The notes: generated by a model not told the origin, from the sequence alone. A DNA stretch of 44,209 nt from Planctomycetota bacterium (GCA_019456225.1 VRUI01000039.1:1-44209); one strand, 5' to 3'. Positions 1-44,209 are shown, numbered from the stretch's first letter. A program made the numbers and translations.

Positions 1-175
1 CAAGAAATTAAATTGGAAAATGGCCGGGTAGCAAAATTGGGGCGAAAAGTCAAATAGCCGACTTTTTCAACACCCCCACGGTACCTTTTTCTTGGAAACC
101 GGCCCTTTTTATAACTTAAACGGCGATTTTCGCTGCCCTCATAAAAATAACTGTCAACTAAAGGCTCTGTCAACT

Positions 176-196
176 AAAGGCTCCGGGAGCCTTTTT
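176..196 (+). terminator. GC-rich hairpin (aaaggctc-cgg-gagccttt) followed by a short T-run; candidate intrinsic terminator of a gene upstream of the window
   Basis: Stem-loop read directly from the sequence. Preceded by a 16-nt tandem repeat (tgtcaactaaaggctc x2, 152-183). Lies in non-coding DNA before the first good ORF. Confidence 0.3.
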
Positions 197-386
197 CGGG
201 GGTTTAGGTGGTTTAGTCCGGTAAAAAACGGTAAACCCTTTCAGGCAATTCAGGGCAAGCAAATGGGACGTGGTTTGGTTTTTACATAACTTTTACATGT
301 CATTTTGTTTTTATACATTACAATAGGATAAGTTGGTACTAGAGCAATTAAATTTTTAGTAGTAATCTTATTTAAAAGGAGCCGAA

Positions 387-1094
387 ATGAACAAGCAAAT
401 TATTTTGTTAGCCGTCGTAGTGTTTTGCTGTGGTTTTGCCGGGGCAGAAACGCTGGAACCACCTCACATTTCCGTTTACGGTACGGCGGAAATCAAAGTG
501 ACTCCGAATGAAATGGTTTGGTCTGTGAAGGTCAGCACCAAAGACAAACAGCTTGCCGTTGTCGCGAAAGATCATGCCGCTACCGTCAAGGAGGTTCTTG
601 GTTTCCTGAAAAGCCTGAAAATAAAGGAAAAGAAGCTGCAGACCTCGGCAATGCAATATGGAGAAGACTGGAAGAACATTAATCGTCAAAGAGTCAAGGT
701 CGGATATCTTGCTTCAACCAGTATTGGCTTTACCATCTCTGATTTTGACTTGTATCAGAAGATATGGTTCGGGTTGGCTGAGATTGATGGAGTGAGCATT
801 CAAAACACGCAATATGCTCATAGCGATCGAATACGATACCAAAACGAAAGTCGCCAACAAGCAGTGCTGGTCGCTCGCGAAAAAGCTGTAAATCTTGCCA
901 AGATCCTCGGGTCACAGGTTACTGAACCTCTGAAAATCGAAGAAGTTTTTCAGTATTCAGCAATTAGTAACAGCAATTTTGCCTCGAACTCTATTTCTGA
1001 TATCAGCCAGGGCACATCAACGTCAGGTTTGGCATTAGGGCAAATTTCGATAAGCACAAAAGTCAAGATTGTATTCAAGCTGAAAAATTCTTAA
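387..1094 (+). CDS. SIMPL-domain (DUF541) periplasmic protein with N-terminal signal peptide
   Basis: ATG preceded by AAAGGAG. Hydrophobic signal-like N-terminus MNKQIILLAVVVFCCGFAGA. The pattern 'YGTAEIKVTPNEM...VKV' resembles SIMPL/26-kDa periplasmic immunogenic protein family members. 235 aa. Confidence 0.55.
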   Translation: MNKQIILLAVVVFCCGFAGAETLEPPHISVYGTAEIKVTPNEMVWSVKVSTKDKQLAVVAKDHAATVKEVLGFLKSLKIKEKKLQTSAMQYGEDWKNINRQRVKVGYLASTSIGFTISDFDLYQKIWFGLAEIDGVSIQNTQYAHSDRIRYQNESRQQAVLVAREKAVNLAKILGSQVTEPLKIEEVFQYSAISNSNFASNSISDISQGTSTSGLALGQISISTKVKIVFKLKNS

Positions 1095-1204
1095 CTATGG
1101 TCCACCCCTTCAAAATTTCATATTTAGTAAACGAAACAGGGGAAAGTGGGGGGCAGGTGAAAAAAGACGTGTAATCCTGCGATAGATGTGGTTAAATATT
1201 AGCT

Positions 1205-1900
1205 ATGCCTAAGAAAAAACCGCCTAACCGAAAACATCTGCCAAAAGATCTGGAAATACTTTACGAAGACAAAGATATTCTGGTGATCAATAAGCCGGCC
1301 GGCCTTTTGACCGTGGCGACTGCGACTAATAAATTCAAAACGGCTTACTATATTTTAACCGATTATGTGCGAAAGGGAAGTCTCAAGTCACGCAAATGCG
1401 TTTTCACCGTTCACAGGCTTGACCAGTGGACATCAGGAGTGCTTATTTTTTGCAAAAGTGAAGATGCCAAGGATCGATTGCAGGACAATTGGAAGCAGGT
1501 GCAAAAGACATATGTCGCGGTCGTTTACGGTAAGCTAAAACCAAAACAGGGGATCATAACCTCTTATCTCTTTGAGACCAAGAACTATGTTGTCCGCTCT
1601 ACAACCGATAAAACAAAAGGCAAACGGGCACAGACTGGTTATAAGGTGCTTAAAGAGGTGGGGCAGTTTAGCCTGGTAGAGCTCGATCTTTTGACTGGCC
1701 GAAAGAATCAGATACGTGTCCATCTGGCTGACAAGGGCAATCCAATCCGCGGCGACCGTAAATACGGCAAAGATAAGGATACCTACAAGCGTTTAGCCCT
1801 TCATGCCAAATCAATTTCCTTCACCCACCCAACCACCAACCAGCGTATGACTTTTGAGGCAAAACTCCCAAGCCACTTTAAAATAGATTCCCCACCTTAG
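1205..1900 (+). CDS. RluA-family 23S rRNA/tRNA pseudouridine synthase
   Basis: Motifs 'ILYEDKDILVINKPAGLLTV' and 'HRLDQWTSGVLIF' (catalytic Asp in the HRLD context). Size 231 aa is typical of RluA-type enzymes. Confidence 0.85.
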   Translation: MPKKKPPNRKHLPKDLEILYEDKDILVINKPAGLLTVATATNKFKTAYYILTDYVRKGSLKSRKCVFTVHRLDQWTSGVLIFCKSEDAKDRLQDNWKQVQKTYVAVVYGKLKPKQGIITSYLFETKNYVVRSTTDKTKGKRAQTGYKVLKEVGQFSLVELDLLTGRKNQIRVHLADKGNPIRGDRKYGKDKDTYKRLALHAKSISFTHPTTNQRMTFEAKLPSHFKIDSPP

Positions 1901-1936
1901 GTGATTGAAAATGGTATTGTCAAATTTCTCGAACTA

Positions 1937-2914
1937 TTAATGATCCGCACGCCTGCGATAGAAATATCCTGGGTTAAGCGGTTCTGAAACCTTTGCCTCA
2001 GGATTTAGTTTTACACCGGCAAGAACCTCTCGGCGAAATACATCAAAGCCTGCTCTGTCAACGATATAGCCCATGTGCTCTTTCGGCAATGAACGGTCGA
2101 TATACAAGTGCATGAAATTATATACATTTTTGCAGATACCGAGAACCACTTCTTCGCTGGCATTTTTTATGAAAGTGTTTGCCAATCTAGGATTTCGTTT
2201 GCCTGTACGTCCGCCTATGACGATTCGATAACGTTTTTCTCCCCTGGAAAAAGCTCCCATAGGACATTTCAAAATACATTCACCGCAATTTAAACAATAA
2301 TCTTCGTCTCTCGTTACCTTAAAGTTTTCAACGGATAAAGCATTGGTTATCTTCTTCTTGCAATTGTCAACGCAAGCCTCGCAGCCAATGCATTTTTCCT
2401 CATTATAATCCGGCATGACGCTGCCGATGATGCCGATGTCTTGCGTATGAGCTTTGATGCAGTCATTCGGGCAACCGGTGATAGCTACTTTTAAATGATA
2501 ATCGTTTGGGTATATCACTTTCTCGATCTTCTGAGCAAGCAGCGTACTGTCAATATTAGCAAATCGGCATACCCTGTTACCAACGCACGCAGAAACATTT
2601 CTTGTTCCCGCAGATGGATAACCATTAACTGCATCTTCCAGAACTACACCGCAAGAACTTTCAATCCCCGCGATCATCTCAGCCATACACTGCTTAACTT
2701 CGTCCATCTGCACCATCTTAATTCCAGGTATCTCATAACCCTGCCTGGTCGTCAAATGAACTGTTCCATTGCCAAATCGTTCTGCCAACTCCTGGATCAC
2801 CTTCAAATACTTTGCATCCATATGTCCGCCCGGAACCCGCAACCGGACAGCCGTTTCATTGCGAACCTTGGTAATACGAAAAGCATTCTTGATCAATTTC
2901 TTAGTGTTATACAT
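1937..2914 (-). CDS. asrC: Anaerobic sulfite reductase subunit C-like (siroheme/4Fe-4S sulfite reductase domain plus ferredoxin insert)
   Basis: The segment 'TGCPNDCIKAHTQDIGIIG' matches the siroheme–[4Fe-4S] coupling region of sulfite/nitrite reductases. Two ferredoxin-type clusters CIGCEACVDNC and CLNCGECILKCP are present. Last gene of a four-gene minus-strand operon with AsrA/AsrB-like proteins. Confidence 0.7.
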   Translation of the reverse strand: MYNTKKLIKNAFRITKVRNETAVRLRVPGGHMDAKYLKVIQELAERFGNGTVHLTTRQGYEIPGIKMVQMDEVKQCMAEMIAGIESSCGVVLEDAVNGYPSAGTRNVSACVGNRVCRFANIDSTLLAQKIEKVIYPNDYHLKVAITGCPNDCIKAHTQDIGIIGSVMPDYNEEKCIGCEACVDNCKKKITNALSVENFKVTRDEDYCLNCGECILKCPMGAFSRGEKRYRIVIGGRTGKRNPRLANTFIKNASEEVVLGICKNVYNFMHLYIDRSLPKEHMGYIVDRAGFDVFRREVLAGVKLNPEAKVSEPLNPGYFYRRRADH

Positions 2915-2920
2915 GTAATA

Positions 2921-3691
2921 CTATTCCTTTTCTTTATAAGTGGCCAGCCAGTACATTCCACCGACAAAAATCCCGCCGCCTATGATATTTCCTAATGTTA
3001 CCCAGGTCAGATTATTTACAAAACCTGCAAACGATACCGCATCACCATGCGGGAAAAATAACGATATTGACAGCAAAGTCATATTCGCGATACTGTGCTC
3101 AAAACCAGATGCAATAAATGCGAACAAACACCAGAAAATCAAAATGCATTTGGCAACATCACTTTTGACCCGACCGGACATCCATAAAGCCAGACACACA
3201 AGCCAATTACATAATATACCCCGCAAAATCATTTGTCCCGGCGGCATATTCATCTTTGCCGCTGCTACTTTTTCAACAAAATCCATCGCACCGTCCATTG
3301 CACCGGATGCGACAACTATATATGCTAATAAAACTGAACCTGCCAAATTTCCGAGCCATGAAAAGCCCCATATTCTAAACGCGCTATACCAGGAAGTCTC
3401 TTTTCGCAGGCATCCAAGCGTCATTATCATATTATTACCGGTAAAAAGCTCCGAACCGGCAAAGACAACTAAAGTCAAAGCAATTCCGAAAGATATTCCC
3501 ATTATCGGTTTTAAAAACAATGATTTCTCTGCGGCGAAAGGTGCTCCAATCGAAAAGATCAGGATTATACCAATACCAACATAAGCTCCTGCGAGCATCG
3601 AAGAAACAATATACGAAAGTTTGGCGCTGTCTAGAAAGTCAACTTTTTTCTTTGCCAATTCTGACATGGCGATTACATTACTTAAATACAT
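2921..3691 (-). CDS. Formate/nitrite transporter (FNT) family channel, candidate hydrosulfide/sulfite channel (HSC-like)
   Basis: FNT signature segments 'ELFTGNN' and 'GFEHSIANM'. Six predicted TM helices. Embedded between asrB and asrC, as the FNT hydrosulfide channel gene is in Clostridioides difficile. Confidence 0.8.
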   Translation of the reverse strand: MYLSNVIAMSELAKKKVDFLDSAKLSYIVSSMLAGAYVGIGIILIFSIGAPFAAEKSLFLKPIMGISFGIALTLVVFAGSELFTGNNMIMTLGCLRKETSWYSAFRIWGFSWLGNLAGSVLLAYIVVASGAMDGAMDFVEKVAAAKMNMPPGQMILRGILCNWLVCLALWMSGRVKSDVAKCILIFWCLFAFIASGFEHSIANMTLLSISLFFPHGDAVSFAGFVNNLTWVTLGNIIGGGIFVGGMYWLATYKEKE

Positions 3692-3721
3692 TTTTGGTGT
3701 CCTTATAATATCAGTTCTAAG

Positions 3722-4525
3722 TTAATCGATAAGTGATGCAGCCTCGACATAATTAAATACCGGCCCGTCAACGCAGACATATTTATCGCGTATTCTACAA
3801 TGCCCGCATTTACCAACACCGCATTTCATATGGCGTTCAAACGAAGTCCATATGTTTTTGCAGCAAACTTTATGACGAGATAACTCTTTGACGGTGTTAG
3901 TCATCATTAAAGGCGGCCCGATGACTACAACTTTTGTTTCAGGACCAAGGTCGTCGACGTATTTAACGAAATCAACAACAAATCCTATTCCTCCGGCCCA
4001 CGCTTCATCATCATTTTCTGTGGTATCTACAGTTACGATGACACCGCCGTTTTTTTCCCAACCCTTGAGTTCCGTCTTAAATAAAACATGCTTGGGGGAT
4101 CTGAATCCTATTAGAAGATCCAGCTTCCTTGCTGCGCAATCATTGCTTGTCAGAGAGTACTCGATCAATGGTTTGACCGCCGCGACTGCAGTACCGCCTG
4201 CAATAACAAGAAGATGCTGGTCCTGAAAGTCAGCCAGGGGGAAACCTTCACCGTAAGGCCCTCTAATCGAAACTTTATCGCCGATTTTTTTTTCAAATAG
4301 ACGCGAAGTGACTTTGCCTGTATTGCGTACGGTTATTTCAAAAGTATCAGAGCTAAACCCACTGATCGAAATCGGAATTTCACCTGCATGAGCGACTGAA
4401 ACCATGACAAATTGACCTGGACAGCCCACTAATTCACAGCCGAGTGTGAAAGTACGCTCCATCTTCGTGTGCTTATGAATTTTTACGATCTTAACTTCAT
4501 TACCTTCATATATATTTGATACCAT
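3722..4525 (-). CDS. asrB: Anaerobic sulfite reductase subunit B-like (FAD/NAD-binding, PyrK-type electron-transfer subunit with C-terminal 2Fe-2S)
   Basis: Ferredoxin-NADP reductase-like fold motifs (GGTAVAA, VIGPPLMM). C-terminal cluster 'CGVGKCGHCRI'. Its start overlaps the asrA stop (ATGA). Confidence 0.7.
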   Translation of the reverse strand: MVSNIYEGNEVKIVKIHKHTKMERTFTLGCELVGCPGQFVMVSVAHAGEIPISISGFSSDTFEITVRNTGKVTSRLFEKKIGDKVSIRGPYGEGFPLADFQDQHLLVIAGGTAVAAVKPLIEYSLTSNDCAARKLDLLIGFRSPKHVLFKTELKGWEKNGGVIVTVDTTENDDEAWAGGIGFVVDFVKYVDDLGPETKVVVIGPPLMMTNTVKELSRHKVCCKNIWTSFERHMKCGVGKCGHCRIRDKYVCVDGPVFNYVEAASLID

Positions 4526-5553
4526 TATTGTTCCCCATCGCTAACACTTATTGCATTGATCTTTTCTATGCACTTTGACATACTAATATACTCCGGACAA
4601 ACTTGATCGCAGCGTCCGCAGCCTACACACATACTGAATCCAAACTTCTTTTTAAAATCCACGATTTTGTGCAGCACTTTATATCGCATTTTATCACCGT
4701 TAGTTGTTCTGAAATCGTGATTGCCGGCTAGCAGAGAAAATTTCTTTATCTGGCAAGAGGACCATATGCGTTGTCTCTTAGTTTTTCTTTGATCTTCAGC
4801 GTCAGGTACGTCCTGCATTGTAAAGCATGTGCAGGTAGGGCACGAAACGGTGCAGCGGCCGCATCCAATACACCGGCGTGAATATTCTTTCCAAATCTCA
4901 TGGTTAAACAATGAGTTGTCAACCGAATCAGGGATACTCAAAGGTGATAGATCTTCAGTGACAAACGCAGGCTCTATTTCTGCTTTAGTGCCGTGTGAGA
5001 AATATTTTGAAAACGCGTCGTCGTTGATCTTTACAGCATATCCATTTTCTTCTTTTCTTACGAAAACTGAATAATTCTTAGTCGTGCTGGTTCCCATCGA
5101 AACACAAAAACAACTTGCAGAAGGACTCTGGCATTCCAGCAAGAAGAATTTCACATGCTCTCTTCTGCCGCTAAAATAGCTGTCCTGCCTGCCGCCGTTT
5201 TTAAGGAACATTGCGTCAAGAACCTCAACCGAATTGATATCGCATGCCCTCAAAAAAACAATTGTAGGCTTCATTTCAACGCCAACATCCTTTGCTTTCG
5301 CCGAATTATTATTTTCATAACTAAACAATGTTTCGCGGATTGGCGAAAGAACTGATTTAGCAGAAAACTGTGTGATTCCATCAAAGACGATCTCGGATAG
5401 TGATTCGACATTACCGTAGGTGACAATATCAGTATCTGAGAAACGCCCCTCTCCGACTTTTATTGTCGGTGCGACAATCGTGTAATCCTTTACAACATTC
5501 AAAAACGCTGCTTCTGACTGTTTACTATCTAATCTCAATCTTAATTTCTCCAC
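4525..5553 (-). CDS. asrA: Anaerobic sulfite reductase subunit A-like (iron-sulfur protein)
   Basis: Two 4Fe-4S motifs 'CIGCGRCTVSCPTC' and 'CVGCGRCDQVCP'. First gene of the asrA-asrB-FNT-asrC arrangement. 342 aa matches AsrA size. Confidence 0.7.
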   Translation of the reverse strand: MEKLRLRLDSKQSEAAFLNVVKDYTIVAPTIKVGEGRFSDTDIVTYGNVESLSEIVFDGITQFSAKSVLSPIRETLFSYENNNSAKAKDVGVEMKPTIVFLRACDINSVEVLDAMFLKNGGRQDSYFSGRREHVKFFLLECQSPSASCFCVSMGTSTTKNYSVFVRKEENGYAVKINDDAFSKYFSHGTKAEIEPAFVTEDLSPLSIPDSVDNSLFNHEIWKEYSRRCIGCGRCTVSCPTCTCFTMQDVPDAEDQRKTKRQRIWSSCQIKKFSLLAGNHDFRTTNGDKMRYKVLHKIVDFKKKFGFSMCVGCGRCDQVCPEYISMSKCIEKINAISVSDGEQ

Positions 5554-5895
5554 AATCTGTATCTTTAGTTTATTTAGTTATTCGTTCGCAATAGTCGTGC
5601 ACATACTCTAGTATTCCTATGCAAAGACTGTGCCATTACGAAAAAAACAAAAAAGAACGATGTAAACACTTGCAGTTACAAGGCTTACGGAGAGTATACG
5701 AAATTATGCTTGAGACGACAAGACGTAACATTTACGTAGCTTCACTAGGCTTGTGTTACATTTTTGTAGCAGGACGTCTCAGTAGACGGGCACGAGAAGA
5801 ATTAGGGAAATTAAAGGGAGAAAAATAAAGGGAAAAAATAAAGGGGTCCGGTACAATAGTGTTCGGAACCCATTTTGTGTCTTTTATTCTTTTAT

Positions 5896-6045
5896 CACTA
5901 CTGTCCGGACGTTGTAAGTTTTATAATTGATAAATCTTTAAAATATAAGGAGTTACGTTAAAAAAAGGTTCTTTCCGATTTGAACTCAGATTTGTTGTAT
6001 AATCCTCTTAAAAAGGGGCTGCAATGAATTCTGGTAAAATGGTAT
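5896..6045. repeat. 150-bp direct repeat, copy 1 (about 95% identical to 11117-11266)
   Basis: Aligned by eye: cactactgtccggacgttgtaagttttataattgataa...ggggctgcaatgaattctggtaaaatggtat. Only three mismatched positions/blocks between the copies. Contains TTGTATAAT, an extended-10-like element. Confidence 0.9.
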
Positions 6046-6100
6046 AATAGGGTTTAATTGGTGATTTTTTTATGGGAGTTTTTGGGGTTTTGTTTTTTGC

Positions 6101-6130
6101 TTGACAAAAGTGATGATTATGGTATGATAT
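6101..6130 (+). promoter_or_regulatory. Sigma70-like promoter candidate (TTGACA - 17 nt - ATGATA) upstream of the Zn-ribbon membrane protein gene
   Basis: The sequence gcTTGACAaaagtgatgattatggtATGATAt was read directly. It lies about 110 bp upstream of the GTG start at 6236, which has an AAGGAG RBS. Confidence 0.35.
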
Positions 6131-6235
6131 TTGTTGCAATTCTGATCCGGCAACTGGGTGAGGGTAATTTAACATAGACACTCGTAAAAAAAGCAAGGAG
6201 AACGTTTTTACTAACTTCAAATAAGGAGATTAAGA

Positions 6236-6937
6236 GTGATTACTATTAAGTGCAAAAAGTGTGACCATCCTATTGAAGCTATATTGATGTATGTGCCCCA
6301 AATACTTCGCTGTAAGAAATGTAAAGAGTGTATTATTGTGCCATCAATAGAACAGGTTGAAGCGACAAAAAAAAATACAAACGTTAAAACTACAAATCAA
6401 AAGACTGCACAAAAGAACGAATTTTCCTCTAAGGCTGTAGCGGTAAAACATGAAGATACACAAAGCCACAAAAAGTTCAGTGAAGGTTATGTGGAGTGTC
6501 CTAAATGCGACACAGACAACGTTTCAGGAGTAATGCGTTGTGTCAATTGCAATGCATGCCTTATGCCTGTACTGTTGGGAATAATAACGATAATGGGATT
6601 AATGGGCTATATTATCACTGCCTTTTTGTTTCTTTATGAAGCAATTGATGAACTGCACGATGGTGACTTTCCCCTTGGCCTTATTCTATCTATTTATTAT
6701 ATTGCGTGCATTGTATTTGTTCTCATGCTAAGGAGAGGTAAGTACTGGGCCTGGATTGCGCATCAAACTTCTTTGGCAATGCAATTAATATTAATTACAT
6801 TGGCTGCGCCGTTTTGTATAAAAGAAATTCCAGAACCTTTTAATTTTATCATTATAGTTGTTAGTATAATCTCCACAATGTTAATCTGGGCCTATATTTA
6901 TTTTAGCAAAAGAACGAGAAATTTCTGCTGTGCTTAA
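6236..6937 (+). CDS. Membrane protein with N-terminal double zinc-ribbon (CxxC x4) and four C-terminal TM helices; function unknown
   Basis: GTG start with AAGGAG 9 nt upstream. CKKCDH...CKKCKEC and CPKCD...CVNCNAC pairs. Hydrophobic C-terminal half. Confidence 0.5.
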   Translation: MITIKCKKCDHPIEAILMYVPQILRCKKCKECIIVPSIEQVEATKKNTNVKTTNQKTAQKNEFSSKAVAVKHEDTQSHKKFSEGYVECPKCDTDNVSGVMRCVNCNACLMPVLLGIITIMGLMGYIITAFLFLYEAIDELHDGDFPLGLILSIYYIACIVFVLMLRRGKYWAWIAHQTSLAMQLILITLAAPFCIKEIPEPFNFIIIVVSIISTMLIWAYIYFSKRTRNFCCA

Positions 6938-7026
6938 GTGGAAATTATACCAATTGGCCAGTTTGGAAATTGTTTATTTGCGGATTCGGCCATCGGGACC
7001 GGAGGGATCGATGCTGCCCGGGCGTG

Positions 7027-7105
7027 GATCAGGCGAAGTTTTCGGCTTCTTGCATTGCTATCTTTGACCATTGCCACAGGCGTTTTGGGTCGCGGCGGAC
7101 GTTTA
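7027..7105. repeat. 78-bp repeat, copy 1: orphan 3'-end stub of a URO-D-like gene (copy 2 at 8803-8880)
   Basis: Minus-strand translation gives ...RRDPKRLWQWSKIAMQEAENFA*. This is identical in amino acids to the C-terminus of the 8804..9103 ORF but has synonymous nucleotide differences. An in-frame stop lies about 27 codons upstream, so only a stub remains. Confidence 0.8.
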
Positions 7106-7302
7106 ATTTGCGTTTAAATTACACCATTTCCTACTATTCCCGTATGGATACTAGATTTTTCTTGACTAACGCTGTTTTTTGTGGTATTATCTACTTGTCC
7201 GTCAAGTCAGGATTTTTAAGGTTGATGATATTTTCACCGCTGATTAATTCTTTAATTTCAACTACTCGATTATTCCTCTTGTCTTTGCCGGCCTAAGCAG
7301 GT

Positions 7303-8760
7303 GTGTTTGAACGGTATAAAAATCGATTTTTTTTAAGGAGTGAAATGATGAAAAAGCAATCTTATTTTGCACAAGTTATGTTTATATTGCTGGTTGTTCT
7401 ATTGGTTAGCGGGTCAAGCTTTGCGGCAACTTTGTATTTATCCAGAGTGCCGGATTGGGATCAGCCCGTACTTGCGGCGTCGCAATCTGCAGGCGGGTCC
7501 TGGGGCGCGTGGTGTGTGCCAACGGCGATGGCTAATATTACAGGTTATTTCAATGACAGGACTATTGCAAATATCGGTGACGATCTGGTTTACCCGACGA
7601 CGGGAACCTGGCCAGATGCTCGCTGGCAGGACGAATGTGCCGATGCCACCGGCGGATCACGAGGCGACCTTGGCTGGTTTTTCAATACGAATGACCAGGG
7701 CCTCGGTGGAACCATAATTGCACTTCCTTTCTACAGAGGTACAAAGATACAGCATATCAGGGACGGCGCTAAAGGCACCGGCGGATTGCTTGGCGGCGGC
7801 AGCGGTTACTTTCCTTCGCGCGGCCAAAATTATATCGATGTTCAAAGTTTGGGTTCATACCAAATGGATTCCGCTATCTATGCTTTGTTTGACACATACC
7901 CGACCATTGATCCCCAGTCATCGCACGATGACATGCTCGGCTGGTCTCAGCTTACATTGTCGCTCGCTGCCAATCAGCCGGTCCTTGCCCACTTTGATCA
8001 TTTCAACCTTCAGTCAAGGACACAGGTAAGAGGACCGGGTAATGACCCGACCATCGGTGATTATGACATGGCAGACTGGGGCACTGAGCCGAGTTATCCA
8101 ACTTTCCCCGATGAAAACAGTGGAGAGATATGGGACCCGAGCCAAGGCCTGGGCCACACTGTTACGATTGTAGGCTACTGGAACGCCACCGATCCCCTTA
8201 ACCCGTTCACTCCGGGAAAGGATGCAATTATCGTCTATGATAATATGGACGGCACGCTCCCGACCATAATCAAGGATCCATTGCCCCTGATTTTGCCATG
8301 GATGGGTTCGCCATGGGCCGGGCTAACGATCATTCACCATGGTGTATCGGTGCCAATAGTAACGGCACCTAACGGCGGAGAAGCCATTCTTCAAGACAGC
8401 AACTCAGTGATCACATGGGATGACCCTGGCACCATTGCCGATATCAGCATCAAATATACAATAAACAACGGTTCGAACTGGTCGGATGTTTCACCGGCTA
8501 ATGTCGGCAATACCGGCTCGTATCAGTGGCACACGCCAGTTGCCGATTCGAATCAATGCAAAATAAAGATCACCAGTGCGATGCACATCAATCTCTTTGA
8601 TTACAGTGACGATGTCTTTACGATATTTAAAAGCATATTGAGGTCTGACCTGAATGGCGACGGTACTGTTGGGCTCGCTGACCTTGCACTTTTAGCCTCA
8701 GAGTGGATGGGCTGCGCAAACCGATTCGGTACCGGCTGCGCACCAATACAAGGTAATTAA
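7303..8760 (+). CDS. Secreted papain-like cysteine peptidase candidate with C-terminal dockerin-like calcium-binding repeat
   Basis: Signal peptide after the MMKKQSYFAQVMFILLVVLLVSGSSFAA region. Candidate catalytic Cys in 'GAWCVPTAMANI' and His in 'GHTVTIVGYWN'. C-terminal 'DLNGDGTVGLADLALLASEW' matches the dockerin/EF-hand-like DxNxDGxV pattern. Confidence 0.45.
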   Translation: MFERYKNRFFLRSEMMKKQSYFAQVMFILLVVLLVSGSSFAATLYLSRVPDWDQPVLAASQSAGGSWGAWCVPTAMANITGYFNDRTIANIGDDLVYPTTGTWPDARWQDECADATGGSRGDLGWFFNTNDQGLGGTIIALPFYRGTKIQHIRDGAKGTGGLLGGGSGYFPSRGQNYIDVQSLGSYQMDSAIYALFDTYPTIDPQSSHDDMLGWSQLTLSLAANQPVLAHFDHFNLQSRTQVRGPGNDPTIGDYDMADWGTEPSYPTFPDENSGEIWDPSQGLGHTVTIVGYWNATDPLNPFTPGKDAIIVYDNMDGTLPTIIKDPLPLILPWMGSPWAGLTIIHHGVSVPIVTAPNGGEAILQDSNSVITWDDPGTIADISIKYTINNGSNWSDVSPANVGNTGSYQWHTPVADSNQCKIKITSAMHINLFDYSDDVFTIFKSILRSDLNGDGTVGLADLALLASEWMGCANRFGTGCAPIQGN

Positions 8761-8803
8761 AAGTGTTTGGAAAACAAAGTGCTACGGACCTTTTCTTTGT
8801 GAA

Positions 8804-9103
8804 TCAGGCGAAGTTTTCGGCTTCTTGCATTGCTATCTTTGACCATTGCCAAAGTCTTTTTGGATCGCGGCGGACTGTTGAGATGTCTTTCATTATGAAC
8901 TCTATGTGGCATTTGCCTTCTGCTTTTTCGAGGACGCTGCGGATGTCTGCTCGGGCCTGGGCGGGGTTCCAGTCGGTCTCTGCGAGGATCGCCGGGCTTG
9001 GTTTCTGGCTGATTACGTAATCTGCGCCGACCTGATTAATCACACTTTCAATATCGCACCATGGGCTGATGGAGATTTTTCGCAGGTTTGGGATCTTACG
9101 CAT
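8804..9103 (-). pseudogene. C-terminal fragment (99 aa) of a uroporphyrinogen-decarboxylase (URO-D/MtaA-like) family protein
   Basis: Only about the last third of a roughly 340-aa family member is present. A short unrelated signal-peptide-like mini-ORF (MKRAYILFAIAVSLLAS..., 9120-9194 minus) lies upstream in another frame. Its 3' end is duplicated at 7027-7105. Confidence 0.45.
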
Positions 9104-9220
9104 GAGGTCGATCTTTTTATCCAGCGGCTCGCAGCAGCATATTAGAAGCCAGCAAACTGACCGCTATTGCAAATAGAATGTATGCTCTTTTCATGTTATA
9201 TTATCCTTTCTTTTTTCAAT

Positions 9221-10936
9221 TTAAAGCTCAGTTACAATGAACCGTTTTTCGCTTCCTTTGGCCAGGTCGACTTTCAGACCTTCAATGAGTTGACGGCCTG
9301 TGTAGACTTTAACTTTGCCGCCGATTTCTGTAACTTTGTATTTCTTATCGGCGTCGACCGTGAACCATTCCGGGAATGAGTTTATTCGCGGGTAATCCAG
9401 GGGCATGTTAAAAAACGTGCGGTGCCGCGGCTGATCGAAACGCAATTTTCCGGACCAGTCGGCATCGCCGGCGGTAACCGATATCGCAATCCCATCGCCT
9501 GACGGTGTTTCTACTGCGCCAAATGCCAGGTCCTTACGCCAGTTGAAGGTATGCACACCGAGCGTTTTCCACAGGCAGTACATCAAGCTTGTCCGACAGA
9601 AATTCCCATCCGGATGTCCTAGATGGCTGTATTCCTTATCGCCCTGCATACCCCACATCACCTGTGTTTCGCTGTCAATCCATTTAGTCACCCTCGACAA
9701 TCGCAATCGGTTATTCAGGTTTATCGCACCTTCGATCGCATCAGCATAACCGTCGGACGAATTGCCCTCCCATTTGAAGTTTCGGTACTTTTCCTGATCG
9801 AGGTTCTCAAGTCCGCGGATCATTTCACGGCGGTATCTTTCAACTTTGCGACGCAAAGCAGGGTCTTGCGAATTACGGTCGATCATATAAACGATATAGA
9901 ATGCGTTGTACACATAGCCGAAGTTATCAGCGGTTCTGCCCTGCCGCTTCTTTTTCCCGGGATACATATTATCATGGAACAATCCATCCTCATTGCGGCC
10001 GTATTTTAGAATAACATCGAGCATTTCATAGATCGGGGCGCGGTACAGGTCGGCTTTTCGATCACCAAGAAGCGAAAGCATCGCATAGAGTTCTGTCAGT
10101 CCGCTAACGATCTCGTTGCCGTGGTCACGAAGCCTTAGATACTCAAGGTCGCGTGTGGGGTGATGATTTCCGAGCAGATAGTGGTCGCCGAGTCGTATGG
10201 CCCAGTCTTTGTAACGGGGATCTTTAGTGGCCCAGTAAAGACGCGGGAGTACCTGGAGTTGTTCTCCGTGTGCCTCGACGTTATGCCTTGCTGACAAATC
10301 CTTTGAAGCGATCACAATCGGCTTGCCCTGGTCGCTGGTTCCGTTGGCATGGGCCGACCAAAGCTCGTCTGTAATCTGGATCATGCGGTCGTACCATGGT
10401 GTTTTCGTTCCGAGCCACTCGCTGATCGGCATCAGGCCATCTTTACAGTATTCAGACACACTAAATGTCATCGCGTATTGGTCAGGTTTTGGGCGGTGAA
10501 AGCAGTTTTTTGTAACATTCCAGTTATCTGGCAGAATACGGCGGCCATGGCCGAAATCGCGGGATGTGAGGGCTATCTCGCTTTTGAGCATATCGAGCAT
10601 TTCGCCGGTATAACGGCTGCGTACGGTAAGTGCAGAGGTTAGGACATGAAAAGCATAGTTGTCTGCTGCAGCATTGTGGACGTTCCAAACTTTTGTTCGT
10701 TTTGGGTCGAAAACTGCACGGTCGCCAAATAATTGGCTGGGGCCGCTGCGTTGTTTGATCCAGAATCCCGTACTGCGCTGACTGCGCTCAAAACCTTCAC
10801 TAGCCAGTTCGGCGTTTTTGGCAGCCTTTTTCCAGTTAATGCCAGGAGGATCAAGAACCGTGGAGGTGTCTGCAAAAACCTCGGCAGTCAAACAACCCAA
10901 CAACCCAATAGCTAACAGCATGTATTTCAATTTCAT
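9221..10936 (-). CDS. Secreted 570-aa protein of unknown function; glycan-active enzyme context suspected
   Basis: Clean signal peptide MKLKYMLLAIGLLGCLTAEVFA from the second ATG (10936). The maximal ORF extends to 10948 (MEYIMKLKY...). Trp/Tyr-rich globular protein next to sulfatase genes. No motif I can name confidently. Confidence 0.55.
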   Translation of the reverse strand: MKLKYMLLAIGLLGCLTAEVFADTSTVLDPPGINWKKAAKNAELASEGFERSQRSTGFWIKQRSGPSQLFGDRAVFDPKRTKVWNVHNAAADNYAFHVLTSALTVRSRYTGEMLDMLKSEIALTSRDFGHGRRILPDNWNVTKNCFHRPKPDQYAMTFSVSEYCKDGLMPISEWLGTKTPWYDRMIQITDELWSAHANGTSDQGKPIVIASKDLSARHNVEAHGEQLQVLPRLYWATKDPRYKDWAIRLGDHYLLGNHHPTRDLEYLRLRDHGNEIVSGLTELYAMLSLLGDRKADLYRAPIYEMLDVILKYGRNEDGLFHDNMYPGKKKRQGRTADNFGYVYNAFYIVYMIDRNSQDPALRRKVERYRREMIRGLENLDQEKYRNFKWEGNSSDGYADAIEGAINLNNRLRLSRVTKWIDSETQVMWGMQGDKEYSHLGHPDGNFCRTSLMYCLWKTLGVHTFNWRKDLAFGAVETPSGDGIAISVTAGDADWSGKLRFDQPRHRTFFNMPLDYPRINSFPEWFTVDADKKYKVTEIGGKVKVYTGRQLIEGLKVDLAKGSEKRFIVTEL

Positions 10937-10976
10937 AATATACTCCATATTTTCAATTTCATAATATACTCCATAT
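10925..10976. repeat. Perfect 2 x 26-bp tandem duplication spanning the RBS/start of the 9221..10936 gene
   Basis: tttcaatttcataatatactccatat repeated twice. On the minus strand it duplicates GGAG-N-ATGAAATTGAAA and creates a 9-13 codon upstream ORF. The uORF TGA overlaps the main ATG (ATGA). Confidence 0.85.
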
Positions 10977-11116
10977 TTTCAAAGCCAACAAACACTATAC
11001 TGTAAATCCCGCCAAAATGCCACTTTCATGAGTATTAAACGTTCAGCGACCATAAAATAATGCTGGAAAATCCAATTTTACTGAAAATGGGTTCGTTTGG
11101 TTATTTTGTATGTTTG

Positions 11117-11266
11117 CACTACTGTCCGGACGTTGTAAGTTTTATAATTGATAAGTCTTTAAAATATAAGGAGTTACGTTAAAAACAGGTTCTTTCCGAT
11201 TTGAACTCAGAATTATTGTATAATCCTCTTAAAAAGGGGCTGCAATGAATTCTGGTAAAATGGTAT
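11117..11266. repeat. 150-bp direct repeat, copy 2
   Basis: See copy 1 (5896-6045). Same orientation, 5.07 kb apart. Confidence 0.9.
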
Positions 11267-11509
11267 TTTCTCAAATAATGGATTGTTTGCCCTGGTGGCG
11301 ATTTCATTCGATAGTAAAGCAGTACCGTGGCAACCATAAAGTAAGAGTCCCCACATCTCATCGTTGATGAATATTCCCCTGTATTTGACCGATGGGGATT
11401 TCTGTATGAACCTGCCGGACTTGATGTAGATCGAGTCGCTCTTTTTTACCGCGACGTCGGCGAAATAATACCAGGGCGATACGCCCATCTGTTTTGATAT
11501 TTCGAGCAA
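11213..11509 (-). pseudogene. N-terminal fragment of a glycoside hydrolase-like protein truncated at the 150-bp repeat
   Basis: 98-aa ORF containing 'KYRGIFINDEMWGL'. This resembles the RGIF(L/I)NDE motif near the N-terminus of GH115-type hydrolases, recalled from memory. The reading frame runs into repeat copy 2 and stops. No full-length gene follows. Confidence 0.3.
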
Positions 11510-11593
11510 TCCGTAAGCGGTGCCGCGACGGCAATGCCGGCAACGACAGCATGCTTCATGAAACTTCGTCTTGTAATCATATTGAGTTCCTAT

Positions 11594-13165
11594 TTATTTC
11601 GGTGTCTGATTTTTCAGCTGCGGGAAGCGTTCGGTAATCTTCTTATTAAAAGGTATTTCCCCTTCATTGTTAACTGGTTTACCGGGTGTTGATCTTCCGT
11701 TGCTTATCTCTTTCTGGAGAAGATCGACGAGTATGTTTACAATGCCCAGATTTGGTTTATTAATGTCATTTTTCTCGGACGGATCGGCTTTGAGGTTATA
11801 GAGTTGTATTCCGCCGGGGTTTACTTTCCAGGCGTTTTTGCCCCTTGGTGCGCTCCATCCGCCGGAACCGGGAGCGAGAATGAGCTTCAAGTGTCCATGA
11901 CGGATTGCGAAAGAACCGTTGACGCTGTGATGGATGGCGGTTGTGCGGGCGGTTTTTCCCTTTTTCAGCAGGTCTGGCAGGAATGAGAAACTGTCTTCGG
12001 CGGCGGCGTTGGGGATATTCTTTGCGGCATTTAGGATCTCGGCGGCGGTTTTGTAGAAATCGGTTGTCACTACTATGCTGTCGGAAGTCGAACCCGCTTT
12101 AACCTTTCCCGGCCAGCGAACGATAAATGGGACGCGGTGTCCGCCTTCATAGATGTCGGCTTTGTGTCCTCGCCAGTCGGCGTTGGGCTTGTGGCCTTTG
12201 GCGATGAGAGCGGGGATTTTTGCCGCCGGCGAGCAGCCGTTGTCTGTTGTAAAGAGTACGAGGGTGTTGCCCGCGATGCCCTGCTCATCTAGCTCGGCGA
12301 GAACTTCACCGACAACCCAGTCGGTTTCCATTACAAAATCGCCATACGTGTTAAAACCGGATTTACCTTGCCATCTTTTGGACGGAACATGCGGTGTATG
12401 CGGAGAGGTCAGCGGCAGATAGAGGAAGAATGGTTTGGATTTGTCGGCGGCTTGCTGCTTTATATAGTTGCGTGACTGTGCGGCAAAATCTCGGAGACAG
12501 TTGACGGCTTCGAAATCGGCGGCAGCGGGGCCGGGCCGGTAGAACGCCTTGATCTTTGTCGGAACAGCTGTGGACATGTCGTTTTTGATGTATACATAGG
12601 GCGGCATGTCGAGTGAGGCGGGGATTCCCCAGAAGTAATCAAAACCGATGTGGGTCGGTCCGTGGGTGATCGGTTTGGTGTAGTCTATGTTCCAGCCTTT
12701 GCCGATTGATCGTCCGTCATCTGCTTTGCCCTTTTGGCCATTTGGAAGCATTTGCCAGTCGAGTCCGAGGTGCCATTTGCCCACACATGCGGTGTGATAA
12801 CCCTGCTGCTGTAGGAATTTGGGCAGGGTTACGCGGTCTTTGGAGATAAGCGGTTTTGAAGGCGGCCAGAGTACGCCATTTTTCAGACGCGAACGCCAGT
12901 TATATCGACCGGTCAGTATACCGTAACGTGTGGGCGTGCAGACCGAACTGGTCGTATGGGCATCGGTAAAACGCATTCCCTCTGCGGCAAGCCGGTCGCA
13001 ATTGGGGGTGGCGATCTTACCGCCTGCGTGAGCAACATCTCCATAACCCATGTCATCGGCGAGGATAAACACCAAGTTGGGTTTTTCTGCAGCGAAAACA
13101 GAACACACAAACAGGGCGCACAACGAACATATAACAAAATGAATTTTCATATCGTAACCTTTCAT
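11594..13165 (-). CDS. Sulfatase (S1 family, formylglycine-dependent), secreted
   Basis: Signal peptide. 'NLVFILADDMGYGDV'. 'CTPTRYGILTGRY' (C-x-P-x-R FGly motif). 'GKWHLG'. 523 aa. Confidence 0.9.
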   Translation of the reverse strand: MKGYDMKIHFVICSLCALFVCSVFAAEKPNLVFILADDMGYGDVAHAGGKIATPNCDRLAAEGMRFTDAHTTSSVCTPTRYGILTGRYNWRSRLKNGVLWPPSKPLISKDRVTLPKFLQQQGYHTACVGKWHLGLDWQMLPNGQKGKADDGRSIGKGWNIDYTKPITHGPTHIGFDYFWGIPASLDMPPYVYIKNDMSTAVPTKIKAFYRPGPAAADFEAVNCLRDFAAQSRNYIKQQAADKSKPFFLYLPLTSPHTPHVPSKRWQGKSGFNTYGDFVMETDWVVGEVLAELDEQGIAGNTLVLFTTDNGCSPAAKIPALIAKGHKPNADWRGHKADIYEGGHRVPFIVRWPGKVKAGSTSDSIVVTTDFYKTAAEILNAAKNIPNAAAEDSFSFLPDLLKKGKTARTTAIHHSVNGSFAIRHGHLKLILAPGSGGWSAPRGKNAWKVNPGGIQLYNLKADPSEKNDINKPNLGIVNILVDLLQKEISNGRSTPGKPVNNEGEIPFNKKITERFPQLKNQTPK

Positions 13166-13171
13166 ACTAAA

Positions 13172-14623
13172 TTAAAATTTTGGCTTCCAGTTAGGTATAC
13201 CTTTTTCGTTTTTTTGTTTTTTGAACTGCTCAATGAACGGCTTTCCAGTATCGAGCGGAGCGTCTTCGTTTACAAGCATTGGTTTAATTTCTGTCCACCA
13301 TGCGTCGTAGGCTTTGAGCATTTCTTTTACGACTTTTGGGTTTTGGTCGGCGACGTTGGCTTGCTGGCCGGGGTCTGCGTCTATGTTATAAAGTTCATCT
13401 TTGCCGGTCAGACGCCATTTTTCGTTTCTGACGGCGAAACCTTTGAACTTTGCGTTTTCGGGATCGGTATCCCCTTTGCCCCTTCGCCCGGGAGCGCCTT
13501 TCTTATTCCAGCGGCCTTTGTGGAAGACGGTGTATCTGTCGGCCCATTCGGCTTTTGGATTTTTGATAAGAGGCATCAGGCTTTTTCCGTCGAGTTTGTA
13601 ACCGGCAGGCAGTTTTGCGCCTGCGAATTCGGCTAGGGTTGGGAAGAGGTCGTAATGCCTTGCAAGGCGGTCGACGTCGACGCCTGGTTTGATCTTGCCG
13701 GGCCATCTCATAAACAGCGGAACCCTGGAACCGCCTTCGTGATGAGAACCTTTGGCACCTTTCATTCCGTAATTGTAAACTCGGCTGCCGCGCGCAGAAC
13801 CATTATCGGTCATAAAGATCAGAAGCGTATCATTGGCAAGGTTCCAGTCGTCAAGCTTTTTCATGAGCAAACCCATATTCTCGTCGATGTTTGTTATCAT
13901 GCCCAGAAATGCCACAGTATCGCCTTTGCACTTATCTTCGTAGAGTTTCTTGTATTTGTCTGCGACGATGAACGGGCCGTGCGGAGCATTTGTCGGGATA
14001 TAGGCGAAGAAGGGTTTGTCTTTTGTCTGCTTGATCCAGGTCAGTGCCTGCTGGAAGAATACGTCCGTGCAATAGCCCTTTGTTTTTACGATCGTACCGT
14101 TGTGCTTGATGAACGGATCGAAATAGCTTGTACCTGGAATAGCGCCTTGCGTACCGGGATAGTTCTGGCCGATACCGCCTGCACCATGGATAAATACTTC
14201 GTCAAAACCGCGTTGATCTGGTTGATAAGCGTCATCGTCGCCAAGGTGCCATTTGCCGAAGATACCGGTCGTGTAACCGGCAGTTTTCAGAACTTCGGCA
14301 ACGGTGGTAGCGCTAAGTGCCATGCGTTCGCGTTCGAGAATCGTGTGTGTTACGCCGTTTTTAAAAGGAGCCCTGCCGCTCATCAGTGCCGAACGAGTCG
14401 GGGCACATGTCGGGCTTACGTGGAAGTCAGTGAAGCGTGTGCTCTGGGTATAGAGCTTGTCAAGGTTGGGCGTCTTGATAAACGGGTGGCCATGACAGGC
14501 GAGGTCGCCGTAACCCTGATCATCAGTCATTACCAGAATAATATTTGGTTTGGACGCGAAAGATACCCCGCATAAAACTGACAATACTAAAAACATCGCT
14601 ATTACTGCTGACTTGCTCTTCAT
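13172..14623 (-). CDS. Sulfatase (S1 family), secreted
   Basis: Signal peptide. 'PNIILVMTDDQGYGDL'. 'CAPTRSALMSGR'. 'GKWHLG'. 483 aa. Only 6 bp from the downstream sulfatase. Confidence 0.9.
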   Translation of the reverse strand: MKSKSAVIAMFLVLSVLCGVSFASKPNIILVMTDDQGYGDLACHGHPFIKTPNLDKLYTQSTRFTDFHVSPTCAPTRSALMSGRAPFKNGVTHTILERERMALSATTVAEVLKTAGYTTGIFGKWHLGDDDAYQPDQRGFDEVFIHGAGGIGQNYPGTQGAIPGTSYFDPFIKHNGTIVKTKGYCTDVFFQQALTWIKQTKDKPFFAYIPTNAPHGPFIVADKYKKLYEDKCKGDTVAFLGMITNIDENMGLLMKKLDDWNLANDTLLIFMTDNGSARGSRVYNYGMKGAKGSHHEGGSRVPLFMRWPGKIKPGVDVDRLARHYDLFPTLAEFAGAKLPAGYKLDGKSLMPLIKNPKAEWADRYTVFHKGRWNKKGAPGRRGKGDTDPENAKFKGFAVRNEKWRLTGKDELYNIDADPGQQANVADQNPKVVKEMLKAYDAWWTEIKPMLVNEDAPLDTGKPFIEQFKKQKNEKGIPNWKPKF

Positions 14624-15027
14624 AATTTAACCCTTCTTAAAATTGTCCTTGTTTCTGTAACAGTGCGGGCGCGGCCCACGTCAAATTGATATGTGTCTTT
14701 TGCGGCGATCTTAACCGGCCAGAAACCTCCGTTATTTACTCCGGAAAGAACGTGACTCTGGTTCCAGGTATGACGGCCTTTTTCGTCATCAACGATCCAC
14801 CCGTCCGGGACAAGCGATGTTTCCTGCTCGTATTGCGATCCGATGATCGGCCGCGGATAGGGGTAAGCTGCCATATTAAGTTTATCCCAGTGACGCTCGT
14901 AGCGTTTTCTCAGATCGGCAACTACCCTGGTTTTTTTTTCTGCGATGTTTTGCTTTTGCCTGGAATCTGTCTTTATTTCGTAAAGTTCTTCTCCATTAAT
15001 CAGCCGCCTTGCATCTTTTAATAGAAA
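14620..15027 (-). pseudogene. Sulfatase C-terminal domain remnant (third tandem sulfatase copy, N-terminal catalytic domain missing)
   Basis: Minus-strand translation upstream of the 84-aa ORF reads ...KDARRLINGEELYEIKTDSRQKQNIAEKKTRVVADLRKRYERHWDKLNMAAYPYP... This is the conserved 'LYNLKxDPxExxNL' C-terminal region of sulfatases. The frame opens only at a TGA at about 15028-15030. No FGly motif or metal-binding N-terminus is present. AT-rich non-coding DNA lies upstream. Confidence 0.5.
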
Positions 15028-15422
15028 TCATTTCTACCCTCATCTTTATTATTGTTTAGTTTAACGCAGCTGTATCGCTGAGCCGCTTTATCAATATAAT
15101 AGCGAAACTGCCTGGAAAACTCAATTCGAAATGAAGAAAATCAGGTTTTTGTCGCTTTCATCAGTTCATGTTTTGATCAAAAAACACTGATATTTGCCGA
15201 TCTGATCAAAAACTTTGTCTTTAGACTTGCCTGAACGGCTATTATACTGTAATATTTTTCAATTACTCATAGTTTCTGTAATTTAAGAGGCTTGCTGGAT
15301 TTGGAAGTGCATTTTTGGGCCAGAATCGCTTTTAATCTCAATATTTTGCGATTTCTGCCATGCTATACCGTTTTCCGGAAGCCTATAAAGCAATAAAGGC
15401 TTAATTCAGGAGATATAGAAAA

Positions 15423-17456
15423 GTGGCAAGTATTCAAGACATTCGCAATATTGTATTCCTCGGTCATGGCGGAGCCGGAAAAACCTCGCTCGTTGAAGCG
15501 ATCCTTCACATCACCGGCAAGATTAACCGACTCGGAACTATCGATGACAAAAACACCGTCTGCGACTTCAACGATGAAGAAAAGCAGCGTGGTAATTCTA
15601 TCCGTTCGGCAATAGCATACACCGAGCACGAAGGCAAGACGGTCAACATGATCGACACCCCCGGTTACCCTGGCTTTATCGCCGGTGCCCTTCAGTCGAT
15701 CCCAGCCGGCGAAGCATCGATCGTCGTCATCAGCGCAGCAGCCGGTATCGAAGTAAACACACGCAAACTGTTCGCCGCCTCTAAAAATGCAGGCAAACCG
15801 ATCATTATCGTAGTAAACAAGATCGACGCCGAAAATGTCGACACGAGCGACATCATAAACAGCATCCAGGAAATGTTCGGTCCCGAGTGCAAATGTGCAA
15901 ACCTCCCCGCCGACGACAAAGGGTCTGTAATAGACTGTGTCATCAACGAAACCGGAGACTGCTCGGCAATGGACGTCGCAGAGGCACACATGGAACTTCT
16001 CGAAACAATAATCGAAGCAGACGACGATGTCATGGAAGCCTACCTCAGCGGCGACGAAGTCACACCCGATCAGATCGCAAGCGTATTTGTCAAGGCCCTC
16101 GCCGAAGGAACCATCGTCCCGATAATCTTTACCGACTCACGCAAAGAGATCGGCATCAAGGAACTGCTCGACCTGGTAGTAAAAATCGTACCATCTCCGG
16201 ACAAAGCAAAACCGGCGATCCTCATCGACGGCGAAGAGGAAAAAGAAATCGCCGCAGACCCCAACGGCCCTCTCGCGGGCCAAGTCATAAGGGTTGGCTT
16301 CGACCCTCGCTCGAACATGAAGTATTCGACAATCCGCATGTTCAGCGGCAAGTTGGACCCACACACAAACCTGTTTATTAACAACGCCAAGAAAGGCATC
16401 CGCCCGGGCCATCCGATACAGATGCAGGGCGGCGACGCACACGAGATCGACACCGCTACTGCCGGCCAGATCGTTTCACTCGCAAAGCTCGACGAACTCA
16501 AACTCGGTGACTTGGTTCACGACGGCAAAATGAAGGGTAAATTCCCAATGCCGCCGTTCCCGAAACCGATGTTCGCACTGGCAATGGAGCCTGCATCAAG
16601 AGGCGACGAAAACAAGATCGGCGCAGCACTGGACAAACTCTGTGAAGAGGACGCATGCTTTACCGTCCACATGGACTCTCAGACACACGAACGTGTTATC
16701 AGCGGACTTGGCGATCTGCACCTTCGCGTAATGCTTTCAGAGATGGAAAACCGCTACAAAGTAAAAGTCAACACCAAGCAGCCCAAGATCCCTTACCACG
16801 AAACCATCCTCGCAAAAGCCGAAGGCCACTACCGTCACAAAAAGCAGTCCGGTGGTGCCGGTCAGTTTGGCGAGGTTTACCTGCGAATCGAACCTGGCGA
16901 ACGTGACTCAGATCCTTCTATGGAATTCAGCTGGGACATCTTCGGCGGCTCTATCCCGGGCCAGTTCGAACCGGCTGTCATCAAGGGCATCAACGATGTA
17001 ATGTCAACAGGCGTACTCGCCGGATTCCCGCTGCAGGATGTTAAAGTATCCGTCTATGACGGCAAATACCACGCCGTTGACTCCAAAGAAGTCGCGTTCA
17101 GAGCAGCCGGAAAAGGAGCTTTCATAGACGCGGTCAAAAACGCAAAACCATCGCTGCTGGAACCTATCGTTCACATGGAAGTAACAGTCCCCGCCGACAA
17201 CATGGGTGACATCACAGGCGACCTGGCAGGCAGAAGAGGTCGCATCGAAGGACAGGACATGCTCCCGGGCAACATGGTAATCATCAAGGCGCTGGTACCG
17301 CTGTCGGAAGTAACCCAGTACAACAGCCAGCTAAAGAGTGTAACCGGCGGACAGGGAAGCTACTCAATGGAACTTAGCCACTACGACCCGACCCCGCCAA
17401 ACATACAGCAGCAGGTAATAGCTCAGTACCAGGCAGAAAAGAACAAAGAAGAATAA
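15423..17456 (+). CDS. Elongation factor G-family translational GTPase (EF-G paralog, stand-alone)
   Basis: GTG start with AGGAG upstream. G1 'GHGGAGKTS', 'DTPGYPGF', 'NKID'. EF-G domain IV/V-like C-terminus. 677 aa. Not in an rpsL-rpsG-fusA-tuf context. Confidence 0.85.
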   Translation: MASIQDIRNIVFLGHGGAGKTSLVEAILHITGKINRLGTIDDKNTVCDFNDEEKQRGNSIRSAIAYTEHEGKTVNMIDTPGYPGFIAGALQSIPAGEASIVVISAAAGIEVNTRKLFAASKNAGKPIIIVVNKIDAENVDTSDIINSIQEMFGPECKCANLPADDKGSVIDCVINETGDCSAMDVAEAHMELLETIIEADDDVMEAYLSGDEVTPDQIASVFVKALAEGTIVPIIFTDSRKEIGIKELLDLVVKIVPSPDKAKPAILIDGEEEKEIAADPNGPLAGQVIRVGFDPRSNMKYSTIRMFSGKLDPHTNLFINNAKKGIRPGHPIQMQGGDAHEIDTATAGQIVSLAKLDELKLGDLVHDGKMKGKFPMPPFPKPMFALAMEPASRGDENKIGAALDKLCEEDACFTVHMDSQTHERVISGLGDLHLRVMLSEMENRYKVKVNTKQPKIPYHETILAKAEGHYRHKKQSGGAGQFGEVYLRIEPGERDSDPSMEFSWDIFGGSIPGQFEPAVIKGINDVMSTGVLAGFPLQDVKVSVYDGKYHAVDSKEVAFRAAGKGAFIDAVKNAKPSLLEPIVHMEVTVPADNMGDITGDLAGRRGRIEGQDMLPGNMVIIKALVPLSEVTQYNSQLKSVTGGQGSYSMELSHYDPTPPNIQQQVIAQYQAEKNKEE

Positions 17457-17462
17457 CAAAAA

Positions 17463-17485
17463 CCCGAAGCGCGAGCGCAGGGATA
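17463..17485 (+). promoter_or_regulatory. Conserved intergenic motif CCCGAAGCGC-N-AGCGCAGGGATA, copy 1 of 3
   Basis: Near-identical 23-nt core, with a shared AAAA[AG] 5' extension, also at 24753-24775 and 32291-32313. All copies are in + orientation and embedded in C/A-rich, G-poor DNA. Confidence 0.6.
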
Positions 17486-17536
17486 GAAGCGATCAAGCAA
17501 CGCCCGCAAAACACCGCATAAGATCGCTGAAAAACA

Positions 17537-18085
17537 ATGAAAAATATTTTGAGTCCCCTGCATCGTCAGGGGGCTCAAAACTTTCACCAAACACCGGAAA
17601 CCGCTATGAGCCAGGCGAGATCGCAAAACCCTGTGGGGGATTTTCCTTTGCGTAGGAAACGCGGTTTCGTACTCCAGATGACACCGATGATCGACGTGAT
17701 CTTTCTGCTGCTTACATTTTTCCTGCTCACCGCCAACTTTCGCACCCCGGAAGATTTTTTACCGATACGGCTGCCCGACAAACAGGCCCCGCAAATACCT
17801 TCGATAATAGAACCGCTGTCCATTGCCATCGCCGCGACACAGATCGGCTTTGAAGTTCAGATCGCAGACTTTGGCGCCATCGCCATCGAAAACGCGACAC
17901 TGGACCGGGGACTCGCCGCTTTTGCAAACAAACTAAAGAGCACAATTCAGTCACAGAAAAGAAGGCCCCACGACCCGGTGGAAATTGACTGCGGCGACGA
18001 GGTAACCTGGGATCACCTGGTCAAAATATACAACATACTGCACGCAATGGGAATAGACAACATAACCTTCAATTTAACTAACTAA
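17537..18085 (+). CDS. ExbD/TolR-family biopolymer transport protein (orphan)
   Basis: 'MTPMIDVIFLLLTFFLLTANF' is the characteristic ExbD/TolR N-terminal TM segment. A more typical start may be the internal ATG at about 17603 (MSQAR...). No adjacent ExbB/TolQ. Confidence 0.55.
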   Translation: MKNILSPLHRQGAQNFHQTPETAMSQARSQNPVGDFPLRRKRGFVLQMTPMIDVIFLLLTFFLLTANFRTPEDFLPIRLPDKQAPQIPSIIEPLSIAIAATQIGFEVQIADFGAIAIENATLDRGLAAFANKLKSTIQSQKRRPHDPVEIDCGDEVTWDHLVKIYNILHAMGIDNITFNLTN

Positions 18086-18105
18086 ATCGCTAATCGCTAA
18101 ATCAG

Positions 18106-20382
18106 ATGCCAAAATTACACTATATAATAACTGTTGCGGCGACCTTGGGAGCATTACTTGCCCCGGCAACCTTCTCCGGCCAACTCCCAACCGCTGCCGA
18201 CGTCGACAATCTCTCCAGGTTATCCGCCGCCGCATTTGACGCCTTCATCACAGAGACCTTTCTCCCACGCCGGCAACTGGAGTACAGCGGCCGTTTCATC
18301 GACCCGCAGGACGCCAATAATATTTCCGCCTCTGCCGAAACCGCCGCGACCGCCCTTACAGCAATACTGAAGTCACAGGAAACTGTCCGGCAAAAGATCG
18401 AACTCTACGAAGGCGACGACTGGGACGAACTTTACGGAAAGACTTCGCTCTGGAGAACCTCCGTCGCAGCCGCCCGCCAAACCCGCTGGCGAATCTGCAT
18501 TGTCGATTACCATCATGCAATCGCTTCGCCCGGCAAAAAGAAACAGGCGATGCTTAAAAAAGTCATCGATCAAACCGGCAAAGATTCGAAATTTTCAACA
18601 AACGGAAAAAAACTCTTAAACATACGGGCTAGCTGGGCGATTTCACCCGAAAAGAACACCGAAAATACCATACGCAGGCTCGACTCACTGATCGCCTCAA
18701 GCGGCATCGACAATGAGATCTTTTACCAGGCCATAATAATGAGAATGAAGCTTTCGCGGCAAATAAACGCCCAACAGATTAAAGCCCTCGCAGACAGCCT
18801 GAGAAAGAGCAAACTGAAAAACAACTTCAAACTGCTTTACACGCTCGCCATTGAAGAACTAAAAGCAGGCAGTGACAACATCATCTACTCGATCGCCTCG
18901 CAGCATCCGGCAATACTCGACTTCACCAGCCGGATCATCCTTAAAGACATCGCCGCCAATGCGTCCGATCCGAAACTTCTGGTCAAGACGCTAAAAAACA
19001 AAACCCCTGCCGAGATATCCCTGGCCGCCTTTGAAGCCATCTCAGAAAAAGACTCTAAATACGCCGCCGTCTTCAAGCAATGCTGCCAGATCGAAAAATT
19101 CCAATGCGTACCCGTTTATCTCGCTGCCGCCGAATGCTGCCGGAAAACCGAACCGCTAAAAGCCCTCGACTACTACCTTCAAGCTGCACAAAAGAGCAAA
19201 ACCAGGAAAGACAAACGAGATAAAATTTCAATCGTCCAGATCGCCCGAAGACGTGCAACGCTGGCGTACGAACTGTACTACAAGAACTCAAAGTATTCAG
19301 AAACCGCCAAAGAAGCACTCCAACTATACCTGCAAGAAGCCGCTAATGACAAAGACGAAGACAAAACCGAATACCAGGAACTCGCATACCTCTATGCCTC
19401 GATGGCCATTGGCTCCGGCAATAACGAAAAGGCTCTCAAACTGCTTAAATCCATAGCATCCTCCGCCGGAAAATACGCTGACGAAGCGACACTCGACCTG
19501 ATGTTTTACGATATGAAAAACTCTCACCCGCGTTCGCCCCAGCGCAAAGAACTCATCGTCAAACTCAAAAACTTTATAGACAAACTGAAACCGAAAAAGA
19601 ACAACCGGCCCGGCGTGGAAAAACCGGCAATACGTCTTTACTGCAAACTGCTCATCGAAGAAGGCGGCAAAAAAAACGCGACGACCGTCCTTAAGATACT
19701 GGAAAAAATGCCCTCCCTGCAATCAATTGATATCACGATACTAAAAGCAGCCGCTTTAGCCGAATCCGGCGACCTGGTAAACGCCGCCGAAACCCTCTCA
19801 GCTATCGCCGGCGGCGACAACTCAAAAGGTGCGGCATTAGCCGCGGCAATAGTCGCAGAGATTATCGAAGACATCGACCAATACGAAGACAAGGTCGAAG
19901 ACTTTGACGCCTTCATCAAAAAATGTCTCAAGCTCGCCCATTTCGCCGCCCGATCAATAACCGGCGAAGATCAGGTCGACCAGATCGAAAAGAGATATAT
20001 AGAAATAAGTATTATCGAAACGCGAAAAGGTTCTCAAAGAATCGCCGCCGTCCAATCATTACTAAACGATCGCGCCAGGGGAAAAGACAACGACATAGAC
20101 TGGATGAGATGCCGCGCAAGACTCTATATGAAGCAGGACCAATACACCAAAGCCTTCACGATCTGGAGTTCGATAGCACAGGCAAGAAAACCCCGATCAA
20201 GATCAGCCGACAAACCCCAAAAGTGGTGGAGAGCAAAATACTACGCCCTGAAATCCTACTCAAAAATACCAAACCCAAAAAATAACGACCTGAAAAGAGC
20301 AATCGAAATACTAATAAGCACCAATAAAAACATACCCCAATTCTGGAAGAAAAAACTCATGAACCTGAAAAACAGCAATTGA
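18106..20382 (+). CDS. Large secreted alpha-helical (TPR-like) protein, function unknown
   Basis: Signal peptide MPKLHYIITVAATLGALLAPATFSG. 758 aa, rich in A/K/L with helical-repeat character. Confidence 0.5.
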   Translation: MPKLHYIITVAATLGALLAPATFSGQLPTAADVDNLSRLSAAAFDAFITETFLPRRQLEYSGRFIDPQDANNISASAETAATALTAILKSQETVRQKIELYEGDDWDELYGKTSLWRTSVAAARQTRWRICIVDYHHAIASPGKKKQAMLKKVIDQTGKDSKFSTNGKKLLNIRASWAISPEKNTENTIRRLDSLIASSGIDNEIFYQAIIMRMKLSRQINAQQIKALADSLRKSKLKNNFKLLYTLAIEELKAGSDNIIYSIASQHPAILDFTSRIILKDIAANASDPKLLVKTLKNKTPAEISLAAFEAISEKDSKYAAVFKQCCQIEKFQCVPVYLAAAECCRKTEPLKALDYYLQAAQKSKTRKDKRDKISIVQIARRRATLAYELYYKNSKYSETAKEALQLYLQEAANDKDEDKTEYQELAYLYASMAIGSGNNEKALKLLKSIASSAGKYADEATLDLMFYDMKNSHPRSPQRKELIVKLKNFIDKLKPKKNNRPGVEKPAIRLYCKLLIEEGGKKNATTVLKILEKMPSLQSIDITILKAAALAESGDLVNAAETLSAIAGGDNSKGAALAAAIVAEIIEDIDQYEDKVEDFDAFIKKCLKLAHFAARSITGEDQVDQIEKRYIEISIIETRKGSQRIAAVQSLLNDRARGKDNDIDWMRCRARLYMKQDQYTKAFTIWSSIAQARKPRSRSADKPQKWWRAKYYALKSYSKIPNPKNNDLKRAIEILISTNKNIPQFWKKKLMNLKNSN

Positions 20383-20395
20383 CCTGAAAAAAAAC

Positions 20396-20650
20396 ATGCA
20401 AAACACCCTTTTTTGCCATAAAACGCCAAAACCTTGCAATTACACGTCTAATTTTACGCAGAAAAAAAAAGGTTTTACGTTAATCGCACTTCTGCTCGCA
20501 ATCCTCATGCCGTCACTCAGGAAAGCTAAACAGATCGCCCGAGATGTAATCTGCCGATCAAACCTAAAACAATGGGGACTCTTAAATGGCACAGAGATTT
20601 CAATACCTCCGGTTATATCGCCAATGGCAAGACCTGGCCGACATGGATGA
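20396..20650 (+). CDS. Prepilin-type N-terminal (pseudopilin/DUF1559-like) protein, probably truncated or degenerate
   Basis: 'KKGFTLIALLLAILMPSLRKAKQ...SNLKQ' resembles the GFTLIELL cleavage/methylation domain. The usual Glu+5 is replaced by Ala. An A9 homopolymer sits immediately before the motif. No ATG is placed conventionally. Only about 60 residues follow the motif. Confidence 0.35.
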   Translation: MQNTLFCHKTPKPCNYTSNFTQKKKGFTLIALLLAILMPSLRKAKQIARDVICRSNLKQWGLLNGTEISIPPVISPMARPGRHG

Positions 20651-20917
20651 ATAAATATACCGACTTTTAGACGCTTTTAATGTCTGATTCGCTTGAAAAT
20701 TCACAAAACTAACTTTATCGCATATTTTGGAGATTAATTGCTGCTTTAGCGATTCCTGAGATGCGATATCATAATATTTTCGCCGCGGCAGTAATTCAAT
20801 GTCACAAATCGCTTGATTTTCAATGCCGGTTTGTGTACAATTAGATTATCATCATCAAACGACTAAAAACTAAAGACTATCGACTAAATAAGCCGAACAC
20901 ATCTCGGAGTATATATA

Positions 20918-22189
20918 ATGGCAAAGAAAACAAATAGCTCAGGCAGGCATAAAGAGACGTGCAGTTTCTGCGGCAGATCAAAAAAACAGGTTGACGCCTT
21001 CGTCGAAGGCCCGGGCGGCGTATTTATATGCCCCGAATGCATCGACCTTTGCTACAACATCGTCCGCCAGGAGCGAAAACGCCAAAGCGGCGCGTCGGTA
21101 TTCCTAAAAGACGCTCCAAAACCCAGAGAGATCAAAGAATTTCTCGACGAATACGTCATCGGGCAGAACCATGCCAAAAAATGCCTCGCCGTCGCCGTAC
21201 ACAACCACTATAAGAGACTTTTGCATACAGACTCAACCGATGAAGAGGTCGAGATCGAAAAATCCAACATCCTTCTGATCGGCCCGACCGGCTCGGGAAA
21301 AACACTGCTCGCAAAGACACTGTCCAAGGTACTCCACGTACCGTTCGCTATCTGCGACGCGACAACCGTAACAGAAGCCGGTTACGTCGGAGAAGACGTC
21401 GAAAACTTCCTGCTCAGACTTCTGCAGTCGGCTGACTACGACGTCGAAGCCGCCCAGCAGGGAATCGTCTACATCGACGAGATCGACAAGGTCGGAAAAA
21501 CAAACCAGAACGTTTCGATAACGCGTGACGTATCGGGCGAAGGCGTCCAGCAGGCACTTCTGAAAATGCTCGAAGGCACAACTGCCAACATTCCACCGCA
21601 GGGCGGAAGAAAGCACCCCGAACAATCCTACATCCAGCTCGACACTTCGCAGATCATGTTCATCTGCGGCGGAACCTTCGTAGGGCTCGAAGACATCATC
21701 AAGAAACGCCTCGGCAGAAAGCTGATCGGATTTTCAAGCGAACAAAGCGGGCACAAAGACACCGCATCAGAATACAGCGAGGTACTCAGCCAGGTAACCC
21801 CCGAAGACGTCATCGAGTACGGCATGATCCCGGAGATGATGGGAAGACTGCCGATCCTGACAACGCTGGAAGAGCTCGACGTAGATGCACTCATCGAGAT
21901 CCTTACAGAACCGAAAAACGCACTGGTAAAACAGTACAAGAAATTATTCGAGATGGAAGGCGCAGAGCTGCAGTTCACCAGCGCCGCACTGGAACTGCTC
22001 GCCGAAAAGGCCATCCAGCGAAACACCGGGGCAAGAGCACTCCGCGCAACGATGGAAAACCTGATGATCGACATCATGTACCAGCTGCCCGACGAACAAA
22101 AAGGCGGAATCTACAAAATAACAGAAGATATAATAGAAGGCGAAACAGACATCTTCGAAACCACCCAGCCAATAAAAGAATCAGCATAA
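20918..22189 (+). CDS. clpX: ATP-dependent Clp protease ATP-binding subunit ClpX
   Basis: N-terminal C4 zinc finger 'CSFCGRS...CPECIDLC'. Walker A '[18 protein letters not shown]'. ClpX signature 'GYVGEDVEN'. 423 aa. Confidence 0.95.
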
Positions 22190-22279
22190 AAAGCTATTCC
22201 AATATACACACAAACAGCCGTCCGGAATAATACACCGGGCAGCTTTTTTGGGCTAATAACGCATTACCAGTGACCCAAA

Positions 22280-23908
22280 TCACCTATCCCACCAAAAAGA
22301 CCCGAAGGATCGTTTCGTTTTAGAGTCGTTTCGCTGCCTACTTCCCAAGCGGTTTTTGCTTAGGGCGGTTATGGCTTTTTGGGTTTTGGTTTTGGTGGTT
22401 TGGTTGAGGTTTTGCAGTGAGTTGGCCCATTTGAGGTATTTGGAAAGGGAATTTTCATATTCCATACCCGAACAGTTTGGAATTAGGTTGATGTGATCGG
22501 CAGTGTCGCCTTGGACCATTTTCAGTACGCTATCTTCGATATGAGTTGGTGAATATGATTGATTTTGCATTGCGCGAAGAATATATCTCCGGACTGTTGT
22601 ACTGGGATCGGTTACAAGAGCCTGATTGACTGCGGCCCATGATTGCTGACCGCCAATAGCCATTAACGAGCAATATAGATGATCACGTTGTACCCGATTT
22701 TTCTCGTCGGCGACCTTCTGCAAAATACTATCACGCAGAGTAGATATTGCCGCAGGTCGATTCTTAATCAGATTGTCAAATGCTTTTTGTACCTTCTGTT
22801 GAGTTGTTACGTCGAGACCGCCGGCTAAACTGGCCCATCTCAGGAATGCTACGAGACGTCTATCAAAAAACAAACCATATTTGTCAATACGATATATATC
22901 ACTTGGCTTTGCACTTTCAGCGATTTGGAGAACAGTATCGATAATTTGGACAGGTGAGTTATTCTCTTTTTCCATCCAAAGGCTCAGAACGTACTCTTTC
23001 ATGCCCTCATGCGGGTCATGAAGAAGTGCGTTGTTGACCGTATCCCAGGATTGTTGTTCGTCGAACGATATAAGTACGCGGTACATTTGGATGCGGTGCC
23101 TGTGTTCGTTTATTGAGGCGACTTGATTTGCAGTGAAATCGCAGAGTTCAAGATTGAATCGTTTGGGCAGTTTGCGGGCTAAGAATTTTTTGAGTAAGAA
23201 GCGACTATAGAGGTCGAAATCTTCTTTGTCAGATAATGCATCGGCGGAATCGATATCCTTTTCATCGGACAACTTTATCAGTGAGATGAGTTCGGAATCA
23301 GCGAACTGTTCGTACAAAGCAAGTGTTTCATTGGTAGAGAGCGGAGACCTGGCTTCTAGCAATTGGAGAACCCGACGTTCCAGGCCAATTTGGGCTTTGT
23401 AGATATTGACGATTTTCTCGCTGGATGGAATTTGGATTCTTTGGTAATACAATTCTTCAAGTGTAATATGCATTGCAGCATATAAGTCGGTTGATTTATT
23501 TTTCTTATAATCTTCAACGCAAAGAAATGAGGCGTATCTTTCATAAGTCAGTGGCGCTTTGGGGAGCGAGTACTTCTTCTTAAGATTTGATGGAAGGCGG
23601 TCAGTCAAACGACCGTAGGCCCAGCCATGGACAACTCCCGAAGCCCCCCAAGCTTTCACAAGTGACCTTCTGTGCAAATTCGGTATCTGATCAGCAGGGA
23701 CTGCGCCGAGTTCGAACAGCCAATCGCGATAAGGTTCCTTTGGAGCAGAACAATAAGAAGTCGCGACAACCGACAAGAGAATAACAGTAACCGTAAGAGA
23801 TATAATTGTCGTTTTCATTCCGTTAAACCTTTTCAATAATATCGCCAAAATTGGCAAACCAGTAGAGACTCCATCTATGTAGACACAATTAGTTATCGAA
23901 TGTTCCAA
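22280..23908 (-). CDS. Membrane-anchored/secreted HEAT-repeat-like protein, function unknown
   Basis: N-terminal hydrophobic segment MKTTIISLTVTVILLSVVATSYC. Internally repeated blocks (SWDTVNNALLHDP... / SWAAVNQALVTDP...) suggest HEAT/PBS-lyase-type repeats. Confidence 0.45.
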   Translation of the reverse strand: MEHSITNCVYIDGVSTGLPILAILLKRFNGMKTTIISLTVTVILLSVVATSYCSAPKEPYRDWLFELGAVPADQIPNLHRRSLVKAWGASGVVHGWAYGRLTDRLPSNLKKKYSLPKAPLTYERYASFLCVEDYKKNKSTDLYAAMHITLEELYYQRIQIPSSEKIVNIYKAQIGLERRVLQLLEARSPLSTNETLALYEQFADSELISLIKLSDEKDIDSADALSDKEDFDLYSRFLLKKFLARKLPKRFNLELCDFTANQVASINEHRHRIQMYRVLISFDEQQSWDTVNNALLHDPHEGMKEYVLSLWMEKENNSPVQIIDTVLQIAESAKPSDIYRIDKYGLFFDRRLVAFLRWASLAGGLDVTTQQKVQKAFDNLIKNRPAAISTLRDSILQKVADEKNRVQRDHLYCSLMAIGGQQSWAAVNQALVTDPSTTVRRYILRAMQNQSYSPTHIEDSVLKMVQGDTADHINLIPNCSGMEYENSLSKYLKWANSLQNLNQTTKTKTQKAITALSKNRLGSRQRNDSKTKRSFGSFWWDR

Positions 23909-24327
23909 ACTATTTGCGTTTTTTCACGGAAAATCAAGTAAAAATTTAATTCAGCTTGGCTTCATTACGTTTTTTTTGGTTATTCGTTATTCCTTGTTCG
24001 TTATTGGATATTCAATTCCAAAGCTTTAAAAACAGGGAATCATTCCATCGTCGGCAGCACTATCTCGCCCGCTGCCGGGAAAGCAAACATGCAAAACAAA
24101 ACAGCCGCCGCAATAACCCTCTTTTTGCTCATTTTAAAAACCCTTTAAGCTTTTCCTGAAACAACCCCATGATACAATAAAAACTCAAAAAAACCAGCAA
24201 AGACCCCGCTTTTATCAAAAAAATAGCCTCAAACGTGAATTATCACGGATGAGGCTTATATATAAACCACCCTACGCGCAGTTTTAAAAACTTTTTTTAG
24301 AAGCCTCGGCCTTTAGGCCGAATCCTC

Positions 24328-24369
24328 AATTCGTAATTCGTAATTCGTAATTAGTAATTCATAATTCCA
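24328..24369. repeat. Heptanucleotide microsatellite (AATTCGT)3 plus three degenerate units
   Basis: The sequence aattcgtaattcgtaattcgtaattagtaattcataattcc was read directly. It is flanked by small hairpins (cggcctttaggccg and caaactg-N9-cagtttg). Confidence 0.85.
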
Positions 24370-24752
24370 AACTGGCCAGCGGTCAGTTTGACTATCTACG
24401 CCAAGCCGCCTTGCGAACCATCAGCGGAGGCATCTGCTGCGGACGAACAATATTCATATTCCGCCGAACACAGCTGTGATCGCTCGGATACCACTTAACA
24501 TCATGCACCCTAACATTCCAGTCACTGCTTATATTCTTTTTCTTTCTTAATTTGAAAGTCATAACTAAACCCGCATATCCATAAAAAACAATTCCGGTCC
24601 TAGCGGTATAATCGGCCCAAACAAAACCCCACTTAACCAACGGCATACCAAATCGGCAACAATCACCCCAAAAAGGCATACAGTCCAATATTATAGGCCC
24701 AAGAACAAATAACTCTTTACACCGCCCCATTAAACAGATAAAGTAACAAAAG

Positions 24753-24775
24753 CCCGAAGCGCCAGCGCAGGGATA
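24753..24775 (+). promoter_or_regulatory. Conserved intergenic motif, copy 2 of 3
   Basis: AAAAGCCCGAAGCGCCAGCGCAGGGATA. About 55 bp upstream of the ATG at 24829. Confidence 0.6.
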
Positions 24776-24828
24776 TCGAGCGAAGCGAGATCGGATACCG
24801 TTTTTTAAAAGTCCAGGAGAATCAAAAT

Positions 24829-25536
24829 ATGGAACCAATAAACAGACAAAGCAAAACAAGCATACATTTCAGCATGTCCTATGCATTTGCCATGCCGTGG
24901 TCGCCGGAGAAAAGCAAAACTCTCGACTTCCAGAAGGCTCTGCTCGACAACGGTCTGGAATTTTCGCAGATCAACACGACCGCCAAACAATTCACTCTCT
25001 TCCGCGCAGAGCACTCACCTCTCCGCGTGGTGGTAGAGTCAAACGGCCCGCAGGTCTGCAGCCTCCACGTAGTCGCGCAAAACCCAACCTGCGACCTGGA
25101 CATGTTCACAATGGACGCGTCTGCCGTATGTTCGGCCTTTATGCAGACCTGGCCCGCCGACCAATACCAGGTTGTCCGACGAGCCGCAAAAATCCACCAC
25201 CTGTACAGCTGCAACACCCACGCGTTCGGTTACCTGTGGGAAAAACGACTCGGCCAGTCGCCTGGCGACTTTAAGGCACTAGGCGGCCGCCCCGTCGCCG
25301 GCGGAGGACTAAGACTGGTAATGCCGCCAACAAACATCGAGGGACAACAGCCAAACTCAATCGAGGTAAGAATAGAATCATTCATGCGGGAGACGACAAA
25401 GCTGTTTATAGAGACGGCAATAGTATGGCCAAAGCCAACAATATTACAAAAGGATGAAAAGCTCGATCCCCAGTCGCTGATGCAGCAAACAGAAGACTAC
25501 GCAACAAACGAAGTATGGAATTTTCTAACCCAGTAA
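24829..25536 (+). CDS. Hypothetical protein (235 aa)
   Basis: RBS-like AGGAGAA 9 nt upstream of the ATG. GC-rich coding-like composition. No recognisable motif. Confidence 0.45.
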   Translation: MEPINRQSKTSIHFSMSYAFAMPWSPEKSKTLDFQKALLDNGLEFSQINTTAKQFTLFRAEHSPLRVVVESNGPQVCSLHVVAQNPTCDLDMFTMDASAVCSAFMQTWPADQYQVVRRAAKIHHLYSCNTHAFGYLWEKRLGQSPGDFKALGGRPVAGGGLRLVMPPTNIEGQQPNSIEVRIESFMRETTKLFIETAIVWPKPTILQKDEKLDPQSLMQQTEDYATNEVWNFLTQ

Positions 25537-25564
25537 CAATGCGTTTGGCCCATGATGTTAATTG

Positions 25565-26713
25565 CTATTCAGTCTTTTTAACTTTCAGCAATCCGTTCTC
25601 AAAATCCATCACGATCACACGCTTCTTGAAAAACTTCATCCCAAGCATAATATTACTATTTTTCAGGGGTTCCTCTTTGGACACATCTATCATTACTCGC
25701 ACATCCCTGAAAACTTCCCCTGCAAATTTAAGTTTCTTAACAATGTAGTATTCGCTTTTGGCAAAACCATTACTCCTCCTTACTCGGCAGCTCTTTGGGC
25801 CTTTATGATCAAGCGATTTGGAAAATTCCTTCCAAAAAGAACTCGCTATATGAATTGCAGATCCCGCCCCGGTATCGAATTGCATCCTGTGTTCTTTTCC
25901 GTTGACCGGGATTGTCACAAACAGGATATCATTGTTTTTTCTTGTTTCAACAACCATCGGAAACTCATCCCACAAAGTCTCGTCGTTGGGGTCAAACGAT
26001 TTGACTGAAAATTCCATATACTTTGACGGAGTATCGATAAGGACATAATCGAATTTTTTAAGCAGCTTAATTCCAAGCAGTATATCATATAAAACCTGCG
26101 AGCTCTTTTTATCAGTCCGTTTCTCAAAATGACCATTTCGTACATTGCAACCCGGGTGAACGAAAGTGACATCTCCAAGTTTTAACTGGCATAGATGGCA
26201 AATCCCCACGATACCGCCATCATTGAATCCCTGAGGGTAATAATCCAGCCCGGCATCTTTAACTATTGCATCACCCACCATCAAATTGCCTGCATAGCCG
26301 GTATCTATCTTTACCGGATACTCAGGCCGAACGCTGCCCTTTTTGCCGTTCCAGCAGCTGCCCATAACAACAGGGATAGCCGTTCCGACAAGATTTAGCC
26401 TTACAGGTTTGCCGATATGTATCCTGGAAGTTTTCCAGTCGATCTCAAAATTATTCGGATCCTTGTTGACAACCGTAAACACCGCGTTATCGTCACCCAT
26501 AATCATATTCGGATCGACTGATTCGAGAACAGAATCCGTAACATAATAAACGTTTATTTCACCGTTACGATTGCAAACATAATACGTCCAGGCTAAACGA
26601 AATGCGCAAAAAATCACCACGCCAAGAAGTACGCCGATCTTAGCCTTCAAACTCAATCTTTTCTCGAATATTCCTATTCCCTTAATTATTTTTGAAATCC
26701 GCGGATTAATCAT
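25565..26713 (-). CDS. Membrane-anchored protein with two retropepsin-like aspartic protease signatures (D-T-G)
   Basis: N-terminal TM helix (IGVLLGVVIFCAFRLAWTYYV). 'KIDTGYAGNLMV' and 'MQFDTGAGSAIHI' are both hydrophobic-hydrophobic-D-T-G-A/Y contexts typical of clan AA aspartic peptidases. Confidence 0.5.
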   Translation of the reverse strand: MINPRISKIIKGIGIFEKRLSLKAKIGVLLGVVIFCAFRLAWTYYVCNRNGEINVYYVTDSVLESVDPNMIMGDDNAVFTVVNKDPNNFEIDWKTSRIHIGKPVRLNLVGTAIPVVMGSCWNGKKGSVRPEYPVKIDTGYAGNLMVGDAIVKDAGLDYYPQGFNDGGIVGICHLCQLKLGDVTFVHPGCNVRNGHFEKRTDKKSSQVLYDILLGIKLLKKFDYVLIDTPSKYMEFSVKSFDPNDETLWDEFPMVVETRKNNDILFVTIPVNGKEHRMQFDTGAGSAIHIASSFWKEFSKSLDHKGPKSCRVRRSNGFAKSEYYIVKKLKFAGEVFRDVRVMIDVSKEEPLKNSNIMLGMKFFKKRVIVMDFENGLLKVKKTE

Positions 26714-29700
26714 CTTCTTCCAGGTTTTTATTAATCAAAGAAATCTGCCGGCTCTTTTTCCCTTTCACACTTTTCTTACCTTTCACACTTTTCGCACTTT
26801 TCTTACCTTTAGCACCCGAAGCCCGCGCCTTTTCTTCCAGCGGCTCGTACTTGGCTTTTAGGGCGTCTACGAGTTGGCCGTAGCCGTTTCGCATTGTTTC
26901 GAAACGGTCTACTATCTGCTTGAAGTATGCTATTCTGTCGGCGTCTTCGTGGTGGACGGGGGTTAGCCAGGTCTCCATTGTTTTGAACTGTTCTTCGAGG
27001 ACCGACACCAGCATATGAGTATCCTTTTCGCTCCGCAGCGACATCTCTTTGTCTTCGTGTTCTGCGAGTTCAACGCCCTGTTTTTTGACCGCCTCGATTA
27101 CCGCGGTAATTTTATTTAGAACTTCGCGGCCGATCTTTTTCAGATCATCGGCAGAGGCATCGCTCTTTTGCGCAGCCGGCATCTCAGGCAGCTGCACCTT
27201 AACCGGCGGCATCTCAAATTTAAACTCAGGCAATTCAATTTTAAGCTCGCCTGCGCCTTTTTCGGCCATCGCGGCCATCCCGCCGGATACCGCCTCCTTA
27301 ATAGAATCTAGCCCTGCACCAAACGAATTAAGCTGGCGAATGATCTTACCCACCTTATCCTCATCGTCACCGCCAAGCAGCTGATTGCGTCCGAACCGCT
27401 TTTTGATATCATCCCACCGCGCGAGTTGCTCATCGTCGAGCTTTCCAAGCATCTCGCGGAACTTTAGCATATTAGCCTCTGCGCCGGTAGTAAGCGTCTG
27501 GGAATCCTGCTCATAGCTGGAGAATATCAGCGTCCACAATTCCGCGTCATTCATAACCGGCAGCACCTTGGACGTAATCCGGTTCATATTACGATACGAC
27601 CCCTGCAAGAGGAACGGAGGCTCGGTCCGATACTCATCGGCCTGGCCGGCAGAGGCGATATACTGCGTATTAACCTTAAGGATAACCTCACGCACAACGT
27701 TAAGCTTTTTCATCGTAGAAACATATTCCTTGATCTCGTCGGCAGAATAGTTCCCCTCAAAATCAACCCCATCCTGCTGGCCGGTCTCGGCGATCTTCAT
27801 GATCGCATAAACATCCTTCTGGCTCCGCTGAGCAAGTTTCTCGAGCACAGGATTACAAGTAAGCGAGTTTTCAACATAACTCATAACAAACTCGTTATAG
27901 TTATCGCCGACAATATCACCAATATTATAAATATCCGCCCGGTTGCTAAGCATATCCGGGATACGGAACTTCTCGCCGCTTTCGGTATAAGGGTTACCCG
28001 CCATAACAACACAAACCCGCTTACCCCGAAGATCGTACGTCTGGCTCTTACCATTGTAAACACCCTCAACCCGCCGCTGAGCATCGCAAAGCGAAATAAA
28101 CTTCTGCAAAAATTCCGGGTTTGTATGCTGAATATCGTCAACATAGATCATAACATTATCGCCCATCTCAAAAGCAAGATTAAGCTTATTAACCTCTTCG
28201 CGCGCCGCCGCATTAGGCGCCTCACCCGGATCAAACGAAGTAACCCCACGCCCGATCGCAGGCCCATTGATCTTCATAAATATCAAACCCAGCCGATTCG
28301 CCATATACTCCATAAGAGTAGTCTTACCATAACCCGGCGGCGAGATCAAAAGCAGCAAACCCTGACAGTCCGTCCGCTTGTTATCATCGGCACTGCCGAT
28401 CTGCTTAGCCAAATTGTCCCCAAGCAGCGGCAGATAAACCTTATCGATAAGCTTATTGCGAACAAAAGTACTAAGCACCCGAGGCCGAAACTCATCCAAA
28501 CGAAGCTCGTCAGCATATCGCTCGACAAGATCCTTCTTAAACTTCTGAAAGCCCACAAACTTCGGCACAACAGAACCGGCATGAACCAGCAAACGAGTCA
28601 TAAAGTGACAATAGTTTAATTGCAGCACCCCGCCGTCGATGGACCCATGCGAACCAACAAGCCCGTTAAGAGCCCTTTCAACAGATTCATCGATTACCTC
28701 ACGTCCATCCTTTACACCAAATATCAAAGCAGCCGCCTCATCGCCATACTCAAGCAAAGAAGCATCCGCGTTATCTTCCAGATACGAAACAACCCACTGG
28801 CTGATCAATCGGAACTTGCCCGCCGCGTCCGCCGAAACAGCCCCGACAGAGGCGCCAAACCCTTCAACAAAATTCTTCTGGCGCAAATGCTTCTCAAAAT
28901 CGGATACAACGTCAGCAGCAACGCGGCTCGCGACAAAATCGCCGCCGCCGGCAAGCTCTCTAAACAAATATTCCGCCGCCGCACCGACAAGCGATTCATC
29001 AAACAACCCGCTAGCCTGAACAAAATCCCAGATCAATTCGGCAAGCTCGGCAACATAGCCCGCCTCAACACTGCCAGCCGTAAACAAACGCCCGATATCC
29101 CCTGCCCCGCGAATCCTGGCACCGATAAGCTCCTTAGCCGCCGCGTCCTCAAACAAATCCCAGAACACAACTCCAAGCGCCCGAGCACGCGAAGGATACC
29201 GAAGCAGCCCGATCGCCGAACCAAGCTCAACCAAAGCAGCCAGAATCTTCGCAGCGTCATGGTCATGAACGCCCTTGACATACCCCTCATCGAACCGCGG
29301 CCCCATAAACGCCTGCACCTTCGCGACAACGGCATCAAACTCAAGCCCCAGCAATTCCGCACATCCGTTATCAGCCGCTTCCATCATCATAAACGCCAAA
29401 TACTCGCTGCGATAAACTTCCTTACTCTCGGAAACCAGCTCCAGATCCCAAACATCCCGAGTCGCCAAAAACTCCTCATCGACAATCGGCATAAAGAACC
29501 CGGTCCCCGTCAGATGATAATACATCCCGTCTTCCCGCTGAACGATCGTCCCTTCGAGTGCCTGCTTGTTAACCGAGAACTTATGATTGCCCAGCCGAAT
29601 AATATTATCGCCGTCTTCATACAATGCCAGTCGGTCCTTGAGCTGGCGGATGGAATTTTGCTGCAAAGTCTTAAGCTGCGTCTTAACATCCTCGGCCTTA

Positions 29701-32165
29701 ACCGAATCGCCGATGGCCATCAGCTTATCGATAGTTTCGCGCACCCGCTCGATCATCATATCCGAAGCAAAGTACCCGTTGATCTCGTTAACATCGGTAA
29801 ACCCTTTAACGCGATTACCGATCCCCTTAAGTATCCGCTCGCCCGCCGCCAAAAGCGCCGCCGCCCGCTGATTCCGCTCAGAGACCAGCTGAACCTTCCG
29901 CGACTCGAACGCATTATAAAGCTCCTCACGCTTTTCGGTAAGCTCGACAATAAACTCATCGAAATCGGTAAACCGGCTTTCCAAAGTCTCCAGCTGCACC
30001 ATCGATTTCGTCAGGTACTCAACGCACTTATCCGGCGTATCGCAAATATCCAGGTAGTTTATCACCGACTGATCGATCAATTTTATCTGCGAAGCAAACT
30101 CGGCCTTACCCTCGACGCCTGCAAGGGCCTTGATCTTATTTTTAAGCGTGCTCTTTACCTGGTTAACCTTCGAATACACCAGCGAAATATTATCGATGAT
30201 CGCAACCGTCTCGGTAGCGTCTTCGATCTTCAAATTACTAACGATCTCGGTCAGCATCTCAAGCTCGCCCGCCGTCGCGTCTACCTCTTGCTGCAATTCC
30301 TTACCGGCAGCAACCTTTTCAACCCCATCAATCCGCCCGCCCTGTTCAACAACCTGCTTCATATACGGATCGAGCGATTCGGGCTTTAGCAAAAACTCAA
30401 CGCACAACCCGCTGAGCTTTTCGGTATTTTCGACAACTTCGGTTTCCAGCGATTCGATAAGAGCCTCGTCGGCATACCGAAGATCATGCAAAGAAACAAC
30501 CTGCCCGCGAATCGCCCTTAGCTTGGCTAACTGTCCGACATACTCTCCGATCTCGCCAAGCCGGTTATAATCAACCGAATCGATGATCTGGCGCACCGAC
30601 GTCGAAACTTCCTGTATCTGCTTGCGAGTATTCTCCCTCGTCCGCACGACCTTTTCAAACTCATCGATAGCCGCCGACGCCGCTTCCTTAATATGCACCA
30701 ATGGCTCGGACAATTCAAACGTACCGTCCGTATCAAGCCAGAAATACGAATCGCGAATATCCTCGGCCTTTTTCGTAATATCGATATAAAGATCTGCGTA
30801 CGTCTCTTCCCTGCCAACCAGATTAACAAGCTCCATACACTCGGCCATACACCGCACGATACTCTTATTGCCGATCTTATAAAGCTCGCTGTCATTTTTG
30901 ACCTCGATAGTAAAATCGATCCCATAAAACGGCGTCTTCCAGACCTGGATAACATGGTGCTTCTGGGCCTCGCCGTCGCCGCGGAAGTAAATCAGCGTAC
31001 CGTCTTCAAAGAAAGAATACCCGTTACAAACCACCGGAACAGCCATCTTCTGCTCGATCAGGTTATACGTAAGCAGCACATACACGCCGCTTTGGCGATT
31101 ATAAAAGATATACAGAAAATCCTCACCGTTAGGCGAGCTGATCCGCTTTTCGAAGATCATATCGTGCATATCAGTATCAAACTGCTTCATCTCACCGGTC
31201 TGCAGGTAGTACCCTTTCGGGAACACAAGCCCATGATCTTCCGGCAGAAAAACGCACGCGTCACTGATAGAATCAACCCGGCGCGCCTGCTCAACCTTAC
31301 GGTTATAAACAATGTACCTGAAATTCTTCTCCTGGTAAGGCCGGATCTTAAGCAGCACCAGATTGCCAATTATAGAGTAGTACATCTCCGCGTCGTTAAG
31401 CGTCTGGTCGGCGTCGTCGACGGGCTCGGAGTAAATACCCTCACCGGTTTTCGTATTGTCCTCGATCTTAATGGTAAGGTCCCCGCCGATCGTCTCGACA
31501 AAAACAATATCCTCGATGGACGCATGCGGACTGGTTCCGCTGCGATGCATATCCTGCGTAACCTTTTGCCACTCAAACTCATGCTGCGTCGGAAAAACAT
31601 ATTCATGATCGCTGCGGCTATCGCAATACTCGATGGTATCCTCCCGCATCAGCCACTTAAACGTCTTTATGTCGGTGACACTCTTGCCGATCCTGAAAAC
31701 CATATACAAATACGGTCCGATCATCGCGAATTTAACAAACGTGCTGTGCCTGTAATACCTGTAAAGATTCTTAAAGTCGGCAAGAAACCGCTCGTCATCG
31801 ATCAGCGAAAGCGTATCGGCAACAAACACCCCGTCCTTCCACTTATACACAGAGAACACATCCGAAAGAACAGTCTCGGTGCGAAGCCCGACAAAAACGT
31901 TGTAACCGAAAATGAAATGATGATCCAAAGGAACCATGTCCCGCGGAACGCAGTTATTACCCGTAGAGATACGCTCGCTGGAAACAAGCTTATTCTCGAC
32001 GGCACCAAAGACGTCCTTACGGGCAGCATTAAGCTTATTGAGCCGATCCTGCAAACTCTGACTATGCGTCTGGAGCCGGTTACGAATAACCTCATAGGTC
32101 CCGCCCTCCAAACGAATCTCACCGCCATCAACGCCCTTATCTTTTTTAATATCGTTATCAGCCAT
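26706..32165 (-). CDS. Giant (1819 aa) multidomain protein with an AAA_5 (MoxR/midasin/McrB-like) P-loop ATPase domain and a Lys-rich C-terminal tail
   Basis: Walker A 'LLLISPPGYGKTTLMEYMANRLG'. Walker B 'VMIYVDDIQ'. AAA_5-type sensor region 'VCVVMAGNPYTESGEKFRIPDMLSNRAD'. Long coiled-coil-like central regions. C-terminal KGKKSAKSVKGKKSVKGKKS is encoded by 15/18-nt tandem DNA repeats (about 26757-26810). Confidence 0.75.
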   Translation of the reverse strand: MADNDIKKDKGVDGGEIRLEGGTYEVIRNRLQTHSQSLQDRLNKLNAARKDVFGAVENKLVSSERISTGNNCVPRDMVPLDHHFIFGYNVFVGLRTETVLSDVFSVYKWKDGVFVADTLSLIDDERFLADFKNLYRYYRHSTFVKFAMIGPYLYMVFRIGKSVTDIKTFKWLMREDTIEYCDSRSDHEYVFPTQHEFEWQKVTQDMHRSGTSPHASIEDIVFVETIGGDLTIKIEDNTKTGEGIYSEPVDDADQTLNDAEMYYSIIGNLVLLKIRPYQEKNFRYIVYNRKVEQARRVDSISDACVFLPEDHGLVFPKGYYLQTGEMKQFDTDMHDMIFEKRISSPNGEDFLYIFYNRQSGVYVLLTYNLIEQKMAVPVVCNGYSFFEDGTLIYFRGDGEAQKHHVIQVWKTPFYGIDFTIEVKNDSELYKIGNKSIVRCMAECMELVNLVGREETYADLYIDITKKAEDIRDSYFWLDTDGTFELSEPLVHIKEAASAAIDEFEKVVRTRENTRKQIQEVSTSVRQIIDSVDYNRLGEIGEYVGQLAKLRAIRGQVVSLHDLRYADEALIESLETEVVENTEKLSGLCVEFLLKPESLDPYMKQVVEQGGRIDGVEKVAAGKELQQEVDATAGELEMLTEIVSNLKIEDATETVAIIDNISLVYSKVNQVKSTLKNKIKALAGVEGKAEFASQIKLIDQSVINYLDICDTPDKCVEYLTKSMVQLETLESRFTDFDEFIVELTEKREELYNAFESRKVQLVSERNQRAAALLAAGERILKGIGNRVKGFTDVNEINGYFASDMMIERVRETIDKLMAIGDSVKAEDVKTQLKTLQQNSIRQLKDRLALYEDGDNIIRLGNHKFSVNKQALEGTIVQREDGMYYHLTGTGFFMPIVDEEFLATRDVWDLELVSESKEVYRSEYLAFMMMEAADNGCAELLGLEFDAVVAKVQAFMGPRFDEGYVKGVHDHDAAKILAALVELGSAIGLLRYPSRARALGVVFWDLFEDAAAKELIGARIRGAGDIGRLFTAGSVEAGYVAELAELIWDFVQASGLFDESLVGAAAEYLFRELAGGGDFVASRVAADVVSDFEKHLRQKNFVEGFGASVGAVSADAAGKFRLISQWVVSYLEDNADASLLEYGDEAAALIFGVKDGREVIDESVERALNGLVGSHGSIDGGVLQLNYCHFMTRLLVHAGSVVPKFVGFQKFKKDLVERYADELRLDEFRPRVLSTFVRNKLIDKVYLPLLGDNLAKQIGSADDNKRTDCQGLLLLISPPGYGKTTLMEYMANRLGLIFMKINGPAIGRGVTSFDPGEAPNAAAREEVNKLNLAFEMGDNVMIYVDDIQHTNPEFLQKFISLCDAQRRVEGVYNGKSQTYDLRGKRVCVVMAGNPYTESGEKFRIPDMLSNRADIYNIGDIVGDNYNEFVMSYVENSLTCNPVLEKLAQRSQKDVYAIMKIAETGQQDGVDFEGNYSADEIKEYVSTMKKLNVVREVILKVNTQYIASAGQADEYRTEPPFLLQGSYRNMNRITSKVLPVMNDAELWTLIFSSYEQDSQTLTTGAEANMLKFREMLGKLDDEQLARWDDIKKRFGRNQLLGGDDEDKVGKIIRQLNSFGAGLDSIKEAVSGGMAAMAEKGAGELKIELPEFKFEMPPVKVQLPEMPAAQKSDASADDLKKIGREVLNKITAVIEAVKKQGVELAEHEDKEMSLRSEKDTHMLVSVLEEQFKTMETWLTPVHHEDADRIAYFKQIVDRFETMRNGYGQLVDALKAKYEPLEEKARASGAKGKKSAKSVKGKKSVKGKKSRQISLINKNLEEDD

Positions 32166-32290
32166 CCAACCATTCTCTCAAAAAATATTTAATCAGGGTG
32201 GCACCTTCAAGCGAAGCTTGTGGGTGCTTTCAACGTGCACCCACAAGCCTGCGGCTTGAAGGTGCCACCCAAAATTCATTTTAATTAAAA

Positions 32291-32313
32291 GCCCGAAGCG
32301 CAAGCGCAGGGAT
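32291..32313 (+). promoter_or_regulatory. Conserved intergenic motif, copy 3 of 3
   Basis: AAAAGCCCGAAGCGCAAGCGCAGGGATA. Lies between the giant ATPase gene start and the flotillin gene end, antisense to both. Confidence 0.6.
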
Positions 32314-32442
32314 AAAAACGTCACTCAACCAACAAAACTCACAAATTATCTAAAACGCTTCCTTGTTTTGAACATTTTATTTAGAGCTTTGAATTTGTTT
32401 AGGATTTAGAAATTAGGATTTAGAAATTTTCTTTCCAAAAAA

Positions 32443-32476
32443 AATCCGCGTAATCCGCGTAATCCGCGGATTACGC
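32443..32476. repeat. Left arm of inverted-repeat pair (AATCCGCGTAATCCGCGTAATCCGCGGA, itself containing tandem GCGTAATCC units and an internal palindrome)
   Basis: Its reverse complement occurs at 37686-37713. Adjacent AT-rich DNA (ttagctaatcgcttattgctaattgctaatcgcta) has imperfect inverted similarity to agcaattagccattagct near the right arm. Confidence 0.85.
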
Positions 32477-32522
32477 TTTTGTTTTTGTTTTTAGCTAATC
32501 GCTTATTGCTAATTGCTAATCG

Positions 32523-34532
32523 CTAAACCTTTACATAATCGCTAGCCGGTTCCATAGCGATCCCGCTCTTCTTAACGACGTCGAGCAAACCCTTAAGTAT
32601 GCCCTTTTGGCTGTCGTCGGCATCGCCCATAAGCTTAATGATCAAAGCCGAAACCGAAAGGTTCTTAATATCATCGCTCTTTAGTCCAAACTGCGAAATA
32701 AACTCGCGGATATTCTCTTTCGTTTCTTCGCTGCTGTCACCGATAAGCGTTCCCTTAAGATCGCCAAGCACTTCGCTGTTTTCGACAACCCGGTCAATAG
32801 TCTTGCCCGTAGTGATCGAGTTAACCAGGCGGTTAAAGAAGTTGTTATCGCCGCCGACAATATCGATCCGTGCACTCTTAAGAGCCTCACCGACAATAAT
32901 AGCCTGCTGTTCGGCAATATCCTTATGAACGTTGATCTCGGCAAGCTCGACTTCCAGAGCCTTGTTAAGATTGAGCTTGAACTCTTCATGATCCTTACCG
33001 ACAGCATCGAATATCTTCATCGCTTCGGCCTTATCGCGAATACCGTCAGCCTCTGCGTGATACTTAAGCTCCATAACCTTAGCCTCTGCGGTACCATGTT
33101 TCTCAAGTGCACCGGCCTTAGCCTCTGTAACTTCCGCCTCGGCAACACCGGTGACGGCCTGCTCTTTAACATCCGCAGATGCCAGGGTCTTCTTAGCCTC
33201 TGCGTTCTTAATAGACGCGTCTTCGTTAGCCTTAGCCTCGATAAGCTGCTGATCGGCATAGAACTCCGAAGACTTCTTGGAAGCTTCGGCGGCCTTAATG
33301 TCTTTGACGAGAGCTTCTTCGGCCTTCTCTTCTGCCTTGGTGATAGAAACGCGTTTTTCACGATCGGCACCTGCAAACTGACGAGTGTCCTTGATCTTTT
33401 CCTCTTCTTCGACAACGGTCTTTTCGACCATCACACGTTCGCGGATAGAATCCTGCAGCACTTTCTTCTTATCTTCGACAGCTTTGTCCTTATCGACGCT
33501 TGCGATAGTGACAACCCTGTGACGCTCGACTTCTTCCAGACCGCGATCGCGCTCGACACGCTCTGTCTCGACCGCGTCGGTCCGTTCCTTGTTCTTAGCC
33601 GCCACGATGATCGAACGCATTTTATTTTCTTCCGAAACTGCGATATCTTCATCAGATATAATCCTGGCCTTTTCAGCTTTGAGACGTTGTTCTTCCTCAA
33701 CCTTTTTGGTCTCTGCCTCTTCACGAGCCTGGATAGTGGCGATCTCACGTTTCTGTTTCGCCTCGGCTTCGGCAAGCTGTTTGTTAAGCTCCAGGATAGC
33801 CTCCTGTGCCTCAACATTCTGCTGCGTGATAGTCATATCTTTTTCACGCTCACGCTCGTTAGCCTGTTCATACTGCTCAGCCGTAAGCACGGTAATCTTC
33901 TTGATACCCTCGGCATCGAGAATGTTATCCGGGCTAAGCAGTTTCTTGTCAGTCTGCTCAAGGTAGTCGATCGCCGCGTCCTCAAGCACATAACCGTTAA
34001 GGTCGGTACCGATGATATCGAGGATCTGTTCCTTGAATTTCACGCGAGAAACATAAAGCTCGGCAAAATCAAACCGCTTACCGACACTCTTTAGAGCCTC
34101 GGAAAACTTAGCGTCAAAAAGATCGTAAAGAGCCTGCTCGTTCGATGCACGTACGCAACCCAACGCCTGGGCAACCTTCTTAACGTCATCGACGGTATGA
34201 TTAACCTTTACAAAGAACGCAACCTTGATATCGGCACGAAGATTATCCTTACAGATAAGCCCTTGCGAGCCATGCCGGTCGATCTCGATACGCTTAACCG
34301 AGATATCCATAAACTCGACCTTGTGAAGGATCGGGATAACTATCTTACCCGAAAAATTCACCTTCGTCCCGCCGGCACCGTTACGGATCAGAGCTTCGCC
34401 CTGAGAAACCTTTCGGTAGCACTTGACAAGAAGGGCAAGAACACCCACAGCGCCAAATATAACCGCTCCAATAACGATCTTGCCAACATTACCTTCCAGA
34501 CCTGCCAACATTCCATACATAGTTTCAATCAT
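32523..34532 (-). CDS. Flotillin-like SPFH/band-7 protein (YqiK/FloT type) with long E/K/A-rich coiled-coil C-terminus
   Basis: N-terminal TM helix then SPFH domain (IRNGAGGTKVNFSGKIVIPILHKVEFMDISVKRIEI...). Then about 350 aa of EA-repeat coiled coil. The maximal ORF starts at 34607 (MKDSG...). The ATG at 34532 (MIETMYG...) has a GGAG RBS 9 nt upstream and is the more likely start. Confidence 0.85.
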   Translation of the reverse strand: MIETMYGMLAGLEGNVGKIVIGAVIFGAVGVLALLVKCYRKVSQGEALIRNGAGGTKVNFSGKIVIPILHKVEFMDISVKRIEIDRHGSQGLICKDNLRADIKVAFFVKVNHTVDDVKKVAQALGCVRASNEQALYDLFDAKFSEALKSVGKRFDFAELYVSRVKFKEQILDIIGTDLNGYVLEDAAIDYLEQTDKKLLSPDNILDAEGIKKITVLTAEQYEQANEREREKDMTITQQNVEAQEAILELNKQLAEAEAKQKREIATIQAREEAETKKVEEEQRLKAEKARIISDEDIAVSEENKMRSIIVAAKNKERTDAVETERVERDRGLEEVERHRVVTIASVDKDKAVEDKKKVLQDSIRERVMVEKTVVEEEEKIKDTRQFAGADREKRVSITKAEEKAEEALVKDIKAAEASKKSSEFYADQQLIEAKANEDASIKNAEAKKTLASADVKEQAVTGVAEAEVTEAKAGALEKHGTAEAKVMELKYHAEADGIRDKAEAMKIFDAVGKDHEEFKLNLNKALEVELAEINVHKDIAEQQAIIVGEALKSARIDIVGGDNNFFNRLVNSITTGKTIDRVVENSEVLGDLKGTLIGDSSEETKENIREFISQFGLKSDDIKNLSVSALIIKLMGDADDSQKGILKGLLDVVKKSGIAMEPASDYVKV

Positions 34533-34631
34533 GATCACTTTCTCCAAACAAATATTTTGTAGTTTTTTTCCTGTAAATTCGCTTCGGGCAAGGCCCGAAT
34601 CCTTCATTATACATTAGACAATAATCATTAT

Positions 34632-35324
34632 TCATTTCAAGTCAACCGGTGCAATAGTATACACCCCATTCTCCGCATTTTTACCGATGACCAAGGCTTC
34701 GTCTCCCTTATGGAAAACATTATCACCTTCAGCCACCACGTTAATTAATATCGGAGTGCCTTTCGAGGACATCTCCGCCTGACCCATCTTCTGCGATACT
34801 TGAGTAGTTGTAACCGTGCAAATCCTTCCCATCACAGGACGGGGGGCATTTGCGTCTTTATTTAAAGCTCCAAACATTTTTTTAAACGGCATAATAAACA
34901 CCTTACATACCAATAAACTGACAACCAGGTTACCGGCCAGCAGCGGCAAACTCAAAATCACCGAACCTGTCGGATTGAGCCTGTAGTTAGCGATGACCGA
35001 TATCGCCCACATACACAAAATTAACATGCTGATGAGTATCATGATCGGAACTTCGCCGATATAGAAAAACTCAAGCACTCCGCGGCCAATCCCGTCACCG
35101 CCAACATCACCGTCGACATCGCCGTCAACATCGCCGTCAACGTCAAAATCAAAATCACCGTCAATGTCAATATCAATATCGGCGTCGGCATCGAACTCGA
35201 TATTAAAAAGATCAGCATCGAGCGCACCGAAAATAACCATCAGCCAGTACAGAAACACAACGATCAAGAGAATCGACAACACAAAGTTAGGAGCCGAAAA
35301 CGCCTCATAAACAAGTTCCATCAT
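34632..35324 (-). CDS. NfeD/YqiJ-like membrane protein (flotillin-associated) with acidic D-x repeat tract and C-terminal OB-fold-like domain
   Basis: Two TM regions flank 'DADADIDIDIDGDFDFDVDGDVDGDVDGDVGGDG'. The C-terminal 'GRICTVTTTQV...GTPILINVVAEGDNVFHKGDEALVIGKNAENGVYTIAPV' resembles the NfeD short-form beta-barrel. Sits immediately upstream of flotillin, as in E. coli yqiJ-yqiK. Confidence 0.65.
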   Translation of the reverse strand: MMELVYEAFSAPNFVLSILLIVVFLYWLMVIFGALDADLFNIEFDADADIDIDIDGDFDFDVDGDVDGDVDGDVGGDGIGRGVLEFFYIGEVPIMILISMLILCMWAISVIANYRLNPTGSVILSLPLLAGNLVVSLLVCKVFIMPFKKMFGALNKDANAPRPVMGRICTVTTTQVSQKMGQAEMSSKGTPILINVVAEGDNVFHKGDEALVIGKNAENGVYTIAPVDLK

Positions 35325-35481
35325 AATAATTCCCTTTCCCGTAGTGTGGGCTTCCAGCCCACAACTAAAATAGCATCCGCCGAAGGCGGTTTCCTTATTT
35401 TATTCTTTTAAAAATCTTTACTCTTTTCTTCATGCCCTTCATACTCCTTCATGCCCTTCATGGTAAAAAACACGCTAAAAA

Positions 35482-36147
35482 TCAACCATCGAGCTCAGCA
35501 CGAAGCGCCTCAAGCTCAGCATCGACCTGCATCTGCCGGCTGTGCTCGGCAAGCTCTAAGTCGCTAAGACTGTCGCCGCGAATTTCCTGGTTGATCTCAA
35601 CCTGCGCTTCGCTCTGCAGAACATCTTCTTCCAGCCGGTCAAACGAAACACCTTCCGGCGAAAGCGAAGTTGCTTTATCGAACTTCTCGTCGAATGCCTT
35701 CTGCGCATCTGCTGCACGCTTTCGGGCGACGAGATCATGATGCTTTAGCTTTGCAGCCTTTAGCTGATCCTGAAGCTTTATAATATTAGCCCGAAGCATC
35801 TCATAGCTCTTGCGGCCCTTCTCGACGCCCGGCTGCATCTGGGCGATGCGCTCGGCAAGTTTTACCTTCTCGGTAAGTGCCGCCCTTGCAGCCGCTTCGT
35901 CGCCTGCTTTTAGAGCGGTTTGCGCCTTTACAAGGAGTCCGGCAAGCTGGTTCTCCAAAGCCTCAAGCTCGTTTTCCAGCCGCCGAAAAGTTGCCCCATA
36001 CGACGCTGCGCTTTCGCGGCCTTCGTGTATGGTTTCTTCGAGTTCTTTGATCTTATTGTCCAGCTCGTTCTCGGCTGGCTCGGCCATATCCAAAAGCCAG
36101 TTAATATTGGCCTTGGCGATACGCCGTACTCTATCAAATATAGACAT
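35482..36147 (-). CDS. pspA: PspA/IM30/Vipp1-family protein (paralog 2)
   Basis: N-terminus 'MSIFDRVRRIAKANINWLLDMAEPAENEL' matches the PspA signature ([25 protein letters not shown]...). Coiled-coil remainder. 221 aa. Confidence 0.85.
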   Translation of the reverse strand: MSIFDRVRRIAKANINWLLDMAEPAENELDNKIKELEETIHEGRESAASYGATFRRLENELEALENQLAGLLVKAQTALKAGDEAAARAALTEKVKLAERIAQMQPGVEKGRKSYEMLRANIIKLQDQLKAAKLKHHDLVARKRAADAQKAFDEKFDKATSLSPEGVSFDRLEEDVLQSEAQVEINQEIRGDSLSDLELAEHSRQMQVDAELEALRAELDG

Positions 36148-36172
36148 GATCGAAATCCTTATTATTTAGATG

Positions 36173-36853
36173 TTAAGAAGCGATTTCCTGACGAATTTTC
36201 TTCAGCCGATCCTCGACCTCGGATTCGTGGCTAAGCTCGTTGAGCTTTCGTTCCAGGGTCGGGCTAGCCGAGTAATCGCCGGCCAGGTTGGCCTGCACCT
36301 CCAACTGCGCCTCGGCCTCTTCGACATTCGATTCCAGCCGTGCAACAGCATCCAAAATACTGTCCGTAGACCCCACAGAACCGCTAACGGTCCGCTGGAT
36401 CTTCTGCTGAGTTTTCGCAACTCTGGCTCTTGTTAGGATCTCATCTTTTTTTGCTGCTAGTTCGTCTAGCTGGGTTTGGATTTTTTTGCGGCTGGCTGTT
36501 GCGTGGTCTAGCGAATCTGTTGCGCAGTCGACGTTTTTCTGTGCGATTTCGAGAGTTTTCTCTACTTCGATCTGAGCTTCTATTGACATTTTTGCTGTTT
36601 CTTCGTCGCCTTTTTTTAGTGCCAGTACTGCGCCGTTGCCGAATCGCTCTACTTTTTCGAGGTGCTTTTCGAGGTCGCGTGACGCTTGTTTCAGGGCGAC
36701 GGTGGCCTTGGCTTCTGCGGAGGTTGCGGCCTTTAACTGGGTCTGCATTTCCTCAATAAGCACGGGGAAAAGGGTTTCGGGGTTTTCGGCTCTGTCGAGG
36801 TAAGTCTCTATCCTGCCGAGAGTTATGCGATGTAATCGTTTAAAGATACCCAT
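36173..36853 (-). CDS. pspA: PspA/IM30/Vipp1-family protein (paralog 1, first gene of cluster)
   Basis: 'MGIFKRLHRITLGRIETYLDRAENPETL'. AAGGAG RBS 6 nt upstream. 226 aa coiled-coil protein. Confidence 0.85.
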   Translation of the reverse strand: MGIFKRLHRITLGRIETYLDRAENPETLFPVLIEEMQTQLKAATSAEAKATVALKQASRDLEKHLEKVERFGNGAVLALKKGDEETAKMSIEAQIEVEKTLEIAQKNVDCATDSLDHATASRKKIQTQLDELAAKKDEILTRARVAKTQQKIQRTVSGSVGSTDSILDAVARLESNVEEAEAQLEVQANLAGDYSASPTLERKLNELSHESEVEDRLKKIRQEIAS

Positions 36854-36875
36854 GTTTTACTCCTTCTTGTTAGGC

Positions 36876-36893
36876 TTGCGGAACGTTCCGCAA
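36876..36893. promoter_or_regulatory. Perfect 18-bp palindrome TTGCGGAACGTTCCGCAA in the leader of the first pspA paralog
   Basis: Read directly. Located 23-40 nt upstream of the pspA ATG, between the promoter region and the RBS. Dyad symmetry is typical of a dimeric regulator operator. Confidence 0.4.
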
Positions 36894-37685
36894 TGACCGA
36901 TGAGAACCGATTTATCGGTCTGTTCATCATTGTAGTGCCTCGCTTATTCCTATCCCCATAGACAGGTCGAAACACATCCGGAATACGACTTATCATAACC
37001 TTCAGGTCCGATAAGTCAAGCATAAAATATATTCGGCGTCTACAAATTTTGCCTCAATATTCAGCTATTATACTGACGACTGACGAATCAATTAGTTACA
37101 AAAAATTTACAAATTGAAGAAAAAAAGGGTGTGTTCAGGACATTGTCGACATTTCCCACCTGTGGTTTTGGGCGTTTTTTTTGCATTTTTTTTGACATTA
37201 ATTGACAAAAAACGAGAAAAAAACAGATATTTTGAATTATTTGAAGAAAAATGGCGCGTTTTTGAACGTTTTTTGACCCCTAATTCAGAGGACTAATAAA
37301 TTCTTGATACCCATTATACCTATAAGTAGGTGTAAGATGAACGGTCGGATTTGGGGTTGTTTTGCTTGCGTTTTTTCACCACCAAGACACGAAGGCACTA
37401 AGGGACACGAAGAAATTTCAGGCTTAGATTTGAACTTTGGAACTGAGGCAAAAGACAATAAGAGTAGGGAATCAAATAAATAGATTAGCAGGGTGGGGTC
37501 TGGATTTATTATTGATTAGTTATTATTTATTATTGAGGGGTTTTATTCTTTACATTTTATAGTATTCTGGTAATTTGGAAAACAGCAAACAGCAAACAGC
37601 AAATAGCAGACAGCAGACAGCAATTAGCCATTAGCTATTTTTTGCTGATTGCTGTTGATTGGGAATTTGGAAGTGAAAGAATTTA

Positions 37686-37713
37686 TCCGCGGATTACGCG
37701 GATTACGCGGATT
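37686..37713. repeat. Right arm of inverted-repeat pair (TCCGCGGATTACGCGGATTACGCGGATT)
   Basis: Exact reverse complement of 32443-32470. Lies in a 1.5-kb non-coding, repeat-rich region. Confidence 0.85.
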
Positions 37714-38358
37714 TAAAAACTAAAAAACTGAACCACTAATTAACACCAATTGACACTAATAAAAGAGAAAAAAAGCAGCAGTTGATGTTGTGGGAGTTTG
37801 GAACTAATAATAGTTTGTTGAGGATTTGGGAATTTGTGAATGGGTTCGCATGGCAGAGTTTTAAATGGTCGGGCAGTTTTGCAGAACGATATCTTATCTA
37901 TCTTGCCGAAAAAGGTGTCTGCCCTGTTGTATAATCATATAATGTGGTTTTGGGTTTGTTTTGGACGAGGTTTTTATATTTTTGCGGAGAATTCTCTTTT
38001 ATTTTGCGTCAACTCCGATTAATGTATATTTGTTAGTATATTTAATAACGTTGTGGAAAATGGGAGATTGATAATTGGGTAGTAAATAATACTAAAAAGG
38101 TGTCTGACCCCTAATTTTTGACCTGACCCCTAATTTTCTTTTAATTCTCTTAAAAGTTTTGTTACGACAGGATTTACTGCGATCGCTGATACGGGCCTTC
38201 AATCTGTTGCTTTTATACGTACTGATGGCAAGCCGACCTCAGGCTTAGTCTCTGTTAAAGGGTGCATTGCCAACAAACTCGCTATTGATGAGCAAGCCGT
38301 AGTAGTTGAAGCCAAGACTTTTATACAGTTTGGAACAAATATACCGATAATTGATTTT

Positions 38359-41073
38359 GTGTTTTTCCGTCGATTTTCCGGTGAGCGATCATCGCAAGTT
38401 GCAGCCTATGTTATTGATAACTCTGACGGCAAACTTGATGACAAAACTTTATCCGAGCTTCATCGCCAAGTCTGGCTTCAGGGAACAACTCCGCTACTTT
38501 ATATTGACGGCGCAAGCCAGATAGACATATTGGCTTGTGCGAGAGAACCCGACTTCTGGGATAATAACAAACAAGAGTGCAAATACAATCCCGCAAAAAC
38601 ATTAAAAAAAGATCTATTGACAACTGCCGGTCAAATTTCCGATGAGATGAAAAAGTTCTCAGCGTTAAAACTTGCGGATGGAACTTTTTGGGATGATCCT
38701 GATAATAGAAAATTGGCAAATCATGATAAGGCTGCGCACCAATCATTGATTCAGGCAATTGTCGATGCTGACAAGGATATTGATGGGGAAAATAATCCTG
38801 TCCAACGTCGATTACTTCTGTTGGTGGTACTCATTAAATATCTTGAGGATCGTAAAGTTTTCCCCAAGGCATGGTTTAGCGGATTTCAAAAAGGCGCAAA
38901 AAAATTCCTTGATGTTTTAAAAGATGGTGACCCTAAAGAAGTTTATCGACTGTTGAAGAATCTTGAGTGCAAATTCAATGGAGAAGTATTCGATCTTTCG
39001 CGTTTGGGCAAACAAAAACTCACGAAAAAAGCTCTTAGAACATTTGCAAAATTCGTTGAGGCGAGAACACTGAAGAACCAGCTTTACCTTTGGGATCAAT
39101 ACTCATTTGAACATCTGCCAGTTGAAATCATCAGCCATCTTTATCAGAGATTTATAAAAGATGGGCATGGAGCCGTTTATACACCCCCGTTTTTAGCAGC
39201 ATTATTACTCGATCATACAATGCCTTATAATAAGATGACCGGCAAGGAACGTATTCTGGACCCCGCATGCGGGTCGGGTGTTTTTCTTGTTGGGGCTTTC
39301 AAGAGATTGATTAATTTGTGGAGAAGCAAGAATAACTGGGAAAATCCTACTGTTGAAAAACTTAAAGAAACTCTTGGCAAATGTATTTATGGTGTTGATC
39401 TGGACAAGAATGCGGTTGATTTAACAGCTTTCAGCTTATCTTTGGCTATCTGCGATGCACTCAGACCGAATGTTATCTGGAACAAACTTAGATTTGACTA
39501 TTTACGTGAGTCTAATTTATTTGAGTCAGATTTTTTCGACTTACTCCTTGATTCTCAAAATGGCAATCAAAATATACTTGACACGAAATTTGATATTGTA
39601 ATAGGTAACCCGCCATTTGAATCCGAACTAACTGAGTCTGGAGAGAAAGTTGATCAAGTTGCACACCAGCAAGATAGTAGCCGAGGTTCGTTGCCCGATA
39701 AACAAACGGCGTATCTGTTTCTTGAGCAGGCCTTGACTGTTTTAAAGCCAAAGAGTGGTCGAATCTGCATGATTCAACCTCATGGGCTATTGTACAACAA
39801 TGGAACAGAAGTCTTTCGAACTAGTACATTTCAAAAATGCAAATTAAATACCATTCTTGATTTTATATCTATACGGAAATTATATGATGCAGCAGACCCC
39901 AAAACAATTGCGGTATTTGCTTGTGCTGGCAAACCTACAGCAAATCATTTCATAAACCATTGGACATTTAGACGAACAGTAAGTGTTAAAGAAAGAATTT
40001 GTTTTGAACTTGACCATTATGATTGTCATCGTATTTCACAGAGACAAGCTGAAACCGATCCATATGTGTGGCGAGCAAATCTTCTTGGTGGTGGACGGTT
40101 GGTCGAAATGTCACAACGTATTCGATCCATGCGTACGTTAGCCAAATACCTTGAGAACAAAAAAGACTGGGATTACGGTGAAGGTTTTATTGCAGCAAAA
40201 ACAGGGAAAAGAGAACCAGCTCCATTTCTAACAGGCAAACCGTTGTTGCCAACAAAAGCCTTTACAGAATCAGGCATTGATGAAAACCAAATTAGTACGG
40301 TAACAGATACACATTTTCGTTCTGCGTATACAGAAGATCGTTACAGTGCGCCAATTATTTTAATTAAGGAGTTAGATTCTCTTCCGATTGCTTTTCGGGA
40401 AGAAGGGTTTCTTGCATACCGTGACAAAATAGTTGGAATCCATGCATTACAAGCTCCTGTTGCTGAACTTCGCAGGCTTTATGAAATACTTCATGTAAAT
40501 CATAACACTTATCGATTTTGTTGCACGCTGAATGGTTCACAATCGCTGGTTAGCAAGGCAACTGCGATTCTTAAGCAAGACATTGATTTATTACCTTACC
40601 CCAAAGATCACAAAGACCTTCAGTTTTCTTTTTGGGAGCGTGCACTTTGTGAAGATGTACTTGATTATATAGCTGATTATGTTCGACTAGGTCAAAATTC
40701 AGAGTTGTTATGCAAGAAGGCTGATAGCAGTAATTTGAAGGAATATTCAAGGATATTTTGCCGAATGCTCGGTAGTATTTATGACAATCTAAAAGCGAGT
40801 ACTCCGATTTCTTGGAATAACTTGATATGTCAGCCATTTTATTTTGGCGATTCCCCGGAACTTACGTGGCTTGACAGTAGTGCGGAGGCTAATCTTGAAA
40901 AGCTAATTTATGATGAAAGCCATGAATGCCTGCGAACTGTAAGAGTTGTTCGTTTGTACGATAAAAATGTTTTATTGATCATTAAGCCTAACAGGTTACG
41001 TTACTGGATTCGCTCGACAGCGATTCGCGATGCAGACGACACACTTACAGAGTTATATGATCAGGGTTATTAA
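38359..41073 (+). CDS. MmeI-like type IIG restriction-modification protein: gamma-class N6-adenine DNA methyltransferase with N-terminal nuclease-like domain and C-terminal target-recognition region
   Basis: MTase motif I 'ILDPACGSGVFLVGA'. Motif IV 'IVIGNPPFES'. About 300-aa N-terminal domain and about 350-aa C-terminal region give MmeI-like domain order and size (904 aa). Start is GTG; the true start is uncertain within a few codons. Confidence 0.8.
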   Translation: MFFRRFSGERSSQVAAYVIDNSDGKLDDKTLSELHRQVWLQGTTPLLYIDGASQIDILACAREPDFWDNNKQECKYNPAKTLKKDLLTTAGQISDEMKKFSALKLADGTFWDDPDNRKLANHDKAAHQSLIQAIVDADKDIDGENNPVQRRLLLLVVLIKYLEDRKVFPKAWFSGFQKGAKKFLDVLKDGDPKEVYRLLKNLECKFNGEVFDLSRLGKQKLTKKALRTFAKFVEARTLKNQLYLWDQYSFEHLPVEIISHLYQRFIKDGHGAVYTPPFLAALLLDHTMPYNKMTGKERILDPACGSGVFLVGAFKRLINLWRSKNNWENPTVEKLKETLGKCIYGVDLDKNAVDLTAFSLSLAICDALRPNVIWNKLRFDYLRESNLFESDFFDLLLDSQNGNQNILDTKFDIVIGNPPFESELTESGEKVDQVAHQQDSSRGSLPDKQTAYLFLEQALTVLKPKSGRICMIQPHGLLYNNGTEVFRTSTFQKCKLNTILDFISIRKLYDAADPKTIAVFACAGKPTANHFINHWTFRRTVSVKERICFELDHYDCHRISQRQAETDPYVWRANLLGGGRLVEMSQRIRSMRTLAKYLENKKDWDYGEGFIAAKTGKREPAPFLTGKPLLPTKAFTESGIDENQISTVTDTHFRSAYTEDRYSAPIILIKELDSLPIAFREEGFLAYRDKIVGIHALQAPVAELRRLYEILHVNHNTYRFCCTLNGSQSLVSKATAILKQDIDLLPYPKDHKDLQFSFWERALCEDVLDYIADYVRLGQNSELLCKKADSSNLKEYSRIFCRMLGSIYDNLKASTPISWNNLICQPFYFGDSPELTWLDSSAEANLEKLIYDESHECLRTVRVVRLYDKNVLLIIKPNRLRYWIRSTAIRDADDTLTELYDQGY

Positions 41074-41075
41074 AT

Positions 41076-41789
41076 ATGGGCGGGGAACAAATTAATAAAG
41101 AGCAATATACAGGAAAAATCACATCAGGGATTAAGCTTCGAACTTTTCAGCTTACAATAATATCTTTTATTTGCCAGCAATTACCCAGTTGGCGAGATGA
41201 TCCTGATCGTCCCAACGAACAATCCGAGAATAAGTTGAATTTGCAATTATGCAAGTTTCTTAATTCTCACGCTTCGAACGATCTCCCGATGATTCGTTTC
41301 AATCATGAGGAATACCAGACTGGCCGTCGACAAGCTGACATGTCTGCATCGCCTGCTAAAAGTATATTTCTTGAAGCAAAACCTTATACAATCTATGACC
41401 CAGTTCTTGTTATTGAATGCAAGCGTCTCCCCGCCCATTCTTCAAGCCCAGAAAAAGAATATGTTACGAGCCCCACTCCAGAAAAAATAAGCGGTGGAAT
41501 TCAACGGTTTAAGCTGGGCCTACATGGAGCAAAATTAGATTTGGCAGTTATAATCGGTTATGTACAGGACCATTCTGCTCGCTACTGGCATAAGAAAATC
41601 GACGGGTGGATTTTGGAACTCGTAAGCAACCAAATAGGAGATGGTTGTAGTTGGACAGTCAATGAAACCCTGAAACCTCTTAAAGAAGATAAGACAAAGG
41701 GTGTTGCAAATTGTTGCTCACTCCATCATCGAACCTACGGCAATAAGATAGAACTCCATCATCTTTGGATTGCAATGAATCGCGAGTAA
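41076..41789 (+). CDS. Stand-alone PD-(D/E)XK-family nuclease candidate, co-operonic with the methyltransferase
   Basis: Start lies 3 nt after the MTase stop. 'RRQADMSA...YTIYDPVLVIECKRLP' gives a D...(hydrophobic)3-E-x-K arrangement typical of restriction-endonuclease-fold active sites. 237 aa. Confidence 0.5.
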   Translation: MGGEQINKEQYTGKITSGIKLRTFQLTIISFICQQLPSWRDDPDRPNEQSENKLNLQLCKFLNSHASNDLPMIRFNHEEYQTGRRQADMSASPAKSIFLEAKPYTIYDPVLVIECKRLPAHSSSPEKEYVTSPTPEKISGGIQRFKLGLHGAKLDLAVIIGYVQDHSARYWHKKIDGWILELVSNQIGDGCSWTVNETLKPLKEDKTKGVANCCSLHHRTYGNKIELHHLWIAMNRE

Positions 41790-41905
41790 GCACAGGAGAG
41801 TTGGGGTATTGTTTTTGTGCGGTTTTTGGGTACCCACAAGGGGTACTCCTACGGGTTTTTGTTTTGTTGCGGTTAGGCGCCCTCCGCCTTTGGCGGTGGG
41901 GTTGA

Positions 41906-41926
41906 CCCCGCGAATGAATCGCGGGG
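41906..41926. terminator. GC-rich hairpin ccccgcga-atgaa-tcgcgggg, one of three hairpins between convergent genes
   Basis: Read directly. Other hairpins at 41831-41847 (gtaccc-acaag-gggtac, followed by a T-rich run) and 41884-41896 (ccgcc-ttt-ggcgg). No clean T-tract follows, so terminator function is tentative. Confidence 0.3.
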
Positions 41927-41995
41927 CTAAATGTCCGGGTAATTAAAGGAGATAGTTTTGTATAACCGGCTCGAATTATCTGAAATTGATATCAG

Positions 41996-43240
41996 TTATG
42001 AATTCCTGATCAGAAATTCGCTGTTGAAATCGGCGCCGGCCGGCTGCTGGTATACTTTAAGCTCGAACTGAGGTACTACTGCCAGTATGTGGTCGAAGAT
42101 GTCTGACTGTATTGCTTCGTAGTTTGCCCACGCCTTGTCGTTGCAAAATACGTATATCTGTATCGGTAGCCCACTCGCCGTCGGTTCCAGCTGACGGACG
42201 AGGAATGTCATGTCCTTGTGGACCTTCGGATGGCTGCGGAGGTATGCGACGACGTACGCCCTGAACGTCCCAATATTGGTAAGCCGTCTGCCGTTGACCA
42301 TTTCCGAATCGTCGATATTGTTGGCGGCGTTGTAATCGGTCAGTTCCTTTTGCTTTTCGTCGAGGTAGTCGCTGATGAGGGCGAAGCGTCGGAATTTTTC
42401 GAGCATTTCATTCGTGCAGAATTTTATGCTGTTCATGTCGATAGACACCGACCGTTTGATCCTGCGTCCTGCCGATTCGCTCATGCCCCGCCAGTTCTTA
42501 AACGAATCGGAGATAAGCGCATAGGCCGGGATGGTGCTGATTGTCTTATCCCAGTTCTGCACCTTTACCGTCGTAAGCGTAATGTCGATGACGTCGCCGT
42601 CTGCCCCGAACTTGCTCATCTCTATCCAGTCGCCGATGTGGACCATCTTATTGGTCGAAAGCTGAATCCCCGCGACAAAGCCCAGTATCGAATCCTTAAA
42701 GATCAGCAGCATGATGGCTGTCATCGCACCCATGCCGGCAATAAGGTTTGACGGGTCCTTCTTCAAAACGACAGCGAGAACGGTTATGAAGGCCAGAATT
42801 GCGACGATGATCTTTATGACCTGGATGAAACCTTTGATCGGCATGCGTTTGGCAAACTCAAAGGTGCGGTAGATATCGACGACGGAATTCAAAAACGCGT
42901 CAACAACAAACAGCCCGATAAACACAAGGTAAAGATAGACAGCGGTATGCATCTTTTCAAGACCGCCCTCATACCCGGCAAAGACGAGAGGCCCGCACGC
43001 ATAAAACACGATCGCCGGGGCGATGTGCGAAATGCGTGTAAAGAACTTATTCTTTATGAGACAATTATCCCACTGGTTTTTGGTCCTTTTGGCGATAGCC
43101 TTGATCGCACGGAGAATCAGTTTTTTTACAAAGAGATTAACGATCCACGCAAAAACCGCAACGCCTACAAAAATAGCGATCCGAATAAGAACACGCTGCC
43201 AAAAAAATAAATCCATAACCCACTCAGTGAACTGTGCCAT
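41996..43240 (-). CDS. Mechanosensitive ion channel, MscS family
   Basis: Several N-terminal TM helices. The conserved MscS pore/beta-domain region 'IAGMGAMTAIMLLIFKDSILGFVAGIQLSTNKMVHIGDWIEM...GDVIDITLTTVKVQNWDKT' is present. 414 aa. Confidence 0.85.
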   Translation of the reverse strand: MAQFTEWVMDLFFWQRVLIRIAIFVGVAVFAWIVNLFVKKLILRAIKAIAKRTKNQWDNCLIKNKFFTRISHIAPAIVFYACGPLVFAGYEGGLEKMHTAVYLYLVFIGLFVVDAFLNSVVDIYRTFEFAKRMPIKGFIQVIKIIVAILAFITVLAVVLKKDPSNLIAGMGAMTAIMLLIFKDSILGFVAGIQLSTNKMVHIGDWIEMSKFGADGDVIDITLTTVKVQNWDKTISTIPAYALISDSFKNWRGMSESAGRRIKRSVSIDMNSIKFCTNEMLEKFRRFALISDYLDEKQKELTDYNAANNIDDSEMVNGRRLTNIGTFRAYVVAYLRSHPKVHKDMTFLVRQLEPTASGLPIQIYVFCNDKAWANYEAIQSDIFDHILAVVPQFELKVYQQPAGADFNSEFLIRNS

Positions 43241-43379
43241 AACAAAATCTCCAGAAAAATTTTAAATGCAACCCTAAGTCGCTGCACGCCATAAAATACA
43301 CCAAAACTGCCATTTTCGCAATACATCTCTATCACTATACAAGATTTTCAGTTTTAATCAGTGAAATACCCTCAAATAC

Positions 43380-44108
43380 ATGGTAAAAGGGATGCAGGCA
43401 AAGGTTCTTTTAAGGATTACGATTATGGCAGATAGAAATTTCACCGGCGATAAAAAAGTTCCCATGAAATCACTCCTTGCTGATCTCGAAAAACGGTTTA
43501 TTATGGCCAATGTGGGGAAATTCCCGAAATGGATCGAGGGTTATCATCTGACGCTGCTGACCATCCCATGGACCATAGGGCTGGTTGTATTCGGTTTTCT
43601 GGCGTCCAGGGGGAGTATTTCCTGGCTGTGGGGTTCGTCGCTTATGCTCGTTCTGCAGTGGTTTACGGACTCATTTGACGGTGCTCTCGGTCGAACCCGC
43701 AACACAGGGATCCCGAAATGGGGGTTCTATATGGACCATTTCCTTGATTATCTGTTCATGAGTGGGGTTTTCATCAGCTGGACGTTCTTTTTTGAGGGCC
43801 TAAACAACCTTTACGTCTGGTTTATGGTGATGGCGATGGGATCACTGATGGTAAACTCATTCCTGTCGTTCGGGGCGACGGGGGAATTCAAAATAACATA
43901 CCTCAGGACGGGACCAACGGAAATGCGGCTTGGATTTATCGCAATAAACACGTTTTTGATCATTTTCGGCAGTGAATTTCTGGACAAGATCGTCCTCTAT
44001 GTAATGCTTGCCTTTGCGGCAATGGTTGTGATAATAATCTACAGAACCCAGAAATACGTCTGGGCAAAGGACATGGAAGACATAAAAAACCGCCCTAAAT
44101 CGCAATAA
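43380..44108 (+). CDS. CDP-alcohol phosphatidyltransferase family membrane protein
   Basis: 'DSFDGALGRTRNTGIPKWGFYMDHFLDYL' fits the D-G-x2-(A/G)-R-x8-G-x3-D-x3-D signature. Multi-TM. Confidence 0.65.
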   Translation: MVKGMQAKVLLRITIMADRNFTGDKKVPMKSLLADLEKRFIMANVGKFPKWIEGYHLTLLTIPWTIGLVVFGFLASRGSISWLWGSSLMLVLQWFTDSFDGALGRTRNTGIPKWGFYMDHFLDYLFMSGVFISWTFFFEGLNNLYVWFMVMAMGSLMVNSFLSFGATGEFKITYLRTGPTEMRLGFIAINTFLIIFGSEFLDKIVLYVMLAFAAMVVIIIYRTQKYVWAKDMEDIKNRPKSQ

Positions 44109-44209
44109 ATGCGTATTTTAGCTATCTACAGGATCGGGTAGGAGGCGGGATTGCTCCCGCCGTCCTCCCACACCACCGGGCGTACGGTTCCGTACCACGG
44201 CGGTTCATG

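Follow-up and report, generated by a model that had tools for sequence, protein, structure and literature searches.

A Phycisphaerae variant of a known flotillin operon with a giant AAA+ ATPase, two PspA genes and a coupled aspartic protease gene

The gene cluster described here, found in a window of 44,209 nucleotides of Planctomycetota DNA, is a Phycisphaerae variant of a known operon, distinguished by a pair of PspA genes, the lack of CesT/Tir and a coupled aspartic protease. Judging by its recurrence across phyla, the cluster forms a true conserved module; an earlier, sequence-only reading of the same DNA had proposed it as a candidate module. The conserved partner of its giant ATPase is the flotillin/YqiJ pair, with PspA as a lineage-specific addition. 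With modest confidence, we propose that this is a membrane-scaffold module in which the ATPase docks on and remodels the flotillin/YqiJ assembly.

Organization of the gene cluster

The cluster comprises the following co-oriented genes:

36173..36853, minus strand: PspA paralogue 1 (226 aa; PF04012 E 2.9e-24, TIGR02977 E 5.9e-26)
35482..36147, minus strand: PspA paralogue 2 (221 aa; PF04012 E 7.7e-30)
34632..35324, minus strand: YqiJ/YuaF-type (NfeD2-like) multi-TM protein with an acidic, D-rich loop (230 aa)
32523..34607, minus strand: YqiK-type flotillin (SPFH2; 694 aa)
26706..32165, minus strand: giant DUF3686-family AAA+ ATPase (1819 aa; PF12458 E 1e-182, PF25472 E 9.5e-25)
25565..26713, minus strand: membrane-anchored clan-AA (retropepsin-like) aspartic protease (382 aa; PF13975 E 1.3e-8, PF13650, TIGR02281, TIGR03698)

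The first five ORFs coincide exactly with the five minus-strand genes of the sequence-only reading, as does the 357-bp gap that it placed between flotillin and the ATPase (32166-32522). A sixth co-oriented gene, that of the clan-AA aspartic protease at 25565-26713, had been overlooked. Its first 8 nt lie within the end of the ATPase gene, to which it is predicted to be translationally coupled. The protease gene is found in none of the 80 related loci surveyed below and is therefore a local addition. The YqiJ-like gene lies immediately 5' of the flotillin gene on the same strand, with a spacer of 24 bp (34632 to 34607), and is separated from PspA-2 by 157 bp. Past a 1.5-kb gap from the cluster, a Type IIG RM enzyme gene is located on the opposite strand (38359-41073).

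Both PspA proteins match PspA_IM30 (E 2.9e-24 and 7.7e-30), as the earlier assignment of two PspA paralogs implied, and share 27% identity (BLASTP E 1e-12).

Because Pfam is weak or silent on the window copies, the identities of the YqiJ-like protein and flotillin depend on profile comparison; homology to E. coli YqiJ and YqiK was tested with orthologue profiles of 18 and 20 sequences, respectively. The 230-aa protein gives a weak Pfam match to YqiJ_N that is under the cut-off (E 2.8e-3), and its orthologue profile matches E. coli YqiJ with 95.8% probability (hhalign, E 6.6e-9), in agreement with its earlier description as a YqiJ/NfeD-like protein. Six of the 18 orthologues match YqiJ_N and one matches NfeD. 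For the 694-aa protein alone, there were zero Pfam, NCBIfam or PDB sequence matches. The profile of its orthologues matches E. coli YqiK (hhalign, 100% probability, E 7e-41, 31% identity over 393 columns), which bears out the earlier call of a flotillin, and Band_7 is matched by two of the 20. From its N-terminus, the flotillin has a TM segment, an SPFH domain, a long helical stretch rich in E, K and A, and finally a conserved domain at the C-terminus.

Domain architecture of the giant ATPase

The dominant Pfam match of the ATPase is DUF3686 (E 1e-182), followed by DUF7902, with weak matches to AAA (27 bits) and AAA_5 (24 bits). The protein is predicted to consist of a beta-propeller, then spectrin-like helical bundles, then a MoxR-like ATPase:

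aa 59-410, 30936..31991, minus strand: beta-propeller, core of DUF3686 (AF2 all-beta, mean pLDDT 84.5)
aa 427-860, 29586..30887, minus strand: helical bundles, spectrin-repeat-like, including DUF7902 (aa 597-679)
aa 861-1237, 28455..29585, minus strand: small beta element and helical linker domain (AF2 model of aa 860-1640)
aa 1238-1600, 27366..28454, minus strand: single MoxR-like AAA+ module
aa 1620-1819, 26706..27308, minus strand: lineage-specific tail with a Lys-rich end (KGKKSAKSVKGKKSVKGKKS)

The N-terminal propeller, which the sequence-only reading had suggested looking for with HMMs, is indicated by the AF2 model and Foldseek, whose top PDB matches are the beta-propellers of Elp1, CyRPA, prolyl oligopeptidase and WD proteins (E 4e-6 to 1e-3; TM-scores low, ~0.2). 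The von Willebrand domain considered in the same place was found neither as a VWA/MIDAS domain nor as a partner: Pfam gave 0 VWA matches in the ATPase, neighbouring ORFs and long (>=180 aa) window ORFs, and no recurrent VWA-like cluster was seen among the neighbours across loci, whose clusters were in part scanned with Pfam.

The GYGKTT, VMAGNP and IPDMLSNRAD motifs reported earlier are all found in the ATPase sequence. The AAA_5 motor assigned from them stands as a MoxR-like module with these motifs, but not as a strong Pfam AAA_5 match. Walker A (GYGKTT, 1278-1283), Walker B (DD, 1343-1344), sensor-1 (N1391) and the arginine R1409 are each at least 90% conserved in an alignment of 78 sequences; residues 1000-1200 are poorly conserved in the conservation profile of 78 sequences. 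The closest structural neighbours of the AAA+ module are CbbQ and NorQ. Since the protein contains one MoxR-like AAA+ module that is catalytically intact by its motifs, it presumably forms rings. Inspection of the sequence revealed no TM segment or signal peptide. More than 5300 homologues exist, family members are 1600-1930 aa long, and one homologue carries C-terminal ankyrin repeats.

The Lys-rich tail noticed earlier is present as well. In the multi-phylum alignment, identity drops to 0.04-0.19 over aa 1620-1819. Planctomycetota homologues have a basic tail (median of 11 K+R in the last 50 aa, 116 homologues), which is missing in the ~1620-1660-aa orthologues of other phyla, Bacteroidota, Clostridia and Verrucomicrobiota among them. 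Being confined to Planctomycetota-like lineages, it cannot be central to the mechanism.

Conservation across loci

The survey of gene neighbourhoods covered the best 80 of at least 568 confirmed matches, a biased sample in which identity to the query is never below 47%; on the distant branch, two loci (Proteus mirabilis and Vibrio) were examined. The 80 loci span at least six phyla and come from Planctomycetota, Bacteroidota, Verrucomicrobiota, Desulfobacterota, Clostridia, Kiritimatiellota and Omnitrophota. In 63 of the 66 loci with enough flank, flotillin lies directly upstream of the ATPase on the same strand. The neighbourhood survey proposed by the sequence-only reading thus shows the association recurring across phyla, and the ATPase family is not one that never occurs beside SPFH or PspA genes. 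YqiJ is present in 56 of 62 loci. The three-gene core (YqiJ, flotillin and ATPase) is kept, without PspA, in Proteus mirabilis and Vibrio, on a distant Gammaproteobacteria branch whose N-terminal domain is ~31% identical. Other recurrent neighbours across loci are CesT_Tir_1, an HTH regulator and, occasionally, PLD. The gap between flotillin and ATPase has a median of 128 bp and is often below 50 bp. Because this junction tolerates unrelated inserts of 0.6-2.4 kb in other genomes, tight co-transcription is not required.

Only 21 of 61 loci have a PspA gene within 10 kb. There is none in the Clostridia, Desulfobacterota, Pirellulales-type, Proteus and Vibrio loci surveyed, and the Verrucomicrobiota loci lack it with one exception, on the opposite strand. 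Given these counts and the PspA-free core of Proteus and Vibrio, the conserved partner of the ATPase is the flotillin/YqiJ pair, rather than PspA. In Bacteroidota, PspA lies upstream with CesT/Tir, and in Phycisphaerae both upstream and downstream, a difference in position that suggests repeated recruitment. Close relatives have up to three PspA genes, and in the closest ones a PspA gene follows the ATPase by 12-31 nt, so that the ATPase is embedded between scaffold genes.

Such repeated recruitment, the PspA gene just past the ATPase and the two PspA genes heading the operon could all be accounted for if the ATPase chiefly disassembled or pulled PspA polymers, close to the role that the sequence-only reading had suggested for it. 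It would then be a bacterial functional analogue of Vps4 working on ESCRT-III-like filaments, with flotillin as a bystander scaffold. According to a 2025 review, a Vps4-like ATPase appears absent in bacteria, which leaves such a role unfilled. However, flotillin and YqiJ are nearly universal whereas PspA is not and is missing altogether beside the Proteus and Vibrio ATPases, which makes a dedicated PspA disassemblase the less parsimonious explanation; furthermore, Pfam detects no MIT domain in the ATPase. We consider this explanation unlikely.

Proposed role of the module

We hypothesize that the module sits at the cytoplasmic face of the inner membrane, with a core formed by the NfeD-like YqiJ, the YqiK-type flotillin and the giant cytoplasmic DUF3686 AAA+ ATPase, to which the Phycisphaerae genome has added two PspA (ESCRT-III-like) genes in front and a protease behind. 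The AAA+ module is carried at the end of a long helical-bundle arm that begins with the beta-propeller, and propeller and arm may dock on the flotillin/YqiJ assembly. ATP hydrolysis would then remodel this assembly: the SPFH oligomer, or clients that it holds, would be loaded, reshaped or taken apart. Where PspA is encoded alongside, the same patch of membrane might recruit or release PspA polymers. The proposal draws on the gene identities, the synteny, the domain architecture, the conserved catalytic motifs and the precedent of other SPFH cages that pair with AAA+ machines and proteases. Speaking against it, a MoxR-type VWA/MIDAS partner was not found in the scanned ORFs, in the window a strong terminator-like hairpin stands between the flotillin and ATPase genes, and the inserts at this junction in other genomes show that it need not be tightly kept. 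Among the papers searched, none dealt with DUF3686, PF12458 or 'DNA repair ATPase' with flotillin.

The ATPase might also serve as a MoxR-style chaperone for a third-party client, for example a complex of membrane proteins put together within the flotillin microdomain, with flotillin/YqiJ as the platform and not the substrate. [quoted passage not shown] Yet the recurrent neighbours are only scaffold proteins, CesT/Tir, the HTH regulator and occasional PLD, with no client gene among them, and no VWA adaptor was found in the scanned ORFs; we consider this alternative unlikely as well.

Promoter-like sites and hairpins

Scans of the sequence revealed these candidate signals:

36992..37019, minus strand: promoter-like site TTGACT-16-TATGAT, ~140 nt upstream of PspA-1 (consensus scan, 10/12)
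35377..35389, minus strand: short GC hairpin and T-rich tail, within the 157 bp that follow PspA-2 (terminator-like scan; weak)
32448..32476, minus strand: intrinsic-terminator-like hairpin (12-bp stem with 8 GC pairs, then eight U)
32175..32291, minus strand: long inverted repeat with perfect 17-nt outer arms and a nested hairpin, immediately before the ATPase start codon

The promoter-like site is no more than a match to a consensus; promoters of Planctomycetota are poorly known, and such matches are not above chance (22 versus 16.7 +/- 4.3 expected). An AAGGAG ribosome-binding site directly precedes the ATG of the first PspA gene. The flotillin-ATPase gap holds two weak promoter-like sites and, when folded as a whole, has z = -9.8; its two hairpins are the sole long close inverted repeats in the window. 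The terminator-like hairpin lies 47 nt past the flotillin stop codon, and its palindrome core GTAATCCGCGGATTAC has further copies near 26694 and 37682. The long inverted repeat has no Rfam match. The hairpins after PspA-2 and flotillin suggest graded expression, with abundant scaffold proteins and little ATPase.

Because the hairpin with its 12-bp stem and eight U directly follows the flotillin gene, the earlier caution that the ATPase may be separately transcribed was justified. Taken further, the two hairpins and the promoter-like sites of the gap could mean that the ATPase and protease form a separate transcription unit, functionally independent of the four genes upstream and next to them merely as an inherited relic. 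This is improbable: separate or attenuated transcription does not imply separate function, the promoter-like matches are at chance level, and order and orientation are kept in 63 of 66 loci, many with gaps under 50 bp.

The ATPase is named 'DNA repair ATPase' by NCBI, 'ATPase involved in DNA repair' by Pfam and 'MoxR-like ATPase' by JGI. A DNA-repair ATPase with a DNA-binding Lys-rich tail and incidental membrane-gene neighbours, which the NCBI and Pfam labels, weak RuvB P-loop matches and the basic tail might suggest, is very improbable, as the RuvB match covers the Walker A region only (21 bits versus a cut-off of 282), Pfam finds no nuclease, helicase or DNA-binding domain, the tail is lineage-specific, flotillin/YqiJ synteny extends across phyla with a membrane-scaffold context in 63 of 66 loci, and the literature search found no supporting paper. 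Nothing in the analysis supports the 'DNA repair ATPase' name; the context is one of membrane scaffold genes.

Comparison with known systems

The sequence-only reading could not name the ATPase as a standard component; both the ATPase type and the operon type had already been described by comparative genomics (Ravi et al. 2024, mSystems 9:e00847-23, PMC11237479, section 19, Table S3). The published operon, exemplified by ANH61663.1 of Dokdonia donghaensis, encodes CesT/Tir-PspA, YqiJ/YuaF, band-7/flotillin and a 'Betapropeller+Coiled-coil+AAA-ATPase', and abbreviated forms without the CesT/Tir-PspA pair also occur (PMC11237479). Our Flavobacteriia loci reproduce this context, including CesT_Tir_1 and the divergent HTH regulator. 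The window has PspA, the YqiJ/YuaF-type protein, flotillin and the ATPase, and shares with the published operon these four protein types, the same-strand order YqiJ, flotillin, ATPase, and the propeller, coiled-coil, AAA+ architecture. It differs in its two tandem PspA genes, in the translationally coupled clan-AA protease and in lacking CesT/Tir, PLD and the divergent HTH regulator; an HMM of 18 CesT_Tir_1 neighbours found nothing at E <= 10 in six-frame ORFs of the window. Because abbreviated operons without the CesT/Tir pair exist, the window still belongs to the wider class.

NfeD2-SPFH2 operons are represented by E. coli yqiJ-yqiK and B. subtilis yuaF-floT (Hinderhofer et al. 2009, PMC2636767). 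The window has the same NfeD-like gene immediately 5' of flotillin, with homology supported by profiles. In contrast to the window, E. coli has no ATPase gene after yqiK. YqiK has 553 aa compared with 694 aa for the window flotillin, whose conserved C-terminal domain lies outside the YqiK alignment.

Unlike the canonical Psp system (PspF-PspABC), the window has no PspF activator, PspB or PspC among the scanned ORFs (the cluster, neighbouring ORFs and long ORFs of >=180 aa). Against anti-phage defence systems (PADLOC), the cluster proteins give only borderline coiled-coil/P-loop noise (E about 1e-3). As in Vps4/ESCRT-III, an AAA+ gene lies beside one for an ESCRT-III-superfamily protein, PspA, and the window ATPase could work like Vps4; it is no relative of Vps4, however, and differs in having no MIT domain, in belonging to another AAA+ clade and in its facultative link to PspA.

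MoxR proteins are ~270-500 aa long and normally paired with a VWA/MIDAS partner. The window ATPase has its closest AAA+ fold in the MoxR clade, with Walker A/B, sensor-1 and arginine intact. It differs from CbbQ, NorQ, RavA and midasin in its 1819 aa with a propeller and a long helical arm, in having no VWA/MIDAS domain or, among the scanned ORFs, partner, and in its context of membrane scaffolds and not of a metalloenzyme.

SPFH proteins are paired with AAA+ machines or proteases in HflK/C-FtsH, prohibitin-m-AAA protease and stomatin-NfeD protease. Although the window ATPase is cytoplasmic, with no protease domain or TM anchor, and the clan-AA protease is an enzyme of its own that none of the 80 related loci encodes, the cluster shares with these pairs the theme of an SPFH scaffold combined with an AAA+ machine and a protease.

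Gene content of the cluster

The five open reading frames (ORFs) recognised in the sequence-only reading were recovered at the same positions, all on the minus strand, as was the 357-bp gap ahead of the giant ATPase gene; an aspartic protease gene follows them.

Genes of the cluster
36173–36853, minus strand: PspA-1
35482–36147, minus strand: PspA-2
34632–35324, minus strand: YqiJ/NfeD-like protein
32523–34607, minus strand: flotillin (YqiK-type)
26706–32165, minus strand: giant DUF3686-family ATPase
25565–26713, minus strand: aspartic protease

The two PspA paralogues were confirmed by PF04012 matches (E = 2.9e-24 and 7.7e-30) and are 27% identical to each other. The flotillin and YqiJ-like assignments also proved correct, though they were hard to verify. 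The YqiJ_N match of the 230-aa YqiJ-like protein fell below the Pfam cut-off, and direct searches with the 694-aa flotillin returned no Pfam, NCBIfam or PDB sequence match; by profile, it gave a weak match to the QmcA coiled coil in the PDB and nothing else. Both identities were established using profiles made from orthologues adjoining giant ATPase homologues. The flotillin profile matched E. coli YqiK in hhalign with 100% probability (E = 7e-41), which settles the identity of a protein lacking any direct database match, and the YqiJ-like profile matched E. coli YqiJ with 95.8% probability (E = 6.6e-9). Among the orthologues themselves, a Band_7 match was seen in 2 of 20 flotillins and a YqiJ_N match in 6 of 18 YqiJ proteins.

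The 382-aa aspartic protease belongs to clan AA and is membrane-anchored, with an N-terminal TM segment. The first 8 nt of its gene overlap the end of the ATPase gene, and translational coupling is predicted. Because it contains two clan-AA signatures (aa 131–161 and 267–364), it may be a pseudo-dimeric retropepsin. A homologue of the protease was absent from 80 of 80 related loci (the best 80 of at least 568), as were the 235-aa and 542-aa neighbours, and these three genes are therefore not conserved parts of the module.

An HMM search found no CesT/Tir gene in the window, no VWA, PspF, PspB or PspC genes were found among its scanned ORFs, and none of the cluster proteins matched a defence system in PADLOC. 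Other genes in the window encode sulfatases, EF-G, ClpX and MscS. Between the operon and a gene for a 904-aa Type IIG restriction-modification enzyme of the Eco57I/MmeI-like kind (38359–41073, plus strand; PADLOC REase_MTase_IIG, E = 1.4e-44) lies 1.5 kb of low-GC DNA (~37–42%; 36854–38358) in which no ORF exceeds 66 aa. Several sizeable ORFs were silent in Pfam at the thresholds used: 22280–23908 (minus), 24829–25536 (plus), 18106–20382 (plus), 7303–8760 (plus), 9221–10948 (minus) and 41076–41789 (plus).

Architecture and conservation of the giant ATPase

The top signatures of the ATPase are DUF3686 (PF12458, aa 38–475, E = 1e-182) and DUF7902 (aa 597–679), with weak AAA and AAA_5 matches at aa 1271–1395. 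No solved structure was found for any member of the family. AF2 models built from 51-sequence alignments (mean pLDDT 84.5 and 83.6) comprise an N-terminal helix, an all-beta domain (aa 59–410), a further helical linker and one AAA+ module. The Foldseek matches of aa 59–410 were all beta-propellers (E = 4e-6 to 1e-3), with low TM-scores. In an alignment of 78 sequences from several phyla, conservation of the Walker A, Walker B and sensor-1 motifs and of the arginine after them is 90% or higher, and the ATPase is, judged by these residues, catalytically intact.

The C-terminal ~200 residues show no conservation in the same alignment. The Lys-rich end is a Planctomycetota-type trait that is missing in the shorter Bacteroidota, Clostridia and Verrucomicrobiota orthologues, and in a Desulfobacterales homologue (locus L008, 14000–15682) C-terminal ankyrin repeats (Ank_2, E = 2e-21) replace it. 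It appears that targeting modules can be exchanged at the C-terminus. Given the AF2 layout, the conserved motifs and the lineage-bound tail, we uphold the earlier assignment of a MoxR/midasin-type motor but not the mechanistic role proposed for the basic tail.

Two antisense ORFs in the ATPase gene (28620–30389, plus strand, 589 aa; 30693–32192, plus strand, 499 aa) are most likely mechanical by-products of skewed codon composition, not genes. GC skew is about −0.2 to −0.3 over 24–36 kb of the window.

The family is large: over 5300 homologues reach E ≤ 1e-10. A search with the N-terminal domain yielded 726 representatives of clusters formed at 50% identity; full-length members are nearly all 1600–1930 aa long. 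The closest relatives (65–87% identity) belong to Anaerohalosphaera, Sedimentisphaerales and other Phycisphaerae, which assigns the window to a planctomycete of Phycisphaerae type; its sulfatase, EF-G, ClpX and MscS genes agree with this origin. Members are labelled 'DNA repair ATPase' (NCBI) or 'MoxR-like ATPase' (JGI). The former name is a mislabel: no basis for it was found, the sole related signal being a RuvB P-loop match that scores 21 bits, far below the cut-off of 282. Literature searches found no paper on DUF3686 or PF12458, or one tying 'DNA repair ATPase' to flotillin.

Genomic neighbourhoods of the ATPase family

One genome per GTDB species was scanned, and the best 80 of at least 568 loci, from Planctomycetota, Bacteroidota, Verrucomicrobiota, Desulfobacterota, Clostridia, Kiritimatiellota and Omnitrophota, were compared; all encode ATPases at least 47% identical to that of the window. 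ORFs were called and searched by jackhmmer with the window proteins, and neighbours were counted over loci with enough flank.

Neighbours of the giant ATPase gene among the best 80 of at least 568 loci
Flotillin homologue directly upstream, same strand: 63/66 loci
YqiJ homologue upstream: 56/62 loci
PspA within ~10 kb, any position: 21/61 loci

The giant ATPase does recur beside flotillin in other genomes: in these loci it is nearly always encoded after flotillin and YqiJ, with a median flotillin-to-ATPase gap of 128 bp. The PspA-linked loci are mostly from Bacteroidota, the remainder from Phycisphaerae, Kiritimatiellota and Omnitrophota. In those of Bacteroidota, a CesT_Tir_1 gene (PF22550, E = 1e-56) lies ahead of PspA, with an HTH gene in divergent orientation; a PLD neighbour gene was likewise recovered among the survey loci. 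Close Phycisphaerae relatives share the order PspA–PspA–YqiJ–(small Band_7)–flotillin–ATPase–PspA, the last PspA gene starting 12–31 nt after the ATPase. Phycisphaerae locus L082 (4135–15044, ATPase 65% identical) carries a more complete form of the operon, encoding PspA, PspA, YqiJ, a 184-aa Band_7 protein, flotillin, the ATPase and, 12 nt 3' of it, a third PspA, while in loci L001, L003 and L066 PspA lies 27–31 nt downstream. The window has the aspartic protease at this position, whereas all four of these loci have PspA.

A more distant search, meant to cut the bias towards close relatives, used as query a homologue sharing 31% identity with the window ATPase over the N-terminal domain. In Proteus mirabilis and one Vibrio, YqiJ and flotillin homologues precede the ATPase (HMM E = 7e-37 and 5e-226; 2e-12 and 2e-62), and no PspA was found within 8 kb of it. 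The survey counts, together with these PspA-free loci, therefore indicate that, in terms of gene order, the conserved unit is YqiJ–flotillin–ATPase, to which PspA is, on the same comparison, a repeated, lineage-specific addition.

The YqiJ–flotillin–ATPase core is present in all three of these loci (L084 and L085 from P. mirabilis, L086 from Vibrio sp.). The Proteus protein cluster contains 357 sequences. Immediately upstream, the Proteus loci carry a LemA gene in divergent orientation and a 392-aa gene; on its downstream side, L086 has genes for TelA and a ClpX-like protein.

The flotillin-to-ATPase junction

The gap between the flotillin and ATPase genes is strongly structured, and further candidate signals lie elsewhere in the operon.

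Predicted expression signals
32448–32476 (inverted repeat 32438–32486): terminator-like hairpin in the flotillin-to-ATPase gap, 12-bp stem followed by eight U
32175–32291: long nested inverted repeat, ~117-nt hairpin, stopping 10 nt short of the ATPase ribosome-binding region
After PspA-2: short hairpin
~140 nt upstream of PspA-1: promoter-like site

Apart from the two repeats in the gap, the 44-kb window has no long (≥18 nt) close inverted repeat, and the predicted fold of the 357-bp gap is far more stable than that of shuffled sequence (z = −9.8). Rfam found no family over 25000–38500, the structured gap included. The palindrome GTAATCCGCGGATTAC occurs three times with at most 2 mismatches (chance expectation 0): at the ATPase stop/protease start (26694–26709), just 3' of the flotillin gene (32459–32474) and upstream of the operon (37682–37697). 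Beside two of the copies lie short repeats of the GCTAAT/ATTAGC type, and the palindrome may be a REP-like intergenic element at unit boundaries.

In other genomes, the junction holds assorted inserts of 0.6–2.4 kb, and it clearly tolerates interruption. A conserved intervening gene was ruled out for the long-gap loci, where the inserts are heterogeneous and share no common family. Small genes at this position (L053 6802–7251; L029 9344–9901; L033 9524–9946; L048 9368–9544; L037 5662–6186) were noted; judged by eye, they resemble transposases of the IS200/RAYT type, endonucleases similar to DUF559 and a GIY-YIG protein. Insertions seem to favour this junction as a hotspot.

Proposed function and relationship to known systems

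A large, mislabelled family encoded nearly always right after flotillin is an obvious candidate for a scaffold remodeller, and it bears on the identity of the enzyme behind the dynamics of flotillin and PspA scaffolds in bacteria. The cluster components all face the cytoplasm or inner membrane. We propose, with slightly better than even confidence, that the DUF3686 ATPase forms a MoxR-like ring that would dock on the flotillin/YqiJ oligomer through propeller-tipped helical arms and use ATP to remodel that oligomer or its contents. PspA polymers, where co-encoded, would act at the same membrane patch. The hairpins 3' of the scaffold genes might hold ATPase expression below that of the abundant scaffold proteins. 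In a bolder reading, held with well under even confidence, the ATPase would be the long-missing ATP-driven remodeller of bacterial membrane scaffolds, a ring with six such arms that assembles or dismantles flotillin cages and, in lineages that also encode PspA, passes membrane patches on to these ESCRT-III-like polymers.

The sequence-only reading saw the ATPase as the partner of a PspA/flotillin scaffold. An ATPase dedicated to PspA as a Vps4 analogue is unlikely: PspA lies nearby in 21 of 61 loci among the best 80 of at least 568, and the Proteus and Vibrio loci are without it. The observations of the sequence-only reading were confirmed and its interpretation was borne out in part: it stood for the MoxR motor, was not supported for the basic tail and was weakened for PspA. 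It is somewhat more doubtful that the ATPase serves as a chaperone for a third-party client, and we consider it quite improbable that it is functionally uncoupled in the window genome. That it is a true DNA-repair enzyme is hardly credible, the RuvB match being only sub-threshold.

A 2025 review states that bacteria have no known Vps4-like ATPase. If the bolder reading is true, the giant ATPase would be a functional counterpart of Vps4 that arose convergently in another AAA+ clade, found from Planctomycetota to Proteus and Vibrio; the family's presence in tractable organisms (Proteus mirabilis, Vibrio) makes the question directly approachable.

The sequence-only reading did not recognise the ATPase as a standard component, but the operon type was published by Ravi et al. 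2024 (PMC11237479, section 19), who described operons with four elements, namely CesT/Tir-PspA, a band-7/flotillin protein, a beta-propeller–coiled-coil–AAA+ ATPase and a YqiJ/YuaF 3TM protein sometimes joined by PLD, as well as abbreviated operons without PspA. The gene order of their Dokdonia example (Table S3, ANH61663.1) is that of the surveyed Flavobacteriia loci. The window cluster is a Phycisphaerae member of this operon type, known from comparative genomics; its novelty is therefore modest, and the window itself, as one variant, is of limited value. The YqiJ–YqiK/YuaF–FloT pairing was already in Hinderhofer et al. 2009 (PMC2636767), and the E. coli yqiJ–yqiK locus contains the pair but lacks the giant ATPase.
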